Source: Candidatus Saccharimonadales bacterium (lineage in GTDB: Bacteria > Chloroflexota > Limnocylindria > P2-11E). Taken from it: a stretch of 64,000 nt of DNA. Made by a program: the position numbers and the translations under genes. Shown here one piece after another: positions 1 through 64,000 of this stretch. The notes under the pieces are model-generated. The model was not told the DNA's origin, did not search any database, and saw only the letters and a list, made by a program, of their open reading frames with translations. The stretch is from NCBI GenBank assembly GCA_035493615.1, contig DATJHW010000085.1, forward strand, positions 1,363-65,362, in the 5' to 3' direction. Every line of letters starts with the position of its first letter. Within the stretch, counting starts at the first letter, position 1.

Positions 1-72
1 CGAGTCCATGACGCTCTCGACGACGTCGTCGCTGTACGACAGCTGGGTCCGATGCTCGACCGAGATCCTCAT
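1..72 (-). CDS. Transglutaminase N-terminal-domain protein, first 24 codons only (gene runs off the window)
   Basis: ATG at 72..70 forms an ATGA overlap with the TGA (71..69) of the alpha-E gene. The translation MRISVEHRTQLSYSDDVVESVMDS resembles the Bact_transglu_N-type start of the TGase gene at 4259 (MRIRVGCEF...). Confidence 0.5.
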   Translation of the reverse strand, partial: MRISVEHRTQLSYSDDVVESVMDS

Positions 73-1052
73 TGCTGTTGCTGCTGCGCGGCCATGATCA
101 TCGTGGCCCGCGCGACCCCGACCAGCCGGCCGGGCACCGGCTCGTCTCGCAGGTACGTGGCCGAGAGCTCCTCCGAGGCCTGCGCGATGAGCTGCTGGAT
201 GTTCGAGAGGAACCCCTCGAGCCCGCGCTCGAAGACCTCGTCGATGGCCGTGAGCTCCACCTGCGCGCGGGCCCGCCCGAGGGTGCGGACGGCCGGGCCG
301 GGCTCGTTGCCGGCGGCGGTCCGCAGGGCGGCGATCGCGTCCAGCGACAGGCACGCGCCGGTCAGCGAGAACCGCACGGACTGCGGGAAGATCGGATTGA
401 GGAGCAGGAACTCCACGAGGCGGGCCGGTTCGACGCGCAGCGAGTAGTAGCGGGCGTATGCCTCGGCCGACCCGCAGGTCCGCAGCACCGCGAGCCACCG
501 GACGACGTCGGGCCCGGTCGGGTCCTTCGTGTGGCTGCCCGCCGCGAGCAGGTGCGACTGGCGGTTCAGCACGCGGGCCACGTCGTCGGCGCGCTCGACG
601 AACTTGCCGAGCTCGAGGAAGTGCCATGGCTCATCACGCGCGAGCGTCGACTCGGCCAGGCCCTGGAACGACTGCAGCTGCTCGCGGACGAGCCGCGCGA
701 AGGAGATCGCCTCGCCGCGCGGACGCGCGATCGTCGGCGTGGCGAGCGAGCCGTAGAGCGAGTTCAGCTCCTCCCACATCTCGCTGGACATCGCCTCGCG
801 GATGCCCCGGGACAACGTGCGGGCCGCGCGGACGCACGACACCAGAGAGTCCGGATTCATCGTGTCGCTCGTGAGATAGAAGCGCACGTCGTCGCCGGCC
901 AGGTCGATCGCGCCGACCAGCGGCGCCCAGAAGTCTTCGGTGCCGGCGTCAAGCTCGAGATGCCGGGTCACGTCCACGAGCCGCGAGACCGCGATCCCCC
1001 GCTCGACGTAGCGCGCGACCCAGAAGAGATCGTCGGCGACGCGGCTCAGCAT
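69..1052 (-). CDS. Alpha-E domain protein (formerly DUF403)
   Basis: Protein-like translation starts at ATG 1052..1050 (MLSRVADDLFWVARYVERGIAVSRLVDV...ATYLRDEPVPGRLVG). The upstream part of track ORF 69..2231 is an Arg-rich shadow of the ATP-grasp gene. The start overlaps the ATP-grasp stop at 1046. This family is the usual partner of circularly permuted ATP-grasp genes. Confidence 0.85.
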   Translation of the reverse strand: MLSRVADDLFWVARYVERGIAVSRLVDVTRHLELDAGTEDFWAPLVGAIDLAGDDVRFYLTSDTMNPDSLVSCVRAARTLSRGIREAMSSEMWEELNSLYGSLATPTIARPRGEAISFARLVREQLQSFQGLAESTLARDEPWHFLELGKFVERADDVARVLNRQSHLLAAGSHTKDPTGPDVVRWLAVLRTCGSAEAYARYYSLRVEPARLVEFLLLNPIFPQSVRFSLTGACLSLDAIAALRTAAGNEPGPAVRTLGRARAQVELTAIDEVFERGLEGFLSNIQQLIAQASEELSATYLRDEPVPGRLVGVARATMIMAAQQQQQ

Positions 1053-2506
1053 GGCTCGGCCTCGAGCACCCAGGTGTCCTTCGCCCCACCGCCCTGCGAG
1101 CTGTTCACGACCAGCGATCCGCTGCGCAGCGCCACGCGGGTCAATCCGCCCGGGGTGACCTTCACGTCGCGGCCGAACAGGATGAACGGCCGCAGGTCCA
1201 CATGACGTCCCTCGAGATGATCGACGCTCCAGGTCGGATGCCGCGACAGGGCGAGCGTCGGCTGGGCGATGTAGCCGCGTGGATCGTCGCGCACGCGCGT
1301 ACGGTACGCGTCGAGGTCCTTCTTCGGCGCATGCGGGCCGATGAGCATCCCGTAGCCGCCGCTCTCGTTGACCGACTTCACGACCAGCTCCGCGATGTGC
1401 TCGAGGATGTACGCGCGGTCGGTCGGATCGTCCGCCACATAGGTCTTCACGTTCGGGAGGATCTCGTCCTCGCCGAGGTAGTACTTGATGATCGTCGGGA
1501 CGTAGGCGTAGATCGCCTTGTCGTCGGCCAGGCCGGTCCCGATCGCGTTCGCGATCGTCACCCGGCCCATCCGGCAGGTCGCGAGCAGGCCCGGCACGCC
1601 GAGCAGCGAATCGGCGCGGAACGCCAGCGGATCGAGGAAGTCGTCGTCGACGCGGCGGTAGATGACGTCGACGCGACGCCGGCCGCGCGTCGTGCGCATG
1701 TACACGGCGGCATCGTCGACAAAGAGGTCCGATCCCTGCACGAGATCGATGCCCATCGACTTCGCGAGGAACGCGTGCTCGAAGAAGGCGGAGTTGTGGA
1801 CGCCGGGCGTGAGCAGGACGACGGTCGGGTCGTCTGAGCCGGGCCCGACCGCGCGCAGGACCTCGAGGAGGTCCTGGGGGTAGCCCTCGACCGGCCGCAC
1901 GCGATAGTCGGTGAAGATCTGCGGCCACACGCGCTTCAGGACTCGGCGGTTCTCGACGACGTAGGACACGCCCGACGGCACGCGCAGGTTGTCCTCCAGC
2001 ACGAACCAGGTCCCCCGCCCGTCGCGCACGAGATCGCTGCCGACGACGTGCGTGTACACGCCGAGCGGCACGTCGACGGTGCGGAACTCGCGGCGATAGC
2101 CGCGCGCGCCGAGGACGAGCTCCGCGGGGATGAGCTCGGTGCGGAGGATCCGCTGCTCGTGATAGATGTCGTGCAGGAACAGGTTGAGCGCGCGGACCCG
2201 TTGCTCGAGGCCGCGCTCGATGCGCTTCCACTCTTCGGCCATGACGATGCGCGGCACGAGGTCGAACGGCATCGTCTTCTCCGGTCCGCTCGGATCCTGG
2301 TTCACCGAGAACGTGATCCCCTGAGCCTGGAAGGACAGATCGGCGGCCCGCTGGCGCTTCTGGACGTCAGCCGAGCTGAGCGTCGTCAGGCGGCGGGCGA
2401 GCTCGGCGTAGTGCGGTCGCACCTGACCGGGCGCCTCGAACATCTCGTCCCAGAACTCACCGGGCACGTACGAAGGCAGCACGCTCGCACGCGAGCCCGC
2501 GGTCAT
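1046..2506 (-). CDS. Circularly permuted ATP-grasp type 2 protein (DUF404/DUF407 family)
   Basis: Real part of track ORF 1046..3190 starts at ATG 2506..2504 (MTAGSRASVLPSYVPGEFWDEMFEAPGQVRPHY...SSQGGGAKDTWVLEAEPC), 486 aa. There is an ATGA overlap with the upstream transglutaminase stop. Confidence 0.9.
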   Translation of the reverse strand: MTAGSRASVLPSYVPGEFWDEMFEAPGQVRPHYAELARRLTTLSSADVQKRQRAADLSFQAQGITFSVNQDPSGPEKTMPFDLVPRIVMAEEWKRIERGLEQRVRALNLFLHDIYHEQRILRTELIPAELVLGARGYRREFRTVDVPLGVYTHVVGSDLVRDGRGTWFVLEDNLRVPSGVSYVVENRRVLKRVWPQIFTDYRVRPVEGYPQDLLEVLRAVGPGSDDPTVVLLTPGVHNSAFFEHAFLAKSMGIDLVQGSDLFVDDAAVYMRTTRGRRRVDVIYRRVDDDFLDPLAFRADSLLGVPGLLATCRMGRVTIANAIGTGLADDKAIYAYVPTIIKYYLGEDEILPNVKTYVADDPTDRAYILEHIAELVVKSVNESGGYGMLIGPHAPKKDLDAYRTRVRDDPRGYIAQPTLALSRHPTWSVDHLEGRHVDLRPFILFGRDVKVTPGGLTRVALRSGSLVVNSSQGGGAKDTWVLEAEPC

Positions 2507-3339
2507 GCGACCGCCGCCGCCACGCCGTCGAGCTCGAGTACCTCGGCCCGCTTCGTCGCCGCGAGCCGGCCGATGGCCGGCCCGCTGTACCGGCCCGACG
2601 TCGGGGAGACGTCGGCGAAGTCGCGTCCGACCGCGACGGTGAGGTAGTCCAGTCGCGTGCGGCGCGAGTGCGTCGGGTCGAATCCGATGACCTCGACGCC
2701 GCCGTCGCGACGCTCGACGAACGCCTCGACCCACGCGTGCGGCGCGCCCTCGCCGATGAGGTGCCCCGACACGTAGCGGGCGGGCACATTGAGGAGTCGC
2801 AGGACGGCCAGCAGGATGTGCGCGTAGTCCTGGCAGACCCCGCGGCCGAGATGCAGGGCCATCGCCGCCGGCGTGCTGTATCCGGTGACGCCGAACTGGT
2901 ACGTGATCGCCGTGGCCGCCCAGCGGTGCGCGAGCTCCGCCCGCTCGCCGGCATCGGCCGCAGCGTGCGCGATGTCGAGGGCGGCACCGATGAGCCGCTT
3001 GTCCGGCGCGGTGAGCGCCGTCGGTCGGAGGTACGCGAGGCGCTCGGCGTCGTTGCGCCAGGGCAGCCCCTCCGTGCCTCGCGACTCCGCGGTCCGCTCC
3101 AGCCGGAACGTCGCCTCGAAATCGATCGCCTGCGGCACCCGGTTCGCATTCACCCGCGCGATCCGATTTCCGAACTCGTCGCGCTCCCACGTGAGCCGGT
3201 GGTCACCTTCGGTGCCGCGCACGACCAGCTCGTGATGGAGCAGCCGCTGGCCCGGATATGAGTCGCGCGGGACCATCACGAGACGCTGATGGAGATCCCA
3301 GACCGCGCCGGTGTACGTGTACCGGTAGTGCTGCCGCAC
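2503..3339 (-). CDS. Transglutaminase-like family protein (Bact_transglu_N + transglutaminase core)
   Basis: 278 aa. It carries a catalytic-Cys region (HLGRGVCQDYAHILLAVLRLLNVPARYVSGH) and a downstream H..D region (HAWVEAF...GFDPTH). Confidence 0.85.
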   Translation of the reverse strand: MRQHYRYTYTGAVWDLHQRLVMVPRDSYPGQRLLHHELVVRGTEGDHRLTWERDEFGNRIARVNANRVPQAIDFEATFRLERTAESRGTEGLPWRNDAERLAYLRPTALTAPDKRLIGAALDIAHAAADAGERAELAHRWAATAITYQFGVTGYSTPAAMALHLGRGVCQDYAHILLAVLRLLNVPARYVSGHLIGEGAPHAWVEAFVERRDGGVEVIGFDPTHSRRTRLDYLTVAVGRDFADVSPTSGRYSGPAIGRLAATKRAEVLELDGVAAAVA

Positions 3340-3383
3340 GCGAAAGACGGCGCGCTGGACCCGAGGCCAGTCCGGCCGGCCGC

Positions 3384-4259
3384 TCAGGACTGTGCCCGCG
3401 CGGCGGCCTCCGCGTTGTCAGCGTCCTCTTCCTGCGGCGGGCCGCCCGGCCGCTCGGCGGTGATCTCGTCGGACCAGACGGTGAACTTGGCGAGGCGCGC
3501 GTTCCCGTAGGCGGTCGAGAGCGCGCAGTCGACCGCATCGCGGCCGCGCCCGATGACCACGCGGCCGACCCGCGGCGTGTTGTGGCGCGCGTCGAACGTG
3601 TACCAGCGGCCGCCGAGGTAGGCCTCGAACCAGGTGTGAAAGTCCATCGGAACGTCCGGCGGCTCGATCGCGATGTCCGGAAGGTAGCCGAACGTGTAGC
3701 GCGCGGGGATGTTCAGCGCGCGACAGAACGCGACCGACAGCAGGGCGAAGTCGCGACAGACGCCCATCCGCTGCCCGTACACATCGAATGCCGTCGTCGC
3801 GGGTGTGGACGACCCGTTCACGAACTGGATGTTGGGGTGGACCCAGTCGCAGACCGCCTGGATCCGCTCCCACGTCGGTGCGGTGTCGCCGAACAGCTCC
3901 CACGCCACGTCGAGGAGCTTGTCCGACTCCACGTACCGGCTCGGCAGGGTGAAGACGATCGCGTCGTCCGGCAGGTCCTCGACCGCGTGGAGCGCGGCGT
4001 GCGGCACGACCGGATCGGGTGTCTCGGGGATCTCCACGACGGCGTCGTAGCGGACGGCCGAGGTGCCCTCCGGTGCGACGAACCGCCAGCAATTGTTGCC
4101 GAAGAGGTCCGTGTACTCGTGGATCGCCAGCTGCGGATCGCTCCAGGTGGACTCGTACACCGCGAGGTGATCGGCATCGGCCCGCGGCTTGACGAGCATG
4201 AGCATCGGGACCGGGGCGGTGGTCTCCCAGACGAACTCACAGCCGACGCGGATGCGCAT
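3384..4259 (-). CDS. Transglutaminase-like family protein (second paralogue)
   Basis: 291 aa: MRIRVGCEFVWETTAPVPMLM..., core QRMGVCRDFALLSVAFCRALNIPARYTFGY, then HTWFEAYLGGRWYTFDARH. Confidence 0.85.
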   Translation of the reverse strand: MRIRVGCEFVWETTAPVPMLMLVKPRADADHLAVYESTWSDPQLAIHEYTDLFGNNCWRFVAPEGTSAVRYDAVVEIPETPDPVVPHAALHAVEDLPDDAIVFTLPSRYVESDKLLDVAWELFGDTAPTWERIQAVCDWVHPNIQFVNGSSTPATTAFDVYGQRMGVCRDFALLSVAFCRALNIPARYTFGYLPDIAIEPPDVPMDFHTWFEAYLGGRWYTFDARHNTPRVGRVVIGRGRDAVDCALSTAYGNARLAKFTVWSDEITAERPGGPPQEEDADNAEAAARAQS

Positions 4260-4268
4260 GGCGGAAGT

Positions 4269-5357
4269 CTACCGAGCCAGGATGCGCATTCCCCCGGTCG
4301 GCGCGTCCTTCGCGAAGACGAGCACCGTGTACGCGCCGAGGCCGTTCGGCTCGACGAGCACGTCGACCGCGGAGCGCTTGCTCGCCGCGCGGAGCTGGTC
4401 GAGCGGGTCGGTCGGCCGGCCGTACTGCTCGCGCACGCCGAGACCGAGGAGCGCGTCGCGCTGGGTGGTCATGCCGGCGAAGGTCAGGCCGGCACCCTCG
4501 GCCGCCCGACGGATCGCGGTGACGTTCACGCTGGCGGTGAGGTCGTGCGCGCCGGGCTCCGCCAGCGCATCGGCGACCAGGCGGTGGCGGGAGAAGCCGC
4601 GCACGGTGCCGGCGCCGCCGCGGCTGAGGAGGTCCACCTCCTCGCCACCGTAGTCGATGATCACGAGGTAGCCCTGCGCGATGGCCGCGGCGAGCTGCGC
4701 GACCCAGCTCTCGGCGCCGAGGCTCACCTCCCATCGTCCGCCGACCGGCAGGCTGTCGGGCACGCGGTAGCGGAGGTCCGGGTGGCTCGGCGCGCGCAGC
4801 GTCTCGACGAACGCGCCGTCCTTGGCGTCCACGTACACCTCGCGCACGCCGTCGTCGCTCCGCACCATCACGTGCACCGGGAACGCGTCGAGCACCTCGT
4901 TCGCGAACACGATGCCGCGGATCGGCGCGAGCGTTCGGGCCACCGACGCCCACCGCAGCTCGCGGCCTTCGAGCGCCAGGGCCTGCTGCTCGCGCAGCCG
5001 CGGGGATACCTCGACGATCGCCGGCCGCGCGGTACGGGCCGCCTCGCCCTTCTCCTTGCCGAGCGCGTCGAGGAGGTCGCGCATGAGGATGCCCCGCCCC
5101 GCGCCGGCCTCGACGAGATCCCATTGGGCCGGTTTGCCGATCCCGCTCCACGCGTCGATCGCCGCTCGCGCGAGCGCGCGCCCGAAGGCCGGTCCGAGCT
5201 CCGGCGACGTGAGGAAGTCGGCGCCATCGAAGCCGATCGCCGCATGCGCCGTGTAGTAGCCGTCCTGCGGGTCATAGAGCGCCGCGTCCATGAAGTCCGC
5301 GAACGTGATCGGACCGCGGGCGCGGATGCGCTCGACGAGCCGGTCGCGAAGGGTCAC
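4269..5357 (-). CDS. SAM-dependent methyltransferase, DUF185 / MidA / NDUFAF7 family
   Basis: 362 aa: ITFADFMDAALYDPQDGYY...FLTSPELGPAFG...DLVEAGAGRGILMRDLL...FANEVLDAFPVH...IIDYG are family-typical strings. The GTG start 5357..5355 overlaps the phosphatase TGA (GTGA). Confidence 0.8.
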   Translation of the reverse strand: MTLRDRLVERIRARGPITFADFMDAALYDPQDGYYTAHAAIGFDGADFLTSPELGPAFGRALARAAIDAWSGIGKPAQWDLVEAGAGRGILMRDLLDALGKEKGEAARTARPAIVEVSPRLREQQALALEGRELRWASVARTLAPIRGIVFANEVLDAFPVHVMVRSDDGVREVYVDAKDGAFVETLRAPSHPDLRYRVPDSLPVGGRWEVSLGAESWVAQLAAAIAQGYLVIIDYGGEEVDLLSRGGAGTVRGFSRHRLVADALAEPGAHDLTASVNVTAIRRAAEGAGLTFAGMTTQRDALLGLGVREQYGRPTDPLDQLRAASKRSAVDVLVEPNGLGAYTVLVFAKDAPTGGMRILAR

Positions 5358-6076
5358 GCCGTCAGCTTCGCGCGGATCGCGTCCAGCTGCTCGGCGCGAA
5401 CGCCGGCCAGGCCGAGGTATGGGGCGGCGCCCCCGAACGCCTCCCGCAGCGCCGCGAGGGTCCGCTCCATCACCCAGGCCCGCTTGGCCACGCCGTCGTC
5501 GACCGCGGCTGCGCGATCGGGATTCTCGGCCTTGAATCGCTCGTACTCGGGGACCAGCTCAGCGTCGCTGGCCGCGTAGTCGGCGACGATCTCGGCATCG
5601 GGCACCCCGAGCGCCGCGAGCAGCGTCGCGATCACGATCCCCGTCCGGTCTCGGCCGGCGACACAGTGCAGCAGGATCGCCGGCTCCGCCTCGGCGATGG
5701 CCCCGATCACGTCCGCGAGCCCGCCGTCCGGGACCGCGATGCGTCGCAGCTCGTCGGCCAGCGTCCCGGCGTGCGCGCCATCGTGGAGGGCCATGATCCG
5801 GGCCGAGGTGAACGGCACCCGCCGGTAGGTCACGCCCTCGCGGTACGGGCTCGCGCTCTCGGCCACCTCGTCGTCGCCGCGGAGGTCGATGACCGTGCGG
5901 ATGCCGTGCGCGCGGACCGCCGCCCGTCCCGCGTCCGTGAGCGTCCCGATCATCGACGCGCGGACCAGCCGCCCGCGGGCCAGCAGGACGTCACCGCACG
6001 TCAGGCCACCGATGTCGCGAACATTGAGGCAGGCGTCCCAGGCGAGACGCCGGTCGGCCGCGACTATGCGCTCCAG
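5354..6076 (-). CDS. Protein-tyrosine phosphatase (Y_phosphatase3-like, CX5R active site)
   Basis: C-terminal about 240 codons of track ORF 5354..7111: LNVRDIGG...IRTVIDLRGDDE...HCVAGRDRTG (CX5R loop). No ATG/GTG/TTG lies between the conserved N-terminus and the upstream gene. The start is placed provisionally at CTG 6076..6074 (ATA 6067..6065 is also possible), so the 5-prime end is uncertain. Confidence 0.7.
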   Translation of the reverse strand: MERIVAADRRLAWDACLNVRDIGGLTCGDVLLARGRLVRASMIGTLTDAGRAAVRAHGIRTVIDLRGDDEVAESASPYREGVTYRRVPFTSARIMALHDGAHAGTLADELRRIAVPDGGLADVIGAIAEAEPAILLHCVAGRDRTGIVIATLLAALGVPDAEIVADYAASDAELVPEYERFKAENPDRAAAVDDGVAKRAWVMERTLAALREAFGGAAPYLGLAGVRAEQLDAIRAKLTA

Positions 6077-8517
6077 CGCGGCGGGCCCGGCGGCCGGATC
6101 TCGGGCGGACGGATGGAGTCGCGCTTCGACTCGTCCCCCAGTGGGATGTGCTCGGACGGCTTCCAGGTCCGGGCCGACGCGAGCTCTTCCTTCGCGAGGA
6201 CGGTGACGCCGAACCGCTGGTAGGTCGAGAGCTCGAAGTTCGGGGTCTCGCCGAGCGCGCCGTGCGGACACACCTCGACGCAGTCGCCGCAGTAGATGCA
6301 GCGCACGACGTCGAGCTCGTAGGTCTGCAGGTCGCGCTCGCGCATCATCAGCGCGCCGGTCGGGCACGTCTCGGCGCACGCGCCGCACGACACGCAGTCG
6401 GTGTAGCTGAGCGAGACGTTCCATGGCGTCGTGACGATCGAGTCGTAGCCGGCGCCCATGAGCCCGTAGCAGTTCGCGCCGATGACGTCCCGGCAGATCC
6501 GCACGCACTGCGTGCAGTTGATGCACTTGTTGAGGTCGCGAAGGATGAAGTCGTGGCTGAAGTCGTACTCGTAGTCGTGGTAGTCGATCGGCTCGGCGCG
6601 GTGGAAGCGGTTCTCGGTGAGACCGTGCTCGAGCGACAGCCGCTGCAGGTGGCAGCGCCCGACGTCGGGGCAGACGCACTGCAGGCAGCGCGCGGCTTCC
6701 TTCTCGGCACCGGCCTTGTCGTAGCCGTTCTCGATGAGCTCGAAGCTCTTCACGCGGTCCGCGAACGGGAGGAATGGCATGCGGACCTGCGGCTCCTCCG
6801 GCTTGTACGGGACGATGTCGATGAGCTCGGGGACCCGCTCCTCTTCGCGGATCTCTTCGGCCACGACGGACATGTCGTCGCCCGCGAGGTAGCGGTCCAT
6901 CGCCTTGGCCGCGAGCTTGCCCTGGGCCACGCACTGGATCACGGTCACCGGCCCCATCTGCGCGTCGCCGCCGGCGAACACTCCGGGTCGGTCGGTCATG
7001 AGCGCGCCGTTCGCGACGATGGTCTCGCGGCGCGTCTTGCGCATGCCCGGCGTCGTCTCCATCCAGTCGAGGACCGGCGACTGCCCGATCGCCGGGATCA
7101 CCGTGTCGCACTCGATGGTGAACTCGGAGCCTTCGACCGGGACCGGCCGGCGCCGCCCGGACGCGTCCGGCTCGCCGAGCGCCATGCGCTGGAACTCGAC
7201 GCCGCCGGCGCGGCCGTTCTTCTCGATGATCCGGACGGGCGCGGCGAAGAACTCCAGCTTGATGCCCTCGTGCTCGGCGTCGTCGACCTCGGTGTAATGC
7301 GCCCCCATCTCCTTGCGGCCCCGGCGATACACCACGGTCACGTCGGCGCCCAGTCGCCGCGACGTGCGCGCGCAGTCGAAGGTGGTGAACCCACCGCCGA
7401 GGACGACGACCTTGTTGCCCACCCCGACCGGCACCGGGTCGCCGGACGCGTTCTGCCGCAGGTAGTTGATCGCTTCGATCACCCCGGGGAGGTCCTCACC
7501 GGGGATGCGCAGCTCGTTGCTCGTCCATGCCCCGATCCCGAGGAAGATGGCGTCGTAGCCCTGGGCGAAGAGGTCGTCGATCGTGAAGTCGCGCCCGAGC
7601 TTCATTCCGCCCTTGAACTCGGCGTCGCGCAGCTGCCACACCGAGTTGAGCTCCTTGTCGAGCTTCACCTTCGGCAGGCGGTATTCGGGGATGCCGTAGC
7701 GGAGCATCCCGCCCTGCTTCTCCATCATGTCGAACACCGTGACGGCGTGACCCTTCAGCGCGCTGTAATACGCGCAGGTGAGCCCGGCCGGGCCGGCACC
7801 GATGACCGCGACGCGCTTGCCGGTCGCGGCCTCCTGCGGGAACGGGGTCGGGGCCTGGTCCATCTCCATGACCAGCTCGCCGGTGTATCCGTGGCACTGG
7901 CAGATGGCGATCTCCTCCTCGACGAGACCGCGCCGGCAGACCTCCTGGCATGGCTTCGGGCACACGAGCCCGAGCGCGTACGGGAACGGCAGGACTTCCT
8001 TCACGAGGCGCGCGGCCTCGACGTGCTGGCCCTTCGCCATCAGCTCGAGGTAGCCGGGGATGTCGATGTGCGTCGGGCAGCCGACCTGGCACGGGGGCAT
8101 GCAGTAGGCGTTGTGGTCGGAGAGGATGTATTCGAGGTTCTGCTTGCGCATGGAGAAGAGGCCGTCGCTCGTCGCGGTGACCTTCATCCCCGGCTCGACC
8201 GCGAGGTGGCAGCTTGGCTGCGGGCGGTCGAAGCCCTCGACGTCGACGAGGCACATCCGGCAGGCCGCCGCCGGCGCGAGCTTCTCGTCGTCGCAGAGCG
8301 TCGGCACGTTGAACCCGGCCCGCTGCGCCGCGCGGAGGATCGACTCGCCGACCACCGCGGTCACGTCCTGCCCGTCGATCGTGATCTGGCAGACCGGCTG
8401 GCCCGAGGGGATCTCGCCATGATGCGAGACCGTCGGGATCTGGGACTCGGAGGGTCCGTAATCCTGGATGAGACTCACGGTCGCGACCTGGTCCTCATGG
8501 CTGCGCCATCGTCTCAT
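6064..8517 (-). CDS. Multidomain iron-sulfur flavoprotein: NuoG-type N-terminal [2Fe-2S] + GltD-like (glutamate synthase small-subunit type) FeS/FAD/NAD(P)H domain + NuoG-type His/Cys 4Fe-4S + NuoI-like 2x[4Fe-4S] ferredoxin
   Basis: 817 aa, with these motifs in order:
- ITIDGQDVTAVVGESILRAAQRAGFNVPTLCDDEKLAPAAACRMCLVDVEG...SC (2Fe-2S)
- CMPPCQVGCPTHIDIPGYLELMAKG...GLVCPKPCQEVCRRG (GltD FeS domain)
- GKRVAVIGAGPAGLTCAYY...GGMLRYGIPEYRLPK and VVVLGGGFTTFDCA...VFAGGD (two dinucleotide folds)
- DLNKCINCTQCVRICRDV
- CVSCGACAETCP...CIYCGDCVEVCPHGALGETPNFELS
The start is ATG 8517 or GTG 8478. Confidence 0.85.
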   Translation of the reverse strand: MRRWRSHEDQVATVSLIQDYGPSESQIPTVSHHGEIPSGQPVCQITIDGQDVTAVVGESILRAAQRAGFNVPTLCDDEKLAPAAACRMCLVDVEGFDRPQPSCHLAVEPGMKVTATSDGLFSMRKQNLEYILSDHNAYCMPPCQVGCPTHIDIPGYLELMAKGQHVEAARLVKEVLPFPYALGLVCPKPCQEVCRRGLVEEEIAICQCHGYTGELVMEMDQAPTPFPQEAATGKRVAVIGAGPAGLTCAYYSALKGHAVTVFDMMEKQGGMLRYGIPEYRLPKVKLDKELNSVWQLRDAEFKGGMKLGRDFTIDDLFAQGYDAIFLGIGAWTSNELRIPGEDLPGVIEAINYLRQNASGDPVPVGVGNKVVVLGGGFTTFDCARTSRRLGADVTVVYRRGRKEMGAHYTEVDDAEHEGIKLEFFAAPVRIIEKNGRAGGVEFQRMALGEPDASGRRRPVPVEGSEFTIECDTVIPAIGQSPVLDWMETTPGMRKTRRETIVANGALMTDRPGVFAGGDAQMGPVTVIQCVAQGKLAAKAMDRYLAGDDMSVVAEEIREEERVPELIDIVPYKPEEPQVRMPFLPFADRVKSFELIENGYDKAGAEKEAARCLQCVCPDVGRCHLQRLSLEHGLTENRFHRAEPIDYHDYEYDFSHDFILRDLNKCINCTQCVRICRDVIGANCYGLMGAGYDSIVTTPWNVSLSYTDCVSCGACAETCPTGALMMRERDLQTYELDVVRCIYCGDCVEVCPHGALGETPNFELSTYQRFGVTVLAKEELASARTWKPSEHIPLGDESKRDSIRPPEIRPPGPPRWSA

Positions 8518-9742
8518 AGCGGCGCGACCGCGCGGGTCGGCACGTACCGGTCGGGCAGGCGTGGCCGTCGATGTGCGAGCGGTAGTCGTCGGCGAATTCG
8601 CTCATCGTCGTCTTCAGGATGGACGCGCTCGTGATCCCGAAGCCGCAGAGCGAGAACTGCTCGAGATGGTTCGCGAGCTCGCCGAGCCACGGCAGGTCGT
8701 CGGCACGACCGAGGTCGGAGTAGATCCCCTCGAGGATGCCCTCGACCCGCTTCGTGCCGACCCGGCACGGGACGCAGATGCCGCAGGTCTCCTTCGCGAG
8801 GTAGTCGAACAGCTTCGCCGCCTCGTTCACGATGCACACCGCTGGGCCGATGACCCGGATCTGCGCGGAGCCGAGGTGGGTGCCCGCCGCCTTGAGCGAC
8901 GCGTAGTCGAGGGCGACGCCGGTCCGCGTCGAGTTGAGGATGCCGCCGGTCGGACCACCGACGTGCAGCCCTTTCAGCGTCCCGCCCGTTGCGCCCCCGG
9001 CCCTCGAAACGATGTCCCCGAGCGTCTCGCCGAACGCGACTTCGTAGACGCCGGGCGATGCGACCGCACCGGTCACCGAGACGAGCTTGGTCCCGGGCGA
9101 CGACTCGGTCCCGACGCGTCGGAACGCCTTGGCGCCGTCGCGCACGATCAGGGGCAGCGCCGCGAGCGTCTCGGCGCTCGACACGACCGTCGGACGAAGG
9201 AGTAACCCCTGGCGCGCCGGGTACGGCGGCCGTTGCCGGGCCATCGCCCGGCGCGATTCGAGCACGGCGAGCAGCGCGGACTCCTCGCCGCCCATGAACC
9301 CACCGGGCCCGAGCGCGACCTCGATCTCGAGATCGCCCAGGGTGGGCCGCGCCGCTTCGAGCGCGCGGTCGGCCGCGCGCTTGGCGCTTTCGGCATCCGG
9401 ACGGAGGTAGAGATAGCCGCTCGTCGCGCCCACGGCGGCGGCAGCGATCGCAAGGCCCTCGATCACGAGCTCGGGCTTCTTCAGGAGGATCGTGCGCGCG
9501 AGCGGGCTGCCCGGGTCCGCGTCGTACGCGTTCGCGACGACGTACGCGCTGCCGCCGGCAGCGGCGGCGCGGGCGGTCGCGAGCTTGCGCGCGAGGGGGA
9601 ACCCTGCCCCGCCGCGGCCGCGCAGGCCGCTCGCTTCGATGACCCCGATGAGCTGGTCGGGCCCCATCGACCTGGCGCGGTCGCGCTCGTGCGCCGCGTT
9701 GACGTCCGTGTCGAGGATCCGGTACGCGGCGCTAGTCGGCAA
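8495..9742 (-). CDS. nuoF: NADH dehydrogenase flavoprotein subunit F-like (51-kDa type)
   Basis: 415 aa with GLRGRGGAGFP, ANAYDADPGS (divergent NADESEPG), GGEESALL, ETCGICVPCRVG and SLCGFG motifs. The TTG start 9742..9740 overlaps the upstream gene end by 11 nt. Confidence 0.85.
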   Translation of the reverse strand: MPTSAAYRILDTDVNAAHERDRARSMGPDQLIGVIEASGLRGRGGAGFPLARKLATARAAAAGGSAYVVANAYDADPGSPLARTILLKKPELVIEGLAIAAAAVGATSGYLYLRPDAESAKRAADRALEAARPTLGDLEIEVALGPGGFMGGEESALLAVLESRRAMARQRPPYPARQGLLLRPTVVSSAETLAALPLIVRDGAKAFRRVGTESSPGTKLVSVTGAVASPGVYEVAFGETLGDIVSRAGGATGGTLKGLHVGGPTGGILNSTRTGVALDYASLKAAGTHLGSAQIRVIGPAVCIVNEAAKLFDYLAKETCGICVPCRVGTKRVEGILEGIYSDLGRADDLPWLGELANHLEQFSLCGFGITSASILKTTMSEFADDYRSHIDGHACPTGTCRPARSRRYETMAQP

Positions 9743-10451
9743 ACGCGGGCTCCAGCGGGTGCGTCACCTCGTGCTCGTGCAGCCGATCGTGCGATGGAGC
9801 GGGGCTCTGCTCCGGCCACAGGCCGGCGATCGCGACGTTGCCGGTGTAGCGGCGGCCGCCGCGCGGGATCGGCGTGCCCTGTCCGTCCGGCGCGCCGCGG
9901 AAGTTCGAGAGCAGCGACGCGGTCGTGTAGAGGTGCGTCATCTGCACGCCGAACGCAGCCGCGATCCGCTCGGCCGCGCTCCACGGGAGGTAGCCATACG
10001 CGTCGTTCGTCGCGTAGAGCACCCGCGTCATCCGGTCCGCGCCCGCGGGCGTCTCGTGAAGGATTCGGTCGACGATGCCGAGGTCGAGCCCGCGCTCGGC
10101 TTCCGCGGGCACGGTGAGCACCGCGTTCGACAGCGGGCGGCGGTCGCCGTACGGCGCCGTCTGGACCATCCGGATGCGGTAGTAGGAGGCGCGCGGCGCG
10201 ATCGGCGGCCGCTTTCGGAAGGCGTTGCGGAACGTGTACGAGATCGAGATCGCTCGCGGCGGGCAGGCCTTCTCGCACATCAGGCACGACTCGCACTTGA
10301 AGATGCTGGTCTCGGGCTCGAGCAGCAGCGCGATGAGCCCGCGGCTGCGCTCCGGCAGCTCGCGCTTCTCGTACGGGTACTTGCGCGTGACGCTCTTGCG
10401 CATGAACACGTGACTGAGCGTCCGCTTCATGCCGTTGAGGATCCCGAGCAT
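9732..10451 (-). CDS. Chimeric NuoI N-terminal half (single CxxCxxCxxxCP) fused to a NuoE-like N-terminal helical domain
   Basis: Real part of track ORF 9732..10736 starts at ATG 10451..10449 (TAATG overlap with the nuoD stop).
- MLGILNGMKRTLSHVFMRKSVTRKYPYEKRELPERSRG...FKCESCLMCEKACPPRAISI is NuoI-like.
- LYATNDAYGYLPWSAAERIAAAFGVQMTHLYTTASLLSNF is like the NuoE N-terminus.
Only 4 Cys occur in the whole protein. Confidence 0.7.
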   Translation of the reverse strand: MLGILNGMKRTLSHVFMRKSVTRKYPYEKRELPERSRGLIALLLEPETSIFKCESCLMCEKACPPRAISISYTFRNAFRKRPPIAPRASYYRIRMVQTAPYGDRRPLSNAVLTVPAEAERGLDLGIVDRILHETPAGADRMTRVLYATNDAYGYLPWSAAERIAAAFGVQMTHLYTTASLLSNFRGAPDGQGTPIPRGGRRYTGNVAIAGLWPEQSPAPSHDRLHEHEVTHPLEPAFAD

Positions 10452-11590
10452 TACCGGTCCACGTCGCCGAGCACGATGTCGATCGAGCCGAGGATCGCCA
10501 CGACGTCCGCGACGAGCCGGCCCTGAAGAAGCCACGGCAGGATCTGCAGGTTGTTGAACGACGGGCCGCGCATTTTCGCCCGGAACGGGTTCGTCGCCGA
10601 GCCGCCCGAGCTGATCATGTAGATGCCGACCTCGCCCTTGGCGCCCTCGACCGTGTAGTAGGCCTCGCCCTTCGGGCACTTCCACACGTGGCCGAGCCGC
10701 GCGCGCACGGCGCCACCGGGGAGGTTCGCGATGCACTCGCGCACGATGTCGATGGCCCGGCGCATCTCGCCGAGCCGCACCTTGTACCGCGCGTACGCGT
10801 CGCCCTCGACCGAGGTCACCGACTTGAAGCTCTCAAGCTCGGGGTAGATGGAGTACGGGCGGTCCTTCCGGAGGTCCCAGTCGACCCCCGACGCGCGGAG
10901 GATCGGGCCGGTGAGGCCGTACTGGGTCGCGACGACCCCGGGGATGCCGCCGACGCCGATGGTCCGCTCGAGGAAGATCTCGTTCGTCTCGAAGAGCTCG
11001 ACGTAGTCCCGCTCGATGTGCCCGGCGAACCGGTCGAGGAACCGCTCGAGCTTGGCCAGCATGCCCGGCGGGAAGTCGTAGAGCACGCCGCCCGGACGGA
11101 AGTAGTTGAAGTTCATGCGCGACCCGCAGAGCTCCTCGAACAGGTCGAGGATCTCCTCGCGGTCGCGGAAGCAGTAGAGCATCGGCGTCGTCGCGCCGAC
11201 ATCGAGGCCGTAGGTGCCGAGCCATACGAGGTGCGACGCGCAGCGCGACAGCTCGTCCACGATCACGCGGATGTACTCGGCCCGCCGCGGGACGTCGATC
11301 CCGCCGATGGCCTCCATCGCGCCGGCGTAGCAGTGCTCCTGCAGCATGTTGGAGACGTAATCGGCCTGGTCGGCGTAGCGGATGCCCTGGTGGAATGTTC
11401 GCCACTCGAAGATCTTCTCGATCCCCCGGTGCAGGTAGCCCATGACCGGGATGCACTCGACGACCTTCTCGCCCTGGAGCTTCAGCACGAGCCGGAGGAC
11501 GCCGTGGGTCGATGGGTGCTGCGGCCCGAGGTTGAGGATGAGCTCCTCGGTCTCGAGGCCCTCGTCGCTCTCGATGACCGGGAGCTTCAC
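10451..11590 (-). CDS. nuoD: NADH-quinone oxidoreductase subunit D (49-kDa type, not fused to NuoC)
   Basis: 379 aa: LNLGPQHPSTHGVLRLVLKLQGEKV...GYLHRGIEK...ends SIDIVLGDVDR. GTG start 11590 with GAGGAAG 9 nt upstream. There are no NiFe-hydrogenase Cys motifs. Confidence 0.9.
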   Translation of the reverse strand: MKLPVIESDEGLETEELILNLGPQHPSTHGVLRLVLKLQGEKVVECIPVMGYLHRGIEKIFEWRTFHQGIRYADQADYVSNMLQEHCYAGAMEAIGGIDVPRRAEYIRVIVDELSRCASHLVWLGTYGLDVGATTPMLYCFRDREEILDLFEELCGSRMNFNYFRPGGVLYDFPPGMLAKLERFLDRFAGHIERDYVELFETNEIFLERTIGVGGIPGVVATQYGLTGPILRASGVDWDLRKDRPYSIYPELESFKSVTSVEGDAYARYKVRLGEMRRAIDIVRECIANLPGGAVRARLGHVWKCPKGEAYYTVEGAKGEVGIYMISSGGSATNPFRAKMRGPSFNNLQILPWLLQGRLVADVVAILGSIDIVLGDVDR

Positions 11591-11641
11591 CGAGGCGGCT
11601 TCCTCGATCGCCGCACGCTCGCGGTCGATGGTGGTCAGCGC

Positions 11642-12226
11642 TCAGCCACCTTTGAAGATCTTCTCGCGAAGCCGGAGCACGCCCTCGGTCAATGCCTCGG
11701 GCCGCGGCGGGCAGCCCGGCACGTACACGTCGACCGGGACCACGGTATCGACGCCCTGGAGTGTCGCGTAGCTGTCCCAGAACTCGCCCCCGGAGCTCGC
11801 GCAGTTGCCCATCGCGATGACCCACTTCGGCTCGGGCATCTGCTCGTACAGGCGCCGCAGCCGCGGAGCCATCTTGTGGGTGACGGTACCCGCGACGATC
11901 ATCACGTCGGCCTGGCGGGGGCTCGAGCGGAACACCTCGGCGCCGAAGCGCGCGAGATCGTGGTGCGACGCGGCGCTCGCCATCATCTCGATCGCGCAGC
12001 ACGCGAGGCCGTAGCCGAGCGGCCACGGGCTCCGCGAGCGGGCCCAGTTCACGAGCATGTTCACCGACGTGAACACGATGTTGTCGTCGCTGGCGGTGAC
12101 GCCGGAGATCATCCGCGGCTCGTGGCCGCCCATCCCGGTCTGGGTGGTCAGCGGCCGGCGCTGGATGACGTCCTCTTCGAAATCGATGGGATGGACGTCG
12201 AGGGGGGCCTTCTGATCGATCGCCAT
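11642..12226 (-). CDS. nuoB: NADH-quinone oxidoreductase subunit B (20-kDa type)
   Basis: 194 aa with [18 protein letters not shown] and [11 protein letters not shown] (N2 cluster ligands). Confidence 0.9.
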
Positions 12227-12237
12227 CAGATGTCAGT

Positions 12238-13068
12238 CTAACCGTGGTTCTCGTGGCTTGCCCGCAGCAGCGCGAGCAGCGACGCATGCAACGGACGGCC
12301 CGAGGCGACGATCTCCGCGTGCTCGGTCCAGGTGACCGCCCCGCCAGCTTCCCGGACCAGCAGATCGCCCGCGGCGGAGTCCCACGCGGACCGTGACACC
12401 TCGAAGTACGCGTCGACGCGGCCCGCCGCGACCCATGCCAGGTCGAGCGCCGCGGACCCGGCTCTTCGGATGTCACGGACCTGTCCGGCGACGCGGGCCA
12501 GCACGCCCGCTTGCGCGGTCCGTTCGGCCGCTGCGTAGCTGAATCCGGTCGCGACGAGCGCGAGACCGGGGTCGCTTACGTCGCTCGTCGCGAGCCTGCG
12601 CTCGCCCAGGAAGGCGCCGCCGCCGCGGACCGCCGAGAACAGCTCGTCGCGCGGCGGGTCGTAGACCACGCCCGTCAGTCCGCCGTCCGCATCAGCGCAG
12701 CCCACGCTCACCGACCATTGCGGGATCCGGTACAGGTAGTTCACGGTCCCATCGAGCGGGTCGACGTACCACGTCCGGCCCGACGAGCCGGCGACACGCT
12801 CGCCCTCCTCGGACACGATCCCATCGTCGGGGAACGCCGCGCGCAGGCGGGCGGTGAGCAGCGCGTCGGCCGCCCGATCGGCATCCGAGACCGGATCCGT
12901 TCGCGTGGATTTCGAGCCGACGCCTCTCGGAGCGGAACGCGCGTGCTCGAGCAGGACGGCACCGGCCTCGCGGGCGGCCGCGCTCGCGATCGAGAGCAGC
13001 TCGGCCGCGGGTGTCAGGCCCAGGCTGGCGTCAACGTGCCCTGCGCGTCCCGCCAGTAGGGCGCCCAC
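12238..13068 (-). CDS. Inositol monophosphatase family protein
   Basis: C-terminal part of track ORF 12238..13542: SEEG...WYVDPLDGTVNY...GFSY...AALDLAWVAAGRVDAYFE...WDSAAG. The most plausible start is GTG 13068..13066 (in frame), which overlaps the HerA-like gene end by 55 nt. The start is uncertain. Confidence 0.75.
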   Translation of the reverse strand: MGALLAGRAGHVDASLGLTPAAELLSIASAAAREAGAVLLEHARSAPRGVGSKSTRTDPVSDADRAADALLTARLRAAFPDDGIVSEEGERVAGSSGRTWYVDPLDGTVNYLYRIPQWSVSVGCADADGGLTGVVYDPPRDELFSAVRGGGAFLGERRLATSDVSDPGLALVATGFSYAAAERTAQAGVLARVAGQVRDIRRAGSAALDLAWVAAGRVDAYFEVSRSAWDSAAGDLLVREAGGAVTWTEHAEIVASGRPLHASLLALLRASHENHG

Positions 13069-15353
13069 GCGAGGGCAACGAGTCGCACGTCGATGTTCGA
13101 CTTGGTGGGGCGCAGCGGCGCAGCGTCGAGCCCGCCGGCCCGGCGCTCGATCTCGGCATTGAGCGCGTCGAGCTCCTGCTGCGCCGCAGCGACGTCGGCC
13201 TTGGCCCGTCCGACGTCCTGCTGCTGCTCCACCGAGCGGCCCACCCCGCGCGCGGCCGTGGTCGCGCGGCCGAGCGTGGCCGACGTGGCCTTGCGTCCAA
13301 GGATCGCACCGAGGACCGTCGCGCCCACCGACACGGCCGTCTGGAGCTCGGCGGCGTGGGCCTGGCCCTGCTCCCGAGTGACCGCCTGCTCGGCGTTCCG
13401 GATCTTCTCCTCGAGGCGATGCACCTTCGGCGCGTAGTCGGCGCGCATCTTCTCGACGAGGGCGTCGCGCTGCTCGCGACCGGCCTGACGGAGATCGAGT
13501 GTGGCGTTGCGGAAGAGCCAGGACGCGAACTCGGCCTTCCAAGCCGCGTAGCTCTTCGCATTCGTCGCTGCAGCCGGGGCCGGCTCGAACGTCGCCCCGC
13601 TCTGCGGCGCGGTGTCGAGGTCGGCGGCGGGGAACGCCGCCGTCGCGGCCTTGTCCCAGTCGATCGCCGGCGCGGCGTCGAGCGGGGCGAGGTAGAGCAG
13701 CTCATTCGTCGTGTCGATGCCGTTCTTCCCATCGGCGAACCGCACGCTCGCCGACCCGAGAAGCCGCGGCTGGTACACGAGGGTCGCGCCCGGCGGACCC
13801 GCGCGCGGAGGAATGAATCGCTGCGTCACGTCCGCGGGCACCTTCGGCGCCGCCGAGGCGGTCTCGGCCGGTGGCGGGGTCGCGGCCGGCGCAGCCTGCG
13901 GAGCGACGGGCTTCCGCCCGGCCATGAGCTGTCGGATCTGATCCCTCGTGAGCGGACCTCGGAGATACGACATCGCCCAGCGGGTCTCGAAGACCACGGG
14001 CGCGTCCTCGTGCACGTCGTTCATCAGGAAGACCCGGTTGCCGAGCCCTGACAGGATCTCGCCGATCTTCGCCTTGTCGAACTTCGCGTTCGTGGCGGCC
14101 GCCGCGCCCTCGAGCCCCTCCAGCACGCGGGCCTTGTCCCGTTCCGTCTGCAGCCGGCCGAGGAACCAGGTCCCGGTATTCGCTAAGCCCTTGTAGTCGA
14201 GGTCGACGGGATTCTGCGTCGCGAGCACGACTCCGAGGCCGAACGCGCGCGCCTGCTTCAGCAGCGTGAGCAGCGGGAGCTTTGACGGAGGCGTCGCGAC
14301 CGGCGGGAAGTAGCCGAAGATCTCGTCCATGTAGAGGATCGCGCGCAGGCTGGTGGTGCCCGACTGGGTCCGCACCCAGGACAACACCTGGTTCAGCAGC
14401 AGCGAGACGAAGAACATCCGCTCGGCGTCGGACAGGTGCGCGATCGAGAAGACGGACACCCGCGGCTTCCCCTCCGGGCCGTGGAGGATCTTGCCGATGT
14501 CCAGGGCCTCGCCCTGCAGCCAGATCGAGAATCCGGGCGCGGCGAGCAGGTTGTTGAGCTCCGTCGCCAGCGCCTTCCGCTCTCTTGACGGATAGAACGC
14601 TTCGACCTCGAGTACCCCGACCTTGGCCATCGGCGGGTCCTGGATCTGCTGGATGATCGTGCTGAGGTCGAGATCCCGGCCAGCCGACCAGGCAAGGGTG
14701 AAGATGTTGGACAACAGGATGTGCTCGCGGCTCTTCACCGGATCGGCGGCGATACCGAGAAGCCCGAGCAGGCTCGTCGCGGTCGACGACACGCGCTCCT
14801 GCAGCAGCTCGGCGTCATCGCGGAGCTGGGCTGCCGGCGCCGCGAATGACGCGATGATCGAGACCGGTATGCCCGCGGTCGATCCCGGCGTGTAGATGGT
14901 GAAATCGGCAGCGTCCCTGAGACGCTTGATGCGCGCGCCGTCCTCGCCCCACGACGCGAGGCCGTCCGTCCACAGCTTTGCCTGCTGGGCAGCGAACTCG
15001 TCGGGACCGAGGCCCTTCTGACGCCCGTCGTCCTCGTTGACCCAGGGCCGGAAGTTCTCGGGGCGCAGCTCAGGGAAGGTGAGCAGCAAGTTCGTGAGGT
15101 CGCCCTTCGGGTCGATCGCGATCGTCGGAACGCCGTCGAGGGCGGCCTCTTCGATGAGGTTGATGCAAAGACCCGTTTTCCCGCTCCCGGTCATGCCAAC
15201 AGCGACGGCGTGAGTGACCAGATCCTTCGAGTCGTAGAGGATGATGCCGGTCTCGGGGGCCTTCTTGTCGATGTCGTACGGGCGCCCGAGGTAGAAGACG
15301 CCAAGCTTTTCGTAATCGGCGAGCTTCGGCGCGGACCATGTCGCGTTGGCCAT
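13014..15353 (-). CDS. HerA/FtsK-like P-loop ATPase (DUF87-type) with long C-terminal coiled/low-complexity extension
   Basis: Walker A THAVAVGMTGSGKTG. Walker B-like ILYMDEIFGYFP. VLATQNPVDLDYKGLANTGTWFLGRLQTERD. ATG 15353 is preceded by GAGGTGA. Confidence 0.8.
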   Translation of the reverse strand: MANATWSAPKLADYEKLGVFYLGRPYDIDKKAPETGIILYDSKDLVTHAVAVGMTGSGKTGLCINLIEEAALDGVPTIAIDPKGDLTNLLLTFPELRPENFRPWVNEDDGRQKGLGPDEFAAQQAKLWTDGLASWGEDGARIKRLRDAADFTIYTPGSTAGIPVSIIASFAAPAAQLRDDAELLQERVSSTATSLLGLLGIAADPVKSREHILLSNIFTLAWSAGRDLDLSTIIQQIQDPPMAKVGVLEVEAFYPSRERKALATELNNLLAAPGFSIWLQGEALDIGKILHGPEGKPRVSVFSIAHLSDAERMFFVSLLLNQVLSWVRTQSGTTSLRAILYMDEIFGYFPPVATPPSKLPLLTLLKQARAFGLGVVLATQNPVDLDYKGLANTGTWFLGRLQTERDKARVLEGLEGAAAATNAKFDKAKIGEILSGLGNRVFLMNDVHEDAPVVFETRWAMSYLRGPLTRDQIRQLMAGRKPVAPQAAPAATPPPAETASAAPKVPADVTQRFIPPRAGPPGATLVYQPRLLGSASVRFADGKNGIDTTNELLYLAPLDAAPAIDWDKAATAAFPAADLDTAPQSGATFEPAPAAATNAKSYAAWKAEFASWLFRNATLDLRQAGREQRDALVEKMRADYAPKVHRLEEKIRNAEQAVTREQGQAHAAELQTAVSVGATVLGAILGRKATSATLGRATTAARGVGRSVEQQQDVGRAKADVAAAQQELDALNAEIERRAGGLDAAPLRPTKSNIDVRLVALAWAPYWRDAQGTLTPAWA

Positions 15354-15589
15354 CAATTCACCTCGTCGACGTGGTCGTCACGAACGCGCCGGACCAGCCG
15401 AGCATACCCGCGGCCGTCCAGTATCGATCCCCGCGGACCGCTGCTCGAAGGCCCGCCGGATCGCGGCGTTCTGCGCCGCGGTATCGGACGCGGTCGCGGC
15501 GGCCGGCGCGGTCGGGGCGGCTGGTGCGTCGGGGCGCAGGTGGTGGCAACGCGCGTGCCACGGCCGCGCACGCGATCAGGCGCGCGACT

Positions 15590-17170
15590 TCAGGCGCGGT
15601 GCGCCCCCGGCCTTCCGTCATCCACCACGAAGGTCGCGATCGTGCTCACGGTGGCGGTCGGGGCGGTCACCGTGGACACCGCGCGGAAGTCGGCGGTCAG
15701 CCGGCCGCGCTCGACGGTGCAGCGCACGTAGCCGCGGTGGTTGTCGAAGAAGTGCAGCTGCGGATTCTTCGCCGATCCGTCGAACTGCGTCGCCGGGACG
15801 AATGGATCGCCCTCGGAGCTGATCGATGTGCCGAGGAACTCGGTCGCGACCTTCGGGGAGGCCGGATCGGAGAAGTCCTTCTTGATGTCGTAGACGAAGT
15901 CGACGTGGCTGTCGCCGGAGAGCACGACCGCGTTCTTCGTCTTCGCGAACTGCTCGATCAGCGTCTGGCGGTCCGCGACGTAGCCCATCCAGTTGTCCAC
16001 CCCGTCGAAGTGGTGTGTCGCCGGGTCGGGGCTCGAGTCCTGCTGGGCGAAGCGCACGGACTGCGCCACGAAGTTCCAGGCCGCGTGCGACGCGCCGAGA
16101 CCGCTGATGAGCCAGTCCCGTTGCCCCGCGCCCAGCATCGTGCGCTTCGGGTCGAGGCTCGGCGCGCAGTAGCCGGACGGCGTCTCGGCGTTGTCCGCGC
16201 ACAGCGGCACCTCGGGCGAGCGGTACTGGCGGGTGTCGAGCACATGGAACGTCGCGAGGTCCCCGAACGACAGCGCCCGGTACAGCTTCAGCGCCGGGCC
16301 CGAGGGCCGCGCGACGCGGATCGGCAGGTGCTCGTAGTACGCCTGATACGCGTTCGTCCGCTCGAACACGGCCTGCTTGTTCTTCGGATCGTTCACGTCG
16401 ATGCCGCCGGCGTAGTTGTTCTCGACCTCGTGGTCGTCCCACGTCGCGATCCAGGGGAACGCCGCGTGCGACGCGCGCAGGTTCGGGTCGGTCTTGTACT
16501 GCGCGTAGCGGTCGCGGTAGTCGGCGAGGGTGAACGCCCAGCCGCGCTTCGCGTAATCGCGGACGCGGTCACCGCGCGCGTCGCCCTCGTAGATGTAGTC
16601 GCCGAGGAACACCACGACCTGGAGGTCCTCCTGCGCGAGCGCGGCGTGAGCCGTGTAGTAGCCCTGGGTGTAGTTCTGGCACGAGGCGAACGCGAACCGC
16701 AGCACCGCGGGGCTCGCACCCGCGGCGGGCGCGGTCCTGGTGCGGCCGATGGGGCTGTCGAACCCTCCGGCGCGGAAGCGGTACCAGTACGGGCGGTCCG
16801 GCTCGAGGCCGGTCGCGTCGACGTGCACCGAGTGCGCGAGCTCGGCGATCGCGCTCACGGTGCCGGACTTCGCGACGTCCGCCATCGCCTCGTCGCGGGC
16901 GATCGTCCATGCGACCTCGATCGGCGCGCCCGGCATCCCGCCGCCGTGAAGCGGGTCCATGGCGAGCCGGGTCCAGAGGATCACGGCGTCGGGCAGCGGG
17001 TCGCCGGACGCGACGCCAAGGGTGAACGGGTCTTTGTCGAGCTTGATCGGCGCGGAGGTCTGGGCGCACGCGGCCAGGGGCGCGAGCGCGGCCAGGGCGG
17101 CGATCCGTGCGGAGGCGGCGAGGAACGCGCGACGGTCCAGGTGGTGTGGGACCGCGCTAGGCCGAAGCAC
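15590..17170 (-). CDS. phoD: Alkaline phosphatase D family protein with Tat signal
   Basis: 526 aa. Twin-arginine leader HLDRRAFLAASARIAALAALAPLAAC, then PFTLGVASGDP...WYRF...FASCQNY...GDYIYE...WDDHEV, as in PhoD-type metallophosphatases. Confidence 0.85.
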   Translation of the reverse strand: MLRPSAVPHHLDRRAFLAASARIAALAALAPLAACAQTSAPIKLDKDPFTLGVASGDPLPDAVILWTRLAMDPLHGGGMPGAPIEVAWTIARDEAMADVAKSGTVSAIAELAHSVHVDATGLEPDRPYWYRFRAGGFDSPIGRTRTAPAAGASPAVLRFAFASCQNYTQGYYTAHAALAQEDLQVVVFLGDYIYEGDARGDRVRDYAKRGWAFTLADYRDRYAQYKTDPNLRASHAAFPWIATWDDHEVENNYAGGIDVNDPKNKQAVFERTNAYQAYYEHLPIRVARPSGPALKLYRALSFGDLATFHVLDTRQYRSPEVPLCADNAETPSGYCAPSLDPKRTMLGAGQRDWLISGLGASHAAWNFVAQSVRFAQQDSSPDPATHHFDGVDNWMGYVADRQTLIEQFAKTKNAVVLSGDSHVDFVYDIKKDFSDPASPKVATEFLGTSISSEGDPFVPATQFDGSAKNPQLHFFDNHRGYVRCTVERGRLTADFRAVSTVTAPTATVSTIATFVVDDGRPGAHRA

Positions 17171-18974
17171 CCTCGTGAGCGCGGTATTGGAGCTCGTAGA
17201 GGCGATGGTAGACGCCGTGCTGACCGAGGAGCTCGCGGTGCGAGCCCATCTCGGCGACCCGGCCCTTGTGCAGCACGATGATCCGATCGACGTTCTGGAT
17301 CGTCGAGAGGCGGTGGGCGATGATGATCGAGGTCCGCCCGACCATGAGCTTCTTCAGCGCGTCCTGGATCAGGTGCTCGGTCTCCGTATCGACGGACGAG
17401 GTGGCCTCGTCGAGCACCAGCATGATCTCCGGGTTGAACGCGATCGCCCGGGCGAACGCGAGGAGCTGCTTCTGGCCGACCGATAGGGTCGAGCCGCGCT
17501 CCGTCACCACGGTCTCATACGCATCCGGCAGCCGCTCGATGAACTTGTCCGCGTTCACGAAGCGCGCGGCCGACCGCACTTGCTCGTCGGTGATGCCGGT
17601 CTCGTTCAGGCGGATGTTCGAGGCGATCGTGCCGGCGAAGATGAACGGGTCCTGGAGCACGACGCCGACATGCCGGCGGACATCGCGCTGCGCCAGGTCG
17701 CGCAGGTCCACCCCGTCCAGGAGGATGCGGCCCTTCTGCACGTCGTAGAAGCGCGAGATGAGGCTGATGATCGAGGTCTTCCCCGCCCCGGTCGCACCGA
17801 CGATGGCGACGCTCTCGCCGGCGGAGATCTTGAAGTCGACGTCGCGCAGGACCCAGTCGCCCTCGTTGTACGCGAAGGACACGTTGTCCATCGTGATCTC
17901 CCCACGGACGCTCGGGAGCGCGATCGGGTGCGGCGCGTCCACGATCGTGGCCTCCGTGTCCAGAAGCCGGAACACGCGCTCGGACGAGGCCATGGCGGAC
18001 TGGAGGATGTTGTATTTCTCCGACAGATCCTGGATCGGCCGGAAGAATTGATCGAGGAGCTGCCAGAACGCGAGCAGCGTGCCGATGGTCAGCTGCCCGC
18101 CGAGGGCCCAGTAGCCGCCGGCGATGAAGATCGCCGACGCAGCGCCCGCTCGGGTGAACGTGACCGCCGGGAAGAACAGGCTCATCGCCTTGATCGCACC
18201 CTGGTTCGCGTTCAGCAGGTCGGTGTTCAGCTCATCGAACTGCCGGTACGCCCGCGGCTCGCGCGTGAACAGCTGAACGATCGACATCCCGCTGATGTTC
18301 TCGTTCAGGTACGCGTTGATCCGGGCGAGCCGGATCCGGATGCTCCGGAACGACTCGCGCATCGTCTTCCGGAAGTAGAACGTGAGCGCGACGATGATCG
18401 GCAGCGTCGCGTACGTGAGGAGCGCGAGTCGCCAGTCGAGGAACAGCAGGACGACGGCGATACCGATCAGCATGAGGAAGTCGCCGAAGATCGACACGAC
18501 CCCTTGGGTCACCATGTCGGTGAGGGCGTCGATGTCGTTGGTGATCCGGGTCATGAGCCGGCCCACCGGGTTGCGATCGAAGAACGAGAGCGACAGCGAC
18601 TGCAGGTGCCCGAACAGCTGGACCCGCAGGTCGTACATCGCGCGCTGTCCGACATACGTGGTGAGGATGTTCTGCCCATACCGCAGGGCGGCCGACGCGA
18701 GCAGCACGCCGAGGTACGCCGCGCCGAGCGGCACGAGGAGCCGGAGGCCTTCGGCGGCCGGGATGTCACCGTTCACCGCCGGCGCGATGGCCGAGTCGAT
18801 CAGGAACTTCGTGATGATCGGCGGCGCGATGTCGGAGAACGACAGGAACACGAGCACCACGAAGGCCACGGCGACCGGCCCTTTGTACGGCCGCAGATAC
18901 GAGAGCAGCCGCCGCATGAGCCGCCCGTCGTAGGCCTTACCGAGGATCTCGTCCTCCTGGAAGAAGCCGGCCAT
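17157..18974 (-). CDS. ABC transporter, fused permease/ATP-binding protein (exporter type)
   Basis: 605 aa. Six-helix TMD, then Walker A GATGAGKTS, signature LSVGQKQLLAFARA, Walker B MLVLDEATS. Confidence 0.9.
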   Translation of the reverse strand: MAGFFQEDEILGKAYDGRLMRRLLSYLRPYKGPVAVAFVVLVFLSFSDIAPPIITKFLIDSAIAPAVNGDIPAAEGLRLLVPLGAAYLGVLLASAALRYGQNILTTYVGQRAMYDLRVQLFGHLQSLSLSFFDRNPVGRLMTRITNDIDALTDMVTQGVVSIFGDFLMLIGIAVVLLFLDWRLALLTYATLPIIVALTFYFRKTMRESFRSIRIRLARINAYLNENISGMSIVQLFTREPRAYRQFDELNTDLLNANQGAIKAMSLFFPAVTFTRAGAASAIFIAGGYWALGGQLTIGTLLAFWQLLDQFFRPIQDLSEKYNILQSAMASSERVFRLLDTEATIVDAPHPIALPSVRGEITMDNVSFAYNEGDWVLRDVDFKISAGESVAIVGATGAGKTSIISLISRFYDVQKGRILLDGVDLRDLAQRDVRRHVGVVLQDPFIFAGTIASNIRLNETGITDEQVRSAARFVNADKFIERLPDAYETVVTERGSTLSVGQKQLLAFARAIAFNPEIMLVLDEATSSVDTETEHLIQDALKKLMVGRTSIIIAHRLSTIQNVDRIIVLHKGRVAEMGSHRELLGQHGVYHRLYELQYRAHEGASA

Positions 18975-20816
18975 CTAGCCGTTCTCGCCCATCCCGCCGC
19001 TGCCCATGCGCGTGCGGAACTCGGTCGGCCCCGTGTCCTGCGCGGCCTTCACCCGCTTCTCGTGCTCGTCCCGTTCGGTGTCGACGTCGAGCTCCTCCTC
19101 GAGCAGCTGACGGCGGTACATCTGGGCGTAGATGCCGTTGCGTTCGAGGAGCTCGCGGTGCGTTCCGCGCTCGGCGACCCGTCCTTCGTCCAGGACGAGG
19201 ATCTCGTCGGCGTCCTTCACGGTCGAGATGCGGTGGGCGACGATGATGCTCGTGCGCTCCTGCAGGACGCCGCGGAGACGCCGCAGGATCTCTGACTCGG
19301 TGTACGTGTCCACTGCGCTCATCGCGTCATCGAGGATCACGATGCGCGGATCCTTCGCGACGGCCCGCGCGATCGCCGTCCGCTGCTTCTGGCCCCCCGA
19401 CAGCGTGACGCCCCGCTCGCCGATCATGGTGTCGTAGCGCGCCGGGAAATCTTCGACGTCCTTGTTCAGCTGCGACACGTCTCCGGCCCAGTCGAGCTTC
19501 GGATCGTCGAGCGCGGCCTCCAGGCCGAAGCTCACGTTCTCGCGCAGCGGGACGCTGAACAGGAACGTCTCCTGCGGGACGTAGCCGACGGCTCGCCGAA
19601 GGGCCGCCAGCGGGTACCGCTTCACATCGATCCCATCGATCAGCACGTCGCCCGACGTCGCGTCGAAGAGCCGCGGGATGAGGTTCACCAGGCTGGACTT
19701 GCCGGCACCGGTGTGGCCCACGATCGCGAGCGACCCGCCCGCCGGCACCGTGAAGCTGATGTCGTGGAGCACTTCGGTCGGGCCGTACGCGAAGCTCACG
19801 TTGCGGAACTCCACCTCGCCCCGGACGGCGTGCGTGGCGGGATCGGCCGGGTCGGAGATGTCCGGCTGCGCGTCCCAGATCTCCTGGAGCCGCTGGAGCG
19901 AGGCCCAGCCCTGCTGGAAGAGATTCGAGACCCACCCGAGGGCGATCATCGGCCACGCCAGCAGGTTCAGGTACGCGACGAACTGCACGAGCTGGCCCAG
20001 GGTCATCCGTCCCTCGATCGCGTCCTGCCCGCCGATGTAGAGCGTCGCGAGCACCGCGAGGCCGAGGATGAAGGACATCGTCGGCCAGATCAGTCCGTCC
20101 ATCCGCCGGAGGTTGATGGCCCGGCGGACGTACTCCTCGTTCACGGCGGCAAAGCGCGCGATCTCCGCGTTCTCCTGGGAGAACGCCTTCACCACACGGA
20201 TGCCCGAGAAGTTCTCCTGCGCCGTCGTCGACATCTCCGAGAACTGCGCCTGGAGCCGCTCGAACTTCACGTGCACGCGCCGGCCGATGATCCAGAACGT
20301 CAGCGACACCAGGGGCATGAGGACGACGGACAAGAGCGTGAGCTTCACGGAGACGCCGAGCATCGAAACGATCGTGAACGCGAACGTCATGGTCGTGGAC
20401 GCGACGTTCATCACGCCGGGGCCCTGCATCTGCCGCACGGCGGAGAGGTCGTTCGTCATGCGAGCCATCAGGTCGCCGATGCGCTGGTGCTGGAAGTACC
20501 CAAGGTGCATCCGCTGCAGGTGCGCGAACAGGTCGTTGCGCATGTCGTATTCGATGTAGCGGGACGTGTTCATCAGGAAGTAGCGACCGGTGGCCCGGCA
20601 GATCGCGTCGAGGCCCGAGAACAGGAGCGCGAGCAGCGCCAACCGCGCGATCGCGTCGAGCGTCGTGCCGCGGTTGAGGCCGTCGATGATCTGCCCGATG
20701 AAGCGCGGCGGCACGACGGCAGCGACGGACCCAGCGGCGACGGCCAGGATGCCGAGGAGGAGCTGGGTGCGGTGCCTGCCGACGTAGTGGAAATAGGTGG
20801 CCCGGGCGGAGCTCAC
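18975..20816 (-). CDS. ABC transporter, fused permease/ATP-binding protein (heterodimer partner)
   Basis: 613 aa. Walker A GHTGAGKSS, signature LSGGQKQRTAIARA, Walker B IVILDDAMS. Its stop abuts the start of the next ABC gene with no spacer. Confidence 0.9.
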   Translation of the reverse strand: MSSARATYFHYVGRHRTQLLLGILAVAAGSVAAVVPPRFIGQIIDGLNRGTTLDAIARLALLALLFSGLDAICRATGRYFLMNTSRYIEYDMRNDLFAHLQRMHLGYFQHQRIGDLMARMTNDLSAVRQMQGPGVMNVASTTMTFAFTIVSMLGVSVKLTLLSVVLMPLVSLTFWIIGRRVHVKFERLQAQFSEMSTTAQENFSGIRVVKAFSQENAEIARFAAVNEEYVRRAINLRRMDGLIWPTMSFILGLAVLATLYIGGQDAIEGRMTLGQLVQFVAYLNLLAWPMIALGWVSNLFQQGWASLQRLQEIWDAQPDISDPADPATHAVRGEVEFRNVSFAYGPTEVLHDISFTVPAGGSLAIVGHTGAGKSSLVNLIPRLFDATSGDVLIDGIDVKRYPLAALRRAVGYVPQETFLFSVPLRENVSFGLEAALDDPKLDWAGDVSQLNKDVEDFPARYDTMIGERGVTLSGGQKQRTAIARAVAKDPRIVILDDAMSAVDTYTESEILRRLRGVLQERTSIIVAHRISTVKDADEILVLDEGRVAERGTHRELLERNGIYAQMYRRQLLEEELDVDTERDEHEKRVKAAQDTGPTEFRTRMGSGGMGENG

Positions 20817-20854
20817 GTGATGCCAAGTCTAATCGGGGCTGTCCGCATCGCCGG

Positions 20855-22171
20855 TCACATTCCGGACGCGGCCTCCGCTCGCACGTGACCCCGTGATGCG
20901 CGGCCGCCTACCCAGGCGACCAGACACGCCATCGCGCCGGCGACGAACACCGGCGCGACGCCGTACGCGTCCGCCACCGGCCCGACCAGCAGGAGCGGCG
21001 CGAAGCTGAAGACCGACACGAGCATGTTCAGCACGCCGAAGATGCGGCCACGGATCTCGTCGTGCAGGTCTGACTGCAGCCGGGTCATCGACGGCACGGT
21101 GATGAACGCGTACGACAGGCCGAAGACGAATGCGGTGAGGCTCACGAGCCCCACGAAGAACGGGAAGCCCGCGGTCGGGCCGGTCGCGTTGCGGAAGATC
21201 ACGCCGAGCGGCCGCTCGGCCGCGAGGATCAACAGCGCGATCGCGGTGACGAGGAGCCCGGTGCCGATCGCGCGGTTCGGCGCGAGCCGGCCGCCGATGG
21301 CGTTCAGCGCCCCGAGTCCGACGACCACGCCGAGGCCGGCGGGCGCCACGAGGACGACCACGTTCTTTTCGCCAAGGCCGAGCACCTCGCGGACGAATCC
21401 GGGCGCGAGCGCGCCGGCGACCGCCACGAGCATGTAGGTGAGCGCGATGTAGACGAGGGACCACACCACCGGCGGGTGTTTCCGCAGGTACGCGAAGGCC
21501 TCTGCGACGCCCCCGAGGGTCTCCGCGACCGCCTTCCCCGCGACCGCCACGCCGATGAGCCGGCCCTCGCGGGTGACCGGCGCGACGGTCGGGACGGTCA
21601 GGCAGAGCAGCGCGGCGCCGGCGAACATCGCGCCGACCACGATGAACAGCGCCAGGTAGCCGGAGAGCGCGATGACGATCGGCGCAAGGATGATGAAGCC
21701 GACGAGGAACGCTCCGTTGAACGTGAACGTGAACAGTGAGTTCGCGACGAGGAGATCGCGTTTCCGCACGATCGCCGGGATCGTCGCCGATTCGGCCGGC
21801 ACGAAGAAGACGGTGATCGCCGCGACGAGGAAGTTCACGATGTAGGCGGTCGTCACGCTCTCTCCGAGAACGAAGAGCGGCAGCACCGCCGCGGCCCGGA
21901 AGGCGTTGGTGATCACGAGCACGCGCTTGCGGTCGCTGCGATCGACGACGACCCCGGCGAACACGCCGAACACGACGGCCGGCAGGATCGCAAGCAGGAT
22001 CAGGATGGACGACGAGGTGTTGGACTTCGTCAGCTCGCCGACGAGCACGATGAGCGCGAAGGTCGTCGCGTTCGCCGCCACCTGCGACAGGATCTGCGCG
22101 GCCCAGAGGGCCAGGAAGGCACGATTGCGGAAGATGCCGCGCTCCGCGGCGTCATCGCCCGGCTGGCCCAT
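20855..22171 (-). CDS. MFS transporter
   Basis: Real start is ATG 22171..22169 (MGQPGDDAAERGIFRNRAFLALWAAQILSQVAAN...). About 12 hydrophobic helices. DRSDRKRVL loop motif. Confidence 0.8.
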   Translation of the reverse strand: MGQPGDDAAERGIFRNRAFLALWAAQILSQVAANATTFALIVLVGELTKSNTSSSILILLAILPAVVFGVFAGVVVDRSDRKRVLVITNAFRAAAVLPLFVLGESVTTAYIVNFLVAAITVFFVPAESATIPAIVRKRDLLVANSLFTFTFNGAFLVGFIILAPIVIALSGYLALFIVVGAMFAGAALLCLTVPTVAPVTREGRLIGVAVAGKAVAETLGGVAEAFAYLRKHPPVVWSLVYIALTYMLVAVAGALAPGFVREVLGLGEKNVVVLVAPAGLGVVVGLGALNAIGGRLAPNRAIGTGLLVTAIALLILAAERPLGVIFRNATGPTAGFPFFVGLVSLTAFVFGLSYAFITVPSMTRLQSDLHDEIRGRIFGVLNMLVSVFSFAPLLLVGPVADAYGVAPVFVAGAMACLVAWVGGRASRGHVRAEAASGM

Positions 22172-22179
22172 CGGCCCGC

Positions 22180-22395
22180 CTATTCGACCGGCGCCAGCGG
22201 ACCGCGCTCGACGAACCGCTTGATGTCGCGCTCGAGCTCGCTGCGGGCGATGAGGACGCGCCGGCCGCAGGTCATGCAGCGCACCCCGATGTCCGCCCCG
22301 AGCCGGACCACCCGCCAGGCGTCGCCTCCGCACGGATGCGCCTTTCGCAGCACGACGACGTCGTCGAGGTAGAGGGGCAGCGGCGGCTTCGGCAT
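22180..22395 (-). CDS. DUF951 family small protein
   Basis: 71 aa from ATG 22395: MPKPPLPLYLDDVVVLRKAHPCGGDAWRVVRLGADIGVRCMTCGRRVLIARSELERDIKRF (HPCG...CxxCG pattern typical of the family). Confidence 0.7.
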   Translation of the reverse strand: MPKPPLPLYLDDVVVLRKAHPCGGDAWRVVRLGADIGVRCMTCGRRVLIARSELERDIKRFVERGPLAPVE

Positions 22396-22421
22396 CAGGA
22401 CGCGGAGTCTAGAAGCGGCGC

Positions 22422-23075
22422 TCAGCGCTGGAGCGCGACCGCCGGTACGTCGATCGCCGTTTCTTTGGTCACCGTGAAGTGAGTCTTCGGATAGATGAGC
22501 TCGAACTGGCCCTCGATCCCCCCGGTGCGCGTGATCGCGACGTAGACGACGTCGCTCGCGCCGATCGCCTTCACCGTCCACGGCCCGTTCAGCTGCCGGC
22601 CGTCGAGGAGGATCGTGTGGTCCGGCCCCGGCCCATACCACGAGCGCGCGCCGACGCGCACGTCATTCACGGAGATCGCTTCGGCACCGGCGTTGCGCAG
22701 CTCGTTCGTCAGGTCGCTCATCGCCCGATCGTCGAACGCGCCGTCGATCTTCACAGTGATCCCCTGCCCGCGCGCGGCACTCAGCGCGGCGAAGATCTTC
22801 AGCTGATCGATCTCGCGCTGGCTCTCGGTCAGCGATCCCTGGCCGCTGGCGACGGACTCGCGCGCCGCGGCCACACGCAGCCGGAGATCGAAGATCTCGT
22901 CGCGGAGGGAGTTGTTGCGGTCGGAGAGATTCGCGATGAGCGTCGTCAGTGATGCCGGGGTCTCGAGCTGCAGGCTGCGCGAGTAGACGTCCTGCGAACG
23001 GAACTGCGTCACGACGAGGATGCCGAGGAACAGCGCGACGACCGTCGCCGCGATCGCGCCGGCGTTCGATCTCAT
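22422..23075 (-). CDS. DUF881 domain membrane protein
   Basis: 217 aa. N-terminal TM helix, coiled region, then GQGITVKIDG...DLTNELRNAGAEAISVNDVRV. Confidence 0.8.
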   Translation of the reverse strand: MRSNAGAIAATVVALFLGILVVTQFRSQDVYSRSLQLETPASLTTLIANLSDRNNSLRDEIFDLRLRVAAARESVASGQGSLTESQREIDQLKIFAALSAARGQGITVKIDGAFDDRAMSDLTNELRNAGAEAISVNDVRVGARSWYGPGPDHTILLDGRQLNGPWTVKAIGASDVVYVAITRTGGIEGQFELIYPKTHFTVTKETAIDVPAVALQR

Positions 23076-23821
23076 TGCGGGATCGCGACGCGCACGGTCA
23101 GCGCGCCGTCATACGCCGGCACATTGATCGCGTTGGCCCGGGTCACCCGGAAGCCCAGGCCCTGCACGTCGCGACGGGCTTTGATGTCGCGAAGCTGGTT
23201 CGGGTCGTCGAAGGCGCCGAGCACGCTGTTCTGCGGCCCGATGACGGCGATGTTGAACGGTGGTGAGAGCAGCGTGCCGTTGACCATGATCGTCGAGCCG
23301 ACGCAGTACACGCTCGTACTGGAGACGACGCGCTGCGCGTTCACCGAGATCGCCTGCGCCCCGCCGCGCCACGCGGTGTTGAGGATGTCCGTCAGATCCG
23401 TGGAGTGGCAGATCGCCTGGTCGAGGTTCGCGGCGCCCGCCGCGACGGTGTGCGAGTCGTCCAGCTGCACCATGACGCCGTCGCCGGTGAGCGGGCTGAG
23501 CCCAGCCTGGGCCTTCAGCAAGGCGAGCTGCTTCTCGAGCTCGCTCGCGGCGCCGCTCTGCGACGACGCGTTCGTCTGGATCGTATCGAGCTGCGCGCGC
23601 AGATCCTGGAGCTGGGCCTTGAGGTCATCCTGCTCCTTCTGGAGCGCGAGGGCCGCGTCGGTGAGCGGCGCGTTGTAGCGCACGGCGATCTCGCTGCGCT
23701 CCTGCTGCCCCTGCCACTGCGACGTGACGAGGAAGCCGAATAGCACCGCCGGGATGAGCAGGGCGAACGCGTGCTGGAGCCGCTGGCGCCGGGGATCCGG
23801 CGTCGCGGCCAGGGTCGTCAC
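23072..23821 (-). CDS. DUF881 domain membrane protein (paralogue)
   Basis: 249 aa. TM helix, coiled coil (LKAQLQDLRAQLD), GDGVMVQLDD...DLTDILNTAWRGGAQAISVNAQRV. ATGA overlap with the next gene. Confidence 0.8.
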   Translation of the reverse strand: MTTLAATPDPRRQRLQHAFALLIPAVLFGFLVTSQWQGQQERSEIAVRYNAPLTDAALALQKEQDDLKAQLQDLRAQLDTIQTNASSQSGAASELEKQLALLKAQAGLSPLTGDGVMVQLDDSHTVAAGAANLDQAICHSTDLTDILNTAWRGGAQAISVNAQRVVSSTSVYCVGSTIMVNGTLLSPPFNIAVIGPQNSVLGAFDDPNQLRDIKARRDVQGLGFRVTRANAINVPAYDGALTVRVAIPQ

Positions 23822-24486
23822 CGCTCAAGTGTCACACGCGCGAGGAGCCGGTCCAGCTCCGCTCGCTCGGTCGGCGTGACATTCTCGTCGCGTTTCCGCC
23901 ATTCGGTCACCGCCGGGAGCACGGCCGCGAAGCCCGGCTCCGCGGCGGCCGCGACGAACGTGTCAAGGAACCGATCCCGCAGCGTCCGCAGGATCACCGG
24001 CATGAGCCCCGGGCCGTCGATGGTCGAGGTCTTCCCGATCACGTACATGAGCGCGACGTCCGCCTCGCCGGGTCCGTTCGCGGCGTTCGCCCAATCGATC
24101 ACCACCGGCCCTCGCGGGGTCATCAGCACGTTGCGCGGATGCAGGTCGAGGTGCAGGAGGGATCGCGGCTCGCCGAACCGTGTTGGAAGTCCGGGCATCG
24201 GCGGGAGCGCATGCAGGCGGCGGTGGAGATCCGCGAGGATCCGCGCGTATCGGCCGACGTTCCACGGGCGCAGCAGGGTCTGCATCTCGGGCCCGTCCAG
24301 CTTCTCGAGTACGAGGTCCGCTCCGGTCGCATCGTGCAGCGCCGGCACGGGAAACCCATGCCCGGCGGCATAGCGGAGCAGGTCGGCCTGCTTCGTCGCG
24401 GGCCGGCCGTCCTTGTGACGGCGGAGGACGCGCCCATCGCCGAGATCGAACACGTCGGCGTCGCGGCCGCTTGCGAGAAGTCGCAC
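23818..24486 (-). CDS. Phosphotransferase (aminoglycoside phosphotransferase/choline-kinase-like family)
   Basis: HLDLHPRNVLMTPRGPVVIDWANA catalytic-loop motif. I prefer GTG 24486 (GGAGGA upstream; VRLLASGRDADVFDLGDGRVLRR) over the track TTG at 24537. Confidence 0.75.
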   Translation of the reverse strand: MRLLASGRDADVFDLGDGRVLRRHKDGRPATKQADLLRYAAGHGFPVPALHDATGADLVLEKLDGPEMQTLLRPWNVGRYARILADLHRRLHALPPMPGLPTRFGEPRSLLHLDLHPRNVLMTPRGPVVIDWANAANGPGEADVALMYVIGKTSTIDGPGLMPVILRTLRDRFLDTFVAAAAEPGFAAVLPAVTEWRKRDENVTPTERAELDRLLARVTLER

Positions 24487-24512
24487 GAGTGGTCCTGGTC
24501 CTCCGTTGTCAG

Positions 24513-24548
24513 CAGCCCCAGAATTGGGCTCGAGCAATTCTGGGGCTG
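24513..24548. repeat. 14-bp perfect inverted repeat whose right arm is the 5-prime acceptor strand of tRNA-Arg
   Basis: cagccccagaattg (24513..24526) / ggctcgag loop / caattctggggctg (24535..24548). The left arm begins with CAGCCCC, identical to the 3-prime acceptor strand of the tRNA. Confidence 0.7.
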
Positions 24549-24614
24549 TAGCTCAGCGGACAGAGCGCCGCCGTCCTAAGGCGGGCGTCGTGGGTTCGAT
24601 TCCCACCAGCCCCT
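24542..24614 (+). tRNA. tRNA-Arg (anticodon CCT)
   Basis: Hand-folded cloverleaf: GGGGCTG/TA/GCTC-AGCGGACA-GAGC/G/CCGCC-GTCCTAA-GGCGG/GCGTC/GTGGG-TTCGATT-CCCAC/CAGCCCC/T. 73 nt, no encoded CCA. Confidence 0.9.
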
Positions 24615-24934
24615 AGTCGCGCACACCGATTCGAGGTACTGCAGCCATCCTGCGCGCGGAGTCGCTGCGACGAGCCGGCCGTCCTCGATCTCGACGTCGG
24701 AGAAGAAGGTCTCGAGCACCTGGCGCCGGAGATGCACAGTGCTCCGTCGCGACGGCTCGACGTGGAAATGAGTAGCCTTGGATGAGGTCCGCCGGGGCTC
24801 GCGTCAGCCAAGTCGTCGTCGAGGTCACCACCTCGAGCGGCTACGCGCGTCAAGCGGCTTAGTGGCTCACGCTATCTCGGATCAACGGCGGCAGCCGGCG
24901 CGCACCCTTCCGCTGGCAGATCGCGGCACTCAGG

Positions 24935-25195
24935 TCAACGGAGCGCGTCGAGCTCGTAGACAACCTTCAGATAGCCGAGTCCCAGTGGCATCTCATACCA
25001 CTCAGATGACACGACCCGATAGCCCTGCGTCACCATCCGCTGCGCATCACGCTCGGCCTGAGGAATCACACGCGCCTCAGAAGAAGGGGTCATGGTCACG
25101 CCCACGGCACTCGCCATGGTCCTCAGGAACGCGGTCATGAGTCCGAACAGGAGACCGGCCTTCCCATACACGCGAACGATGCGCGCAGGCTTCAA
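24935..25195 (-). CDS. Hypothetical protein (86 aa)
   Basis: Track ORF. The composition is not Arg-rich junk (..RMVTQGYRVVSSEWYEMPLGLGYLKVVYELD). It lies in the lower-GC segment after tRNA-Arg. I recognise no family. Confidence 0.35.
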   Translation of the reverse strand: MKPARIVRVYGKAGLLFGLMTAFLRTMASAVGVTMTPSSEARVIPQAERDAQRMVTQGYRVVSSEWYEMPLGLGYLKVVYELDALR

Positions 25196-25343
25196 CGTGT
25201 GCCCACACTAGTCCGCGAGACAGAGCGAGCATCGGCTGTGAGCCAAGCCTTCGAGCCACGCCCGGCGTCGCTATTCGCCCGAGCCCTCCGCTCTGTCAGG
25301 CGCCTGTTGTCTCCCTGGCGCAGGCGTCCGTGTTCGCGCCCGC

Positions 25344-25637
25344 TCAGGCGATGATGAAGGTGTGCGCCTGGAAGAAATCCGGTGGCTCTTCGATCCCGGC
25401 CTCGCGTGGAATCGTGGCCATGGCTTCGTTGAATCGTGCGACAGCCTCTTCCGATTCGAAGACGTCGACGATGCAGAAGCCGTTCTTGCCTTGCCCGGCC
25501 ATGTGAACCAACAGTCCCTCAAACGGCAGATCAGCGGGCGACTCGAAACGAAACTTGCCACCCGTGAGGCGGCGGACAACCTCCTCGTACTTCTCTTGGG
25601 TCAGGCTGGGAACCTGATGCACAGCCATGATCGGCAT
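25344..25637 (-). CDS. Hypothetical small protein, possibly dimeric alpha/beta-barrel (ABM-like) fold
   Basis: ATG 25637 is preceded by AAGGAGG at 7 nt. MPIMAVHQVPSLTQEKYEEVVRRL...GLLVHMAGQGKNGFCIVDVFESEEAVARFNE, 97 aa. Confidence 0.55.
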   Translation of the reverse strand: MPIMAVHQVPSLTQEKYEEVVRRLTGGKFRFESPADLPFEGLLVHMAGQGKNGFCIVDVFESEEAVARFNEAMATIPREAGIEEPPDFFQAHTFIIA

Positions 25638-25809
25638 GGCGCCTACCTCCTTCGCCAGATGACGGCGCGAGCCTAGACCCACGGTCTCAGGCGTCGATGC
25701 GCTCGACCCAGGGGCGCCGCGCGACTCGGCCGCTCTGTCTAGTGACTGTTGTCTCGCTCCGGCATGCGGGCGCGCGATTACTCGTTAGGCCCCGCCGGCG
25801 TCATGCGCC

Positions 25810-25905
25810 GACGGCTCCCCTGTGTCACGCGGCTGGAACGAGACGGCCCGTTACGAGCGCCAGTCTGACGTGTGCGTTACGCGGGTTCGATCCCCACCAG
25901 CCCCT
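25810..25905 (+). repeat. Direct repeat copy 1 (96 nt) ending in a tRNA-Arg 3-prime-end copy; internal 77-nt tRNA-like unit 25829..25905
   Basis: gacggctcccctgtgtcacgcggctggaacgagacggcccgttacgagcgccagtctgacgtgtgcgttacgcgggttcgatccccaccagcccct. It aligns end to end with 26959..27054. Confidence 0.8.
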
Positions 25906-26030
25906 CGGTTGTGTCTGGTGATAGTCATCTCGCTCGCCCAGGCAAGTCATCTGTCAGCCGCTTCCGTCGCTGGCGAGGTGCGAAGCGGCGTGCGCCGCAT
26001 CGCCGATGCCGGTACCGTGCGCCGAACAGG

Positions 26031-26954
26031 ATGCGAGCGGCCGGGATCACAGCACTCGGCGAGCCCGTCGAGATCTTCGAAGTGGACGAGCTTGCGACGC
26101 CTGCCGCAGGCGAGGTCCTCATCGACGTCGTTGCTGCCGGCATGGGCAACTGGGACGAGCTTGTCAGGATCGGCAGCTGGCAGATCGGCGGCCCGGCTCC
26201 GATGGCCCTCGGGACGGAGGCGGCCGGGACGGTCGCAGCGGCAGGCTCCGGCGTTGCCGAGCTGCGCGAGGGCGACGAGGTGATGACACATCCGCTGCCG
26301 CTCCGGCGTCACGGGACGTGGGCGGGGAGAGTGCTCGCACCGGCGGCGACCGTCGCGGCCCGGCCGCCAGAGGCGTCCTGGGAAGCCTGCGGAGCGTTTC
26401 CCATTCCGGCGCTCACTGCGGCTCAGGCACTCGACGAGGCGCTCGGGATCGAGCGCGGCGGCTGGGTCGTCATCAACGGAGCCGGCGGAGTCACGGGTGG
26501 CCTGCTCGTCCAGCTCGCTGCGGCTCGCGGCGCGCGCGTGATCGCGACCGCGAGCGCGAAGAAGGCCGAGCGCATCCGCGACTACGGCGCGTCGGAGGTG
26601 CTCGACCATGAGGGCGACTGGACGGCGCTCGTTCGCGAGATCACCGGCGGCGGTGCGCCGAAGGCCGTCAACGCTGCCCGCGGGCAGGCGGCCACCACGC
26701 TGAAGGCGGTTGCCGGCGGCGGGCGCCTCGCCACGATCTCGGGCGACCCGCCGCGGGAGGAACGGGGTATCGCCGTGTCCGACGTCTACGTCCGGCCCGA
26801 TGGTCGGCAGCTTTCGGCCCTCGCGGAGCTCCTGGCCGACGGCACGCTTCGCGTCCCGATCGCGTCCGTCCGTCCGCTCGATCAGGCGGCACAAGCGCTG
26901 CGCGAGGTGGTCGCGGGAGCGGACGGCGCGATCGTCCTGTCACTCCGAACCTAG
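26031..26954 (+). CDS. NADPH:quinone oxidoreductase / zinc-type alcohol dehydrogenase superfamily (MDR) protein
   Basis: Real start is ATG 26031 (MRAAGITALGEPVEIFEVDELATPAAGEVLIDVVAAG...). Nucleotide-binding VVINGAGGVTGGLLVQLAAARGARVIAT. 307 aa. Confidence 0.8.
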   Translation: MRAAGITALGEPVEIFEVDELATPAAGEVLIDVVAAGMGNWDELVRIGSWQIGGPAPMALGTEAAGTVAAAGSGVAELREGDEVMTHPLPLRRHGTWAGRVLAPAATVAARPPEASWEACGAFPIPALTAAQALDEALGIERGGWVVINGAGGVTGGLLVQLAAARGARVIATASAKKAERIRDYGASEVLDHEGDWTALVREITGGGAPKAVNAARGQAATTLKAVAGGGRLATISGDPPREERGIAVSDVYVRPDGRQLSALAELLADGTLRVPIASVRPLDQAAQALREVVAGADGAIVLSLRT

Positions 26955-26958
26955 CCTC

Positions 26959-27054
26959 GACGGCTTCACGGGTCACGCGGCTGGAACGAGACGGCCCCTT
27001 TACGAGCGCCATTCTGAGGTGTGCGTTACGCGGATCCGATTCCCAACAGCCGCT
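26959..27054 (+). repeat. Direct repeat copy 2 (96 nt); internal 78-nt tRNA-like unit 26977..27054
   Basis: gacggcttcacgggtcacgcggctggaacgagacggcccctttacgagcgccattctgaggtgtgcgttacgcggatccgattcccaacagccgct. Confidence 0.8.
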
Positions 27055-27364
27055 TGCGTGTGATGTGTCGCGACATCGGAGACAACGGCTCGGGACATCG
27101 CAGTCGTCGACGCCGGTGCGTTGACGTCGCGATCGCAAGCTATTCGGTCAGAGGACACCCGGGTTGGCTAACGACAGAAACACGAACAGCGCGATAACGA
27201 GGAGCATCAGGACGATGCCGCCGACGGCCACCGCGATCGACCTGATCACGATCCGGGAGCGGGAGCGGCGGTTCTAGCCATCGTGAATCGCATTAGACGC
27301 CGATCTACGGCGAACGGTCGGTGAAGGGGGCCGCGCAAGTGCGGGGCCGCGCGATCGGTCGAGC

Positions 27365-27517
27365 TCAGGACCACCGCTGCGCGTGATGCTTGCGGCGGGC
27401 GACGGCCTCACGGACCCATCGGTCCTGACGTCGATCGCGCCACCACCACATGCCGAAGAACGCGATCGCGGGCGCTGCGAGGACGGCTGCCCCCAGCGGC
27501 CAGCGATCGATATTCAT
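27365..27517 (-). CDS. Possible small membrane protein (50 aa)
   Basis: ATG 27517 with GAGG 9 nt upstream. MNIDRWPLGAAVLAAPAIAFFGMWWWRDRRQDRWVREAVARRKHHAQRWS (one TM helix plus a basic tail). Short, so tentative. Confidence 0.3.
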   Translation of the reverse strand: MNIDRWPLGAAVLAAPAIAFFGMWWWRDRRQDRWVREAVARRKHHAQRWS

Positions 27518-27837
27518 GCCGCCAAGCCTCGCGACCGAGCCGGGTCGCCGCATCCCCCGATCGGCGGGCCGGATCTGCGGACGACACCGACTTGCTATCC
27601 CGGGAGCGCTCGCGCGGACACCACCGACCGCGGTAAGCACGCGCCGACGGGCCTCCGGCACACTCTGTCGGTGACGACTGAGACGTTCGCCGTCGGACCA
27701 CGGGACGAGATCGACCTCGATGCATCGCAGGCCTGGCGCGCCGCCCACCCGGTCGGACAGGCCGTGCAGCCCGTTCGCCCGTCGCTCGCCCAGGCTCTCC
27801 GAAGACGGCGCCGCTGCCCTCGCGGCGCCGGCCCGGA

Positions 27838-29634
27838 TTGAGCCCGCCCGCCGAGCGAGGCCGGACCCGCACGGTCGTGGTCTGGCTGATCGCATTCAAG
27901 GTCATGGTCCTCGTGCTGTTCTTCGATCCGGCGGGCAGCGTCGCGTTCGACCTCCCGAAGTCCCTCGCCAGCCGCGCGATCGAATGGGTCGAGGCGGGTC
28001 TTCTGCTGTGGCTGCTCCTCACGTATGGCCGGGCCGCTGTCCCCCATACGCGGCTGCACGCCGCCGTCGCGGGCGTCGGGCTGGTGACCGCGGTCGCCGC
28101 GCTCTTCGCGGCTGTGCCGTTCAGCGCGGTGTTCGGGGAGCAGGACCGCTATCTCGGCTTGACGTTCCTCCTTGACATGATCCTGCTGTATCTCGCGGTC
28201 GCCGTCGCCGTGCGGACCGAGCGGGACGTTGAGATCCTGCTCGGCGCGATCGTCGTGGCCGGAGTCGTCGCCGGGGGTTACGCGATCATGCAAACGCTCG
28301 GCCTCGATCCGTTCGCATGGGCAGCCGACGCGAGGGGTCGCCCGTTCGCGACCTTCGGGAACCCTGACCAGTTCGGCCACTTCATCAGCGTGCTGTTCGG
28401 CGTGCTGGTCGGAGCGGCGGTCGGCGCGACCCGTCGGGGCCGCCGCGCCGTCGCCGCGGTGAGCGCCGCCGGCACGCTCGGCCTTGCGGCCATCGTCGCG
28501 ACGCGCGGGACGCTCGTCGGCATCGCGGCCGCTGTCGCGTCCATCGTCACCGCACGGCGGCCGGCTCGGCGCGCCGCGCTTGCCGGGCTCGGCCTCTCGG
28601 TGCTCGTCGTCGCTGCGTTGCTCGTGACTCCCCTCGGCCAGCGTGCTGTCGCGACCGTGGACAGCGGCGTGCTTCCGGATCGCATCCCGCTCTGGGCGAT
28701 CGCCGCCCGAGCGACCCTGGCCAGGCCCCTTCTCGGCTACGGTCCCGACAACTTTCGCGCGGCGTTCGTCGGGAATCGCACCGCCGACAGCCTCGCGATC
28801 CTCGGCGCCGGACCGCAGACGTCGGCTCATGACTGGGTGCTGGATGGCTCGGTCATGACCGGTCTGCTCGGCCTCGCCGCCCTGCTTGCGATGATCGGCT
28901 TCGGCACGCTCGAGCTCCTGCGGCTCGCACGCATCCGCCCGGCGGTCGGGATCGCCCTGCTCGGGGGCTGGTCGGCGTACTGGGCGAATGGACTCGTCGA
29001 CGTGGGTTCCGTCGCCGTCGGCTGGTACCCCTGGCTCGCACTCGGGGTCGTGGCGGCGCTCCGTGGCCGCCGGTTCGATGCCGCGGCGCGGCCCCTGTCG
29101 CGCTGGCTGGGTGCGGCGATCGCGATCGTCGCCGCCGTCGGGATCGTCACGGGCGCGCGGGCGTTCATCGCGAACGAAGAGGTGTGGGCCTCGGCGCAGG
29201 CGAGCCACTTCGGCGACGCGCAGGCAGCCGTGAGCCTCGCCGATCGCGCTGCCGCTCGTGACGGAGGGCGGGCCGATCATTGGAACCGCCTGGGTCTCGC
29301 GCTCGAATCGCAGGGTCGCCTGACCGAAGCCGCCGCGGCCTACCGGAGCGCCGCATCGCGCCAGCCGTACGAACCGGTGTACTGGGCGAACCTCGCCCGC
29401 GCGCTCGCCCGCGGCGCTCCGGCGGGGGGCGTCAGCGCCGCCCGGAGCGACGCGATGGCCGCGGCCCGGCAGGCGATCCTGGTCGACCCCCACACGCCGT
29501 TCGGGCACCTGGTCCTCGCCGAGATCGCCACCCAGTTCGGGGAATGTGACCTGGCCCGGAGCGAGGCGGCCGAGGCCGCCGCGCTCCAGTCGGGACTCGA
29601 CGACGCCGTCGCTCGCGCGGGCGCCTGCCGTTAG
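27838..29634 (+). CDS. O-antigen ligase-like (Wzy_C) polytopic membrane protein with C-terminal TPR region
   Basis: 598 aa. Multiple TM helices, ATFGNPDQFGHF and GYGPDNF motifs, and a C-terminal TPR-like tail (WNRLGLALESQGRLTEAAAAYRSAASRQPYEPVYWANLARAL). TTG start is uncertain. Confidence 0.75.
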   Translation: MSPPAERGRTRTVVVWLIAFKVMVLVLFFDPAGSVAFDLPKSLASRAIEWVEAGLLLWLLLTYGRAAVPHTRLHAAVAGVGLVTAVAALFAAVPFSAVFGEQDRYLGLTFLLDMILLYLAVAVAVRTERDVEILLGAIVVAGVVAGGYAIMQTLGLDPFAWAADARGRPFATFGNPDQFGHFISVLFGVLVGAAVGATRRGRRAVAAVSAAGTLGLAAIVATRGTLVGIAAAVASIVTARRPARRAALAGLGLSVLVVAALLVTPLGQRAVATVDSGVLPDRIPLWAIAARATLARPLLGYGPDNFRAAFVGNRTADSLAILGAGPQTSAHDWVLDGSVMTGLLGLAALLAMIGFGTLELLRLARIRPAVGIALLGGWSAYWANGLVDVGSVAVGWYPWLALGVVAALRGRRFDAAARPLSRWLGAAIAIVAAVGIVTGARAFIANEEVWASAQASHFGDAQAAVSLADRAAARDGGRADHWNRLGLALESQGRLTEAAAAYRSAASRQPYEPVYWANLARALARGAPAGGVSAARSDAMAAARQAILVDPHTPFGHLVLAEIATQFGECDLARSEAAEAAALQSGLDDAVARAGACR

Positions 29635-29699
29635 ATGGCAAAGGACCGGGGCGCCTCGCGCCCCGGTCCTCTAGATCCTGTCGCGCTGTGCCCGTGCCG

Positions 29700-30131
29700 C
29701 TACTGCGTCGCCTTCGCGCAGCCTGGGGGCGGTGTCGCACCCGGACGGCCGGGCGGCCCGGTGTGCACGTGGTTCGTGTCCCCACAGCCCCAGCCGGGCT
29801 TGGTGCCGGTGGTTCCGGCCTGGTTGGTCTCCTGCCCTGAAGAGACCGTGGTCGTCGTTTCGGTGTTCGTCTCGGTATCGGTGGTCGTCTGCTCGGATCG
29901 AGACTTCCCGTTCGACGCGATCGTCGACGGGTTCGAGCCGCCGGTCAGGGCGCCGAGCACCGCGCTCGCCACCGCGCTCGCCTGGTCGGGCAAGCTCGGA
30001 GCCGCGCCAAGCGCCGCGGGGGTCGTCGCATCCTGGTTCGAGTCGGCCGAATCGGCGCCAAGCGCCGCGGAGCCCAGTGCGAGCACGACCGCACCGCTGA
30101 CCAGATACGTCCACAGCTTCGGTTTGGCCAC
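29700..30131 (-). CDS. Secreted Thr/Ser-rich small protein with Cys-containing C-terminal motif
   Basis: Signal-peptide-like MAKPKLWTYLVSGAVVLALGSAALGA. TTTDTETNTETTTT low-complexity run. C-terminal KPGWGCGDTNHVHTGPPGRPGATPPPGCAK. Confidence 0.6.
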   Translation of the reverse strand: MAKPKLWTYLVSGAVVLALGSAALGADSADSNQDATTPAALGAAPSLPDQASAVASAVLGALTGGSNPSTIASNGKSRSEQTTTDTETNTETTTTVSSGQETNQAGTTGTKPGWGCGDTNHVHTGPPGRPGATPPPGCAKATQ

Positions 30132-30443
30132 TGACTACCTCCAAATGTGATGTACCCGGCTGGCTTTCATGCGGCCAGGCTCGAGCCGGGCGCCCGCTAT
30201 CACTTCGCTCAACGCCGCGCCGCACGGAGCGTTAGGGCCATTTGCGTCATGCGGAAACCGACTGGCGGTCGGCTTCCCCGAAGGGCCGCGCTCATTGCGA
30301 CCGGGCGGCAGGGCACTCGTGCGACCGGCCCACGCCGCTCGGCACGCGCTCGGTCGACGGCGAGCTCGTCGCCGGCCGTGCAGGTCTGCTGCACGACGAC
30401 CTACTTCGTCCCGGCGTAGACCCCGCTCGGTAGCATCCCGCGC

Positions 30444-31358
30444 GTGACCCGCACGTGGACCGTCGTCGCCGTCTACGCGACGCTGTCGCTCGCGCTCGGC
30501 GGGCAGTGGATCGCCGCCAAGCTCGGCGTCGGCGCCGTCCCTGCGCTCGAGCTCTCGACCATGCGGTTCGCGATCGCGAGCGTCGTGTTGCTCGTGGCCT
30601 GCGCGGCCACCCGGACGGCCCTCCCGTTCCGCAGCTGGCGGCCGATCATCGCCGCGGCCGCGTGCGGCGTCCTCGCGTTCAACACCCTGGCGTTCGTCGG
30701 TCTGAGCGACACGCCCGCGACCGACAGCGCCCTCATCATCCCGACCACCATCCCGCTGGCGACCGCGCTCTTCGCCACGCTGATCCGCGAGCCGATCACG
30801 CGGGTCAAGGTGCTCGGGTTCGCGGTCGCCAGCATCGGTGCGGCGCTCGTCATCATCGGCGGGCAGCAGGCGGCGGGAGCCGATGCGTCATCCGTGCGCC
30901 TGCGCGGCGACCTCATGGAGCTCGGCGCGGCGGTGGGCTGGGCGGCCAGTCTCACGATCGGCGCGGTCGTCCTCCGCACGGAGAGCGTGCTCGGGTACGT
31001 CACCATGATGGTCGTCATGGGGACCGCGCTCATCGCGCCGCTCGGGCTGCTCGCGCAGGGGTATCGCGACGTGCCTTCGTGGCCTCGGGAGACGTGGATC
31101 GCCGCGGCGACTTTGGGGATCGTCTCCACGGCCCTCGCGTTCGTCCTGTTCTTCTGGGCGGTGCATCGGTTCGGCGCGAGCCTCGCGGCGATGGTCGCCT
31201 ACCTGACCCCCGTCTCGAGCCTGATCCTCGCGTTCGTCATCCTGGCCGAGCGCCCGCTCCCGCTGCAGCTGGCGGGTGGCGCCGTGATCGTGCTCGGCGT
31301 GCGCATCGCCGCGCGACGGCCGGCCGCGCCCGTGCGGCGCGCGTCGGCGGCCGCCTGA
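30444..31358 (+). CDS. DMT superfamily transporter (EamA family)
   Basis: 304 aa. Ten hydrophobic helices in two EamA-like halves. GTG start. Confidence 0.85.
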   Translation: MTRTWTVVAVYATLSLALGGQWIAAKLGVGAVPALELSTMRFAIASVVLLVACAATRTALPFRSWRPIIAAAACGVLAFNTLAFVGLSDTPATDSALIIPTTIPLATALFATLIREPITRVKVLGFAVASIGAALVIIGGQQAAGADASSVRLRGDLMELGAAVGWAASLTIGAVVLRTESVLGYVTMMVVMGTALIAPLGLLAQGYRDVPSWPRETWIAAATLGIVSTALAFVLFFWAVHRFGASLAAMVAYLTPVSSLILAFVILAERPLPLQLAGGAVIVLGVRIAARRPAAPVRRASAAA

Positions 31359-31371
31359 GGGACCGGACCGC

Positions 31372-31653
31372 TCAGCGGCGCGTGCGAGCCGGGACCGCCG
31401 GAGCCCGGAGCTCCGCCGGCGCGATCGGGATCAACACGCGGACCGGCGGCGCCGGTGCGGGCGCCGTCGTGACGACCGGTGCCAGGAGTACAGGTGCGGC
31501 GACCGGCGCGGGCGGCAGACGCATTGAAGCCGGCAGGTGGGTGAACAGGACCGCCCCGACGACGAGACTCCCGACGGTCCACCCGAGGTAGAACGGCCAG
31601 CGCCGCTCGGGCGCCGGTGCCGGGTCGAGATCGGTGAGCGAGCCGGAGGTCAT
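31372..31653 (-). CDS. Hypothetical single-pass membrane protein with Pro/Ala-rich tail
   Basis: ATG 31653. MTSGSLTDLDPAPAPERRWPFYLGWTVGSLVVGAVLFTHLP...PAPAPPVRV. It lies directly downstream of nuoN. Confidence 0.4.
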   Translation of the reverse strand: MTSGSLTDLDPAPAPERRWPFYLGWTVGSLVVGAVLFTHLPASMRLPPAPVAAPVLLAPVVTTAPAPAPPVRVLIPIAPAELRAPAVPARTRR

Positions 31654-31726
31654 CGCCCTGGGTAACGGCCGCCACGGGAGCCCGTCACGTCCGCTGTACA
31701 GCGGGCGGCGGTGTCCGGTTCCACGC

Positions 31727-33055
31727 CTAGAAGCGCACCGACTGCGCCGTGTCCAGCAGGGCCCCCGGAGCGAGGCCGGCGGCCAGTACGGCGATCGCGA
31801 TGACCAGCGCGACGGCCGTTCCCGCGCGCATCCGCGGCGGCGCGACCGCGTCGAGGCGCGGCGGGGCGAAGCATGCGAGCACGATCCGCGCGCACGCCAT
31901 GGCACTCGCGACGCTCGCCAGCGCGCCGAGAACGACGAGCCAGAGCAGCTGCGCGCGGATCGCCGCCTCGAAGACGTAGACCTTCGCGAGAAAGCCGACG
32001 GTCGGCGGAACGCCGACGAGCCCGAGCGCGACGAGCGCGAGCGCCAACACGGCCAGCGGCCGCCGCCGCGCGAGCCCGGCCAGATCGTCGAGCACCGGCG
32101 AGCGTTGCGGCAGGATCGCGATCGCGGCGAAGAGGCCGAGCGCCTGCGCGCTGTAGGTGGCGAGCGCGAATGCGGCCGCCGGCAGCGCGGCGCTCGCGGC
32201 CGCGACGGCCACGAAGCCGAGCTGCGAGATCGTGGCGTACCCCGCTAGCCGGCGCACGCGGTGCTCCGCGATCGAGGCGACAGCGGGTACGGCGAGCGCG
32301 AACGCCGCGAGCGACGCGAGCGAGACCTGCCAATCGACTCCGACCTCGCCGGTCGCGGTGGCCGCGACGAGCCGCAGCAGCGCGCCGATGACCGCGACGT
32401 TGATCACGACCGACCATCGGTGTCCCGGCGCGATCGCGACGTGCGACACCAGACCGGCGAGCGTGAGCCCCAGCCCCGCGAGGTACAGCGGGTTGTGGGT
32501 CGCCCGGCCGAGACCGGCGTACCCCGTCTCGCCCGTGGCCGCGTAGAGGAGCGCGATGCCGTAGAGCGCGACGGCCGAGCTCGTTGCCCCGAGGAGGAAG
32601 TGCCGCAGCACGCCCTCGTCCCGCGCCGGCGCCGAGCGGCCGGTGAGCACGTAGAGCGGGATCGCGAGCAGCGCGAGCCCGACGAACAGGACCACGAGGT
32701 CCACCGCTGACACGACGACGACCGCACCGCACGCGGCGAACAGGGCGAGCGCGGGCTCGTCCTTCGACCGCGCCATGCGTCGCGGCTCGGCGGCGGCGAG
32801 CACGCAGGACACCGCGGTGACGATCCCGATGAGTACGACGAAGAAGACGCTCGCGCCATCGCGCGTGAGGCTCGGCGATCCGCCGCCGGTCCCGTTCGCG
32901 AGCGCGACCCCGGCGACCGCGACGCTCTCGAGCGCACCGATCCAGGCGAGGGTGCGCGGGCCGGACTGCCGGGGGATCGCGAGGACCGCGGTGAGCGCCG
33001 CACCCGCGGCCAGGACCAGTGCCGGAGCGATCGCGCTCAGCTCGGCGGCGCTCAT
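31727..33055 (-). CDS. nuoN: NADH-quinone oxidoreductase subunit N-like antiporter subunit
   Basis: Real start is ATG 33055 (MSAAELSAIAPALVLAAG...), 442 aa. Proton-antiporter-type membrane protein. The start overlaps the nuoM stop. Confidence 0.8.
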   Translation of the reverse strand: MSAAELSAIAPALVLAAGAALTAVLAIPRQSGPRTLAWIGALESVAVAGVALANGTGGGSPSLTRDGASVFFVVLIGIVTAVSCVLAAAEPRRMARSKDEPALALFAACGAVVVVSAVDLVVLFVGLALLAIPLYVLTGRSAPARDEGVLRHFLLGATSSAVALYGIALLYAATGETGYAGLGRATHNPLYLAGLGLTLAGLVSHVAIAPGHRWSVVINVAVIGALLRLVAATATGEVGVDWQVSLASLAAFALAVPAVASIAEHRVRRLAGYATISQLGFVAVAAASAALPAAAFALATYSAQALGLFAAIAILPQRSPVLDDLAGLARRRPLAVLALALVALGLVGVPPTVGFLAKVYVFEAAIRAQLLWLVVLGALASVASAMACARIVLACFAPPRLDAVAPPRMRAGTAVALVIAIAVLAAGLAPGALLDTAQSVRF

Positions 33056-34458
33056 CGCCGCAGCTGGGTCAGCGCAGGGCCCGTCCGATCGGCAAGATCG
33101 CCGATGGCGCGCGGTACCAGGCCGACCAGGACGACGAGCGCGAGCAGAACGATGACCAGCCCGCGCTCGCGCCATCGGAGATCCCATCCCCGCGCCGTCG
33201 GCAGGCCGAAGAACACTGCGCGCAGCATGCCGGCCCCACCGGCGGCGATGACGACCGGGACGAGCGACGCGAGCAGACCGATGCCCGGTGACACCGCGAA
33301 GGCCGCGGCGAGGATCGACAGCTGGCCCGGCGCGCCGCTCGTACCCGGCAGACCGATCGATCCCAGGACGGCGAGAACGAACAGCGCCATCAGCACCGGA
33401 GCCTGCGCCGCGAGGCCGCCCGGGCCGAAGCCGAACGCGCCGATGCGCCGGGCGAGTGCGACGGCGAGCAGCATGAGGATCGCGATGACGAGCCCGTGCG
33501 AGATGCTCGCGAGCAGTGCGCCGATGAGCGCTCCGGGGGTCGCGAGGAAGATGCCGACGGCGATGACGTCGATCAGGGCGAGGCTGACGTAGGCGATGAA
33601 CCGGCGGGTGTCGCGTTGGCGGGTCGCGAGGATCGCGCCGTACAGCCCTCCCACGGTCGCGAGCGCGAGGAGATACGGCTGCAGATCGGCCATCCCGCGC
33701 GGAAAGAGCGGAAGGCAGATCCGCGCGATCGCGTAGACGGCGGTCTTCGAGATGACGCCCGCGAGCACGATCGCCACCGGTGCCGGCGCCGCGACATGGA
33801 CGCGCGCGAGCCAGCCGTGGAACGGGAAGAGCGGCAGCCGCATCGCGAAGGCGGCAAGGAACAGCAGCGCGAGGAGGATCTGGCTCGTCTCGGCCAGGCG
33901 GTAACCGCCGAGCGCGGCGAACGAGAACGTGTGCGCTCCGACCCCGAGCGCCAGGATCCCGGTCAGCAGGAGCGCGCTGCCGGTCAGCCACATGACCGCG
34001 AGCCGCCGCGTAGCCGCGCGGCGGTCAGCGCCGCCCCAGCCCCAGAGCAGGAGTACGAGCGGCACGAGCACCGCTTCATGAGACGCGAAGAACAGGAGCA
34101 GGTCGCGCGACACGAACACGCCGGCGACCGCCATCTGCAGGAGCGACCAGAGCGCGAAGTACGCCCGCGGGCGCGGAACGGCGCCGGACGCGGCGGCACC
34201 CGCGGCGAACAGCGCGCCGCTCAACATCAGCATGACCGCGGACCAGCCGTCCCAGCCGACCGCGAGCTCGGCGCCGAGCGGGGCGGCCCAGTAGTACAGC
34301 TCGACCGGCCCCCCGCCGACCCCGAACCAGACCGCGGCGGCCGCCGCCGCCGCGGTCAGCACGCCGGAGAGCACGGCGAGGGCACGCGCGAAGCCGCCGG
34401 TGGGCAGCGCGCACGCGGCTGTGACGACGAGCGGGATGAGCAGGACCGCGAGGACCAT
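33052..34458 (-). CDS. nuoM: NADH-quinone oxidoreductase subunit M-like antiporter subunit
   Basis: Real start is ATG 34458 (MVLAVLLIPLVV...), 468 aa. LPLFPFHGWLARVHVAAPAPVAIVLAGVISK motif. TGATG overlap with nuoL. Confidence 0.85.
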   Translation of the reverse strand: MVLAVLLIPLVVTAACALPTGGFARALAVLSGVLTAAAAAAAVWFGVGGGPVELYYWAAPLGAELAVGWDGWSAVMLMLSGALFAAGAAASGAVPRPRAYFALWSLLQMAVAGVFVSRDLLLFFASHEAVLVPLVLLLWGWGGADRRAATRRLAVMWLTGSALLLTGILALGVGAHTFSFAALGGYRLAETSQILLALLFLAAFAMRLPLFPFHGWLARVHVAAPAPVAIVLAGVISKTAVYAIARICLPLFPRGMADLQPYLLALATVGGLYGAILATRQRDTRRFIAYVSLALIDVIAVGIFLATPGALIGALLASISHGLVIAILMLLAVALARRIGAFGFGPGGLAAQAPVLMALFVLAVLGSIGLPGTSGAPGQLSILAAAFAVSPGIGLLASLVPVVIAAGGAGMLRAVFFGLPTARGWDLRWRERGLVIVLLALVVLVGLVPRAIGDLADRTGPALTQLRR

Positions 34459-36260
34459 CACCGGGCGCTCCACGTCCAGAACGCCAGCAGCACGACCGTC
34501 CCCACGAGCAGCAGCGCGTGCTGGGCCCGCGCGCTCGCGGGGATCGCGCCGCGCAGCGCGTCCGACCCGCGCTGCGCGAGCGTGCCGACGCCGGCCACGG
34601 CCTGATCGTTCACGCGCTCGGCGCCCTCGTCGAGCTCGCGCGCGACGGTGCGGAAGGGGATCGCGACCGCCCGGTCGTAGAGCGCATCGACGCCAAGGCC
34701 GCCACGGGCCCAGCGCATGGCGCGCTCGATGCGCTCCGCGCCTCGAAGGCCACGGTGATACCCGAGCCACGCGGCGATCGAAGATGCGAGCACGACGGCG
34801 AATATCGCCCCGAGCAGCCACGCCGGAGCTTCGTCGGCAGGCCCGCTCCCGATCGGCAGGAGCCCGGCGCTGACCAGGGCGCCGAAGGCGAGCGCGCCGA
34901 TCGCGAGGAGCACCAGCGACACGTCCTGCAGCCGCCGTGGCGCGTCGGTCGCGCGTACCGCCGCAGGCGGCGCCGCGAACATGAGCGCGAAGAGACGCAC
35001 GCCGGCGAACGCGGACGCGGCGACGGCCAACAGCACGAGCGCGGTGAGGAGCGCATCGCTCTCCGAGAACGCCGCGCTCACGATGGCGGCAATGCCGAAG
35101 AAGCCTGCCGCAGGCGGGATCCCGATGAGCGCCAGCGTGCCGATGCCGAACGCTCCCGCGGTCCAGCGCATCCGCCAGCCGATCCCGCCGCGGCGCGCGA
35201 TATCCGATTCGTCACCGGTCGCGCGCCGCACCGAGCCGGCGCCGAGGACCAGCACCGCCTTCACGACGGCGTGCGCGATGAGCTGGAAGCGCGCCGCGAA
35301 GAGCGCGCCCAGACCAGCGGCGACGAACATGAGCCCGACCTGCGAGATCGTCGACCAGGCGAGGACGCGCCGCACGTCACGCTCGGCGATCGCGACCACC
35401 GCCGCGCCGAGCGCGGTGAACCCGCCGATGATCGCCGCGGCCTGCAGCACCTCAGGCACGAGCACGGAACGCATCCGCATCAACAGCACGACCCCGCCCG
35501 TCACGGCCACCGTCTGGAGGAGTGCGGACACCGGCGTGGGCGCTTCTGTGGCGTCGGAGAGCCACCCATGGAGCGGCGCCTGCGCGGACTTGGCGAGCGC
35601 GCCGATCAGCAACAGGACGCTGGCGACGATCGGCGCACCGCCGATCGTGCTCCCGTGCTCGAGCGCGACGCCACTGAGCTGCGCGAGGTCCACGGTGTGG
35701 AACTCGGCGAGGAGCAGCAGCGTGCCGGCGACAAGCGCCGCGTCCCCGATCCGGTCGACCACGAACAGCTTCGACGCGGCCGCCGCCGCGGCAGCGTGAT
35801 CGCGGTGATGCCCCACGAGCAGGTAGGCGGCAACGCCGGCGAGCTCCCACCCCGCCACGATGAGGAGGAGGTTGGCGCCGAGCACGACGAGGAGGGTCCC
35901 GGCGACCTGGAGCGAGAACGAGGAGAAGTACCGCTGCAGACCGCGGTCGCGGGCAAGGTAGCCGATCGAGTAGAGCGCGATGAGCGCCGAGACGCCGGCG
36001 ATCGCCAGCGCGACCGCGAGCGTCGCGCTGTCGACGGTGAGCGCGAGGTCCGCGCCGGGAAGCGGCAGCCACGTGGCGATGAAGGCATCGACCGTCGGAC
36101 GATCGCGCAGGGTCGCGAGCATCGACCCGCCGGCGCCGAACGACAGGAGCAGCGCGAGCGTCGTGGCGATGCCGAGGGTCCGGCGACCGAGCCGGCCGCC
36201 GAGCACCGCGATCGCGATCGCGTTCGCGAGCGGGATCGCGACGACGAGCACGAGCGTCAC
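34458..36260 (-). CDS. nuoL: NADH-quinone oxidoreductase subunit L
   Basis: 600 aa. GWELAGVAAYLLVGHH, AKSAQAPLHGWLSDATEAPTPVSALL, and a long C-terminal amphipathic extension. Confidence 0.9.
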   Translation of the reverse strand: MTLVLVVAIPLANAIAIAVLGGRLGRRTLGIATTLALLLSFGAGGSMLATLRDRPTVDAFIATWLPLPGADLALTVDSATLAVALAIAGVSALIALYSIGYLARDRGLQRYFSSFSLQVAGTLLVVLGANLLLIVAGWELAGVAAYLLVGHHRDHAAAAAAASKLFVVDRIGDAALVAGTLLLLAEFHTVDLAQLSGVALEHGSTIGGAPIVASVLLLIGALAKSAQAPLHGWLSDATEAPTPVSALLQTVAVTGGVVLLMRMRSVLVPEVLQAAAIIGGFTALGAAVVAIAERDVRRVLAWSTISQVGLMFVAAGLGALFAARFQLIAHAVVKAVLVLGAGSVRRATGDESDIARRGGIGWRMRWTAGAFGIGTLALIGIPPAAGFFGIAAIVSAAFSESDALLTALVLLAVAASAFAGVRLFALMFAAPPAAVRATDAPRRLQDVSLVLLAIGALAFGALVSAGLLPIGSGPADEAPAWLLGAIFAVVLASSIAAWLGYHRGLRGAERIERAMRWARGGLGVDALYDRAVAIPFRTVARELDEGAERVNDQAVAGVGTLAQRGSDALRGAIPASARAQHALLLVGTVVLLAFWTWSAR

Positions 36261-36517
36261 GCCGGCCGCCGGATCCGGGAGACGAGCGCATACCCGACGA
36301 TGGCCTGCGCGGCGGCGACCGCGATCGCGATGAGCGCGGCGATCTGACCGTCGAGCTCGCGGAAGCCGACCCCCGAGGCCGCGAAGGTCAGAGTCGCGGC
36401 CGCGACCATGAGCTCGACGCCGACGAGGCGTCCGGCCGCCGACGTCCGAACGACGGTGCCGACCGTGCCGACCGCGAACAGGACCGCGCCGAGTGCGAGG
36501 TACGCGGCTGTGGTCAC
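36257..36517 (-). CDS. nuoK: NADH-quinone oxidoreductase subunit K
   Basis: 86 aa with three TM helices and conserved Glu residues (GVELMVAA..., AIAVAAAQAIVG). 4-nt overlaps on both sides. Confidence 0.8.
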   Translation of the reverse strand: MTTAAYLALGAVLFAVGTVGTVVRTSAAGRLVGVELMVAAATLTFAASGVGFRELDGQIAALIAIAVAAAQAIVGYALVSRIRRPA

Positions 36518-37017
36518 CGCACGGGCTGCCGGTCGCGCCGCGCCGCTCGCGCGGCGACCAGCGCCGCGAACAGGACGACGAGCGATCCGCCAGCCGCGAC
36601 CGCGCCGCGGCCGGTCAGCAGACCGCCAAACGCGGCGACGTCGTATCCATCACCGGACCGCACGGAGACGTTCACGGGAACCTCTCCAGCGACCACGGCG
36701 ACGGCGAGGAGCCCGAGCAGCGTCACGCCGAGCACGAGGGCGAGGGCCGTCACCGTCGGACCGTCGGCAGCTTCGTGGACACGCGACGTCGGCACCGTGA
36801 GGTGCACGACGAATGGCAAGGTCGAGAACAGTGCGACCGCGATCACCGCGGCTGCGACCATCGGCGCCGCCAGTCCCGCGTAGAGAACGGCCAGTGCGAG
36901 GAGCGTGCCGGCGAGCGCGACGCCGGCTGTGCGGGCATCGCGATGGGCGACCGCGGTGACGGCACCCGCGACGCAGACCGCGCCCGCGACCGTGAAAACG
37001 ATCTGGTCGATGCTCAT
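36514..37017 (-). CDS. nuoJ: NADH-quinone oxidoreductase subunit J
   Basis: 167 aa. MSIDQIVFTVAGAVCVAGAVTAVAHRDARTAGVALAGTLLALAVLY is like NuoJ N-termini. First gene of the J-N block. Confidence 0.75.
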   Translation of the reverse strand: MSIDQIVFTVAGAVCVAGAVTAVAHRDARTAGVALAGTLLALAVLYAGLAAPMVAAAVIAVALFSTLPFVVHLTVPTSRVHEAADGPTVTALALVLGVTLLGLLAVAVVAGEVPVNVSVRSGDGYDVAAFGGLLTGRGAVAAGGSLVVLFAALVAARAARRDRQPVR

Positions 37018-37056
37018 CGCGCTGGAGTGTCGCGCACCGCGTCAGGTCGCGTCGGC

Positions 37057-37062
37057 TAGACT
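37057..37062 (+). promoter_or_regulatory. Candidate -10 box (TAGACT) for tRNA-Pro(CGG)
   Basis: GCTAGACTGAGTG lies 12 nt before the tRNA. The same GCTA-N-ACTGAGTG string precedes the other tRNA-Pro at 52221..52233. Confidence 0.4.
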
Positions 37063-37073
37063 GAGTGCTCCGA

Positions 37074-37147
37074 CGGGGTGTAGCGCAGTTTGGTAGCGCG
37101 CTGGGTTCGGGACTCAGAGGTCGAGAGTTCAAGTCTCTCCACCCCGA
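37074..37147 (+). tRNA. tRNA-Pro (anticodon CGG)
   Basis: CGGGGTG/TA/GCGC-AGTTTGGTA-GCGC/G/CTGGG-TTCGGGA-CTCAG/AGGTC/GAGAG-TTCAAGT-CTCTC/CACCCCG/A. 74 nt. Confidence 0.9.
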
Positions 37148-37163
37148 CTCGACGGATCGGCCG

Positions 37164-38030
37164 CTAGGCCGAGCGGGTCTCCCGGCGCTTCATGCCGAAC
37201 CGGCAGCCGGTGTCCTCGAGGTCGACCACGAGCCATTCGCCGTTGACGAGCGCCTCGACGCGGTAGCCATCACCCTCGTCGCGATCGATCGCGCGGAGCA
37301 TCTCTTCGGGCGCGCGCAACACGACCCACACCTTGCTGTCGCCATCCGGGCGGGCATGGCTCTTTCGCCCGGCAGGCATCGGGATGCAGCGGCGGGTCTC
37401 GAGGACCGCATCGCGGAACATCAGCCGCACCTTGTCCGGACGGAGCTCGTCGGTGCCGCCTTCGAGCTGGAGCCACGCGGCCTCGCCGTCGTCGTGCAGA
37501 CAGGTGTGGAAGACCACCCGCGTCTGGTGCGCGATCGGCAGCTGCACGAGCTTGTTCTCAGCGGGCACGGTCAACGCCCTGACTGCGGGGTTGATCTCGT
37601 CGTGGAGCTCGGCCGTCGGCTCCGCGATGGGTTCGAGGCGCTGGCGCGATCGCTCGAGCAGCTCGGGGAGCTGCGCCTTCACCCGCACCACCGCATCGGT
37701 GATCTTCTGGACGCGGCCCAACGTCTGCGTGGCGTAATGCAGCTCAGCGGTCGCGAGCTCGAGCTCGCCCCGCGGTAGCAGGAACTCGACGTAGCGCACG
37801 TATTCATGGGCCGCGCCCTCGAGGTCGCCACCGCTCGCGAGCGCGGCCGCGAGGCGGCGATGGACGCTCTGGTCGACCGGGTCCATCGCGACGGCGGCCC
37901 AGAGGATGGCGAGCGCGGCGACGCGGTTCCCGTGCTGGGCGAGGAGGGCGGCGCCCTCCTTCAGCTGCTCGAGATCCGCGCGCCGGTCGCGGTCAGTTGG
38001 GGTCGCGCCCACACCATCCAGCGGAGACAA
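37164..38030 (-). CDS. Hypothetical protein (N-terminal TPR-like helices, unknown C-terminal domain)
   Basis: 288 aa with good coding character. LAILWAAVAMDPVDQSVHRRLAAALASGGDLEGAAHEYVRYVEFL. I recognise no family for the C-terminal half. Confidence 0.6.
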   Translation of the reverse strand: MSPLDGVGATPTDRDRRADLEQLKEGAALLAQHGNRVAALAILWAAVAMDPVDQSVHRRLAAALASGGDLEGAAHEYVRYVEFLLPRGELELATAELHYATQTLGRVQKITDAVVRVKAQLPELLERSRQRLEPIAEPTAELHDEINPAVRALTVPAENKLVQLPIAHQTRVVFHTCLHDDGEAAWLQLEGGTDELRPDKVRLMFRDAVLETRRCIPMPAGRKSHARPDGDSKVWVVLRAPEEMLRAIDRDEGDGYRVEALVNGEWLVVDLEDTGCRFGMKRRETRSA

Positions 38031-38069
38031 CCCACTCAGTGTCTGTTCCCGGTCAATTCGTCAGATGAA

Positions 38070-38375
38070 CTAGTCCGATCGGGTGAACGCTCGCTCGACC
38101 ACTTCCAGGGCATGCACCGGGATGTGCACGTCCGCGTGCCGTCGCAGGAGGATCGCGAAGGGGACGGGCCCGTCCACCAGGATCCGCGGCCCGTCGACGA
38201 TCCGCGCCGGGACCGCGGTCGCCCCGTCGCTCAGACTCAGCTGTGACCCGATCGCGACCAGAGCCGACCGGCTCCGGCGCAGCTCGTCGACGAGCGCGCA
38301 TCGGTCACCGATGCTGTCGGCGATGGCGCGCAGGTACGCGTCGCTACCGGAGAGGACGCCCTGCTTCCGCCGGGC
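38070..38375 (-). other. 101-codon coding-like frame with no ATG/GTG/TTG start, in frame directly after the TGA of the upstream lipoprotein gene
   Basis: Translation ARRKQGVLSGSDAYLRAIADSIGDRCALVDELRRSRSALVAIGSQLSLSDGATAVPARIVDGPRILVDGPVPFAILLRRHADVHIPVHALEVVERAFTRSD, stop TAG 38072..38070. G/C-ending codon usage matches neighbouring genes. Confidence 0.3.
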
Positions 38376-39587
38376 TCAGCGGCTCCCCACTGCCAGGACG
38401 CCGAGCGAAGCGGGTGCCGCGGCGAGCGTGCCGAGCGGTCTGCCGGTCGCGGCCTCGACCTTCGTGATCGTGCCGCCCGAGACGGCGTACAGCCGCTGAC
38501 CGTCAGCGCTGATCGCGACCGAATCGACGAGCCGGTCGGTCAGGTAGCGCGCGCGCACGGACAGATCGCCGGTATAGATGACGATCACGCCGTGGTCGGC
38601 TGCCGCGTAGATCCGCGTGCCATCCGCCGACAGCGCCGCCGGATGGACCGGCGCGCCCGTCAGCGAGCTCGCCGCCGGTGCGACCTCGATGTTCGAGCGC
38701 AGCACGACGAGCGCCGAGGTGTTGATCTCGCTGACGACGCCGCCGGCGCCGTTCACGGCGTACAGCCGGTCGTGGTTCGCATCGAGGAGCATCGACCAGG
38801 CCGGCCGGAGCGCGGCGGGCACGTCGGGCATGTTGAGGATGCACTGCGCGTAGAGCTGCGTCGTGTTCAACGCGTGGATGAACGGACCGCGTCCCGGGTT
38901 CGAGTACAGGCTGAGGAACCAGTCGCTGCCGACCGCGACGGACGCGTGATACAGGCCGTTCATGACCTCTGGCTCGGCGGTCTTGATCTGGCCGAGCACG
39001 CCGTCCTGCAGGCCTGCGCCGTTGAAGCTCGCCACGCGCACCGCGTAGTGCGGCGCCGGTACGAGGTGCTCCACGAGGTACAGGTTGCGGCCGTCGTCGC
39101 TGACCGCATCGAATCCCACGTCGCCGTCCGCGGTGACCACGCGGTCGAGCGTTCCCTTCGCGAGGTCGACGACGGCGAACCGGTTGACCATCGTGGCGCC
39201 GGTCGCGTGCGGCGGCGCGACGAGCACCATCCACTTGCCGTTGGCCGACAGACCGCTCGGCGCAGGACCGTACGACGCCGGCATCGACCAGCGCCCGTCG
39301 AGCACGAACGACTCTCGGTCGATGCCGGTCGCGGGGTCGATGCCGCGAACGGTCGTGCGGTCGCCCGGATCGACGGTCCAGTACCGCGAGCGGTCCGGCA
39401 GCAGGGTGCCGACCGGGAGCGCCGCGACCAGCGAGTCCGTGGTCGCATCGACGACCGACATCCCGGTCGCCGTGGCGACATACAGGAGCTCGTGCGCGGG
39501 CTGCGAGGCCACCTGCGACGTGTCTTCCTTGAGGCTGCCGCAGGCCGAGAGCAGCAGGACCGCCAGGAGCACGGAAAACTGGCGCAC
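38376..39587 (-). CDS. Lipoprotein with beta-propeller-like repeats (YncE/YVTN-like)
   Basis: Lipobox LLLSACGS. Recurrent ..LYVA/LYAV..G..V..ID strands (ELLYVATATGMSVVD, RLYAVNGAGGVVSEIN, RIYAAADHGVIVIY, RLYAVSGGTITKVE). Confidence 0.75.
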   Translation of the reverse strand: MRQFSVLLAVLLLSACGSLKEDTSQVASQPAHELLYVATATGMSVVDATTDSLVAALPVGTLLPDRSRYWTVDPGDRTTVRGIDPATGIDRESFVLDGRWSMPASYGPAPSGLSANGKWMVLVAPPHATGATMVNRFAVVDLAKGTLDRVVTADGDVGFDAVSDDGRNLYLVEHLVPAPHYAVRVASFNGAGLQDGVLGQIKTAEPEVMNGLYHASVAVGSDWFLSLYSNPGRGPFIHALNTTQLYAQCILNMPDVPAALRPAWSMLLDANHDRLYAVNGAGGVVSEINTSALVVLRSNIEVAPAASSLTGAPVHPAALSADGTRIYAAADHGVIVIYTGDLSVRARYLTDRLVDSVAISADGQRLYAVSGGTITKVEAATGRPLGTLAAAPASLGVLAVGSR

Positions 39588-39626
39588 GACCTCCCTACAA
39601 CGGGCGGCCGCACCGGGTTCCCCGCG

Positions 39627-40469
39627 CTAGTGGAAGCTCGCGGCGATCCGAAGGGCCGTGGCCTTGTCGACCTGGGCCTCGAGCCGCATGACGAGCCCGT
39701 TCTGCTGCCAGATGAGCGTGTTCCCGGCCAGCCGGAGCGTGTCGGTCACGTACGACGCGCCGCCGTTGCTCGTGTAGAACACCTGGTGGGGCTGTCCCTC
39801 CAGCCACGCACCGGGTGACCCGTTGACGGTCAGCAGTTCGAGCTTGGTCCCTTGCGGCACGACCTTCCCCAGGATCGCCGGCTCGAGGTGGCCGCCGAGC
39901 TCCGTGACGAGCGCGGCAAGATCGAGCTGCGGTGAGACCGGGATCCCCGGGCGGGCGCTGTAGGCCAACGAGATGGCGGTCGAGCCCTCGACCGCGCGTA
40001 CGTAGACGGCATCCGCCGGACCGAGGGCCGGATCGGTCGGGACCGACACCCGGAAGCCAGCGCGCTTCTCGGCATCCCCGAGCGTGACAAGCTCCCCGAG
40101 CGTCGTCTGATCGAAGGTCGGCGTGGGCGACGGGATCGAGCCGGGCGAACGCGATGGCGTCGGGCTCGGAGTCGGCACCGGACCCCGGAAGATCTCGACG
40201 CCTCGGAGTCGCAGGATGTCGGTCGCGGTCGCGCGGGCCTGTGGCGAGAACACGAGCACCGCGAGGAGCGCGAGCGCGATCGTGACGAGCGCGGGGGCGA
40301 ATGCGTACCGCGGCGACCAGAACGCGCGCCACCACTCGGATCTGCGCGGCGCGCTGGTGCGCGCGAGCACGCGCGCGCGCATGTCGGGAAGGGCCGGCCA
40401 CGCGATCCGCGTGCCAAGGTCGGTCAGCGCCAGAGCCAGCTGATCGTCGGTCATCCGCAGCTCACGCAT
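39627..40469 (-). CDS. Anti-sigma factor-like membrane protein with DUF4367-like C-terminal domain
   Basis: It follows and overlaps the ECF sigma gene (ATG 40469 lies inside GATGCGTGA). Single TM helix (YAFAPALVTIALALLAVLVF). Pro/Ser/Thr linker. C-terminal ..GSPGAWLEG...LIWQQNGLVMRLEAQVDKATALRIAASF. Confidence 0.7.
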   Translation of the reverse strand: MRELRMTDDQLALALTDLGTRIAWPALPDMRARVLARTSAPRRSEWWRAFWSPRYAFAPALVTIALALLAVLVFSPQARATATDILRLRGVEIFRGPVPTPSPTPSRSPGSIPSPTPTFDQTTLGELVTLGDAEKRAGFRVSVPTDPALGPADAVYVRAVEGSTAISLAYSARPGIPVSPQLDLAALVTELGGHLEPAILGKVVPQGTKLELLTVNGSPGAWLEGQPHQVFYTSNGGASYVTDTLRLAGNTLIWQQNGLVMRLEAQVDKATALRIAASFH

Positions 40470-41025
40470 CGGCGTAGACCTCACGCAGGCGCTCCATCGC
40501 GCGTGAGAGCCGCGATTTCACCGTGCCACGCGCGACGCCGAGGGCCGCGGCCATCTCGACCTCCGAGAGATCGAGGAAGTAGCGGTACGAGAGCACCAGC
40601 CGATCCTCCTCGCGAAGCCGGCCGAGCGCGGCGAGGAGTCCCGCGCGAAGATCGCCCGCGACGGCCGCGTCCTCGGGTGAGAGGGCCGTCTCACCCGAGG
40701 CGCGATCCGCCGCGGCACTGAGCTCGACGGTCGGCCGACGGCCCGCCGCAGCCTTACGGTTCTTCGCCTCGTTGGCGACGATCCGCAGCAGCCACGGGCG
40801 GAACGGCGCGCCTTCGCGGAAGCGGTCGAGCGCGTAATACGCCTTCACGAAGGCATCCTGGGTCACGTCCTCCGCCTCTGCGGAGCTCGCCGTGATCACG
40901 TACGCGACCCGCGCGGCGAGGGCCTGGTAGCGCGTGACCAGCTCGCCATACGCGTCTTGGTCACCACGTCTTGCACGCTCCACCAACACGGATTCGCCCG
41001 GTCGCTCCAGTGGTCGGCCCTCCAC
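40462..41025 (-). CDS. ECF-type RNA polymerase sigma factor (sigma-70 family)
   Basis: Region 2 (DAEDVTQDAFVKAYYALDRFREGAPFRPWLLRIVANEAKN) and region 4 (LREEDRLVLSYRYFLDLSEVEMAAALGVARGTVKSRLSRA). I prefer GTG 41025, just after the PfkB stop. The track ORF extends to 41091. Confidence 0.85.
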   Translation of the reverse strand: MEGRPLERPGESVLVERARRGDQDAYGELVTRYQALAARVAYVITASSAEAEDVTQDAFVKAYYALDRFREGAPFRPWLLRIVANEAKNRKAAAGRRPTVELSAAADRASGETALSPEDAAVAGDLRAGLLAALGRLREEDRLVLSYRYFLDLSEVEMAAALGVARGTVKSRLSRAMERLREVYADA

Positions 41026-41033
41026 GGAGTTCG

Positions 41034-41957
41034 TTACCGCCCCTCGTACAGCCTGCCGGCTTCCGCGGTTCCCCCGCGCTCGGCCAGCCACGCCGCCCGG
41101 GACCGCAGCTCCCCGATCGTCGCCGCGGCCAGCGCCTCGACGCCGAATGAGACGACCGCGAACGACGCCGCGGCCATCCCCGCCGCGAGCGCGTCGCGTA
41201 ATCCAACGTCGCTGGCACGCTCGTTACGGGCGAGGCGGCCGATGAACGCCCCGGCCAACGCATCCCCTGCCCCGGTCGGGTCGACGGCGGCGACCGGGTA
41301 CGCCGGCAACGCGTAGGCGACGTCCCGAGTGACGAGCGTCGCGCCGCGCTCGCCGCCCTTCGCGATGACCGCCCGCGGACCGCGCCCGACGAGCAGCCGC
41401 CCGGCGGCGACCACGTCGCGTTCGCCGGTGAGCTGCACGAGCTCTCGCTCGTTGAGCGACAGGAAGGTCGCGCGCACGACCATCGCTTCGAACGCCCGCC
41501 GCCGCTCGCGGATCCATTGATCCATCGTGTCCAGGAGGACGACGTCCGGCCGGAGCTGGTCGAGGGCTCGCGACTGGACCGCCGGGTCCGTGTTGGCGAG
41601 CAGCACGTACCGCGCGTCGCGTGCGCTCTCCGGGACGACCGGGTCCCATTGATCGACCACCCCGAGATCGGCATTGCGGACCTCGCTCTCGGTCAAGCCC
41701 TCGCTGTAGCTGCCGGTCCAGCGCAGCGTCCGTCCGGCGACGCGCTGCAGCCCGGCAAGATCGACGTCGGTGCGTCGAAGCGGCTCGAGCGCCTCGTCAT
41801 CGAGGTCGCTTCCGGCGATCGACACGAGCGCGACCGGGCCATGCTTCGCGGCGGCGATGCCGGCGTACGCGCCGGATCCACCGAGCAGGCCCGAGCGTCG
41901 GCCCGCGGGTGCCTGGACATCGTCGAACGCAAGCGGACCGACGATCACCACGGACAT
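41034..41957 (-). CDS. PfkB-family carbohydrate kinase
   Basis: 307 aa. GGSGAYAGIAAA N-terminal GG motif and C-terminal DPTGAGDALAGAFIG anion-hole motif. Confidence 0.85.
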   Translation of the reverse strand: MSVVIVGPLAFDDVQAPAGRRSGLLGGSGAYAGIAAAKHGPVALVSIAGSDLDDEALEPLRRTDVDLAGLQRVAGRTLRWTGSYSEGLTESEVRNADLGVVDQWDPVVPESARDARYVLLANTDPAVQSRALDQLRPDVVLLDTMDQWIRERRRAFEAMVVRATFLSLNERELVQLTGERDVVAAGRLLVGRGPRAVIAKGGERGATLVTRDVAYALPAYPVAAVDPTGAGDALAGAFIGRLARNERASDVGLRDALAAGMAAASFAVVSFGVEALAAATIGELRSRAAWLAERGGTAEAGRLYEGR

Positions 41958-42750
41958 GCTGGATACGATGGACCCAATGTCACGCGAGCCGCTCCACGAC
42001 TACGTCTCGCGCGGCTTCGGGCCCACGACCGAGCTCTACGAGAAGATCCGGCCCGAATACCCCGAGGCCGCGGTCGACATCCTCGTACGAGAGCTCGGCA
42101 TCGCGCGCGGCCGCGTCGTCGTTGACGTGGGGGCCGGCACCGGGAAGCTCACCCGAGCGCTCGTGCGGACCGGCGCGACCGTCATCGCGGTCGAGCCGCT
42201 CGCGGAGATGCGGGAGCGGCTCACCGAGAACGTACCGCTGGCCGTTCCGTTCGACGGCAGCGCGGAGAAGATGGCGCTCCGGGATGGCTCGGCGCACGCG
42301 ATCACGGTCGCCCAGGCGTTCCACTGGTTCGATGGCCCTCGGGCGCTGGCCGAATTCCACCGGGTCCTCGCGCCGGGCGGTCGGCTCGGGCTGATCTGGA
42401 ACGTGCGCGACCGGCGGAGCGCCTGGGTCGCGGCGTTCGATGCGCTCGTCGACGCTGTCGATCCGGATCGCCCGGATCACCAGACCGGTCGGTGGCGCAC
42501 CGCGTTCGAGCGGACGGCGCTGTTCGCGCCGCTCGAGGAGCGGGACGTCGAGCACGCGCAGACCCTGACGCCGGGCGAGATCACCGAGCGCGCGGCGACG
42601 GTGTCGAGCATCGCGTCGCTGCCCGAGGGCGAGCGCGCGCGGGTCCTGGAGCGCTTTCGTGAGCTCGCGGCGACCCATCCCGACCTCCGCGGGCGCGCCG
42701 CGGTGGCGCTGCCATATCTCACGAAGGTGTACTGGACCGAGCGCCGCTAG
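41956..42750 (+). CDS. Class I SAM-dependent methyltransferase
   Basis: Motif I VVDVGAGTGKLTRAL. AQAFHWFD. LAPGGRLGLIWN. ATG 41956 shares two bases with the divergent PfkB start (CATG). Later ATGs at 41968/41977 are possible. Confidence 0.8.
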   Translation: MLDTMDPMSREPLHDYVSRGFGPTTELYEKIRPEYPEAAVDILVRELGIARGRVVVDVGAGTGKLTRALVRTGATVIAVEPLAEMRERLTENVPLAVPFDGSAEKMALRDGSAHAITVAQAFHWFDGPRALAEFHRVLAPGGRLGLIWNVRDRRSAWVAAFDALVDAVDPDRPDHQTGRWRTAFERTALFAPLEERDVEHAQTLTPGEITERAATVSSIASLPEGERARVLERFRELAATHPDLRGRAAVALPYLTKVYWTERR

Positions 42751-44162
42751 ACCGCGCCGTCCTTTCGCAGCTTCGCGATCTCCTGCTCCGGATACCCGAG
42801 CTCCGCGAGCACCTCGTCGGTGTGCTCGCCGAGCAGCGGCGGATACATCCGCACCGACGGGGGCGTGCCGTCCATCCGCACCGGGATGCCCGGGGCGCGC
42901 ACGCGGCCGGCGGTCGGATGGTCGACCTCGGCGATGAGGCCGAGGTGCCTGACCGTCGGGTCGGCGAACACGTCATCGAGACCGTTGATCGGACCGACCG
43001 GCACGTTCGCTTTGCGCAGCCGCGCCACGACGTCGTCCTTCCGGAGCGTGGCGATGCGCTTCTCGAGCAGTGGGATGAGCACCGCGCGGTTCTCGATGCG
43101 CGCGCCGTTATCGGCGAAGCGCGCGTCGTCCGCGAGGTCGTCGAGATCGAGGGCCGCGCAGAGCCGCTCGAACAGCGGGTTGTTGCCGGCGCAGACGTTC
43201 ACGAATCCATCGGCCGCGCGAAACGTCTGGTACGGGACGATGGAGGCATGCACGTTGCCCTCCGGCTTGGGCACGGTCCCGTCCGCGAAGTACCGCGCGG
43301 CCTGCCGCGAGAGGAGCGCGACCTGGCCGCCGATCATCGTGGCGTCGATCGCCTGCCCCTCGCCGGTGCGCTCGCGCGCGTGCAGCGCGGCGAGGATCGC
43401 GAACGCCGCGAACATGCCGGCCACCATGTCGGCTTGCGGCACCCCGACCATGACCGGGTCACCGCCCGGCGGACCGGTGAGGCTCATGATCCCGCCCATC
43501 CCCTGCACGATGAGGTCGTACGCCGCCCACGCGCGCCCGGGGCCATCCTGGCCGAAGCCGGAGATCTGGCAGAAGATCGCGCGCGGATTGAGCGCGCGGA
43601 TGCGCGCCTTCGAGAAGCCGAGGCGCGCGAGGGTGCCGGGACTGAAGTTCTCCACGACGACGTCGGCTCGCTCGATGAGCCGCTCCAGGACCTTCGCGCC
43701 GTCGGGGTGCTTGAGGTCGAGCGTGATGCTTCGCTTGTTGCGATTGATCGAGAGGTAGTAGGCGGAGACACCGTTGATGTGCGGCGGCGCCCAGGCGCGC
43801 GTCTCGTCGCCCGTGCCCGGTTGCTCGACCTTGATCACCTCGGCGCCGTGGTCGGCGAGCATGAGGGTGCAGTACGGGCCCGCGAGCGCGCGCGTGAGAT
43901 CGACGACCCGGATGCCGGCCAACGCCCCCTCCGCGGCGCCGCCGCTGATCGCCGGCAGCGCCTCGAGGGTGTCCTCGTCGCGGAGGATCGCGTCGGGATC
44001 GCGCTGCTCGCCGTTCACGATGAACGCCGCGGTCTCGGCCGCGGGAATGCCGAGACCCTGCATCACTTCGAGCGCCGACCGTCCCGCGCCGTCGAGACGC
44101 AGCTGCTTGACGCCACCGGGGCTGAACTGCCGAAGCTCGCCATGCAGGACGAGCGTGATCAC
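42747..44162 (-). CDS. Family III CoA-transferase (CaiB/BaiF type) with N-terminal ThiS/MoaD-like beta-grasp domain
   Basis: aa 1-75 MITLVLHGELRQF...AAFIVNGEQRDPDAILRDEDTLEALPAISGG is a ThiS/MoaD-like small domain ending in GG. It is followed by IRVVDLTRALAGPYCTLMLADHGAEVIKVE...YYLSINRNKRSITLDLK...VVENFSPG (CoA-transferase III). Confidence 0.85.
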   Translation of the reverse strand: MITLVLHGELRQFSPGGVKQLRLDGAGRSALEVMQGLGIPAAETAAFIVNGEQRDPDAILRDEDTLEALPAISGGAAEGALAGIRVVDLTRALAGPYCTLMLADHGAEVIKVEQPGTGDETRAWAPPHINGVSAYYLSINRNKRSITLDLKHPDGAKVLERLIERADVVVENFSPGTLARLGFSKARIRALNPRAIFCQISGFGQDGPGRAWAAYDLIVQGMGGIMSLTGPPGGDPVMVGVPQADMVAGMFAAFAILAALHARERTGEGQAIDATMIGGQVALLSRQAARYFADGTVPKPEGNVHASIVPYQTFRAADGFVNVCAGNNPLFERLCAALDLDDLADDARFADNGARIENRAVLIPLLEKRIATLRKDDVVARLRKANVPVGPINGLDDVFADPTVRHLGLIAEVDHPTAGRVRAPGIPVRMDGTPPSVRMYPPLLGEHTDEVLAELGYPEQEIAKLRKDGAV

Positions 44163-44443
44163 GGCGCGATCTCGGGCGCCGGCCCGACGTCCCGGCGAGT
44201 CGGGCCGTCGAGGCGGTCATCGATCAGCCGGATCGTCTCTCGGAACAACCTGACCGACCCGTCGGCTTGGGTGAACGCATCTCCGCCGTCCAGTCCGAAC
44301 GCGCGGCGGTGGATGAACCGTGACGCCTCGCCACGCACAGCGCTCCCGAGCACGGCGATGCCGCGGACCGCCGAATCGTCGGCGAGCGTTGCGAGATCGT
44401 CCATCAGCGCGGGCGTCAGAACATCGTCGATCGACGTGGCCAT
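44159..44443 (-). CDS. Hypothetical protein (94 aa), translationally coupled to the CoA-transferase fusion
   Basis: ATG 44443. MATSIDDVLTPALMDDLATLADDSAVRGIAVLGSAVRGEASRF.... ATGA overlap with the 42747..44162 start. It is the only protein-like part of the 732-aa track ORF 44159..46357. Confidence 0.5.
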   Translation of the reverse strand: MATSIDDVLTPALMDDLATLADDSAVRGIAVLGSAVRGEASRFIHRRAFGLDGGDAFTQADGSVRLFRETIRLIDDRLDGPTRRDVGPAPEIAP

Positions 44444-44467
44444 GGATTCGCAGAGTACCGTCTGGTC

Positions 44468-45133
44468 GTGCCGGAGACCGCGACCCTCCCGCTGTTCCCG
44501 TTGGGAAGCGTGCTGTTCCCGGGCATGCTGCTGCCACTGCACATCTTCGAGCCGCGCTATCGCCTCCTGCTCCAGCGCGCGCTGCAGAATGACCAGCCAT
44601 TCGGGATCGTGCTCATCCGCTCCGGCCCCGAGGTCGGCGGAGCGGCCGAGCCGCACCGGATCGGCACGACCGCGCGCGTGGTGGGCACCACGCCGTTGCC
44701 CGGCGGCCGCTCGTTCATCATCGTGCGCGGGGAGCGCCGCTTCGCGATCGAGTCGATCGACGCCGAGCGCGAGCCGTATCTCGTCGCGGAGATCCGCTAC
44801 CTCGATGAGGACGATGGCCGAGACGCGGCCGCGCTGGCCGATCGCGCGGCGGACACCTTCGGGCAATACCTCACCGGCATCATGTCGACGTCGAACGACG
44901 CCCGCACCGAGGTGCCGCTCGGCGAGCTGCGCGAAGGCACGCCCGCGGAGGTCTCGTACCGGATCGCCGGCGGGCTCGGCATCGACGCCGCCGAGCGCCA
45001 GCGCCTGCTCGAGACCGAACGCGCCGGGCCACGGCTCGAGTCGGTCATCCGGCTGCTCGAGCGCGAGAACACGCTGCTGAAGGAGCTGCTCCTTCGCCTC
45101 CGGGCGCGAGGTGAGGCGCCGCCCCTCAACTAA
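44468..45133 (+). CDS. LON substrate-binding (Lon N-terminal/PUA-like) domain protein
   Basis: LPLFPLGSVLFPGMLLPLHIFEPRYRLLL...PFGIVL....IGTTARV. 221 aa, no ATPase or protease domain. Confidence 0.8.
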   Translation: MPETATLPLFPLGSVLFPGMLLPLHIFEPRYRLLLQRALQNDQPFGIVLIRSGPEVGGAAEPHRIGTTARVVGTTPLPGGRSFIIVRGERRFAIESIDAEREPYLVAEIRYLDEDDGRDAAALADRAADTFGQYLTGIMSTSNDARTEVPLGELREGTPAEVSYRIAGGLGIDAAERQRLLETERAGPRLESVIRLLERENTLLKELLLRLRARGEAPPLN

Positions 45134-46695
45134 CCGATCCCCGCGGCGTGCACGATCTCGCCACCGACGATCGTCGCGCTGACCTTCAGCGCGGGCCAGT
45201 CCTCGACCGGCGTCGACAAGAGGTCGCGCTCGACAACGGTCGCGTCGCACCGCATCCCGATCCCAAGCGTGCCGCGCTCGCGCTCCGCCGTCATCGCGTA
45301 CGCCGCGCCGGTCGTGTAGCCCGCGAGCGCCTCGGCGAGCGTGAGCGCCTCCTCGGGGTGCCAGCGATCCGCATCCGCCGGCCGCCGGCGCGCGACCGCG
45401 GCGTGGATCCCGAGCAACGGATCGATCGGCTCGACCGGCGCGTCGGAGCCGAACGCGAGAGGGGCTCCGGCGGACAGCAGCTGCCGCCACGGGTACGCCC
45501 GGGTCGCCCGATCGGGACCCCAGTAGCGGTCGACGAGGTCGCGATCGCTCGTCGCATGGATCGGCTGCATCGAAGCGATCACCCGCAGCGTGCCGAAGCG
45601 GGAGATGTCCTCGCGGCGCAGCAGCTGCAGGTGCTCGACCCGCTGCCGGAGCGCCGGATGGGTCGCGCGGGTCGGTTCGATCGCATCCAACGCCACGCGC
45701 ACGGCGCGATCGCCGATCGCGTGGATCGCGACCGCGATGCCGCTCTCCGCCGCGCGGATCACGTCCCCTCCGAGGGTCGCCGGATCGATCGTGAGCAGGC
45801 CGCGGTCGCCGCTGCCGAGGTACGGCTCTTCGAGCGCGGCGGTCTGCGAGCCGAGCGCGCCGTCGGTGAAGATCTTCAGGTGCCCAACGCGCAGCCACTC
45901 GTCGCCGAGACCGCTGCGCAGCCCGAGCGCGATCGCGGCATCGAGGCTCGCGTGCGGGATGCCCATCGCGACGCGGAGGCGCAGGTCGCCGCGGTCGCGG
46001 CGACGCTGGAACGCGCTGAACGCGGCGGCTTGCTCGAGATCCTCGATCGCCGTGATGCCGCGACGGTGGGCCTCGCGCTGCCCACGTTCGATCGCGGCGA
46101 AGCAGTCGTCGCTCGTCGGCGGCGGGACGACCGCGTCGGCGAGCCGGTTCGCGTTCTCCTTCAAGATGCCCGTGGGCGCTCCTGACGCATCCCGCTCGAT
46201 GGCCCCTCCCGCGGGATCCTCGGTGCGCGCATCGATCCCGGCCGCTCGCATCGCCGCGGTGTTGAGCCAGCGCGAGTGACCGTCGCGGCTCCGCAACGCG
46301 GCCGGACGCCCATCGGTCACCCGATCGAGCTCCGCGGCCGTCGGCCACCGGCCCCAACGATTCTTGTCGAACCGGCCGCCCTGGATCCAGGCCGACCGCG
46401 GCAGGGCTCGCGCGTGCTCCGCGATGCGTGACAGCGCGGCTTCGATCGTCGGCTCTTCACGCAGGTCGATCTGATCCATCTGGATCGCCCACCACGTGAA
46501 GTGCACGTGCGAGTCGTGCCAGCCGGCGGTCATGAGCCCACCGTCGAGGTCGATGCGTTCCGCCGTGGCATGCGCTTTCGCGAGATCGGCCGCGCGCCCG
46601 ACGGCCCGGACCACGCCGTCGACGGCGACGAGCGCTTCCGCGCTGGTGCCGTCGCCGACGTGGATCCGTCCGCCGTGGAACAGCTGCGCGCTCAC
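45130..46695 (-). CDS. Amidohydrolase family protein (Amidohydro_3 / YtcJ-like metal-dependent hydrolase)
   Basis: 521 aa. N-terminal GGLMTAGWHDSHVHF metal-binding HxH, internal AIHAIGD, C-terminal FGSDAPVEP. Confidence 0.85.
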   Translation of the reverse strand: MSAQLFHGGRIHVGDGTSAEALVAVDGVVRAVGRAADLAKAHATAERIDLDGGLMTAGWHDSHVHFTWWAIQMDQIDLREEPTIEAALSRIAEHARALPRSAWIQGGRFDKNRWGRWPTAAELDRVTDGRPAALRSRDGHSRWLNTAAMRAAGIDARTEDPAGGAIERDASGAPTGILKENANRLADAVVPPPTSDDCFAAIERGQREAHRRGITAIEDLEQAAAFSAFQRRRDRGDLRLRVAMGIPHASLDAAIALGLRSGLGDEWLRVGHLKIFTDGALGSQTAALEEPYLGSGDRGLLTIDPATLGGDVIRAAESGIAVAIHAIGDRAVRVALDAIEPTRATHPALRQRVEHLQLLRREDISRFGTLRVIASMQPIHATSDRDLVDRYWGPDRATRAYPWRQLLSAGAPLAFGSDAPVEPIDPLLGIHAAVARRRPADADRWHPEEALTLAEALAGYTTGAAYAMTAERERGTLGIGMRCDATVVERDLLSTPVEDWPALKVSATIVGGEIVHAAGIG

Positions 46696-46707
46696 GCGCG
46701 CCGGATG

Positions 46708-47556
46708 CTAGCTACCGCTCTCGATCGGTGCGCCGATCAGGCTGCCGTATTCGGTCCAGCTTCCGTCGTAGTTCCGGACCTTCTCGTGGCCGAGCAGGTA
46801 CTTCAACACGAACCAGGTGTGGGAGCTGCGCTCGCCGATGCGGCAGTACGCGATCGTCTCGGTCGAGCCGTCGAGGCCCTTGTCCCCGTAGATCCGCCGG
46901 AGCTCGTCGGCTGTCTTGAACCGTCCGTCGTCGGCCACCGCCGTGGCCCACGGGACATTCACCGCACCCTTGATGTGCCCGGCTCGTTGCGCGCCCTCCT
47001 GCGGGAGGTTCTCGGGAGCGAGGAGCTCGCCCGAGAACTCCTTCTGGGAGCGGACGTCGACGAGCTTCTTTCCATTCTTCTCGACCGTCTCGAGGACGTA
47101 TTCGCGAAGCGCTCGCACGGAGCCATCCGGCGCGTTGGCCGTGTAGGCGGTCTCCGGGAACGTCGGAACCTCGGTCGTCGTCGGCCGTTGCTCGGCGAGC
47201 CACTTGGTTCGTCCGCCGTTCACGAGGCGGACATCGGCGTGACCGTAGTACTTGAGGAGCCAGAAGAACCAGGCCGCGAACCAGTTGTTGTTGTCGCCGT
47301 AGACCGCGATGGTCGTGCTCGGCGTGACGCCGTTCTTGGAGAGCAGCGCCTCGACCTGTGGCTTGGACAGGAGATCGCGCACCGGGCGCTGCTGGAGATC
47401 GGTCTTCCAGTTGAGCCCGATCGCTCCGCTCACGTGCGCCTGGTCGTACGCGGCCGTGTCCACGTCGACCTCGAATACACGGACGTTCGGATCGGTCGCG
47501 TGCTCGGCGAGCCAATCGGTCTCGACGAGCGCTTCGGGATGGGCATAGCCGGACAT
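46708..47556 (-). CDS. Thiosulfate/3-mercaptopyruvate sulfurtransferase (two-domain rhodanese)
   Basis: 282 aa. Active-site loop YCRIGERSSHTWF. N-terminal inactive rhodanese domain. Confidence 0.9.
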   Translation of the reverse strand: MSGYAHPEALVETDWLAEHATDPNVRVFEVDVDTAAYDQAHVSGAIGLNWKTDLQQRPVRDLLSKPQVEALLSKNGVTPSTTIAVYGDNNNWFAAWFFWLLKYYGHADVRLVNGGRTKWLAEQRPTTTEVPTFPETAYTANAPDGSVRALREYVLETVEKNGKKLVDVRSQKEFSGELLAPENLPQEGAQRAGHIKGAVNVPWATAVADDGRFKTADELRRIYGDKGLDGSTETIAYCRIGERSSHTWFVLKYLLGHEKVRNYDGSWTEYGSLIGAPIESGS

Positions 47557-48018
47557 GAAGAGCCGCCTTTCAATTACCCGCCTGCAGTGGCGGTTACTGG
47601 GTCTCGGTGGGCGAGGGCCGCCTCGTCAGCGGCCTAGAGACACCAGCAGGTGAGCCCGAAGCAGTCCGGGCCTCGTGAAATGGCGGTGCCGGGATTTCCG
47701 ACCTGGTGAGTCAACAATCCGGTTGTAGCACGGGATCCGCCCATAGCCAAGGGGTCCACGACCGCCGCCGGCTCGGTCAGGTGGTGGCGGCGCCGCGCGG
47801 CGAACCACTCCTCGTGCCACCGGTTCGTGTCCTGCCGGACGGCGTCGGGCCGCTCGCGGTCCGCCTCCGCACGCATCGCGCCGATCCCGCATCCCGAAGG
47901 CCGCGACGAGGACCTCCTTGATCGATCAGCGGGATGCGCCCTCGAGCGGCATGCGGTCCTCGACGAGGGTGTCGCCGACAGAACGCGACCCGCACACCCA
48001 CGCGAATATCGTATCGAC

Positions 48019-48462
48019 GTGCTCGACTTCGATCAGCTCGCGTTCATCGAGAAGTGGCGCCAGCGCGCGTCGCGCGGCGTCGTGATCGCGCTCGATGGCA
48101 CGCGCGGGGACATCGTCGTGACGATGCGTGCGGGCGAGCTCGGCGAACGGCTCGACCTGCGCGGCAAGGACGCGACCGGCGCCGTGCGCAAGGCGCGCCT
48201 CTCGATCGGCGACCGCGTGACGATGGCGATCGAGTACACGGCGAAGGATGTGACCGCCGGCGCGGGTGGAGGCGTGAGCGGCGACCTCGTCGCGCCGGGC
48301 GCGGTCGTCGAAGGGACGGTATCGGAGACGGGCGAGCTCACGGTCGTGGACTGCGGGATCGCGCTCCTGGTGAAGGGCGAGAGTCTGGCCGCGAAGACCG
48401 GTGACGTGGTGCGGTTCACGATCGCGGACGAGGGCCGCGCGTACCTCATCCCGACGCGCTAG
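48019..48462 (+). CDS. Hypothetical protein
   Basis: Protein-like part of track ORF 47827..48462 from in-frame GTG 48019 (LDFDQLAFIEKWRQRASRGVVIALDGTRGDIVVTMRAGELGERLDLRGKD...[18 protein letters not shown]). No family recognised and the start is uncertain. It converges on the peroxiredoxin gene, with a 17-nt 3-prime overlap. Confidence 0.45.
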   Translation: MLDFDQLAFIEKWRQRASRGVVIALDGTRGDIVVTMRAGELGERLDLRGKDATGAVRKARLSIGDRVTMAIEYTAKDVTAGAGGGVSGDLVAPGAVVEGTVSETGELTVVDCGIALLVKGESLAAKTGDVVRFTIADEGRAYLIPTR

Positions 48463-48922
48463 TCGGAAGCTTCTGCAGCTGTTCGGCGATCTCTTCCTCG
48501 TCGGGCACCTCGCGCAGCGTGTGGACGTCGATGTACCGGACGACGCCCTGCGCGTCGACGACCACGATCGCGCGCTCCGGCCGGCCGATCTCCTCGTTGA
48601 ACACGCCGTAGAGCCGTGAGACCGCGCCGTGCGGCCAGAAGTCGGAGCAGAACGGGTAGCTTGTGATGCCGAGCTGCTCCGCCCACGCTTTCAGCGTGTA
48701 CACCGAATCGCACGTGATACCCACGACCTGGGTCGTCCCCGCCTCGTATCGCTGTTGGAGCGACGCAAGTGCCGGAGCCTCGTGGTTTCAGGTGCCGCTG
48801 AACGCGAACGCCATGAACGCGACGACGACGCGCTGGCCCCGCAGGGCCGAGAGCGTGATCGTGCGGCCGTCATGCGCGCGCAGCGTGAAGTCGGGCGCCG
48901 GATCACCGACCTTCAGCGTCAT
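48446..48922 (-). CDS. Peroxiredoxin (AhpE/BCP-like, AhpC/TSA family) with in-frame TGA at the peroxidatic Cys position; probable selenocysteine protein
   Basis: ATG 48922. 44 codons, then TGA at 48790..48788, then 113 more codons in the same frame to TGA 48446. [99 protein letters not shown].... The track lists the halves as 48788..49132 and 48446..48724. Confidence 0.7.
48743..48787 (-). promoter_or_regulatory. Candidate SECIS-like hairpin region immediately 3-prime of the in-frame UGA
   Basis: mRNA: UGA AACCACGAGGCUCCGGCACUUGCGUCGCUCCAACAGCGAUACGAGGC. There are two alternative hairpins:
- CGAGGC-UCCGGCACUU-GCGUCG (+6..+27, one G.G mismatch, GG in the loop).
- A longer imperfect stem centred on UCGCU-CCAAC-AGCGA (+19..+45).
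Folded by eye only. Confidence 0.3.
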
Positions 48923-49009
48923 GGTCTCGGTCGCGATCTTCGTGCGACCCTTCGGTCGCTGCCCGCCCGCGGCGGGTCTCGCTTCAGCCACCTGCCTAAG
49001 ATAGCCCGC

Positions 49010-49222
49010 ATGCGAACGCGAGGCGCCGAGGGCCGGCGGATCACCGCGCGCCGGCGCGACTTCCTCGCGTATGAGACGGTGTGCCCGTTCTGCGGGGAGC
49101 ACGTCGGTCCACGGTTCGTGACCCGGGAGCATTCCGATGTGCCGCCGAACCCGCCCTACGCCGCGTCGGTGCGCTGCCCGCGGTGCCGCGAGACCTATGA
49201 GGTGATCTTCACCGACGACTGA
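49010..49222 (+). CDS. Small zinc-ribbon protein (70 aa)
   Basis: ATG 49010. ..[16 protein letters not shown]...[18 protein letters not shown] (two CxxC pairs). Confidence 0.5.
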
Positions 49223-49314
49223 TCAGGCGAGCGAGGGCGTTTCCCGACCGAAGCTGCAGGGGCCGGGCTCCTGAGCGGGCACGGCGCCGAAGGCGGCGCG
49301 GGTCGCAGGGTCGA

Positions 49315-50964
49315 TCAGGGAATGACGGTGACGATGAGGAAGACACCCTCATCCTCCATCCAGATGGTCCCGTCGATGACCGGACGCAGATGGATCGAGT
49401 ACACGCCCGGCGTCGCGGGAGCCTTGACCTGGAAGGTGAACGTCGCGTTCTGACCGGCCGCGACCGTAGCCTCGGCCTGCGTGGCCACGCGGCTCGGGTA
49501 CGGCCAGTTGACGCTGAGCGCGGCCCACGTCACGTCATCGAGGTTGATCCCGAGGCGCGCTTCCTGACCCAGCACGCCCTTGACCCACGGGCTCGACCCC
49601 GTATTCGTGAACACGACCGTCAACGGCGAGCTGATCTGACCGGCGCGGAGCGTCGGATACGGCGACTGCGACACCCATTTCGAGTGGTAGCTCGACGTGC
49701 TCACGATGACCATGAACACGCCCGAGTCCTCCATCCAGGTCACTCCGTCGATCACCGGCCGCAATGGCAGTCGGTACGTGCCCGGCGTCATGGGCGCGCG
49801 GACGTTGAAGGTGAACGTGCCGGTCTGCCCCGGCCCGACGGTCGCTTCGGTCGTGGTCGCGAGCCGGTTGCCCGAGAGCCACCCGTCATTCATCCCGAGG
49901 TTCGCGAACGTGAGCGTGTCTCCGTTCAATCCGAGGTTGGCCTGCTTGCCGGCGACGCCCTTCTGCCACGTCGCCGTGCCGGTGTTCTGGAATCTCACCG
50001 TGAGCGAGGTCGAGGTGCCGGCCGCGAGCGTCGGCCAGGCGCTCTCGCTCAGGAAGGCCGAGTGGAAGCTCGGCGCCGGCGGGACGCTCGTGCTGGCAGC
50101 ACCGGCGGTGGTGAAGTTCCACTCGTTCGTCACCATCGCGCTGTTCACGTTGATGTCGAACCGGACGTGGTAGGTCGTCCCCGCTGCAAGCGGCTTCTGT
50201 GGGACGATGACCTGGTAGTCGTACTCGAACTGCTGCGGCGCGTAGTAGATCGGAAGGCGCGAGCCGTCCGGCGCGACGATCTCCGCCGCGCGCATCGTGA
50301 CACCCTGAGCCGCCGAGTAGACGACCATGATCGGATAGCCGACCGGGCCTGAGACGCCGGCCGGGAGCGGGCTCGGCGATTCGCCGCCGCTCCAGCTCGT
50401 CGGAATGCCGGTCTGCCCGGCGGCCGGCGAGCGCACGAAGTCCACTGGATGTTTGCTGAAGTCGTAGACGAAGTCGCCGACCGTCGAAGGACGGGTGCCG
50501 ACCGTCGAGAAGCCCCAGCCGGTCGACACGGAATTGGGATGCATCATCCCGAGGCGGTGGTACGGCGCGTCCCAGAGCTGGTTCACGCCTGCGATCCCGG
50601 TCGGGCCGCCGGTCGCCACCTCGCTCACGAATGAGGTCGTCCAACCGGCGGCGGTGAGCCGGTCGCGAGCCGAGTAGCCCGTGTAGTAGGGCAGCCCGCT
50701 GGTCTCGTAGTGGCCCATGTAGTTGTTCGCTGAGCTGTAGTTCGCGTGGTTCTGCGCGGCCGCATCCACGCGCGGATCGGCGGCGATCGCCGGTGCGCCG
50801 ACAGACACACGGTGGTCATTCAGGGTTTGGAGCATGTCGAGCTGCACACCGGACTGGGTGGCGTCCGCGCCGGTCGAGCTCAGTGCGTCGGCCGAGCGGG
50901 CGTTCAAACCGAGGGTCGGTAGCGCCAAGAGCAGGGCAAGCGCAGAGAGAGCGAGCTTCCTCAT
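49315..50964 (-). CDS. Secreted CAP/SCP-domain protein with two tandem about 115-aa beta-sandwich-like repeat modules
   Basis: Signal peptide MRKLALSALALLLALPTLG. CAP-like LNDHRVSVGAPAIAADPRVDAAAQNHANYSSANNYMGHYE...YHRLGMMHP. The C-terminal repeats align to each other (..TFTFNVRAPMTPGTYRLPLRPVIDGVTWMEDSGVFMVIV / ..TFTFQVKAPATPGVYSIHLRPVIDGTIWMEDEGVFLIVTV). Confidence 0.8.
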   Translation of the reverse strand: MRKLALSALALLLALPTLGLNARSADALSSTGADATQSGVQLDMLQTLNDHRVSVGAPAIAADPRVDAAAQNHANYSSANNYMGHYETSGLPYYTGYSARDRLTAAGWTTSFVSEVATGGPTGIAGVNQLWDAPYHRLGMMHPNSVSTGWGFSTVGTRPSTVGDFVYDFSKHPVDFVRSPAAGQTGIPTSWSGGESPSPLPAGVSGPVGYPIMVVYSAAQGVTMRAAEIVAPDGSRLPIYYAPQQFEYDYQVIVPQKPLAAGTTYHVRFDINVNSAMVTNEWNFTTAGAASTSVPPAPSFHSAFLSESAWPTLAAGTSTSLTVRFQNTGTATWQKGVAGKQANLGLNGDTLTFANLGMNDGWLSGNRLATTTEATVGPGQTGTFTFNVRAPMTPGTYRLPLRPVIDGVTWMEDSGVFMVIVSTSSYHSKWVSQSPYPTLRAGQISSPLTVVFTNTGSSPWVKGVLGQEARLGINLDDVTWAALSVNWPYPSRVATQAEATVAAGQNATFTFQVKAPATPGVYSIHLRPVIDGTIWMEDEGVFLIVTVIP

Positions 50965-51088
50965 CCACAGGGGCCAACGGCCACCGAGACGCGGCCGTTA
51001 TCCCATCGGTACCGAAGAGTCTTGTCGTACCAGTACGAAAGTCCGGCCAGCGCCGCCCGCCCGCGGCGCCGCCGTCACGAGGTCAGAG

Positions 51089-51148
51089 CTACTTCTTCTT
51101 CGCCTTCTTCTTCGCGGTCTTCTTGGCAGCCTTCTTCTTCGCCGGCAT
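51089..51148 (-). CDS. 19-codon Lys/Ala-rich micro-ORF with strong Shine-Dalgarno
   Basis: GGGAGGTGACCTAA-ATG CCG GCG AAG AAG AAG GCT GCC AAG AAG ACC GCG AAG AAG AAG GCG AAG AAG AAG TAG = MPAKKKAAKKTAKKKAKKK. 11 AAG codons in a genome that otherwise avoids A-rich runs. Confidence 0.4.
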   Translation of the reverse strand: MPAKKKAAKKTAKKKAKKK

Positions 51149-51192
51149 TTAGGTCACCTCCCTTCCTCGAAAAGTGATCGGCGCGTCCAGCG

Positions 51193-51432
51193 TCAGAACA
51201 GCCGCCGCTGCCGCCCGGTCATGCGACCGGCCTGGCTGGAGCGGGCGAGCCATTCCTCGAATTCGCGTCGCGGGATGCGCCAGATCCGACCGACCCGGAC
51301 CGCGGGAATGCGTTCCGGATCCGCGTCGTCCACTGCGCCGAGGCGGCGCAAGATGGTCGTGGGGTGGACACGCAGGCGCTTGGCCACCTCGTCGGTCGTT
51401 AGGAACTCAGCGTCGTCCGACAACGTGGACAC
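51193..51432 (-). CDS. Helix-turn-helix DNA-binding protein (excisionase/MerR-like HTH_17 type)
   Basis: GTG 51432 is preceded by AGGAGG. VSTLSDDAEFLTTDEVAKRLRVHPTTILRRL...IPAVRVGRIWRIPRREFEEWL. Confidence 0.7.
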   Translation of the reverse strand: MSTLSDDAEFLTTDEVAKRLRVHPTTILRRLGAVDDADPERIPAVRVGRIWRIPRREFEEWLARSSQAGRMTGRQRRLF

Positions 51433-51464
51433 TGCACCTCCTGCGGGGACAGCTGCTACGAGCA

Positions 51465-52127
51465 TCACCTGCGTGAGTGCACTCTACCTGCACCGTCAAG
51501 CGCCGGCAAGGCCCGCCACGACCGTCCGAGGAGCCGGAGCGCGCTGTCGAGCTGCGCCCGGTTCGCCGGATCGTTCAGCCATCGGGAGGCGCCGCTCGGG
51601 TGCGGCAACGGGATGAGCAGGGCGTTGTTCAGCCGCGGGCTTCGCTTCGATCGCCCGACCACGTCGCTCAGCGCCGCTTTTCCCCAGAGGCGGTCGATCG
51701 CGAGCGTGCCGACGAGCAGGATGATCTCCGGCCGCATCAGCGCGAGCTCGGCCTCGAGCCACGGCCTGCAGAGCGCGATCTCCGGGGGCGACGGCCGGCG
51801 GTCCCCCGCTCCGGCCGAAGCCTTTCCCGGGAAGCACTTGGTGATCGCCGTGCGGTACGGCAGGTCGTCCTCGCCGATCCCCGCGCGCGCGAGCCAGCGG
51901 CGCAGCTCCGCGCCGGCGCGACCGGAGAATGGCGTGCGTGTGGTGAGCTCGACGATGCCTGGCGCCTGGCCGACGATCAGCACCCGGTCGGCGATGTCGC
52001 CCGCCACGACGGGCGCGGCCATGTCGAGGTAGCCCGCCGCGACACACTTCGTGCACGCCCGGATCCGGGCGTGAAGGCGTTTGAGCTTCGCGGCATCCGT
52101 CGCCGAGCGCTGTGGGTGCGATGTCAT
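51465..52127 (-). CDS. Uracil-DNA glycosylase superfamily protein (family 4/5-like)
   Basis: 220 aa. CTKC...VLIVGQAPG...PFSGRAG...HPSGASRW motifs. Confidence 0.8.
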   Translation of the reverse strand: MTSHPQRSATDAAKLKRLHARIRACTKCVAAGYLDMAAPVVAGDIADRVLIVGQAPGIVELTTRTPFSGRAGAELRRWLARAGIGEDDLPYRTAITKCFPGKASAGAGDRRPSPPEIALCRPWLEAELALMRPEIILLVGTLAIDRLWGKAALSDVVGRSKRSPRLNNALLIPLPHPSGASRWLNDPANRAQLDSALRLLGRSWRALPALDGAGRVHSRR

Positions 52128-52222
52128 GGAGTCACACGACGTTAGGAGATGTGCCTATTCGGTGGAGGCGGATCTGCGCCGATCGGGATCCCACGAGGCA
52201 GCTCCGGAACATCGCGCGTCGC

Positions 52223-52228
52223 TACACT
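52223..52228 (+). promoter_or_regulatory. Candidate -10 box (TACACT) for tRNA-Pro(GGG)
   Basis: GCTACACTGAGTG lies 14 nt before the tRNA and is shared with the 37055..37067 box. Confidence 0.4.
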
Positions 52229-52241
52229 GAGTGAGTTTTCA

Positions 52242-52318
52242 CGGGGTGTGGCCTAGCCCGGTTCAAGGCGCCAGTCTGGGGGACTGGAGATTCGCGGGTT
52301 CAAATCCCGCCACCCCGA
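52242..52318 (+). tRNA. tRNA-Pro (anticodon GGG)
   Basis: CGGGGTG/TG/GCCT-AGCCCGGTTCA-AGGC/G/CCAGT-CTGGGGG-ACTGG/AGATTC/GCGGG-TTCAAAT-CCCGC/CACCCCG/A. 77 nt. My hand fold gives a 6-nt variable region. Confidence 0.8.
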
Positions 52319-52366
52319 CAGCGAGTGAACTAGCAGGTTACTTCGCCGCAAGGCGCGCAAGCCAGT

Positions 52367-53662
52367 TCAGGCTTCCACCGCCGCCGGGACGCTGGCCGGC
52401 AGCGCGACATGGAACGAGGTCCCCTTCCCCACTTCGCTGTCGGCCCAGATGCGTCCGTTGTGCCGGTCGACGATCTCCTTCGTGATGTAGAGCCCGAGGC
52501 CCATACCGCCGACGTCGCGCGCGAGACGGTCCGGCGACCGGTAGAACAAGCCGAACACCCGCTGGAGCTCGGCCGGCCGGATCCCGATCCCGTGATCGCC
52601 CACCGAGAACTCGACCTCCCCGTCGCCGGCACGCTTCACGACGACGTCGATCGAGCCGCCATCCGGCGAATACTTCATCGCGTTGCCGATGAGATTGTTC
52701 AGCACCTGTTCGAGGTGGTCGCGGTCACCGCGGACGCCGAGCTTCGCTTCCGGGTCGTAGTTGAGGCGGAGCTCGTGCTTCGTGGCCATGAGCTGATGAC
52801 GGCGCATGACCTCGGCGATGAGCTCCGGGAGGTCGACGTCCGACACGCGCAGCTCGAGCCGTCCGGATTCGATCCGCGACACGTCAAGCAGCTCGTCAAC
52901 GAGGCGCGCGAGCTTCGACGTCTGGCGCTGCACCACCTCCAGCTGCTCGAGCAGCGTCTCCTCCTCTTTCTTCCAATCCGTCTCGCTCGGGCGTCCCGCG
53001 CCGATACGTCGCTTGATCCGGCGCACCGCGATCTGTACGAAGCCGGACATCGCCGTGATCGGCGTCTTGAGCTCGTGCGACGCGATCGAGAGGAACTGCG
53101 ATTTGAGCTTGTCGAGCTCCTGGAGCTTCTCGTAGCTCGACTGCAGCTCCGTCCGGGCCTCGTCGAGATCGCGGACCCGCGCCTGGAGCTCGGCCGTCGC
53201 GCGGGCGACCCGGTCCTGGAGCCCCTCGTTCAGGTCGTTGATCGTGCGGTTCGCAGCCTCGAGGTCCGCGACCCGCGCCCGCAGCTGCTCGCCGAGCTTG
53301 CGGCGCTCGAGGCCGCGGGCGACGGTCGCACGGAGCTCTTCGACGTCGGCGGGCTTCAGCATGTAGTCGTATGCGCCCTCGCGGAGGGCCTTCACGGCCG
53401 ACTCGAGCGACGCGTAGCCGGTGAGGACGATGCCCACGGTCTCCCGCGACTTGCGCCGGGCCGCGGCGAGGACGTCCATCCCGTCGAAGTCGTCCAGGCG
53501 AAGGTCGGTCAGCACGAGGTCGAACTCCTCCGCCTCGATCTGCGCGAGCGCGTCGTCGGCGCGGAGCGCCGTCGCGACGCTGTAGCCATCCATCTCGAGG
53601 ATGGCGGCCATCGTGACGGTGACGCTCTCCTCGTCGTCGACGATGAGGACCCTAGGCGGCAT
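52367..53662 (-). CDS. Hybrid response regulator / histidine kinase (REC-HisKA-HATPase_c)
   Basis: 431 aa. REC: VLIVDDEESV...DLVLTDLRLDDFDG...MLKP. HisKA: FLSIASHELKTPITA. HATPase: DRDHLEQVLNNLIGNAMKY...GMGLGLYITKEIV. Confidence 0.85.
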   Translation of the reverse strand: MPPRVLIVDDEESVTVTMAAILEMDGYSVATALRADDALAQIEAEEFDLVLTDLRLDDFDGMDVLAAARRKSRETVGIVLTGYASLESAVKALREGAYDYMLKPADVEELRATVARGLERRKLGEQLRARVADLEAANRTINDLNEGLQDRVARATAELQARVRDLDEARTELQSSYEKLQELDKLKSQFLSIASHELKTPITAMSGFVQIAVRRIKRRIGAGRPSETDWKKEEETLLEQLEVVQRQTSKLARLVDELLDVSRIESGRLELRVSDVDLPELIAEVMRRHQLMATKHELRLNYDPEAKLGVRGDRDHLEQVLNNLIGNAMKYSPDGGSIDVVVKRAGDGEVEFSVGDHGIGIRPAELQRVFGLFYRSPDRLARDVGGMGLGLYITKEIVDRHNGRIWADSEVGKGTSFHVALPASVPAAVEA

Positions 53663-55721
53663 TCGGCGGTGGACCTCCGATCGGCAGGGTCATGCTGAAC
53701 ACCGAGCCGCCGCCCGGGCGGTTGCGCACCTGAAGCCGGCCGCCGTGGCTTTGGGCGATCCCGAGGCTGACCCAGAGGCCGAGGCCGGTGCCCTTCTCCC
53801 CCTTGGTCGAGAAGAACGGCTCGAAGATGTGCGGCAGGTATTCCTCCGCGATGCCCGGCCCGGTGTCGGCGACCTGGATCCGGACCGCGTCCGTCCGGAT
53901 GAAGCCCGACGCCGCGTCGCGATGCGATTCCGTCGAGACGGTCACGAGCCCACCCTTCGGCATGGCCTCGGCGGCGTTCAGCACGAGATTGAGGATGACC
54001 TGCTTGATCTGGTCGGCGGAAGCCATGACCCGGGGCAGGTCCGGCTCGAGCTGCTTTTCGACCTTCACGTTGCGCTCGCGCAGCCGTTTCGTGACGAGGG
54101 CCTCGGCCTCGTCGACGAGCGCGTTGAGATCCGTCGGCACGAGGTCCGCGGCCGGCCGGTAGAAGCCGAGCATCTGGCGCAGGATCCGGCTCATGCGCTC
54201 GGTCTCTTTCATCGCGATGTTGAGGAACTTCGCGTTCGGATCGTCCTCCGGGATCCGCTTCACGAGGAGATAGAGCGCGTTCTGGATCGCCTCGAGCGGG
54301 TTGTTGATCTCGTGCGCGATCGACGCCGCGAGCCGGCCGGTGGCCGCGAGCTTCTCGGAGTCGAACAGCGCCTGCTCCAGGCGGCGGCGCTCGAGCTCGC
54401 GCAGCCGGCCGACGTCCTGCATGACGGACACGGTCGCGACCGTCGCGCCCATGGCGTCACGCACCTCGTTCGCGGTCACCTGCATCTCGAGCTCCTCGCC
54501 GGTGTCCACGTCGGTGAGCCGCAGCTCGCCGGATCGCCGGGGCGACGGGTCGAGCGACAGCTGGGCCAGGAACGAGGTGAACTTCGCGTCGTTGCGCATC
54601 GCGACCTGCGCCCGCCGGGGCTGGCCGAGCGGATCACGCGGCGGCTTGAACAGCCGTTCCGCCGCCGCGTTCAGGCTCACGATCTCCTCGGTGTTGTCCA
54701 CCACGATGATCGGGTTCGGCACGTTCCGGAGGACGAGGTCCAACCGGTCGCGTTCCATGCGGATCTCCTGGTCGACCGATTGCAGCCGCTGGATGTTGGC
54801 CGAGAGCTCCTGGGTCACGTGCCGGAGATCGGTCACGTTCTTGAGCACGGACACGACGCCCTTCGTGCCGATGCGGAAGTTCGTGGCCGGCGACGTGATC
54901 ACCTCGAAGATGAGCTCGTCACCTTCGATCGGGTCGACCAAGGTCAGCTCACGCGTGCGCTCGCTGGCGCTCTGGAGGTTCCACGTCGACAGCGCCGCCG
55001 TGAAGAGGAAGTTGTTCATCGAGATCGCGTGGGCCTTTCCAGGGCTGTCGTCCCTGCCGCTCTTGAAGAGCAGCTCGGCGCCGTGATTCGCGAGCACGAG
55101 CTCGTTCTGCTCGTCGGTCACGACGACCGGGTCGGCGAACGCGTTCACCATCCACCACAGCCATTCCTTCTCGATCGCGTGCGCCTCGCCACCATGGCGC
55201 AGCTCCGCCACGTCGCGGGCCTGCGCGAGGAGGCTGCTCGCCTGATTGGTGAACGGCGCCAGGGCCTGCACGTCCGCGTCGCTCGCGGGCGCGCCCTTTG
55301 ACAGGAGGACGACGCCGATCGGCGGCTGTCCGGAGCTGCGGAGTGGCGTGACCACGAAGGTCTCGAAGCCGAGCTCCGTCAGGACCTCGCGAGTCGTCTC
55401 GGTGATCCGCTCGTCGGACGCTGTGTCGTCGACGCGTTGGGTCACCCCGCTGTGCAAGGCGACCACGCTCGGGTCCTGGAGGTTGGCGAGCGGGACGGTG
55501 AATGCCTCGGCGATCTGGTCTGCGATCCCCCGGCCGAAGCGGCCACGGATGACCCGCGTGCGCTCGTCGACGATCGCCACGAGCGACCGCTCGTATCCGA
55601 ATGCGCGCGCGAGGCCGTCGAGCACCGGCAGGAGCGCCGCTTCGGGATCGCTCCCGGCCAGCAGCTCGCGAGGCAGCGCATCGATGTCGTCGAGCGCGGA
55701 ACGCCCGGTCGCTCCGGCCAT
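53652..55721 (-). CDS. Sensor histidine kinase with N-terminal GAF-like and PAS-like domains
   Basis: 689 aa, no obvious TM segment. H-box LAASIAHEINNPLEAI. N/G boxes ILNLVLNAAEAM, DTGPGI, GTGLGLWVS. 11-nt overlap with the downstream hybrid kinase. Confidence 0.85.
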   Translation of the reverse strand: MAGATGRSALDDIDALPRELLAGSDPEAALLPVLDGLARAFGYERSLVAIVDERTRVIRGRFGRGIADQIAEAFTVPLANLQDPSVVALHSGVTQRVDDTASDERITETTREVLTELGFETFVVTPLRSSGQPPIGVVLLSKGAPASDADVQALAPFTNQASSLLAQARDVAELRHGGEAHAIEKEWLWWMVNAFADPVVVTDEQNELVLANHGAELLFKSGRDDSPGKAHAISMNNFLFTAALSTWNLQSASERTRELTLVDPIEGDELIFEVITSPATNFRIGTKGVVSVLKNVTDLRHVTQELSANIQRLQSVDQEIRMERDRLDLVLRNVPNPIIVVDNTEEIVSLNAAAERLFKPPRDPLGQPRRAQVAMRNDAKFTSFLAQLSLDPSPRRSGELRLTDVDTGEELEMQVTANEVRDAMGATVATVSVMQDVGRLRELERRRLEQALFDSEKLAATGRLAASIAHEINNPLEAIQNALYLLVKRIPEDDPNAKFLNIAMKETERMSRILRQMLGFYRPAADLVPTDLNALVDEAEALVTKRLRERNVKVEKQLEPDLPRVMASADQIKQVILNLVLNAAEAMPKGGLVTVSTESHRDAASGFIRTDAVRIQVADTGPGIAEEYLPHIFEPFFSTKGEKGTGLGLWVSLGIAQSHGGRLQVRNRPGGGSVFSMTLPIGGPPPNAA

Positions 55722-55739
55722 CAGCCGGTCACCGAGCCG

Positions 55740-56045
55740 CTAGCGGCGTTCCGCGGCGCCGGCTGGTGCCGACGACGGCGTACCGGACATCCCGCCCGAA
55801 CCGATCGAGCCACCGGTCGTGCTGCCGCCTGGAGCGGGACGCGCGACCGTACCGGTGATGCCAAGCGCCTCGGCGTAACGCAGGTAGGTGTCGATCGACG
55901 CCACCACGACGCGGGCTTCGACCGTGATGAGGTCGATCCCGACGAGCGAGACGCGGATCCAGGCGTCGATGACGATGCCCTTGTCGAGGATGCGGTCCAG
56001 GACATCGATGAGGCTCGATCCACCAGCGGCGCGTTCAACGGGCAT
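55740..56045 (-). CDS. gvpA: Gas vesicle structural protein GvpA-type with Gly/Ser/Pro-rich C-terminal tail
   Basis: [55 protein letters not shown] is the canonical GvpA core. 101 aa. Confidence 0.85.
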
Positions 56046-56056
56046 CTTCTCTTCTC

Positions 56057-56407
56057 CTAGCGTTTCGGAGTCGCGGACTTCAACGTGCGTTCCAGATCGG
56101 CGATGCGTGTCTCGAGACGTCTGATCTCGGCAGCTCCTTCGCCACCACTCGTGGCAGCGGGGGCAGCGCCGCTGGCCATCGTCGCCGGCGCGACGAGGTT
56201 GCGGTCATAGCGCCACCAGTTCAACCCGATCTGTTCGGCCTTGTCGATCGAGCAGACCAGGAGCCGGATGCGGATGGTCAGCAGCTCGACGTTCGCGAGC
56301 GAGATGCTGATATCGCCTGCCACGACGAGGCCCTTGTCGAGGACCCGATCGAGGATGTCGATGATGCTCGTCGACGGTCCGGGGGCGACGCTTCGTGACA
56401 TGCTCAT
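56057..56407 (-). CDS. gvpJ: Gas vesicle protein GvpJ/GvpM-type (GvpA family)
   Basis: [53 protein letters not shown]. 116 aa. Confidence 0.8.
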
Positions 56408-56414
56408 TGGCGGC

Positions 56415-56735
56415 TCACAATAGCTTTCCGATCGGTCCGAGGCCGAGGTTGAGGTCGTCCGGGTCCACGCCGAACGCCTCGGCCATCTCTCTGACCTTGG
56501 CCTCGAGGCGCATCAGCGCGACACCCACCCGTTCGATCTCATCATCGGCCAGCGTTCCTCCGTCCATTCGTCTGATCGCCTGACGCTCGAGAAGCTGCCG
56601 AAGGAACTCGACCAGGGTGAGGACCAGCTTCGCCAACCCCTGCTCGACACCTTCGGGATCGACATTGACGCGGTCCGGCAGGAGTCCCCGAACGCGCTCC
56701 AGCTCCCGCCGCAGCTCGCCGATCTCATCCTCCAT
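56415..56735 (-). CDS. gvpK: Gas vesicle protein GvpK
   Basis: ATG 56735. VDPEGVEQGLAKLVLTLVEFLRQLLERQAIRRMDGGTLADDEIERVGVALMRLE is typical GvpK. Confidence 0.8.
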   Translation of the reverse strand: MEDEIGELRRELERVRGLLPDRVNVDPEGVEQGLAKLVLTLVEFLRQLLERQAIRRMDGGTLADDEIERVGVALMRLEAKVREMAEAFGVDPDDLNLGLGPIGKLL

Positions 56736-57423
56736 GGCCGCTCCCCAGCTCCTCGGTGAAGCTGTAGGGAGGCCACGGACCGCTGACCACGGCGCGGACC
56801 CCGTCGATCGCACCCGCGGCCACCGCCGCTCGCGCCTTCAGCGCGTCAGCCTCGTCCTTTTCGGCCAGCAGCGACATGGACAGCGCCACCTCGGCACTCG
56901 GGCAACTTTCGTGCCGAACGTCCGCTTGGTCGACCGCCAGCTGGGCTGCGAGGCGCGCTGCGAACGCGTCCCCGGCGGTGCGGCGGTCGGCGGTGACCGC
57001 GTGCATCGCGCGTTGCCGCTCGAGGAACGCACGGCCCGACAAGGCGACGGCATGCCCGCGGCCCTCGGTCACGGCGGCGTCACGCCAAAGGAGCGTGATC
57101 GCGATCTCGCGGCGGTCGGCGAGCCGGTCGACCGCGGCGGTGAACCGGTCCTCCGAGACCTCGAGCGAACGCCGCGCGGCCTCGGCGTCCGCCAGCCACG
57201 TCCCGAATCGGACCGGGAGGCACGGGCCGGCGTCGCAGAGCACCGCGACCAGGTCGTGGTGCGCGAACGCGTCATCGCGCGAGAGCTTCGGCTCGCCTTC
57301 CCAGACCGTCGCCCAGAGGCCGAGCTCCCCGGCCGCGATCTGCTCGAGTGGACGGCCGCCGACCCCGCTCTCCGGTCCGCCCGTGGCGCGCCGGGTGATC
57401 GCGTGGGCGAGGAGCCGGGTCAC
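56725..57423 (-). CDS. gvpL: Gas vesicle protein, GvpL/GvpF family
   Basis: GTG 57423 (GTGA overlap). LLAHAITRR...LPVRFGTWL...VVSGPWPPYSFT C-terminal signature of the L/F family. Confidence 0.75.
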   Translation of the reverse strand: MTRLLAHAITRRATGGPESGVGGRPLEQIAAGELGLWATVWEGEPKLSRDDAFAHHDLVAVLCDAGPCLPVRFGTWLADAEAARRSLEVSEDRFTAAVDRLADRREIAITLLWRDAAVTEGRGHAVALSGRAFLERQRAMHAVTADRRTAGDAFAARLAAQLAVDQADVRHESCPSAEVALSMSLLAEKDEADALKARAAVAAGAIDGVRAVVSGPWPPYSFTEELGSGHGG

Positions 57424-57617
57424 TTCTTGCGCGCCTCCAGCTGGGCGATCGATTCGGTCGCGGCGAGGATCACGTTGAGCCCCAGGTAGATCAGGTCTAC
57501 GCCGGCCACGGAGATGGTCGCCTCGCCGGTGATGACGACGCCGCGATTGAGCAGCCGATCCGCGAGGTCCAGCACGCTGAGCTCCTCGTCCGGCAGGGCG
57601 GCGAGCCGGCCGGTCAT
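57420..57617 (-). CDS. gvpS: Small GvpA-family protein (GvpS-like)
   Basis: ATG 57617 (ATGA overlap). LSVLDLADRLLNRGVVITGEATISVAGVDLIYLGLNVILAATESI. 65 aa. Confidence 0.75.
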   Translation of the reverse strand: MTGRLAALPDEELSVLDLADRLLNRGVVITGEATISVAGVDLIYLGLNVILAATESIAQLEARKK

Positions 57618-58399
57618 GAGAGCTCGACCGTGGCGAAGCGATACGCGGGCCACGGACCGCTGAGCTCCAGCGCGTAGCCGCGCGCATCCCACCGCTTGAC
57701 GTACGCCGTGATGATCCCGTCGAGCTCGATGCCGGCGTCGCGACGTGCGAGCACCGAGAACCGCGCGAGCATCCCGCCGCCGGCATCTTCGACGAGCGGC
57801 TCGCGGAACAGTCGCATCTGCGCGCGCTCGAACGCCTCGGTCGCGTCGACGATGGCCGCTGCGTCGGCCGCACGGAGCTCCGTCCGCTTCGTCTCATCGA
57901 GCTGGCGCGTGAGCAGGTAGCCGCGTCCGGGCGGGGCCGCCTCGATCTCCGAACGCAGCGCGCGGAGCGGCTCGCTCTCCTCCTCGAGCCGCGCGAGCGC
58001 CTTCGCCCTGTCGCGGCGAACGACGGCGATCCACTCCGCCCGGCCTCGCAGCGCTTCGAACCGCGGCCCCATCTCCGCGGCGCGCTCCGCGAGCATGCGC
58101 GCGACGCCCGGGGTGTCGCGGAACACCGTCCCGAATGAGAGCGGCACGAGCGGATCGCAGACGGCCGCGAGCGCCGCGTTCACCTCTTGATGACGCACCG
58201 CGCGCGGAGTGAGCCATTCCATGTCGGCGAGGTGTGCGTTCAGGGGCTCCTCCGCGTATTCGCGCTCCGGCACGTCGCTCACGAATGCCGCCAGGTCGCC
58301 CGCGCCGACCGTCCGGACGGCGCCGTCGTCGAGCCCGCGGAGCCCAGCGGGCGCGGTGCTGCCGGCGCGCGCGATCGCGTACACGTAGACCAGGCTCAC
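57614..58399 (-). CDS. Gas vesicle protein, GvpF/GvpL family (second paralogue)
   Basis: MSLVYVYAIAR...VPLSFGTVF...LSGPWPAYRFATV. 261 aa. Confidence 0.8.
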   Translation of the reverse strand: MSLVYVYAIARAGSTAPAGLRGLDDGAVRTVGAGDLAAFVSDVPEREYAEEPLNAHLADMEWLTPRAVRHQEVNAALAAVCDPLVPLSFGTVFRDTPGVARMLAERAAEMGPRFEALRGRAEWIAVVRRDRAKALARLEEESEPLRALRSEIEAAPPGRGYLLTRQLDETKRTELRAADAAAIVDATEAFERAQMRLFREPLVEDAGGGMLARFSVLARRDAGIELDGIITAYVKRWDARGYALELSGPWPAYRFATVELS

Positions 58400-58734
58400 C
58401 CGGGGCGGTCGAGCTCCTCGGGGGTCTCGATCACGGCAACACGTTCGTCCCCGGTCTCGGAGAGCAGGCCAGCCAGCTGCTCTTCGGCGAGCTGCCGGCG
58501 GTAGGCCTTGATCTCGGAGTACCGCGCGAGGAGCGGAGCCTCCTGGCGGCGGAACTCGGCTTCGTCGATCTCGCCCTCCTCGAAGCGCAGGTTGAGGAGC
58601 ATGAGGTCCTCTTTCACCGCGGTGTCGTCGGTCATCTCCTGCTCGGCCATGTCGATGACCTGCTGCAGGCAGTACCGGATGCCTGCCGCCGGGAGCGAGT
58701 ACGGAAGTGTGAGCAGCTTGCCAAGGCCGAACAC
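58396..58734 (-). CDS. gvpG: Gas vesicle protein GvpG
   Basis: MFGLGKLLTLPYSLPAAGIRYCLQQVIDMAEQEMTDD...LNLRFEEGEIDEAEFRRQEAPLL is GvpG-like. Confidence 0.8.
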   Translation of the reverse strand: MFGLGKLLTLPYSLPAAGIRYCLQQVIDMAEQEMTDDTAVKEDLMLLNLRFEEGEIDEAEFRRQEAPLLARYSEIKAYRRQLAEEQLAGLLSETGDERVAVIETPEELDRPG

Positions 58735-58737
58735 GGC

Positions 58738-59556
58738 CTAGACCGACGCCGAGCGCTCGAGCTGCAGGCGGATGGTCACGAAGTTATAGGGCGGCCAGGG
58801 GCCGGTGTACCGGAACGAGAGCGTGCCCTCGAACTTCTTGCCGATGTCGTGGACCTTCGCATCGAAGTGCTCCGCCTGATCGCGCCCGACGAGGAAGGCC
58901 GCGTTCATGATCATCTTGTCGCCGATCACCTTGTTGGACCGCGACGCGATCGCCGCGTCGCGCAGGTGGTCGTAGATCTCGCGGACGATCGACTCCGACC
59001 GATCCACGAGCGCCTGCTCGACCAGGCGGCCAAGCTGCATGCGCGCGAAGTAGGTCGACGACTGGGTATTCGTCTCGATCTCGGCCTTCAGCCGGCGGAT
59101 CTCCTCGTTCTGCTCTTCGATCTCGCGCAGGACCTGATCGCGGTCCCAGTTCACCTTGAGCCCGAACTCGAGCTTGTCCTTCATCTTGACCAGGACGTCG
59201 CGGAGCGCGTCGTAGGTGTCCTTCAGGAACTCCACGGTGTCCTCGTCGGTCTTGAACAGCGTGCCGAAGCTCATCGGCACCGGGGTGAACCCGTGCTCGT
59301 TCATCACGACTTCCTGGACGTGCTCGTGGGTGAGGGCGTTCTCGCGCGTCGGGTCGTACACCACGAGCGGCGCCCGGCTGACGACGGCAGCGAGATCGCG
59401 GTAGTGGACCGTGAAGACCTCATCGCTTCGCCCGCCGATGCCGATCTTCCCGAACGCCCGCGGCTCGCTCGACTCGATGATGCAGTAGACGTAGACGCCT
59501 TCCCGGCTGCCCTCGGCGACCGCCGTCGCGCCGCGTTCGTCGCTCATTGGACGCAA
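58738..59556 (-). CDS. gvpF: Gas vesicle protein GvpF
   Basis: GVYVYCII...VHYRDLAAVVS...PMSFGTLFK...YTGPWPPYNFV. 272 aa (the start may be the second Met at 59547). Confidence 0.85.
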   Translation of the reverse strand: MRPMSDERGATAVAEGSREGVYVYCIIESSEPRAFGKIGIGGRSDEVFTVHYRDLAAVVSRAPLVVYDPTRENALTHEHVQEVVMNEHGFTPVPMSFGTLFKTDEDTVEFLKDTYDALRDVLVKMKDKLEFGLKVNWDRDQVLREIEEQNEEIRRLKAEIETNTQSSTYFARMQLGRLVEQALVDRSESIVREIYDHLRDAAIASRSNKVIGDKMIMNAAFLVGRDQAEHFDAKVHDIGKKFEGTLSFRYTGPWPPYNFVTIRLQLERSASV

Positions 59557-59559
59557 ATA

Positions 59560-59790
59560 CTACGTCGCGAGATTGAGGAACTCGCGCGTGAAGCCGTACA
59601 GCTTCTCGCGATCCTCGCGCAGCGCGGGGCGCAATCCGTAGTGATTGATCACCCGGATCTGGGCGGCCGTCCACTCCTTCCAGCACTCGGCGCAGACCCG
59701 CTGCTCGATCTCGTTCCCGAGCGCGCCGGGCAGGCCGGTCTTGCCCGCGCCCTCGCGAGTGTTGCCGCAGCGCGCACATGTGACCGTCAT
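59560..59790 (-). CDS. YggX-family Fe(2+)-trafficking / oxidative-damage protection protein
   Basis: 76 aa. VTCARCGNTREGAGKTGLPGALGNEIEQRVCAECWKEWTAAQIRVINHYGL...REFL is collinear with E. coli YggX as I remember it (IFCTFLQREAEG...[31 protein letters not shown]). Confidence 0.7.
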   Translation of the reverse strand: MTVTCARCGNTREGAGKTGLPGALGNEIEQRVCAECWKEWTAAQIRVINHYGLRPALREDREKLYGFTREFLNLAT

Positions 59791-60119
59791 CTGACAAGAC
59801 CGAACCGGCCGATCGGCGCGTACCGGAAGACCGGGCGGCCGACCACGGCCGAGCCGGGGATCGGCCCGAACTGGCGGGAATCGGTCGATTCGGCGGGATC
59901 GGCGTGGTCGCCCTGGATGGTCACTCCGTCCGGTGCCACCGACCGGACGCGCTTCACGAGCAGCCGTTCCGGCTCGCGCGGGTCCGCCGCCACGACGACC
60001 TCGCCGGGACGCGGCGGCCGGCGGAGCCGGCGGACAAGGAGCCAGTCGCCGTCGCGGAAGGTCGGCTCCATGCTCTGTCCGGCGACGGCGACCCTGAACA
60101 GTGCCGTCGCCGGTCTCAC
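59787..60119 (-). CDS. sodX: S26-type signal-peptidase-like protease, probable Ni-SOD maturation protease
   Basis: GTG 60119 (GTGA overlap with the sodN stop). VAVAGQSMEPTFRDGDWLLV...LVKRV...GDHADPAESTDSRQFGPI. Position directly after sodN. Confidence 0.75.
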   Translation of the reverse strand: MRPATALFRVAVAGQSMEPTFRDGDWLLVRRLRRPPRPGEVVVAADPREPERLLVKRVRSVAPDGVTIQGDHADPAESTDSRQFGPIPGSAVVGRPVFRYAPIGRFGLVR

Positions 60120-60526
60120 TTCTTGGTGGCCCAGAAGATGTCGGCGATCTCCTTGACCGCCGCCTGCAGATCGGCCGCGGCCTTCGCGTCGATGCTCTGC
60201 TTGTTCTTCGAGCAGAGCTTCGCGGCCGTCCAGAACGTGTCGTGGAGCTTCGGGTACTTCTCGAGGTGCTCGGGCTTGAAGTAGTCGGTCCAAAGGATGA
60301 GCAGCTCCTTCTTGCAGATCTGAGCGTGCTCCTCCTTCACCGCGACCGAGCGGATGTACGTGTTGCGGCTCGCGTCATCCCCGCCCGTCGATCCGGTGAT
60401 CTTCTCGACCATCTTCGCCACGGTCTGTGCGGCGATCGTCGCGGCCGTGGGGTCGTAGATGCCACACGGGATGTCGCAGTGAGCATGCGCCACGAGGCGC
60501 GGCGCGAGGATCGAGCGCAGGTCCAT
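60116..60526 (-). CDS. sodN: Nickel-containing superoxide dismutase
   Basis: MDLRSILAPRLVAHA leader followed by the Ni-hook HCDIPCGIYDP. 136 aa. GGAGGA 6 nt upstream of the ATG. Confidence 0.9.
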   Translation of the reverse strand: MDLRSILAPRLVAHAHCDIPCGIYDPTAATIAAQTVAKMVEKITGSTGGDDASRNTYIRSVAVKEEHAQICKKELLILWTDYFKPEHLEKYPKLHDTFWTAAKLCSKNKQSIDAKAAADLQAAVKEIADIFWATKK

Positions 60527-60568
60527 GAGTCGTCCTCCCCGGTGATGTGCTCCGGATTATGGGCGCGG

Positions 60569-62092
60569 TCAGGGGTTCGCGTCGGCGAGCGTGACGTCCA
60601 TGGTCATCGACCTGTCCACCGTCACGACGCGTCCTTCGACGCTGACGACCTGGCTCGGGAAGGGCGCGAAGAAGTCGAATGTGTACTTGCCCGGGGGGAC
60701 GGCAAGCGAGTACGTGCCGGTGTCGTCGGTGTACGTCGCGGTCAGGAAGCCCTGGGCGTCGGAGATGTTGACCGAGGCTCCTTCCAGGGGGACACCGGTC
60801 TGGCTGCGGATCACGCCCTTGACGACCACGCCACGCTGCAGCTTCACGTCGACGGTGACGTTCTGCGACCGGACCGTCACGGTGTTCGCGTCGAGCCACG
60901 TCCGGCCGCCGCCGACGAACTGGGGCAGCAGGTCGCTGCCATCCGGCGGCAGGACCTGCACCAGATAGGTCTCCGGTCGGGTGGTCACGCGATACGCGCC
61001 GGTCGCGTCCGTTGGCCGGCAGATCCGTCCGGTCGGGAACGGCGTATCGACGCAGACGAACGCGTGCACGACCGGCGCGCCGTTCGGATCGGTCACGTGT
61101 CCGACGATCGACGGCCCCGGACCGAGCACTTGATCGACCACGCGGTCACGGTCCAGGTCGACGGACGTCGCGGACACCCCCACGAGCGAGTCGTCGTACC
61201 ACTGCATGAGAAGCGCGTCGTCGTCCGAGGGGATCACCCAGACCCAGTACGTGTCCGGCTCGCGCAGCGCGACGTAGTGCCCGTGGTCGTCGGTGCGCTC
61301 GCAGTCCCATGGCAGCGACTCGCCGAACCGGTGCGTGCAGACCTGTGCCTTCTTCACCGGCCGGCCGTCGGGCGTGGTGATGGTCCCCTGGATCGTGAAG
61401 CCTGGGCGCAGCTGCACATCGATGCCCGGGGCGTCGGCGGTGCGAGCGTCGATGACGTCCGCCTCCGCGCTGTCGACCCGCCCGTACGCCCATTGGGAGA
61501 GGAGCCGAAGACCCGGGCCGCCGTCGACGCTCATCTTGTACAGGCCGGGGGTCACGTCGAGGGCGTACGTCCCGTCGGCCTTGGTCTTATCGCAGACCGT
61601 CGCGGCGAGGGACAGCGGGTTGGCACAGACCGGAGCCTGGGCGACGGGCTTCTTGTCGCTGTCGGTGATCGTCCCGCTGATCCGCCGGATCCGTTCGAAC
61701 GCGAGCCGGACCGATGCGTCGCCCTGCGTGAGATCCGCTCCGACCGGAACGCCGCCCTGGGTGTTGACCGGGGCGCCCTGATCGTCGAGCTGCCGCTGGC
61801 TTGCGGGCACTTCGGAACGCACCTGGTACGCGTCCGGCGGCAGGGTGAACGTCGCTCGGCCATCGGCGCCGGTCGGCGCGCACGACTGGGCGCCCGAAAG
61901 GGCGGATGCGCAGACCCGCAGGCCGGAGACCGGACCGTCTGCGCCGGCGGCGACCACCTGGAGCCGGTGCGTGACCGCCGTCGGCGAGGGCACCACGGCA
62001 GGCGCCGGCGCGGAGCACGACGCGGCGGCGACGCCGACGATCAGCCATTTCACAGCCGCGTTACGGATGGTCGTCACTTCCCTGCTTCGCAT
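60569..62092 (-). CDS. Lipoprotein with repeated carboxypeptidase-regulatory-like (CarboxypepD_reg) beta-sandwich domains
   Basis: Real start is about ATG 62092 (MRSREVTTIRNAAVKWLIVGVAAASCSAP, lipobox). Repeated G.V.D..G.P...A.V........TD..G.Y modules (e.g. ISGTITDSDKKPVAQAPVCA...TKADGTYAL; IQGTITTPDGRPVKKAQVC; VKGVIRSQTGVPLEGASVNI...TDDTGTYSL). Confidence 0.7.
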   Translation of the reverse strand: MRSREVTTIRNAAVKWLIVGVAAASCSAPAPAVVPSPTAVTHRLQVVAAGADGPVSGLRVCASALSGAQSCAPTGADGRATFTLPPDAYQVRSEVPASQRQLDDQGAPVNTQGGVPVGADLTQGDASVRLAFERIRRISGTITDSDKKPVAQAPVCANPLSLAATVCDKTKADGTYALDVTPGLYKMSVDGGPGLRLLSQWAYGRVDSAEADVIDARTADAPGIDVQLRPGFTIQGTITTPDGRPVKKAQVCTHRFGESLPWDCERTDDHGHYVALREPDTYWVWVIPSDDDALLMQWYDDSLVGVSATSVDLDRDRVVDQVLGPGPSIVGHVTDPNGAPVVHAFVCVDTPFPTGRICRPTDATGAYRVTTRPETYLVQVLPPDGSDLLPQFVGGGRTWLDANTVTVRSQNVTVDVKLQRGVVVKGVIRSQTGVPLEGASVNISDAQGFLTATYTDDTGTYSLAVPPGKYTFDFFAPFPSQVVSVEGRVVTVDRSMTMDVTLADANP

Positions 62093-62272
62093 CGTGCATG
62101 AAGGGCAGAACGAACGGAAGCGAGGCAAGCCCGATGGAGAGCGAACTGATCGCGATCGGCCTGGTGCTCCTGGTCGTCGGGGCGGTCCTCCTGATCGCAG
62201 TGGGCGCAGCTCCGACGCCACTCGATGTCCAGATCGCCGCCGTGCGGGCCGATACCCAGGCCCACGTCCTCG

Positions 62273-63337
62273 TCAGCGCGCTCGCCCAGCGTCTCCCGCA
62301 CTGACCCGGAGCAGCCGCGAGACCTCGGCGAGCGGACCGGACAGCTCCTCGCCGCGTTCGCGCTCCATCAGCCCGCGCATCGCCTCGCGGACAGGCTTGC
62401 CCTCGAACAGGACGCGGTACGTTTCCGCGGCGATCGGCATGTCGACGCCCTTGGCGGCAGCGAGCGCGTGCACGGCCTCCGTCGTCCCGATCCCCTCCGC
62501 GACCTGGCCGCCGAGCCGCCGCTTGATATCGGCGACCGTCGAGCCTTTGGCGAGCAGCTCCCCGACCGTGCGGTTCCGTGAGTGCGCGCTCGTGCACGTG
62601 GCGATGAGGTCGCCGAATCCCGCGAGCCCCGCGCAGGTGAGCGGGTTCGCGCCGCTGGCGAACGCGTAACGCGCGATCTCCGCGAGGCCTCTGGTCATGA
62701 AGCCGGCTTTCGCGTTCACGCCGTACCCCATCCCGTCGATCGCGCCGGCGCCGAGGGCGACGATGTTCTTCAGCGCGCCGCAGAGCTCGACACCGACCAC
62801 GTCCTCGTTCGTGTACGCGCGGAACATCGGCGTGCCGAGCAGCCGTTGGAACAGCCTGGCGGTGTCGGCATCCGACGACGCGATGACCGTCGGCGCCGGC
62901 AACCCGGCTGCGATCTCGCGGGAGATGTTCGGGCCGGACAGGACGGCGACGCGATCGGCGGGCAGCACCTCGGTCCAGAGCTCGCTCATGCGCCGCGAGT
63001 CGTCGGGCGCGAGCCCTTTGGTCGCGGAGCAGAGCCGGTGCGCCGGCCGGAGCAGCGCCGCGGCGCGATCGCGCAGCTCGCGGACGCCCTGCGCGGGTGT
63101 CGCGACGACGAGCGCATCCGCCGCGAGGGCGCGCTCGAGATCGTCCGTCACCACCACCGAGTTCGGGATCGTGACGCCCGGGAGATAGCGAGCGTTCTCG
63201 CGGCGCGCGGCGATCTCGTTGGCGCGCGCGGCGTCGCGGGTCCAGAGGATGACCGAGCGCCCCCCATCCCGGGCCAGGATCGTCGCGAGCGTCGTGCCCC
63301 ACGACCCGGCCTGGAGGACCGCTACGTCGACGGGGAT
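62273..63337 (-). CDS. gpsA: NAD(P)H-dependent glycerol-3-phosphate dehydrogenase
   Basis: ATKGL, LSGPNISREIA, GALKNIVALGAG and CTSAHSRNRTVGE motifs. The N-terminal Rossmann segment VDVAVLQAGSWGTTLATILARDG lies upstream of the track ORF start (63157), and that stretch has no ATG/GTG/TTG. The 5-prime end is placed provisionally at ATC 63337..63335. Confidence 0.75.
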   Translation of the reverse strand: MPVDVAVLQAGSWGTTLATILARDGGRSVILWTRDAARANEIAARRENARYLPGVTIPNSVVVTDDLERALAADALVVATPAQGVRELRDRAAALLRPAHRLCSATKGLAPDDSRRMSELWTEVLPADRVAVLSGPNISREIAAGLPAPTVIASSDADTARLFQRLLGTPMFRAYTNEDVVGVELCGALKNIVALGAGAIDGMGYGVNAKAGFMTRGLAEIARYAFASGANPLTCAGLAGFGDLIATCTSAHSRNRTVGELLAKGSTVADIKRRLGGQVAEGIGTTEAVHALAAAKGVDMPIAAETYRVLFEGKPVREAMRGLMERERGEELSGPLAEVSRLLRVSAGDAGRAR

Positions 63338-63966
63338 CTGCGTTGCCCCAGGCGCGGCTCGTTCCCGCGGAGGATCCGCGCGATGTTCGCTCGGTGGCGG
63401 AGGGTCACGATCGCGCCGGCGATCAGGATGAACCCGAGCACGGCCCAGTGGAACGAGAGGTAGCCCGCGAACACGAACACGATGTAGCCGAGCAGCGCGC
63501 CGGCGACCGACGCGAGCGAGCTGACGCTGACCATGCGCGTCAACGCGAGGGCGAGCATGAACGCAACGACCGCTCCGAGCCAGGCCGGCGTCGCGATGAA
63601 CAGGAGCGCCCCGAACCCGGTGGCGACCCCGCGACCCCCGCGGCCCTCGAGGAACGCCGGCCAGCAGTGCCCGGCCACGGCCGCGACCGCGGCGACCGCG
63701 GTGGCGACCGTCCGCTCATCGGATGACCCGGTCACGATGGCCGAGGCGATCCACACCGCGCCCGCACCCTTCAGGATGTCGAGGATCGCGACCAGCAGCG
63801 CCGCGCCGAGCCCGAGGGTCCGGAACGTGTTCGTCGCGCCGGTCGACCCCGAGCCGACCGTACGCAGATCGACGTTGCGGTACAGCCGTCCGACGATGTA
63901 CCCGCTCGAGATCGACCCGATGCCGTAGCCGATGACGCCACAGGCGACGATCCGGAGCAGGTCCAT
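63322..63966 (-). CDS. plsY: Glycerol-3-phosphate acyltransferase PlsY
   Basis: 214 aa. YGIGSISSGYIVGRL...DLRTVGSGSTGATN...LDILKG motifs. Confidence 0.9.
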   Translation of the reverse strand: MDLLRIVACGVIGYGIGSISSGYIVGRLYRNVDLRTVGSGSTGATNTFRTLGLGAALLVAILDILKGAGAVWIASAIVTGSSDERTVATAVAAVAAVAGHCWPAFLEGRGGRGVATGFGALLFIATPAWLGAVVAFMLALALTRMVSVSSLASVAGALLGYIVFVFAGYLSFHWAVLGFILIAGAIVTLRHRANIARILRGNEPRLGQRRSPST

Positions 63967-64000
63967 CAGTCCCGCGCTCCGCGGAACTGGAGCCGGATCG
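63966..64000 (-). CDS. 3-prime end of an upstream gene (possibly GTPase Der), partial
   Basis: Frame ..IRLQFRGARD-TGA with a TGATG overlap onto the plsY start. Only 11 codons are visible. The identity is guessed from the common der-plsY-gpsA arrangement. Confidence 0.3.
   Translation of the reverse strand, partial: IRLQFRGARD

What the first reader, a model, noticed from the sequence alone, without database searches (positions are those of the whole stretch)
6064..8517. 817-aa three-way fusion: NuoG-type [2Fe-2S] head, GltD-like FAD/NAD(P)H core, NuoG His/Cys cluster plus NuoI-like 2x[4Fe-4S] tail
**One reading frame carries, in order:**
- a plant-type 2Fe-2S motif (C-x10-C-x2-C...C in LCDDEKLAPAAACRMCLVDVEG..PSC)
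- the GltD/NfnB-type FeS domain (CMPPCQVGCPTHIDIPGYL...VCPKPCQEVCRRG)
- two dinucleotide-binding folds (VAVIGAGPAGLTCAYY; VVVLGGGFTTFDCA)
- CINCTQCVRICRDV
- CVSCGACAETCP...CIYCGDCVEVCPHGALGETPNFELS

**Why this stands out.** The last stretch looks like the C-terminal half of NuoI, whereas the upstream chimera gene keeps only the NuoI N-terminal half. In effect NuoI seems to have been split and its halves redistributed. The GltD core inserted between NuoG-like pieces suggests a second nucleotide (NADPH?) site wired into the FeS chain.
Basis: partly seen in the sequence, partly recalled or inferred. Interest (0 to 1): 0.7.

Follow-up and report, generated by a model that had tools for sequence, protein, structure and literature searches.

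The report
NADPH-wired complex I subunit, split NuoI
The 817-residue gene is real and encodes an iron-sulfur flavoprotein of a known type (StnC/NfnA) that here ends in half of the complex I subunit NuoI, and relatives' operons suggest it belongs to an undescribed complex I variant that gained a combined NADH and NADPH input module by insertion of a three-gene cassette into nuoI.

Summary
The ORF is real: minus strand, 6064-8517, 817 aa.

The head, the GltD insert and the NuoG-type FeS part match the solved StnC/NfnA subunits colinearly (E 1e-166 to 1e-145), so that architecture is already known. What differs is the end. The formate-dehydrogenase-like domain is replaced by the C-terminal half of NuoI. 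The gene two upstream carries the complementary N-terminal half of NuoI fused to a NuoE N-domain. The two halves tile the NuoI model end to end.

The gene sits in a conserved operon: nuoB, nuoD, [NuoI-N::NuoE'], nuoF, [this gene]. In more distant relatives the same cassette sits exactly where nuoI belongs in operons of the 11-subunit type (A-B-C-D-H-[I'E]-F-[G'I'']-J-K-L-M-N).

Best reading: this is the NuoG-equivalent subunit of a non-bifurcating, dual-input (NADH at FMN, NADPH at FAD) peripheral arm of a complex I variant. Whether it is attached to the membrane in this organism is not shown. A nuoJKLMN-like cluster lies 19.5 kb away, but nuoA, nuoC and nuoH are not in the window.

Verdict: a new variant of a known kind; interest about 0.64.

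The parts
6064..8517 (-). Whole 817-aa ORF: StnC/NfnA-like FeS flavoprotein ending in a NuoI C-terminal half (NuoG-equivalent subunit)
8170..8388 (-). N-terminal plant-type [2Fe-2S] domain (residues 44-116; C75, C86, C89, C103), equivalent to NuoG N1b / HydA FS2
   Evidence: Pfam Fer2_4, 1.9e-17. The four Cys are invariant. pLDDT is 80-88.
8101..8115 (-). First part of the His-ligated [4Fe-4S] motif (H135-x3-C139); the GltD insert begins right after it
   Evidence: An uninterrupted HoxU-like homolog (L080, H-x3-C-x2-C-x5-C) aligns to residues 45-139 and 616-765. H135 and C139 are invariant.
6673..8100 (-). GltD/NfnB-type insert (residues 140-615): two [4Fe-4S] sites (C143, C147, C611, C614; C186, C190, C194 with K173), FAD fold (GAGPAG 240-245) and NADPH fold (GGGFT 374-378, YRR 397-399)
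   Evidence: Pfam Fer4_20 and Pyr_redox_2. NfnI-L 5jca_L: E 7.6e-87 and TMt 0.76, rmsd 3.5 A. Ligands are invariant. Assignment of individual Cys to clusters is inferred from motif comparison.
6652..6672 (-). Second part of the His-ligated cluster motif (C616-x5-C622), after the insert
6343..6555 (-). NuoG/HydA-type ferredoxin-like 2x[4Fe-4S] domain (residues 655-725; C665, C668, C671, C675 and C708, C711, C714, C718)
   Evidence: Pfam Fer4_Nqo3 at 657-723. Aligns without gaps to StnC/NfnA. Ligands are invariant.
6148..6321 (-). NuoI C-terminal half (residues about 733-790): one CxxCxxCxxxCP motif (C740, C743, C746, C750) followed by the NuoI-specific ETPNFELSTYQR segment
   Evidence: Top full-length matches are NuoI/TYKY second halves. 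TIGR01971 positions 69-112. Ligands are invariant.
8495..9742 (-). NuoF-like FMN/NADH subunit (415 aa) with the N3-type [4Fe-4S] motif; core only, without the extra FeS domains of bifurcating B subunits
   Evidence: Pfam Complex1_51K, SLBB and NADH_4Fe-4S. Best PDB hits are HydB/NfnB/StnB, matching only their core (e.g. 7p5h_B 178-567 of 626).
10161..10451 (-). NuoI N-terminal half (residues 1-97 of the 239-aa chimera) with one CxxCxxCxxxCP motif (C53, C56, C59, C63)
9873..10091 (-). NuoE-type N-terminal helical domain (chimera residues 121-193); the thioredoxin-like [2Fe-2S] domain is absent (only 4 Cys in the whole protein)
   Evidence: Matches NfnC 9bov_C 20-91 and StnA 8oh5_A 18-89. Pfam 2Fe-2S_thioredx covers positions 2-65 of 145 only. 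Full-length NuoE is present in distant family members.
10451..11590 (-). NuoD (379 aa) with the complex-I-type QHPSTHG and DY quinone-site motifs; no NiFe cysteines
   Evidence: Pfam and NCBIfam. NdhH 6hum_H 3e-104 and Nqo4 2e-99.
11642..12226 (-). NuoB (194 aa) with N2-type ligands (ACC..., GNC..., GCPP)
   Evidence: NCBIfam NuoB 243 bits against a cutoff of 116. Pfam Oxidored_q6.
31727..37017 (-). nuoJ-, K-, L-, M-, N-like membrane genes on the same strand, 19.5 kb away; a possible membrane arm (association not shown)

Best explanation
**What the gene encodes.** It encodes the NuoG-equivalent subunit of a variant complex-I-type NAD(P)H dehydrogenase. The protein is an StnC/NfnA-like iron-sulfur flavoprotein. 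It has a [2Fe-2S] head, then a GltD/NfnB-type FAD/NADPH domain with two [4Fe-4S] clusters inserted into the loop that binds the His-ligated cluster, then a 2x[4Fe-4S] NuoG-type domain. It ends in the C-terminal half of NuoI instead of the inert formate-dehydrogenase-like domain of StnC.

**How the partners fit together.** The complementary N-terminal half of NuoI is fused to a cluster-less NuoE N-domain in the gene two upstream. The two orphan CxxCxxCxxxCP motifs are proposed to assemble between the two chains into one NuoI-like 2x[4Fe-4S] domain. That domain would staple the nucleotide module onto NuoB (cluster N2) and NuoD (quinone site), which are encoded in the same operon.

**Proposed electron flow.**
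- NADH -> FMN (NuoF) -> N3 -> [2Fe-2S] -> hub.
- NADPH -> FAD -> two GltD clusters -> His cluster -> hub.
- Both inputs converge on the NuoG-type clusters and leave through the split NuoI to N2 and quinone.

The enzyme is not electron-bifurcating, because the FeS domains that define bifurcating Bfu enzymes are missing.

**Evolution.** The arrangement looks like a Stn/Nfn-type three-gene cassette (E-F-G) inserted into nuoI of an 11-subunit-type complex I operon.

**Shown:** domain content, ligand conservation, complementary NuoI halves, operon conservation, and the position of the cassette in relatives.

**Inferred:** inter-chain cluster assembly, the electron path, NADPH use, quinone reduction, and membrane attachment in this organism.
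For: **Architecture.**
- Pfam domains.
- Colinear match to StnC 8oh5_C (1e-159), NfnA 9bov_A (3e-166) and 9n5u_A (1.5e-145) over residues 43-745.
- Foldseek gives the same top hits.
- In StnC this fold binds FAD and NADPH and passes electrons one at a time down the FeS chain (PMC10482914).
- The YRR motif and all ligands are invariant.

**Insertion point.** It lies inside the H-x3-C|C-x5-C motif.

**Split NuoI.**
- The two pieces align to complementary halves of the same solved NuoI chains and of the NuoI HMM.
- The joined halves give one NuoI hit over positions 2-112 of 121 (87 bits). The same test with the L080 pair gives 111 bits over 1-114.
- The chimera's four Cys and the NuoI N-terminal motifs are invariant across a family that diverges down to 22% identity.

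**Operon.** B-D-chimera-F-fusion, with overlapping or near-abutting genes, is found in essentially every Limnocylindria locus with enough upstream sequence (about 40).

**Family context.**
- L078, L165, L167, L171: nuoA-B-C-D-H-[chimera]-F-[fusion].
- L079, L161: D-H-[chimera]-F-[fusion], followed by J in L079.
- L080: H-[chimera]-[F::GltD]-[HoxU-like::NuoI-C]-J-K-L-M-N.
- Sources.
- The cassette therefore occupies the nuoI slot of the nuoABCDHIJKLMN order (PMC11238625).

**NuoB and NuoD.**
- The window NuoB and NuoD are 80% and 58% identical to those of the L167 A-B-C-D-H operon.
- NuoD keeps the His38 and Tyr87 equivalents, and its best solved match is NdhH of 11-subunit NDH-1.
- A nuoJKLMN-like cluster is present in the window.
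Against: - No nuoA, nuoC or nuoH is detectable in the 64-kb window, nor within +/-10 kb in about 40 Limnocylindria loci or the two Ktedonobacteria loci examined.
- The Ktedonobacteria operons also lack nuoD.
- Whether these genomes also carry a separate canonical nuo operon could not be checked.
- The AF2 model has pLDDT below 50 for all cluster-binding regions and for residues 562-817, so the tail and its pairing have no structural support. A multimer prediction was not possible.
- The joined NuoI halves score below NCBI's curated NuoI cutoff (87 against 113 bits).
- Motifs b and c have a spacing (21 residues) that would also allow an intramolecular ferredoxin domain.
- The same split connector occurs in a soluble 2-oxoacid-oxidoreductase-linked enzyme (L163), so the module is not tied to membranes.
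- One locus (L065) has the gene without partners.
Confidence: 0.6

Rival explanations
1. A soluble, non-bifurcating NADH/NADPH diaphorase or transhydrogenase descended from Stn/NfnABC. In Limnocylindria and Ktedonobacteria the NuoB/NuoD/NuoI pieces are only a terminal FeS module (an acceptor other than membrane quinone, or a relic), and the complex does not dock on a membrane arm.
For: - nuoA, nuoC and nuoH are absent from the window and from all +/-10-kb flanks of Limnocylindria and Ktedonobacteria loci.
- nuoD is absent from the Ktedonobacteria operons.
- The same split-NuoI connector is used in a soluble Por-linked enzyme (L163).
- Two nucleotide sites joined by an FeS chain could in principle equilibrate NADH and NADPH.
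Against: - NuoB is 80% and NuoD 58% identical to orthologs in A-B-C-D-H operons.
- The quinone-site His and Tyr of NuoD are kept.
- The NuoI N-terminal segment (TxxYPYEK...RSRG) is invariant in Limnocylindria and Ktedonobacteria but degenerate in the soluble Por-linked member P0348.
- A nuoJKLMN-like cluster lies in the same window.
- Relatives L167 and L171 also keep J-N away from the A-B-C-D-H-cassette operon, so dispersal of nuo genes is normal in this lineage.
Confidence: 0.25
2. A genuine electron-bifurcating Stn/Nfn-Bfu transhydrogenase (NADH + reduced ferredoxin + 2 NADP+ <-> NAD+ + oxidised ferredoxin + 2 NADPH), with the nuoB/nuoD genes merely adjacent.
For: The best solved matches of all three proteins are Bfu-type subunits: StnC/NfnA for the fusion, HydB/NfnB/StnB for NuoF, and NfnC/StnA for the NuoE part.
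Against: - The NuoF homolog matches only the core of the B subunits and lacks their N-terminal [2Fe-2S] and C-terminal 2x[4Fe-4S] domains.
- The NuoE part has no [2Fe-2S] domain.
- These are the features that define Bfu enzymes and their ferredoxin site (PMC9304861, PMC10482914).
- nuoB and nuoD are translationally packed with the cassette and conserved with it.
- The hosts are mainly aerobic soil Chloroflexota (own knowledge).
Confidence: 0.05
3. The last two Cys motifs (b at 708-718, c at 740-750) form an ordinary intramolecular 2x[4Fe-4S] ferredoxin domain. The resemblance to a NuoI half is only local, and the chimera's single motif binds a cluster on its own or with motif a.
For: Pfam dicluster models span 703-754 as one domain. 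The 21-residue spacing between b and c is ferredoxin-like (read directly from the sequence).
Against: - Motifs a and b with their 32-residue spacer align without gaps to the a+b dicluster domain of the solved StnC/NfnA structures.
- The similarity to NuoI extends well beyond the Cys motif, to ETPNFELSTYQR...KEEL.
- An orphan NuoI first half is always encoded alongside, and both orphan motifs are invariant.
- The two halves abut at the same point of the NuoI profile.
Confidence: 0.08
4. Artefact: a frameshift or assembly join creates a false fusion of separate genes.
For: None was found. High-GC DNA does give long spurious ORFs, for example the antisense 828-aa ORF at 6148-8634.
Against: The same full-length architecture is seen in more than 100 independent assemblies, including the T. 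carboxidivorans genome (5.6-Mb contig) and a closed Ktedonobacterales MAG chromosome. A single colinear alignment to solved StnC/NfnA covers the protein. GC3 is 0.94.
Confidence: 0.01

Closest known systems
StnC of Sporomusa ovata StnABC (PDB 8oh5) and NfnA of NfnABC / Nfn-Bfu (Caldicellulosiruptor saccharolyticus 9bov, Thermococcus sibiricus 9n5u)
   Same: Same order and same insertion point: [2Fe-2S] head, GltD/NfnB-type FAD/NADPH domain with two [4Fe-4S] clusters, His-ligated cluster, 2x[4Fe-4S] NuoG-type domain. Identity is 37-40% over about 700 residues. In StnC the FAD is non-bifurcating and only feeds the FeS chain (PMC10482914).
   Different: - It has no C-terminal formate-dehydrogenase/molybdopterin-like domain. 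The protein ends in a NuoI C-terminal half instead.
- The partner B and C subunits lack the extra FeS domains needed for bifurcation.
- It is encoded with nuoB and nuoD.
- The FeS branch that is a dead end in StnC (C1/C2) is here the probable exit (inference).
Respiratory complex I (NuoA-N), in particular NuoG, NuoI, NuoE and NuoF
   Same: NuoB, NuoD and NuoF are recognisable complex I subunits. The head and FeS domains are NuoG-like, and the two half-proteins together cover NuoI. In relatives the genes sit inside nuoA...N operons.
   Different: - NuoI is split between two polypeptides.
- NuoE lacks cluster N1a.
- NuoG lacks its large C-terminal domain and carries an FAD/NADPH domain.
- The nucleotide-module genes lie at the nuoI position (after nuoH), not between nuoD and nuoH.
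- nuoA, nuoC and nuoH are not in the window.
11-subunit complex I-like enzymes (nuoABCDHIJKLMN; cyanobacterial NDH-1, Desulfitobacterium, Dehalococcoidia)
   Same: The relatives' operons equal this gene order with a cassette placed in nuoI. The window NuoD's best solved match is cyanobacterial NdhH. These enzymes are thought to dock varied electron donors (PMC3144371, PMC11238625).
   Different: Here the donor module is fused genetically to both halves of NuoI, rather than being a separate, unknown or ferredoxin partner.
Predicted Nuo-Bfu, Mbh-Bfu and Por-Bfu enzymes (Schut et al. 2022, PMC9304861)
   Same: HydABC-type modules are embedded in the middle of complex-I-like, hydrogenase or pyruvate-oxidoreductase gene clusters. 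L163/L164 resemble a Por-Bfu.
   Different: Those classes are defined by a full BfuB (with a C-terminal ferredoxin domain) and a BfuC [2Fe-2S], and are predicted to bifurcate. The held text of that paper does not mention NuoI at all, nor a GltD domain within Nuo-Bfu. The window's B and C homologs lack those domains.
NAD+-reducing soluble [NiFe] hydrogenase (HoxEFU-YH)
   Same: The module logic is the same: a NuoE/F/G-like diaphorase joined to a NuoB-like small subunit and a NuoD-like large subunit. The HoxU model matches the head and FeS parts (NF005745).
   Different: NuoD here has complex-I quinone-site motifs and no NiFe cysteines. A NuoI-like connector and a GltD domain are present.

Membership tests
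StnC / NfnA (BfuA subunit of Nfn-Bfu transhydrogenases) | N-terminal [2Fe-2S] domain, then a GltD/NfnB-type FAD/NADPH domain inserted in the His-cluster loop, then a NuoG/HydA-type 2x[4Fe-4S] domain | tested here: met
   (E 1e-166 to 1e-145, residues 43-745)
StnC / NfnA (BfuA subunit of Nfn-Bfu transhydrogenases) | C-terminal formate-dehydrogenase/molybdopterin-like domain with its own [4Fe-4S] (StnC 683-1172; shorter in T. sibiricus NfnA) | tested here: not met
   The protein ends at 817. Alignments to the 1172-1178-aa chains stop at about residue 745 of the query, roughly 697 of the target. No molybdopterin Pfam domain was found.
Bfu (HydABC-type) electron-bifurcating family | BfuB with an additional C-terminal 2x[4Fe-4S] ferredoxin domain (and an N-terminal [2Fe-2S] domain), and BfuC with a [2Fe-2S] cluster (PMC9304861) | tested here: not met
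   The NuoF homolog has only Complex1_51K, SLBB and NADH_4Fe-4S, and matches only residues 178-567 of HydB. The chimera has 4 Cys in total and only positions 2-65 of 145 of the NuoE profile.
Bfu (HydABC-type) electron-bifurcating family | Ferredoxin-dependent coupled (bifurcating) activity | not testable with these tools
   Requires enzyme assays.
NuoI (complex I 2x[4Fe-4S] subunit, TIGR01971) | Both CxxCxxCxxxCP motifs and both NuoI-specific flanks in one polypeptide, scoring above the curated cutoff | tested here: not met
   Each polypeptide has one motif. The halves score 44.6 and 45.0 bits. Joined in silico they score 87.1 bits, against a cutoff of 113.05.
NuoI (complex I 2x[4Fe-4S] subunit, TIGR01971) | The sequence covers the whole NuoI model, and NuoI is the best-matching family | tested here: met
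   The joined halves cover profile positions 2-112 of 121 in a single hit. NuoI is the top family for each half and for the joined sequence.
[quoted passage not shown] | NuoB with N2 ligands and NuoD with quinone-site His/Tyr and no NiFe cysteines | tested here: met
   NuoB scores 243 bits against a cutoff of 116. NuoD passes NF004739 (430 against 360). QHPSTHG, DY and the C-terminal DIVLGDVDR are present.
[quoted passage not shown] | Membrane and linker subunits NuoA, NuoC and NuoH encoded with the rest | tested here: not met
   None is found in the window by tblastn or in the flanks of Limnocylindria and Ktedonobacteria loci. They are present in relatives L078, L165, L167 and L171. The rest of this genome could not be searched.
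[quoted passage not shown] | Antiporter-like and small membrane subunits NuoJ, K, L, M, N | tested here: inconclusive
   A J-K-L-M-N-like cluster lies at 31727-37017. NuoJ scores below the Pfam cutoff. A physical or regulatory link to this operon is not shown.
[quoted passage not shown] | Quinone reduction coupled to proton pumping | not testable with these tools
   Requires biochemistry.
GltD (glutamate synthase small subunit) | Stand-alone protein of about 470 aa that partners GltB and scores above the curated GltD cutoffs | tested here: not met
   TIGR01317 scores 208.9 against 447.7, and TIGR01318 scores 291.9 against 482.95. The domain is an insert inside a NuoG-like protein, and no gltB is adjacent.

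The most novel reading that the evidence does not exclude
Some Chloroflexota and Actinomycetota (Thermoleophilia) possess a proton-pumping complex I that gained its nucleotide-oxidising module independently of the classical NuoEFG acquisition. A Stn/Nfn-type three-gene cassette was inserted into nuoI of an 11-subunit enzyme. The 2x[4Fe-4S] NuoI domain is therefore built from two polypeptides, and the enzyme has two dinucleotide sites (NADH at FMN, NADPH at FAD). On this reading it would be the first respiratory complex I with a dedicated NADPH entry. It could also act as a quinone- or pmf-linked NADH/NADPH transhydrogenase.
Probability: 0.4. Interest if true: 0.8.

Novelty: new variant of a known kind. 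Interest (0 to 1): 0.64.

Why it matters
**A candidate donor for the 11-subunit enzyme.** What donates electrons to 11-subunit complex I-like enzymes has been an open question (PMC3144371, PMC11238625). Here a donor module is physically written into the operon and into NuoI itself. That gives a concrete and testable case of how a nucleotide module can be recruited, apparently separately from the NuoEFG event.

**A possible NADPH entry into the respiratory chain.** The system would place an NADPH site on a complex-I-type FeS chain. This is relevant to how abundant aerobic soil Chloroflexota balance their NADH and NADPH pools: more than 477 matching stretches were found in one metagenome scan.

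**A rare design and a useful comparison.** A 2x[4Fe-4S] ferredoxin fold whose two clusters would each be ligated by two different polypeptides is an uncommon design. The set also offers a natural 'de-bifurcated' relative of Stn/NfnABC, which is useful for testing which domains bifurcation needs.

**An annotation gap.** Public annotation currently calls these proteins 'FAD-dependent oxidoreductase', 'formate dehydrogenase major subunit', 'NuoE', 'ferredoxin' or 'hypothetical'.

Tried and rejected
- **Plus-strand reading.** Translating the stated coordinates on the plus strand gives a meaningless frame. The gene is on the minus strand.
- **AF2 model of the 817-aa protein.** It is confident only for the [2Fe-2S] head and the flavin core. 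Residues 562-817 have pLDDT below 50, so it says nothing about the tail.
- **Search for paralogous NuoD or NuoB.** This was meant to reveal a second, canonical complex I. Both searches returned only orthologs at 75% identity or more in the 120 rows listed, so they were uninformative.
- **Metagenome scan with the chimera alignment.** The first alignment was too diverse to give search patterns. The narrower one returned only Limnocylindria-type loci, which confirmed abundance but added no diversity.
- **Search for nuoA/C/H/J-N.** Nothing was found in any fetched Limnocylindria or Ktedonobacteria flank.
- **Literature searches.** Searches for a split nuoI, a GltD-containing complex I, or Limnocylindria complex I found only StnABC, NfnABC/Bfu, an mbx-like operon with a GltD-type subunit (PMC4758237), and general complex I papers.
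- **Rejected readings.**
  - Glutamate synthase small subunit: fails the curated cutoffs and has no GltB partner.
  - Formate dehydrogenase major subunit (the JGI label): no molybdopterin domain.
  - [NiFe] hydrogenase module: NuoD has no NiFe cysteines.

Full report
**1. The observation**

The ORF at 6064-8517 is on the minus strand, with ATG at 8517 and 817 codons. The plus-strand translation is meaningless.

Pfam finds Fer2_4 (44-116), Fer4_20 (139-219), Pyr_redox_2 (235-533), Fer4_Nqo3 (657-723) and a 4Fe-4S dicluster (703-754).

The window is about 70% G+C, so long spurious ORFs are common. One example is the antisense 828-aa ORF at 6148-8634. This ORF, however, has GC3 of 0.94. It also has hundreds of homologs of about 800 aa in independent assemblies:
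- Candidatus Limnocylindria, 75-99% identity.
- Ktedonobacterales and Thermogemmatispora, about 61%.
- Dehalococcoidales, about 63%.
- These include the T. carboxidivorans genome (5.6-Mb contig) and a closed Ktedonobacterales MAG chromosome.

A frameshift or assembly join is therefore excluded. Homologs mostly begin 9-13 codons further in.

**2. What the protein is**

Against solved structures the protein gives one colinear match over residues 43-745:
- NfnA of C. saccharolyticus NfnABC (9bov_A), 2.8e-166.
- StnC of S. ovata (8oh5_C), 1.3e-159.
- T. sibiricus NfnA (9n5u_A), 1.5e-145.

A Foldseek search with an AF2 model returns the same three first. The flavin core superposes on NfnI-L (5jca_L) with TMt 0.76.

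The 2Fe-2S head, GltD insert and NuoG-type FeS arrangement is therefore the known StnC/NfnA architecture. In StnC this domain binds FAD and NADPH and passes single electrons down an FeS chain without bifurcating (PMC10482914).

An uninterrupted HoxU-like relative (L080, motif H-x3-C-x2-C-x5-C) aligns to residues 45-139 and 616-765. The 476-residue GltD domain is thus inserted inside the His-ligated cluster motif, between H135-x3-C139 and C616-x5-C622.

In an alignment of 28 homologs (59-94% identity) the following are invariant, and K173 (StnC K170) is nearly so:
- all ligands: C75/86/89/103; H135/C139; C143/147; C186/190/194; C611/614/616/622; C665/668/671/675; C708/711/714/718; C740/743/746/750;
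- the FAD fold;
- the NADPH-type YRR motif (397-399).

My reading of these motifs is one [2Fe-2S] and five [4Fe-4S] clusters within the chain, plus one orphan half-ferredoxin motif.

**3. The tail and the upstream chimera**

StnC and NfnA continue after motif b into a formate-dehydrogenase-like domain. This protein does not.

Residues about 735-785 instead match the second half of NuoI/TYKY chains, including the NuoI-specific segment after the Cys motif: 8qby_I 99-149, 2fug_9 95-136.

The 239-aa protein encoded two genes upstream (9732-10451, minus strand) matches two things:
- the first half of the same NuoI chains (8qby_I 27-86, 2fug_9 10-71);
- then the N-terminal helical domain of NuoE-type subunits (NfnC 9bov_C 20-91, StnA 8oh5_A 18-89).

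This chimera has only four cysteines, forming one CxxCxxCxxxCP motif, and no thioredoxin-like [2Fe-2S] domain.

NCBIfam's NuoI model covers positions 2-71 in the chimera and 69-112 in the tail. Joined in silico, the halves give one hit over positions 2-112 of 121. The score is 87 bits, the sum of the halves, and is below the curated cutoff of 113. The equivalent pair from L080 gives 111 bits over positions 1-114.

Inter-chain assembly of the two clusters remains an inference. The AF2 model is unreliable beyond residue 562, and a joined or multimer prediction was not possible.

**4. Context**

On the minus strand the operon reads nuoB (11642-12226), nuoD (10451-11590), chimera, nuoF-like (8495-9742), then this gene. 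Gaps are 51 nt or less, or the genes overlap.

The five-gene order recurs in about 40 Limnocylindria loci. In practice this is every locus with enough upstream sequence, except L065. The two Ktedonobacteria loci have B-chimera-F-fusion without nuoD.

The NuoF homolog is closest to bifurcating B subunits (HydB 9e-87, NfnB, StnB). It matches only their core and lacks their N- and C-terminal FeS domains. By the criteria of PMC9304861, the set is therefore not a Bfu enzyme.

NuoD is a complex-I-type protein:
- QHPSTHG, DY and the C-terminal DIVLGDVDR are present, and there are no NiFe cysteines.
- The best solved match is cyanobacterial NdhH, followed by T. thermophilus Nqo4.

**5. The wider family**

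An exhaustive profile-free search with the chimera finds a small family: 54 representatives below 1e-10. Distant members carry a full NuoE with its [2Fe-2S] cysteines. One (Thermoleophilia) is a NuoI-N::NuoE-N::NuoF triple fusion.

Their gene contexts are decisive:
- L078 and L165: nuoA-B-C-D-H-[chimera]-F...
- L079: D-H-[chimera]-F-[861-aa fusion]-J.
- L161: D-H-[chimera]-F-[fusion].
- L167 and L171: A-B-C-D-H-[chimera with truncated NuoE]-F-[793/797-aa fusion], followed by unrelated genes.
- L080: H-[chimera]-[NuoF::GltD, 1048 aa]-[HoxU-like::NuoI-C, 265 aa]-J-K-L-M-N.
- Sources.

The cassette thus occupies exactly the nuoI slot of the 11-subunit order nuoABCDHIJKLMN (PMC11238625). The NuoI N-half is fused to the first cassette gene and the NuoI C-half to the last. 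The simplest reading is insertion of an E-F-G-type cassette into nuoI. This is an inference.

The window's NuoB, NuoD, chimera and fusion are 80, 58, 49 and 60% identical to those of L167.

A further variant (L163/L164) couples the same split connector to a full Bfu-type B subunit. It also fuses a 2-oxoacid:ferredoxin oxidoreductase beta (TPP) domain to the fusion's C-terminus. The connector is therefore modular. In that soluble member the NuoI N-terminal 'TxxYP' segment is degenerate, whereas it is invariant in the Limnocylindria and Ktedonobacteria proteins.

**6. Membrane arm**

The window holds a nuoJ-, K-, L-, M-, N-like cluster at 31727-37017 on the same strand, 19.5 kb away. It holds no nuoA, nuoC or nuoH. 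None was found in any Limnocylindria flank either.

L167 and L171 show that keeping J-N apart from the rest is normal in this lineage. Whether nuoA, C and H exist elsewhere in this genome, and whether a separate canonical complex I exists, could not be tested. The paralog searches returned only orthologs.

**7. Mechanism (best-supported)**

The best-supported mechanism is a non-bifurcating, two-input peripheral arm. NADH enters at FMN (NuoF) and NADPH at FAD (the GltD insert). Both chains converge on the NuoG-type clusters. Electrons leave through the cluster branch that is a dead end in StnC, then pass through the split NuoI domain to N2 in NuoB and the quinone site of NuoD.

Shown: domains, ligands, complementarity of the halves, and gene linkage.

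Inferred: cofactor occupancy, NADPH specificity (by homology to StnC), the electron path, quinone reduction, and membrane docking.

The rivals are laid out in their own section. The main one is a soluble diaphorase or transhydrogenase; the others are a true bifurcating Stn/Nfn enzyme, intramolecular b+c pairing, and artefact.

**8. Novelty**

The first three-quarters of the protein belong to a known, structurally solved kind. Three things are new relative to everything I could find in the paper library:
- the split NuoI;
- the loss of the bifurcation-specific domains;
- the placement of an NADPH-bearing module in complex I operons at the nuoI position.

I rate this as a new variant of a known kind. 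It has real interest for the evolution of complex I and for the question of what feeds 11-subunit complex I-like enzymes.

Noticed in passing
window 31727-37017 (minus strand): A nuoJ-like (weak), nuoK-like (86 aa), nuoL-, nuoM- and nuoN-like gene cluster with no nuoH, nuoA or nuoC next to it. It is preceded by unrelated genes (a 288-aa protein with no Pfam hit, a likely lipoprotein, an ECF sigma/anti-sigma pair). The very strong AT skew at 32-36 kb reflects these hydrophobic genes.
   Followed up: partly
L163 4544-7726 and L164 (ENA ERZ27313369 / ERZ27313387): A 1060-aa protein made of [2Fe-2S] + GltD + NuoG FeS + NuoI C-half + the TPP-binding beta domain of a 2-oxoacid:ferredoxin oxidoreductase. 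It is encoded after a ferredoxin, an OFOR alpha subunit, a NuoI-N::NuoE chimera and a full Bfu-type B subunit. This looks like a Por-linked, probably bifurcating relative that uses the same split connector.
   Followed up: partly
L080 2076-6023 (Logan SRR22388304): In this complete H-...-JKLMN operon the GltD domain is fused to the C-terminus of NuoF (1048 aa, with an N-terminal [2Fe-2S] domain) instead of being inserted in the NuoG-like protein. The NuoG-like protein is a 265-aa HoxU-type protein ending in the NuoI C-half. The NADPH domain has therefore been attached in two different ways within the family.
   Followed up: partly
L165 10001-11824 (P0287; cluster members labelled Thermoleophilia): A triple fusion, NuoI-N half :: NuoE N-domain :: NuoF (607 aa), follows nuoA-B-C-D-H. 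The family therefore extends to Actinomycetota.
   Followed up: partly
L065 (VBEU01000052.1), fusion gene at 10001-12409: This is the only locus with ample upstream sequence where the fusion gene (86% identical) has no nuoF, chimera, nuoD or nuoB within 10 kb. A DegT-type aminotransferase gene lies upstream instead. It may be a rearrangement or a chimeric metagenome contig.
   Followed up: partly
Alignment A1 (P0359, P0375 versus P0272, P0284, P0348): Within the chimera family the NuoE [2Fe-2S] (N1a-type) cysteines are intact in some members, partly lost in others, and the whole domain is deleted in Limnocylindria and Ktedonobacteria. This suggests repeated loss of that cluster.
   Followed up: no
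window 6148-8634 (plus strand): An 828-aa antisense ORF covers the whole gene. It is a typical shadow ORF of 70% G+C DNA and not a gene.
   Followed up: yes
window 10451-11590 (NuoD), around residues 295-306: Relative to NdhH, Nqo4 and mitochondrial 49-kDa subunits, the alignment breaks here, and about 15-25 residues of the canonical proteins have no counterpart (a shortened loop).
   Followed up: no
window about 5354-6060 (minus strand), immediately downstream of the gene: An ORF with a protein-tyrosine-phosphatase signature (HCVAGRDRTG) starts just after the fusion gene's stop codon. Whether it is co-transcribed is unknown.
   Followed up: no
window 58396-60556 (minus strand): Gas-vesicle genes GvpG and GvpL/F lie next to a nickel superoxide dismutase gene. 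This is unexpected company for a soil Chloroflexota contig.
   Followed up: no

Follow-up and report, generated by a model that had tools for sequence, protein, structure and literature searches.

An AhpE-Type Peroxiredoxin Gene of Limnocylindria with a Conserved UGA, Probably a Selenocysteine Codon, at the Peroxidatic Position

Gene structure and subfamily

PrxU of Eubacterium acidaminophilum, a strict anaerobe, reportedly carries selenocysteine (Sec) in place of the peroxidatic Cys (Sohling et al. 2001) and is, to our knowledge, the only Sec-peroxiredoxin that has been demonstrated experimentally. Bacterial Sec-peroxiredoxins (PF00578, T/SxxU) are an established selenoprotein family (Zhang et al. 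2006, PMC1794560; PMC9312934; PMC13188914), in which five independent Cys-to-Sec events have been reported. The gene described here, prx, resembles the members of this family in the AhpC/TSA fold of its product, the UGA at the peroxidatic position, the existence of Cys homologues and an apparent Cys-to-Sec switch within a clade of Cys forms. The family motif, however, is PxxxTxxU (PMC13188914), while the prx product has AxxxSxxU. No mention of Limnocylindria or of the AhpE subfamily among Sec-peroxiredoxins was found in the literature searched. Sec-peroxiredoxins as such are known; the prx product adds a member from a new subfamily and lineage, and it has a modified motif and an atypical loop in the candidate SECIS.

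The prx gene is located on the minus strand of the stretch of 64,000 nucleotides that was analysed (the window). The open reading frames 48788..49132 and 48446..48724, both on the minus strand, share one frame, and the TGA at 48790..48788 is the sole interruption between them. A check of the coordinates agreed with the original prediction on this point, and the joined translation given there was identical to the string recomputed here. The complete coding sequence spans 48446..48991 on the minus strand and consists of 181 codons plus a stop, with the proposed Sec at residue 68; its coordinates and translation were verified. When the U was replaced by C, the joined product matched the whole PF00578 (AhpC/TSA) profile, from position 1 to position 124 of 124, with an E value of 2.5e-32 and a score of 111.8 bits, which exceeds the gathering cutoff of 26. 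The UGA is aligned with the peroxidatic Cys of the AhpE protein of M. tuberculosis (MtAhpE; 'AFTGIC' versus 'AFSGT[U]', E=1.7e-28) and also with the corresponding Cys in 14 homologues of the Cys type, so that the TGA falls exactly on the catalytic Cys, as had been claimed. The active-site motif, A61-F-A-F-S65-G-T-U68 (48788..48811, minus strand; translation AFAFSGT*), corresponds to PxxxT/SxxC except that Ala stands in the place of Pro and the proposed Sec in that of Cys. The T/S expected three residues before the peroxidatic residue is present as Ser65, and the Pro expected at position -7 is missing, its place being taken by Ala61. The conserved catalytic Arg is also present: Arg140 (codon 48572..48574, minus strand), in 'PERAIVVVD', is found opposite the Arg of 'ANRGTFVVD' in MtAhpE.

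The best NCBIfam model for the joined product was PrxU (NF040737, 233 positions), yet the score was 61.4 bits against an equivalog cutoff of 270. Consequently, the designation "PrxU-like" used in the original prediction holds as an analogy, since Sec would occupy the catalytic site in both proteins, but not as family membership, because PrxU belongs to a different peroxiredoxin subfamily. The seven best matches among PDB sequences were all Rv2238c/AhpE, with E values of about 1e-28, and the next best match had an E value of 2e-14. In a neighbour-joining tree the window protein grouped with the MtAhpE-like Cys forms, apart from the BCPs. On the basis of these sequence relationships, the prx product is assigned to the AhpE subfamily. 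MtAhpE (Rv2238c; PDB 1XXU, 1XVW, 4X0X and 5ID2), the prototype of the 1-Cys mechanism, is the closest relative with a solved structure. It is collinear with the window protein over residues 3-143 and shares with it a 16-residue signature, the T/S at position -3 and the catalytic Arg. The two proteins differ in that MtAhpE has Cys45 and Pro38 where the window protein has the proposed Sec and Ala, and in that the latter is extended at its N-terminus by 15-23 residues and has one more Cys, the invariant Cys94 of 'GITCD'. The Prx-like thiol:disulfide oxidoreductases (UxxC/UxxU) and the UGC Prx-like selenoproteins also combine the PF00578 domain with Sec. Membership in either of these families was rejected because the Sec proposed here is located at the T/SxxU peroxidatic position.

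The start codon was reassigned. The ATG at 48920..48922 (minus strand), which the original prediction had taken as the start, is not conserved: 32 of 33 relatives have AAG, ACG, AAC, GGC or CAC at this codon, which encodes an internal residue, Met24. The probable true start is the GTG at 48989..48991 (minus strand), 23 codons upstream. Relatives have a conserved in-frame GTG or ATG at the homologous place, 13-23 codons upstream of the site of ATG 48922 and just behind a motif identified by alignment of the upstream regions, TATCTTAGG (48995..49003 in the window, minus strand) or, in clade B, TAGTCTAGG. GenBank records of relatives include annotated ORFs of 58 and 102 amino acids, the first of which is N-terminal and begins at the codon homologous to GTG 48991. 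The dN/dS ratio of the 13 codons upstream of ATG 48922 was 0.31 in this frame versus 2.2 and 3.1 in the other two, and the fact that it is low only in this frame indicates that the N-terminal extension is coding. A similar extension is found in the closest Cys homologues. The conserved GTG start and the coding extension together define the coding sequence 48991..48446, its 181 residues and the numbering of Sec68, Ser65 and Arg140. TATCTT, which precedes the start codon by 6 nt, could be a -10 box from which a leaderless mRNA is transcribed. Simple scans identified neither a canonical sigma-70 promoter nor a canonical terminator.

Conservation of the UGA and its possible readings

When one genome per species was scanned, 33 orthologous loci were recovered from Candidatus Limnocylindria/Chloroflexota metagenome-assembled genomes, with 72-97% identity. 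All 33 orthologues share the in-frame stop that the window gene has at 48788..48790 (minus strand), and this stop is TGA every time. TGA likewise occupies the catalytic position in two distant homologues with 33-36% identity, one from Acidobacteriota (L035) and the other from Eremiobacterota (L037). The catalytic codon is thus TGA in 35/35 interrupted homologues. The terminal stops are mixed: the window gene ends at a TGA (48446..48448, minus strand), and its orthologues end at TAG, TGA or TAA. Conservation of TGA at the catalytic codon is far beyond chance. Pairwise Nei-Gojobori comparisons of the orthologues gave a dN/dS ratio of 0.205 upstream of the TGA and the same value, 0.205, downstream of it, with a dS of about 0.68. 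The equality of these values indicates that both halves have been translated in one frame throughout the history of the clade. Cys homologues with 56-61% identity, and besides them MtAhpE, a Gaiella protein and BCPs, have TGC at the aligned codon, which is the classical criterion for a Sec/Cys pair. In the neighbour-joining tree, the Limnocylindria Sec forms constitute a single clade nested within Cys forms, and L035 and L037 are placed apart from it. This topology suggests that the latter two represent an independent Cys/Sec switch.

A lone interrupted reading frame would by default be read as a gene recently hit by a nonsense mutation, as a pseudogene in decay or as an artefact of sequencing or assembly. 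The original prediction had named TGC or TGT in close relatives as the sign of such an event; neither codon was found in any of them. This explanation is refuted by the identical TGA in 33 independently assembled genomes with a dS of about 0.7 and by the purifying selection that extends beyond the stop. A genome-wide reassignment that makes UGA a sense codon, of the kind known from genetic codes 4 and 25, has nothing in its favour except the in-frame UGA itself, and it can be dismissed with the same assurance. The terminator of prx is itself a TGA, and many other genes with complete Pfam domains terminate at TGA. In addition, a screen of the window for TGA codons with coding-like flanks returned only prx and two ordinary gene junctions (11644 and 38378); the screen yielded no further selenoprotein gene in the window.

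The remaining alternatives accept the conserved UGA and differ in what happens when the ribosome reaches it. One of them is that the codon is recoded at this site to Cys by a selC-like tRNA-Cys with a UCA anticodon, delivered by SelB, in which case the product would be an ordinary thiol peroxiredoxin. This mechanism has precedent in a selC-like tRNA-Cys that reportedly decodes UGA (Vargas-Rodriguez et al. 2018, RNA Biol 15:471) and in the work on allo-tRNAs, and the conserved UGA, the selection data and the hairpin suit Cys as well as they suit Sec. We nonetheless regard it as very unlikely, since such systems are rare beside ordinary Sec decoding and it is hard to explain why a costly UGA/SelB route would persist over the divergence of more than 33 species when TGC is one mutation away. 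Moreover, the active-site Pro was lost in both Sec lineages, suggesting adaptation to a different atom. The other alternative is that the UGA truly terminates translation, or leaks through near-cognate tRNAs, to produce a 67-residue peptide or a C-terminal fragment with a role other than that of a peroxidase. Gene callers and GenBank do annotate two ORFs, and the SECIS evidence is indecisive. Against this, both pieces make up one thioredoxin-fold domain, so neither is plausible as a folding unit alone. There is no conserved start codon after the UGA, and the fragments found in databases begin at varied positions. The equal dN/dS ratios and the strict collinearity with full-length Cys homologues would not be expected of separate peptides, nor would a true stop be invariably TGA and never TAG or TAA. 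Termination or leaky read-through is therefore just as improbable an account of this gene.

We consider it very likely that a single functional gene occupies 48991..48446 (minus strand) and encodes an AhpE-type 1-Cys peroxiredoxin whose peroxidatic residue is Sec68, specified by the UGA at 48790..48788. The data show that the gene is intact and to which family it belongs, where its UGA lies and that this codon is conserved, that selection acts on both halves and that a hairpin is conserved in position; the identity of residue 68 as Sec, the role of this hairpin as the SECIS and the nature of the reductant are inferred. All the tests that were run agreed with the central claim of the original prediction, namely, that a single peroxiredoxin gene, with a UGA at the catalytic position that probably encodes Sec, had been divided in the track of open reading frames. 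If codon 68 is read as Sec, translation would begin at the conserved GTG 48991, and SelB-GTP-Sec-tRNA(Sec) would be recruited, as is usual for Sec insertion in bacteria, by a stem-loop that the mRNA forms downstream of the UGA (48777..48737). Sec would then be inserted instead of termination, and reading would continue to the TGA at 48448..48446. If the chemistry follows that of the homologous MtAhpE, Ser65 and Arg140 would activate the selenolate for its attack on a hydroperoxide, and the product would be a selenenic acid. The latter would be reduced by a thiol partner, which is probably glutaredoxin- or mycoredoxin-like, since a fused glutaredoxin domain is found in two of the Cys homologues, P0075 and P0103.

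The stem-loop downstream of the UGA

Folding of the region that follows the UGA revealed an extended stem-loop in each orthologue, with its onset 11-13 nt after the UGA. In the window, the consensus of clade A places this SECIS-like element at 48737..48777 (minus strand); the element alone has a folding energy of -18.8 kcal/mol. It consists of a lower stem (48777-48773/48741-48737), a middle stem (48769-48766/48746-48743) and an upper stem (48764-48759/48753-48748), all on the minus strand, that support an apical loop, CCAAC (48754..48758, minus strand), located 29 nt after the UGA and lacking a G at loop positions 1-2. The clade A consensus, derived from 19 sequences including that of the window, has these three stems and a 5-nt loop; of its 17 pairs, 15 are canonical without exception and two are canonical in 18 of the sequences. 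Clade B retains the stem-loop in a register that differs by about 2 nt and with a GC<->CG swap. An RNAalifold analysis anchored on codons and including all 34 sequences produced almost no consensus because of this difference in register, and the two clades were then analysed separately. The stem-loop persists across both clades despite amino acid changes, and a loop 28-31 nt after the UGA was found in 31/33 orthologues. When hairpin conservation was followed over the whole gene, it peaked at two places after the UGA, +32..36 nt (94% of the sequences) and +58..66 nt (100%). The first of these peaks sits in a segment that is variable at both the nucleotide and the amino acid level. In the original prediction two hairpins had been placed 6-45 nt downstream of the UGA; they are found at +13..+53 and +54..+67 nt.

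The bSECIS model specifies a loop of 3-9 nt with a G at position 1 or 2, a stem of 4-16 bp, a spacing of 16-37 nt from the UGA and a minimum free energy of -7.5 or lower (PMC13188914). The window element is inside these ranges, with a loop of 5 nt, an upper stem of 6 bp, a spacing of 29 nt and an energy of -18.8 kcal/mol. Like the elements described by the bSECISearch model, of the E. coli fdhF type, it is a stem-loop within the coding sequence after the UGA; unlike them, it does not have the loop G (G[G/U]). The loop is CCAAC in the window and CCAGC in most of clade A, and a hairpin with a loop G could be drawn in only about a third of the orthologues. Other hairpins that would have a G in the loop within the permitted spacing were sought as well, and none of them is conserved.

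The energy of the fold is ordinary for a sequence with 70% GC (z = -1.07, dinucleotide shuffles). Shuffling of synonymous codons gave z = -0.14 for the window sequence and a mean of about -1.4 over 12 orthologues; with so weak a signal, stability is not counted here as evidence for a SECIS. No reduction in synonymous diversity was detected in the SECIS zone. As a control, the sequences that follow the TGC of five Cys-type homologues were folded, and in three of them a hairpin of comparable energy was found 27-37 nt downstream. The mere presence of a hairpin is thus not discriminating. A study of Sec hydrogenases likewise described hairpins in Cys forms and used the loop G as the discriminator. 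According to BSepDB, a canonical SECIS is present in 87.4% of entries and about 12.6% lack one. In the folding check proposed with the original prediction, spacing, loop size, stem and energy fit a bacterial SECIS; the loop G is missing, and the hairpin has no exceptional stability and also occurs in Cys forms, so that the evidence for a SECIS is weaker than had been suggested. The stem-loop 48777..48737 is plausible as the SECIS of the prx gene, being positionally conserved, non-canonical and unproven.

The second hairpin, ACGAC-CCAG-GUCGU (48723..48736, minus strand), is conserved in 100% of the orthologues and is part of the clade A consensus. Its sequence, which includes the QVVG codons, is nearly invariant, and its conservation carries little information for this reason. 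The five nucleotides ACCUG (48789..48793, minus strand), comprising the Thr67 codon and the UG of the UGA, are a perfect complement of CAGGU (48730..48726), which is located 59 nt downstream. In the RNAalifold analysis these five pairs were invariant in all 34 sequences. The third positions of the codons involved are frozen despite their degeneracy: Thr is ACC in 33/33 sequences, Gln is CAG in 33/33 and Val is GTC in 32/33. To judge from this complementarity, ACCUG and CAGGU may pair in a closing helix that would include the UGA and compete with the second hairpin.

Selenium use, the active site and the genomic context

The insertion of Sec at codon 68 would depend on Sec machinery encoded elsewhere in the genome. 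Searches of the 64-kb window and of some 330 kb from related loci detected no selA, selB, selD or tRNA-Sec. The search for tRNA-Sec was carried out with ARAGORN and Rfam on the window and with ARAGORN on 35 loci; SelA, SelB and SelD were sought by Pfam analysis of essentially all window ORFs and of the 10 kb on each side of three further orthologues. As the window covers only a small fraction of the genome, little can be concluded from this absence. Sec use is documented in Chloroflexota, especially in Dehalococcoidia, and literature searches found nothing on selenocysteine in Limnocylindria or Ellin6529. Limnocylindria are Chloroflexota, represented here mostly by soil metagenomes. A Ni-SOD is encoded near prx in this organism of 70% GC, which suggests an aerobic lifestyle. 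A conserved Sec-dependent peroxidase would imply that Limnocylindria keep the full Sec machinery and rely on selenium for part of their defence against oxidative stress.

The Pro at position -7 is missing in all Sec forms, where it is replaced by Ala, Ser or Gly in Limnocylindria (33/33 orthologues) and by Val in L035 and L037; all 14 Cys forms examined retain it. A loss of Pro specific to Sec forms is a lead rather than a result, given the small sample of Cys forms. The loss in two apparently independent Sec lineages raises the possibility of a distinct, selenium-adapted remodelling of the active site. Similarly, the conserved C-CAG/A-C loop, which is devoid of the consensus G, could reflect a lineage-specific SECIS that SelB recognizes in a mode unlike that of E. 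coli or Moorella. We advance this combined proposal tentatively and consider it rather doubtful. For enzymology, the gene and its Cys homologues provide a natural Sec/Cys pair built on the simple 1-Cys AhpE scaffold, and the gene also has a natural substitution of Ala for a Pro that is considered invariant among peroxiredoxins.

Among the best 120 protein-cluster matches, 113 were C-terminal fragments of 86-113 amino acids, and some of these clusters have hundreds of members. These matches indicate that gene callers cut the prx gene at the TGA. The gene is fragmented in at least 33 species-level genomes. Annotation of the pieces as 'redoxin domain-containing protein' or 'AhpC' hides what is probably a functional antioxidant enzyme.

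A divergent ORF for a 70-amino-acid protein with a CxxC...CxxC zinc ribbon is located next to prx (49010..49222, plus strand), with its ATG 18 nt from the prx start codon. Its product had only weak zinc-ribbon matches, all of them under the cutoffs. An ORF of 69-70 amino acids is found at the same place beside prx in three other loci (L048-L050), indicating that it is a conserved neighbour.

Start codon and conserved sequences of the peroxiredoxin gene

The original prediction placed the start of the peroxiredoxin gene at ATG 48922. This assignment had to be corrected, as the true start is a conserved GTG located 23 codons upstream. The N-terminal extension gained in this way (48920-48991, minus strand) is strongly conserved and its pattern of evolution is that of a coding sequence. 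A conserved TATCTTAGG motif is found upstream of the gene. Since only 3 nt separate the end of this motif from the start codon, the peroxiredoxin mRNA is suggested to be leaderless.

Two short sequences, at and downstream of the UGA, were invariant in 34/34 sequences: ACCUG (48789-48793, minus strand), which includes the UG of the UGA, and CAGGU (48726-48730, minus strand), located 59 nt downstream and perfectly complementary to it. The degenerate third positions within these elements are also fixed (Thr ACC and Gln CAG, both 33/33; Val GTC, 32/33).

Active-site substitution and distant homologues

The Pro residue of the PxxxT/SxxC active-site motif is near-universal among peroxiredoxins, and it was retained in 14/14 Cys forms compared. 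At the corresponding codon (48809-48811, minus strand), every Limnocylindria Sec form, i.e., the protein encoded in the window and its orthologues at loci L001-L033, has Ala, Ser or Gly. The residue is Val in the Sec forms from Acidobacteriota and Eremiobacterota, which branch separately. These two distant AhpC/TSA homologues (33-36% identity) are encoded in MAGs of Candidatus Acidoferrum (L035, 3001-3495) and Candidatus Cybelea (L037, 3001-3501), respectively, and carry a TGA at the catalytic position in the context AFTGG-U-TKQ. They probably represent an independent Sec-peroxiredoxin lineage. In two Cys homologues (P0075 and P0103, 47-49% identity) the AhpE-like domain is naturally fused to a C-terminal glutaredoxin domain (CPDC); these fusions hint at what the physiological reductant of the AhpE-like subfamily might be.

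Genomic neighborhood

A putative zinc-ribbon ORF of 70 amino acids (CxxC...CxxC; 49010-49222, plus strand) is oriented divergently from the peroxiredoxin gene, and only 18 nt separate its ATG from the start codon of the latter. The two genes are also paired in relatives. The only matches of the ORF were to zinc ribbons, all of them below threshold. Another conserved near neighbor encodes a two-domain rhodanese (46711-47625, minus strand), whose top NCBIfam match, 3-mercaptopyruvate sulfurtransferase, fell below the cutoff, and which also weakly matched ExtH, the rhodanese of a selenite/tellurite operon.

Approximately 8-10 kb from the peroxiredoxin gene, a gas-vesicle cluster (GvpK, GvpG and GvpL/F; 56418-59559, minus strand) adjoins two histidine kinases. 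Limnocylindria contigs show synteny over this entire arrangement, and the clusters of relatives additionally include GvpA-type genes (L048-L050, 1-3600). A peroxiredoxin copy with 79% identity is found in a contig with 72% GC binned as Candidatus Saccharimonadales (L018, DATLEG010000149.1), which is probably a mis-binned Limnocylindria contig.

Other genes in the window

Two coding-like segments of 416 and 101 codons (38070-39626, minus strand) share a frame and are split only by TGA 38378..38376. Neither segment had a Pfam match, and they are probably two adjacent genes. The regions 6067-12232 and 34461-37041 (minus strand) encode a set of NuoF-like, Fe-S/flavin oxidoreductase, NuoB-like (Oxidored_q6) and Complex1_49kDa proteins, together with antiporter-type membrane subunits. 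The set could correspond to complex I or to a group 4 hydrogenase-like module, the Complex1_49kDa protein being NuoD-like or [NiFe]-hydrogenase-large-subunit-like. The large subunit showed no sign of Sec, and its stop codon is TAA. A nickel superoxide dismutase (Sod_Ni, E=3.7e-47; 60119-60556, minus strand) fits an oxygen-exposed lifestyle of the predicted Sec-peroxidase user.

Follow-up and report, generated by a model that had tools for sequence, protein, structure and literature searches.

In Serratia, gas-vesicle expression responds to low oxygen (PMC6617781), and mutants in gvpN produce only small bicones. In S. coelicolor, whose gvp cluster lacks gvpN, vesicles have not been observed (PMC4982088). 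At the level of transcription, the motif TANNNT just before a start codon is an established signal of leaderless genes, including those of Chloroflexi (PMC3160421). Full-text literature searches turned up no account of sodN linked to gvp, nor any of gvp in Limnocylindria, in agreement with the first-pass annotation of this DNA, which likewise knew of no operon joining sodN/sodX to gvp genes.

Gene content and layout of the array

The DNA is from an uncultured soil Candidatus Limnocylindria (Chloroflexota), a source name also carried by the closest GvpF1 homologs. On the minus strand of the window (the whole stretch of DNA analysed, 64 kb), 13 co-directional genes run from 60526 to 52367: sodN, sodX, yggX, eight gvp genes and two soluble histidine kinases, termed here HK1 and HK2.

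60533..60540, minus strand: Shine-Dalgarno (SD) sequence of sodN, GGGGAGGA, in the upstream sequence, rated strong
60116..60526, minus strand: sodN, Ni superoxide dismutase precursor, 136 aa (Pfam Sod_Ni, 160.8 bits)
59787..60119, minus strand: sodX, S26-type peptidase, 110 aa (Pfam Peptidase_S26 and S24)
59560..59790, minus strand: yggX-family Fe(II)-trafficking / oxidative-damage protein, 76 aa (Pfam Iron_traffic, 48.5 bits)
58738..59547, minus strand: gvpF1, GvpF/L family, 269 aa from the conserved ATG (Pfam GvpL_GvpF, 249 bits; PDB 6l5d, 4qsg)
58396..58734, minus strand: gvpG, 112 aa (Pfam GvpG, 65.5 bits)
57614..58399, minus strand: gvpF2, GvpF/L family, 261 aa (Pfam GvpL_GvpF, 169 bits)
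57420..57617, minus strand: gvpS, small GvpA/J/M-family protein, 65 aa (Pfam Gas_vesicle, 50.7 bits)
56725..57423, minus strand: gvpL, GvpF/L family, 232 aa (Pfam GvpL_GvpF, 122 bits)
56415..56735, minus strand: gvpK, 106 aa (Pfam GvpK, 118.9 bits)
56057..56407, minus strand: gvpJ, GvpA family, 116 aa (Pfam Gas_vesicle, 60.8 bits)
55740..56045, minus strand: gvpA, canonical shell protein, 101 aa (structure alignment to 8gbs and 7r1c)
53652..55721, minus strand: HK1, soluble GAF-PAS-PAS-HisKA-HATPase sensor kinase, 689 aa (Pfam; AlphaFold2 model)
52367..53662, minus strand: HK2, soluble REC-HisKA-HATPase kinase, 431 aa (Pfam)
52242..52319, plus strand: tRNA-Pro(GGG), convergent, at the downstream edge of the gvp-kinase cassette

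All 13 ORFs have coding-type GC3 (0.79-0.94) and matched Pfam families above the curated cut-offs (Sod_Ni, Peptidase_S26, Iron_traffic, GvpL_GvpF three times, GvpG, GvpK, Gas_vesicle three times, GAF-PAS-HisKA-HATPase and REC-HisKA-HATPase), which bears out the identities given in the first-pass annotation. Its list of junctions was also reproduced: from sodN to HK2 they measure -4, -4, 3, 3, -4, -4, -4, -11, 7, 11, 18 and -11 nt. The 3-nt gap between yggX and gvpF1 was obtained with a TTG start at 59556, where several relatives, by our reading of their junction sequences, have no visible in-frame upstream start codon. The conserved start is the ATG at 59547, which leaves a gap of 12 nt, and the statement that all gaps are 18 nt or less is therefore still true. 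Outside the array, 12 of the 29 co-directional junctions in the window are as short (41%, a background from a crude gene caller biased toward small gaps), and a run of 12 such junctions has p ~2.5e-5 if independence is assumed. Tight gene packing is common in this genome anyway. No intrinsic terminator turned up on the coding strand in a simple consensus scan. The 3' border is formed by the convergent tRNA gene; at the 5' border a 42-nt gap separates sodN from a co-directional secreted CarboxypepD_reg gene, preceded on the same strand by gpsA and plsY.

The sodN-sodX-yggX segment (60526-59560) is an ordinary Ni-SOD operon, translationally coupled by a GTGA overlap at sodN/sodX and an ATGA overlap at sodX/yggX. 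SodN has a pro-peptide of residues 1-15 followed by the mature N-terminus HCDIPCGIY; from His16 it aligns to residue 1 or 2 of Streptomyces Ni-SOD chains, and the Ni-hook is kept in all orthologs. SodX, with the motifs GQS16MEP and VK56R, is predicted to be the Ni-SOD maturation protease. The YggX protein is a four-Cys variant (C5, C8, C33, C36) invariant in 32 orthologs, whereas the solved YggX proteins 2mzy, 1t07 and 1yhd align with it but have the first Cys only.

Linkage and separability in relatives

Given these data and a comparison with about 130 related loci, we think it rather probable that the array consists of autonomous units set head to tail, a juxtaposition specific to this lineage, and that it has probably at least two and perhaps three promoters. 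The first unit would be sodN-sodX-yggX, with its own -10 box and the strong SD upstream of sodN. The second would be a 7.2-kb cassette (59547-52367) of eight gvp genes and two dedicated soluble kinases, placed between yggX and tRNA-Pro(GGG).

The sodN-gvp adjacency is inherited in 29 (about 30) species-level genomes and is therefore not a one-off accident. Adjacency and tight spacing have persisted over a large evolutionary distance, at which some proteins share only about 40% identity, and this could reflect selection for co-expression. Such retention would be expected if the array were one 13-gene unit, as first annotated, with a single promoter before sodN, selected co-expression of Ni-SOD, YggX and gas vesicles, and kinases serving oxygen or redox control; the short junctions on a coding strand without a terminator-like site point the same way. 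The conserved order alone, however, cannot discriminate between readings, since the flanking housekeeping genes are equally syntenic: sodN-sodX-yggX sits inside a conserved backbone (der-plsY-gpsA-CarboxypepD_reg ... tRNA-Pro-UDG-HTH-CAP-peroxiredoxin), and the plsY-to-CAP block is collinear in the same genomes.

Against a single unit, the modules are found apart in many relatives. The gvp-HK1-HK2 block occurs without adjoining sodN or yggX in 19 genomes, of which 14 species genomes have nothing sod-related adjacent and 5 have sodN-sodX inverted 1.2-7 kb away; the sequence upstream of gvpF1 varies among them. Sister genomes with the same backbone (L058-L066) have tRNA-Pro(GGG) 8-33 nt past yggX and neither gvp genes nor kinases, and the 7.2-kb block is thus a presence/absence cassette, though contigs with the empty site and contigs with the cassette elsewhere could not be assigned to the same genomes. 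Among the 77 informative loci of a YggX-anchored metagenome sample, gvpF1 comes next in 52, the site is empty in 19 and 6 have another arrangement; sodX is directly upstream of yggX in 69. In neighbour-joining trees (without support values) of both the module and the backbone, clades without the linkage nest among linked clades. The cassette has also decayed independently in other relatives: two loci (L107, L110) keep yggX-HK1-HK2 with HK1 residues 1-129 missing and no gvp gene, and in another (L054) fragments of gvpF1 precede a truncated HK1. It is the gvp genes together with the two kinases that form the conserved unit: the kinases follow gvpA in the 39 loci yielding near-full-length copies, out to a Chloroflexales locus with 68% GvpF1 identity; the exception, L031, has an HK1 only 38% identical and no co-directional HK2 after it.

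A TGATG junction couples yggX to gvpF1 in the sister clade, which favours a single unit, but a leaderless-type box parts sodX from yggX even there. In this clade it is yggX, not sodN, that heads the gvp operon, which leaves room for a functional link between YggX and the Gvp proteins.

Separability could also be explained by a purely incidental neighbourhood, in which the cassette landed or survived by the tRNA gene, read-through is insulated, the region rearranges rarely and no cross-talk occurs. The collinear plsY-to-CAP block would fit this, as would a cassette that abuts tRNA-Pro(GGG) and is polymorphic for presence, and an SD-less gvpF1 that would translate read-through RNA poorly. Nevertheless, at the yggX-gvpF1 junction no terminator or insulating structure was detected and the 12-nt gap is too small for one, true yggX-gvpF1 coupling evolved in the sister clade, and neither an integrase nor att-like repeats were found flanking the cassette. 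Nor is the locus rearrangement-poor: several lineages have lost sodN-sodX or carry it inverted or separated. We therefore regard this explanation as improbable.

Predicted promoters and the two kinases

Two promoters, and a more tentative third, were predicted from motif, geometry and conservation.

60556..60561, minus strand: predicted sodN -10 box CATAAT, directly past the stop codon of the upstream gene (from conservation; unmapped)
59557..59562, minus strand: predicted gvpF1 -10 box TAGTAT, leaderless-type, including the yggX stop codon, 9 nt before the ATG
56417..56422, minus strand: candidate gvpJ -10 box TATTGT, 9 nt before the SD-less gvpJ ATG

The sodN box is preserved throughout the clade of the window while third-codon positions around it drift, and its position is occupied by GATAAT in L014 and L051 and by TGnTACAAC-type boxes in the sister clade. 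The gvpF1 gene has no SD, and among the loci a TAnnnT box 7-9 nt before its start and an SD exclude one another: 18 genome loci have the box without SD and none has both, the TAnnnT/SD counts in metagenome loci being 24, 26, 0 and 2. Lineages without yggX show the same box geometry, and the hexamer is fixed while the 9-nt spacer drifts among loci. At a TAnnnT background of 0.0013 per position, its presence in at least 7 of 9 SD-less lineages (our own count) gives a binomial p of ~6e-16. In all loci searched these boxes peak 6-9 nt before start codons, and the window contains eight genes with one. At gvpF1 and gvpJ the spacing is 9 nt, as at two other operon heads in the window; this exceeds the canonical 6-7 nt and would imply a leader of 2-3 nt. 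The final two Leu codons of gvpK, CTA TTG, supply the gvpJ box; they account for 0.2% and 3.1% of Leu codons in the window (joint expectation ~5e-5). The box is kept by the close clade of the window, whereas L013 and the sister clade lack it and have an SD and an overlap instead. As a possible second internal promoter, for gvpJ-gvpA-HK1-HK2, it is more tentative than the gvpF1 box. Of the internal signals that the first-pass annotation had said would split the array, promoter-like boxes were thus found at gvpF1 and gvpJ, and terminators, by consensus scan, were not.

Because the gap from yggX to gvpF1 is too short to hold a terminator, RNA started at the sodN promoter probably continues into gvp. 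With gvpF1 lacking an SD, this read-through should be poorly translated there, and any coupling of Ni-SOD to gas vesicles would be modulatory, not obligatory. Oxidative stress and gas vesicles may be functionally linked.

Both kinases are soluble (maximum 19-residue hydropathy 1.2), as their earlier description as cytoplasmic had it. In most loci of the linked clades 18 nt separate gvpA from HK1, and this spacer carries a weak SD-like GGTGAYC; the HK1/HK2 overlap, 11 nt here, is kept in nearly all loci. The phospho-acceptor of HK1 is His470, and its sensor half was modelled (AlphaFold2, pLDDT 79) as GAF 25-176, PAS-A 181-296 and PAS-B 334-437; HK2 has the conserved residues DD9-10, D53, T81, K103 and H196. 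HK1 may integrate a cytoplasmic signal via its very conserved PAS-A domain, and phosphate would then pass to the receiver of HK2, which would signal to a response regulator encoded elsewhere.

The Serratia precedent makes an oxygen-related logic plausible and is in favour of the single unit. The HK1 sensor half, however, is devoid of Cys and of any conserved His, shows no signature of the heme, LOV or thiol type, and gave only generic tandem-PAS matches in a fold search, so that nothing in it points to direct sensing of O2 or redox state. Given also the separable modules and the conserved internal boxes before SD-less gvpF1 and gvpJ, the single 13-gene unit seems quite unlikely.

The gas-vesicle genes and known clusters

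The cassette holds three GvpA-family and three GvpF/L-family genes, gvpG and gvpK, and the products would assemble gas vesicles. It has no gvpN, gvpC or gvpO. A strong SD (TAGGAG) precedes its gvpA, as in nearly all aligned lineages. The gvp genes could instead be cryptic or have a non-buoyancy role, as proposed for Streptomyces, with no mature vesicles formed for want of gvpN, gvpC and gvpO. In accordance with this, no gvpN-like AAA+ protein is encoded in the array or the 64-kb window, a situation paralleled by the gvpN-less S. coelicolor cluster and recalling the small bicones of Serratia gvpN mutants, and the cassette has repeatedly been lost or has decayed. However, gvpN could lie elsewhere in the genome. 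All eight gvp reading frames are intact, with products that are recognisably conserved in every clade. Eight non-regulatory gvp genes were reportedly scored essential in Serratia, and they belong to the same families as the eight found here. We consider a cryptic or non-buoyancy role a minority possibility, doubtful but deserving some weight. The GvpA protein also argues against it: residues 1-71 align end to end with Anabaena GvpA (8gbs, E 5.5e-26; also 7r1c), followed by a Gly/Ser/Pro-rich C-terminal tail of roughly 30 residues. In contrast to the S. coelicolor GvpA, described as significantly different from that of vesicle-formers, the GvpA of this cassette is canonical.

Gene content and borders of the array

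The first-pass annotation had described a run of thirteen co-directional genes from sodN to a hybrid kinase. All thirteen were recovered as minus-strand ORFs between 60526 and 52367, with GC3 values of 0.79-0.94 and each above its curated Pfam cut-off, and the list of junctions was reproduced throughout, none of the gaps exceeding 18 nt.

Features of the array (window coordinates, strand, identity)
60116-60526, minus, sodN, Pfam Sod_Ni
59787-60119, minus, sodX, Pfam Peptidase_S26, 60.8 bits
59560-59790, minus, yggX, Pfam Iron_traffic, 48.5 bits against a cut-off of 27
58738-59547, minus, gvpF1, Pfam GvpL_GvpF
58396-58734, minus, gvpG, Pfam GvpG
57614-58399, minus, gvpF2, Pfam GvpL_GvpF
57420-57617, minus, gvpS, Pfam Gas_vesicle
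56725-57423, minus, gvpL, Pfam GvpL_GvpF
56415-56735, minus, gvpK, Pfam GvpK
56057-56407, minus, gvpJ, Pfam Gas_vesicle
55740-56045, minus, gvpA, Pfam Gas_vesicle, 61.8 bits
53652-55721, minus, HK1, kinase with GAF-PAS-HisKA-HATPase domains
52367-53662, minus, HK2, kinase with REC-HisKA-HATPase domains
52242-52319, convergent to the array, tRNA-Pro(GGG), the array's downstream end

Upstream of sodN, a 42-nt gap is followed by the gene of a secreted CarboxypepD_reg protein (CPDreg), gpsA and plsY, all co-directional. Short junctions are frequent in this genome: of the remaining co-directional junctions in the window, about 41% measure 18 nt or less; even so, a run of twelve such junctions is unusual. 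Intrinsic terminators were not found on the coding strand from 50.9 to 64 kb by a simple consensus search, nor were sigma-70 consensus promoters, in a scan that is blind to promoters consisting of TAnnnT only. Rfam gave no riboswitch or sRNA in the array, three tRNAs alone reaching the gathering score.

In SodN, MDLRSILAPRLVAHA leads into the nickel hook HCDIPCGIY. Streptomyces Ni-SOD structures align from His16 onward, and therefore a 15-residue pro-peptide precedes the hook, which (as His-Cys-X-X-Pro-Cys-Gly-X-Tyr) is kept in all orthologs of both SodN types. SodX, the predicted maturation peptidase, has the Ser/Lys dyad motifs GQS16MEP and VK56R, and its gene shares a GTGA overlap with sodN. 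YggX aligns along the whole fold, N-terminal Cys included, to 2mzy, 1t07 and 1yhd, and is a variant with four Cys, CxRC-x24-CxxCW, unchanged across 32 orthologs; a word-based search returned no close relatives beyond Limnocylindria.

In GvpA, residues 1-71 give an end-to-end alignment with the solved Anabaena shell protein GvpA (8gbs, E 5.5e-26) and a match to 7r1c, the GvpB of B. megaterium; by its sequence the window GvpA is canonical, with a conserved hydrophobic core. The assembly set consists of three GvpL_GvpF genes, GvpG, GvpK and two more Gas_vesicle-family genes, all above Pfam cut-offs, and GvpF1 matches the solved GvpF structures 6l5d and 4qsg. No gvpN was present: the array has no extra ORF, and the P-loop proteins of the window are limited to two ABC transporters and a HerA-like ATPase. 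It could lie elsewhere in the genome. Neither gvpC nor gvpO had a family match among the thirteen genes, and both were absent from the window too.

An AhpC/TSA-family peroxiredoxin gene lies in the window (48446-48922, minus), with an in-frame TGA (48790-48788) at the site of the peroxidatic cysteine (AFAFSGT[TGA]NHE). The TGA is kept in 12 of 12 orthologs found by tblastn in the fetched loci (61-76% identical), with conserved protein sequence before and after it. The product would seem to be a selenocysteine peroxiredoxin, divided into two ORFs by gene callers. A search for a SECIS-like hairpin after the TGA gave a fold no better than that of shuffled sequence (z = -0.79).

Inheritance of the linkage among relatives

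The closest homologs of GvpF1, of which 7,709 relatives were scored, belong to Candidatus Limnocylindria (Chloroflexota) from soil metagenomes. The exact SodN protein was found on three other contigs, among them L001, a related locus that repeats the sodN-to-gvpA order. A GvpF1 scan of species-representative genomes gave 54 loci, onto which the window proteins were mapped by tblastn. The full collinear block, plsY-gpsA-CPDreg-sodN-sodX-yggX-gvpF1...gvpA-HK1-HK2-(UDG)-CAP, was present in 29 genomes, so that the adjacency is not a juxtaposition confined to one genome. Leaving out a few clear start-codon mis-picks, the spacing in these genomes was -4 to 8 nt for sodN/sodX, mostly -4 to 29 nt for sodX/yggX, mostly -1 to 25 nt for yggX/gvpF1 and 18 nt in most for gvpA/HK1, with HK1 and HK2 overlapping. 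In locus L013 sodX and yggX are separated by an insertion of 3.6 kb, and in L030 sodN-sodX is inverted with yggX-gvp kept.

The gvp and kinase genes were found without the linkage in a further 19 genomes, 14 with nothing sod-related adjacent and 5 with sodX-sodN inverted 1.2-7 kb away. Upstream of gvpF1 these genomes have varied genes, encoding sigma/anti-sigma-like, LuxR-type and receiver proteins (translations judged by eye). HK1 and HK2 follow gvpA in the 39 loci with near-full-length copies, down to a Chloroflexales locus with 68% GvpF1 identity; the exception is L031, where HK1 is 38% identical and no co-directional HK2 stands behind it. Since the kinases track the gvp genes and the sod genes do not always do so, the conserved unit is gvp plus the two kinases.

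The reciprocal view was obtained from a YggX-anchored sample of metagenome loci, 77 of which were informative.

Neighbours of yggX in the YggX-anchored metagenome loci
gvpF1 directly downstream: 52/77
empty, with tRNA-Pro or UDG directly downstream: 19/77
other context downstream: 6/77
sodX directly upstream: 69/77

In four loci yggX stands without sodN-sodX and without gvp. Loci on long contigs with a more divergent YggX (L058-L066) show the same backbone, der-plsY-gpsA-CPDreg-sodN-sodX-yggX followed by UDG-HTH_17-CAP-AhpC, with no gvp or kinase genes present and with tRNA-Pro(GGG) 8-33 nt past yggX. Two loci with another context downstream, from two samples, L107 (3900-6943) and L110 (190-3450), read yggX-HK1-HK2, with HK1 aligned from residue 130 (PAS-A onward): all eight gvp genes have been deleted together with the GAF domain, HK1 lacking residues 1-129, and the kinase ORFs are intact, so the kinases can outlive the gvp genes. 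L054 is a second, independent decay. In neighbour-joining trees of module and backbone, which carry no support values, unlinked clades stand among linked ones, and clades with an empty site or with the cassette elsewhere take the same position in the two trees, on contigs from different assemblies.

As the backbone occurs both with and without the gvp and kinase genes, the 7.2 kb from 59547 to 52367 are a presence/absence cassette between yggX and tRNA-Pro. The thirteen genes are accordingly not inherited as one unit, the gvp-kinase part standing alone in the 19 genomes, the sod-yggX part in 19/77 metagenome loci and L058-L066, and the kinases without gvp in L107 and L110. A classical genomic island is not supported: neither an integrase nor an att-like direct repeat was found from the yggX/gvpF1 junction to the tRNA-Pro side, and the GC content of the cassette is that of its flanks. 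The region from CPDreg to the tRNA is a plastic spot.

Several side observations were made in the same loci. The orientation of tRNA-Pro(GGG) flips between genomes (its strand in L019 and L061), and in L061-L063 a 263-aa reverse-strand ORF with a faint LAGLIDADG match fills the roughly 1-kb gap between tRNA and UDG; such an ORF may explain the similar gap in many other relatives. Two SodN types occupy one position, that of the window clade and that of L015-L025, L029, L048 and L050. The window SodN belongs to a derived type that carries a 5-residue insertion and has only 41-45% identity to its counterpart in the sister clade, relatives that share the linkage. The types are patchy on the backbone tree, without a matching split in SodX, which suggests in-situ replacement or very uneven divergence. 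In L005 (DATCPK010000011.1, 131-7400), yggX and gvpF1 are 93-94% identical to the window and gvpG to HK2 (40-74%) match the sister clade; the locus looks chimeric, either a natural gvpF1/gvpG recombinant or an assembly chimera. L023 (DASPWX010000213.1) bears the label of a Candidatus Bathyarchaeia archaeon MAG; as its backbone and gvp locus are fully of the Limnocylindria type, mis-binning is probable. L060 bears the name of a viral OTU (DNA_vOTU_3067), yet has a chromosomal housekeeping backbone.

Predicted promoters, the kinases and the meaning of the array

The proposal of a single transcription unit held in part. The genes lie on one strand, the gaps are short and no terminator was found, but internal promoters do not appear to be absent, as conserved TAnnnT boxes are predicted within the run. 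TAnnnT just before the start is a published signal of leaderless genes, Chloroflexi included (PMC3160421). In about 0.9 Mb of these genomes it peaks 6-9 nt ahead of candidate start codons.

Predicted boxes in the array (window coordinates, strand, identity)
59562-59557, minus, TAGTAT, predicted -10 box, includes the yggX stop codon and lies 9 nt before the gvpF1 ATG
56422-56417, minus, TATTGT, candidate -10 box, 9 nt before the SD-less gvpJ start

The gvpF1 start has no SD, and its hexamer is fixed with the 9-nt spacer drifting. All loci fall cleanly into two states at this start: TAnnnT at 7-9 nt with no SD, a state that includes lineages without yggX, or an SD, often accompanied by an upstream TAnnnT at about 30 nt. 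In none of them is TAnnnT at 7-9 nt combined with an SD (metagenome-locus counts 24, 26, 0 and 2). TAnnnT has a background of 0.0013 per position. The only other start of the array with similar geometry is that of gvpJ, whose box is formed by the last two Leu codons of gvpK, CTA (0.2%) and TTG (3.1% of Leu codons here). A strong SD precedes gvpA in almost every aligned lineage, and the HK1 spacer has a weak GGTGAYC element. Eight genes of the window carry a TAnnnT box, two of them operon heads with the same 9-nt spacing. Outside the array, seven SD-less starts with TAnnnT at 6-9 nt lie at 41977(+), 44468(+), 30444(+), 12226(-), 46695(-), 20816(-) and 4259(-), and leaderless-type promoters therefore seem common in the genome.

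The gap upstream of sodN (40-47 nt) is conserved far above neighbouring codon third positions. It reads stop-CCGCGCC-CATAAT-...-GGGGAGGA-ATG in the window clade, with GATAAT in L014 and L051 and a TGnTACAAC-type box in the sister clade. In the sister clade the sodX/yggX spacer also has a TAnnnT, at a distance of exactly 6 nt from the yggX start, and yggX is TGATG-coupled to gvpF1, whose SD lies inside yggX. Thus a promoter-like box divides sodN-sodX from gvp in both clades, before gvpF1 in one and before yggX in the other, which places yggX on opposite sides of it.

Where genomes use leaderless promoters, genes that overlap in an unbroken run need not form one operon, since the final codons of one gene may conceal the -10 box of the next. 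The data favour a head-to-tail arrangement of two autonomous units, one the Ni-SOD/YggX operon and the other the gvp-kinase cassette, with putative internal promoters of the leaderless type. A single operon welding Ni-SOD functionally to gas vesicles is not favoured; a modulatory link by read-through is possible, as is a YggX-gvp operon in the sister clade with yggX as its putative first gene.

The first-pass annotation had further proposed oxygen- or redox-responsive control or use of the gas vesicles, or a role other than buoyancy. Both kinases lack hydrophobic segments. Histidines H470 of HK1 and H196 of HK2 are invariant and both proteins have the ATPase domain; in HK2 the receiver residues DD9-10, D53, T81 and K103 are conserved, and receiver and kinase core are complete. 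A cognate output response regulator, with a DNA-binding or other output domain, was found neither in the array nor in its conserved flanks, and the simplest reading would be a phosphorelay from HK1 through the HK2 receiver to a distant response regulator. The AlphaFold2 model of the HK1 sensor half (pLDDT 79) contains GAF, PAS-A, a long helix and PAS-B, with PAS-A (about residues 181-296) the best-conserved part. The sequence match of HK1 to the PDB covers the kinase core only, and Foldseek gave only generic tandem-PAS matches (DosP, FixL, LOV-PAS, PpsR, NifL; TM 0.2-0.3, 13-18% identity). HK1 has no Cys, and no His is conserved at >=90% in residues 1-445 (40-sequence and 28-sequence alignments). 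Residue conservation thus speaks against a heme, LOV or thiol sensor of the FixL, DosS/T, DosP-like PAS or LOV-HK kinds; a flavin or other ligand may be bound. With these residues lacking and the fold matches generic, there is no positive sign of oxygen or redox sensing, and the proposed control gained no support. A database protein joining a Gas_vesicle domain to the HK1 domains, P0291, probably results from gvpA and HK1 having been called as one gene over the 18-nt spacer.

Full-text literature searches gave no paper linking sodN to gvp genes and none on gas vesicles in Limnocylindria, in agreement with the earlier statement that such a linkage is undescribed. The adjacency is both inherited among relatives and undescribed. 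A stronger reading, which we regard as unlikely, is that the cassette is a natural minimal gas-vesicle system of uncultured soil Chloroflexota (eight gvp genes, canonical GvpA, no gvpN, gvpC or gvpO) whose expression is deliberately wired to oxidative-stress protection. In the window clade the gvp genes would then be expressed by read-through from the Ni-SOD operon, and in the sister clade a 4-Cys yggX would have been drafted to the head of the gvp operon, in translational coupling with it. Cells would rise to air-water interfaces of the pore water of soil in step with their superoxide and Fe-S defences, and the conserved pair of soluble kinases would be the dedicated sensor. The two-unit arrangement is the one preferred here.

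Gas-vesicle clusters are well known in aquatic microbes and poorly understood in soil bacteria. Limnocylindria are a major soil lineage, abundant in soil metagenomes, as the 7,709 scored relatives illustrate, and their gvp clusters are undescribed. If vesicles form, the eight-gene set without gvpN would be a small natural gene set worth considering for engineered acoustic reporters. The GAF-PAS-PAS kinase with the REC kinase, found with gvp in nearly all Chloroflexota loci examined, would be a new kind of cluster-linked regulator.

Comparison with known systems

As in Streptomyces, SodN has an N-terminal pro-peptide and the nickel hook, and an S26-family peptidase gene adjoins it; here, however, the peptidase gene sodX overlaps sodN, and a 4-Cys yggX is coupled behind it. 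The latter belongs with the E. coli/Salmonella YggX, a Fe(II)-trafficking protein of oxidative-damage protection (PDB 1yhd, 1t07, 2mzy), in the Iron_traffic family by a whole-domain match. The solved proteins have the first Cys only, whereas the window YggX adds three invariant Cys (CxxC...x24...CxxC), which suggests a metal or Fe-S site.

In Serratia sp. ATCC 39006 the cluster also carries its own signal-transduction genes (GvrA/B/C), and both loci have three GvpA-type and three GvpF-type genes, GvpG and GvpK. The eight non-regulatory genes essential in Serratia reportedly belong to the same families as the eight gvp genes here. In Serratia the regulators, among them an NtrC-type sigma-54 activator, lie in an operon of their own, whereas here the GAF-PAS-PAS kinase and the REC kinase come after the last of the gvp genes, with no DNA-binding regulator, and the locus lacks gvpN, V, C, W, X, Y and Z. 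Oxygen limitation affects how the Serratia gvpA1 operon is expressed (PMC4982088, PMC6617781), a precedent for oxygen-responsive expression just as the Gvr genes are one for cluster-encoded regulators, and the AAA+ ATPase GvpN is required there for mature vesicles (PMC4982088). Gas-vesiculate Chloroflexales are reported with gvpA and gvpN (PMC7332563). Gene order and kinases are shared by the Chloroflexales locus L046, which has an extra 2 kb. The extra gene, between gvpG and gvpF2 (10837-12963, plus), was considered as gvpN and rejected, as it encodes an ArsA-type (two-domain, GET3-like) ATPase; no GvpN was seen within the part of L046 examined.

The closest likeness in soil bacteria is to clusters of the actinomycete and Bacillus type, with S. 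coelicolor gvpOAFG-JLSK and B. megaterium gvpAPQBRNFGLSKJTU (PMC9501494), the families A, F, G, J, L, S and K overlapping in the table of that paper. The Streptomyces cluster is also without gvpN and gvpC. S. coelicolor has no gvpN and no visible vesicles, and its GvpA is described as divergent (PMC4982088), whereas that of the window is canonical. The local order resembles the F-G-L-S-K-J run of Bacillus; it differs in reading F-G-F-S-L-K-J-A, with gvpA last and no gvpO, and in having two dedicated kinases at the 3' end and a Ni-SOD operon abutting the 5' end.
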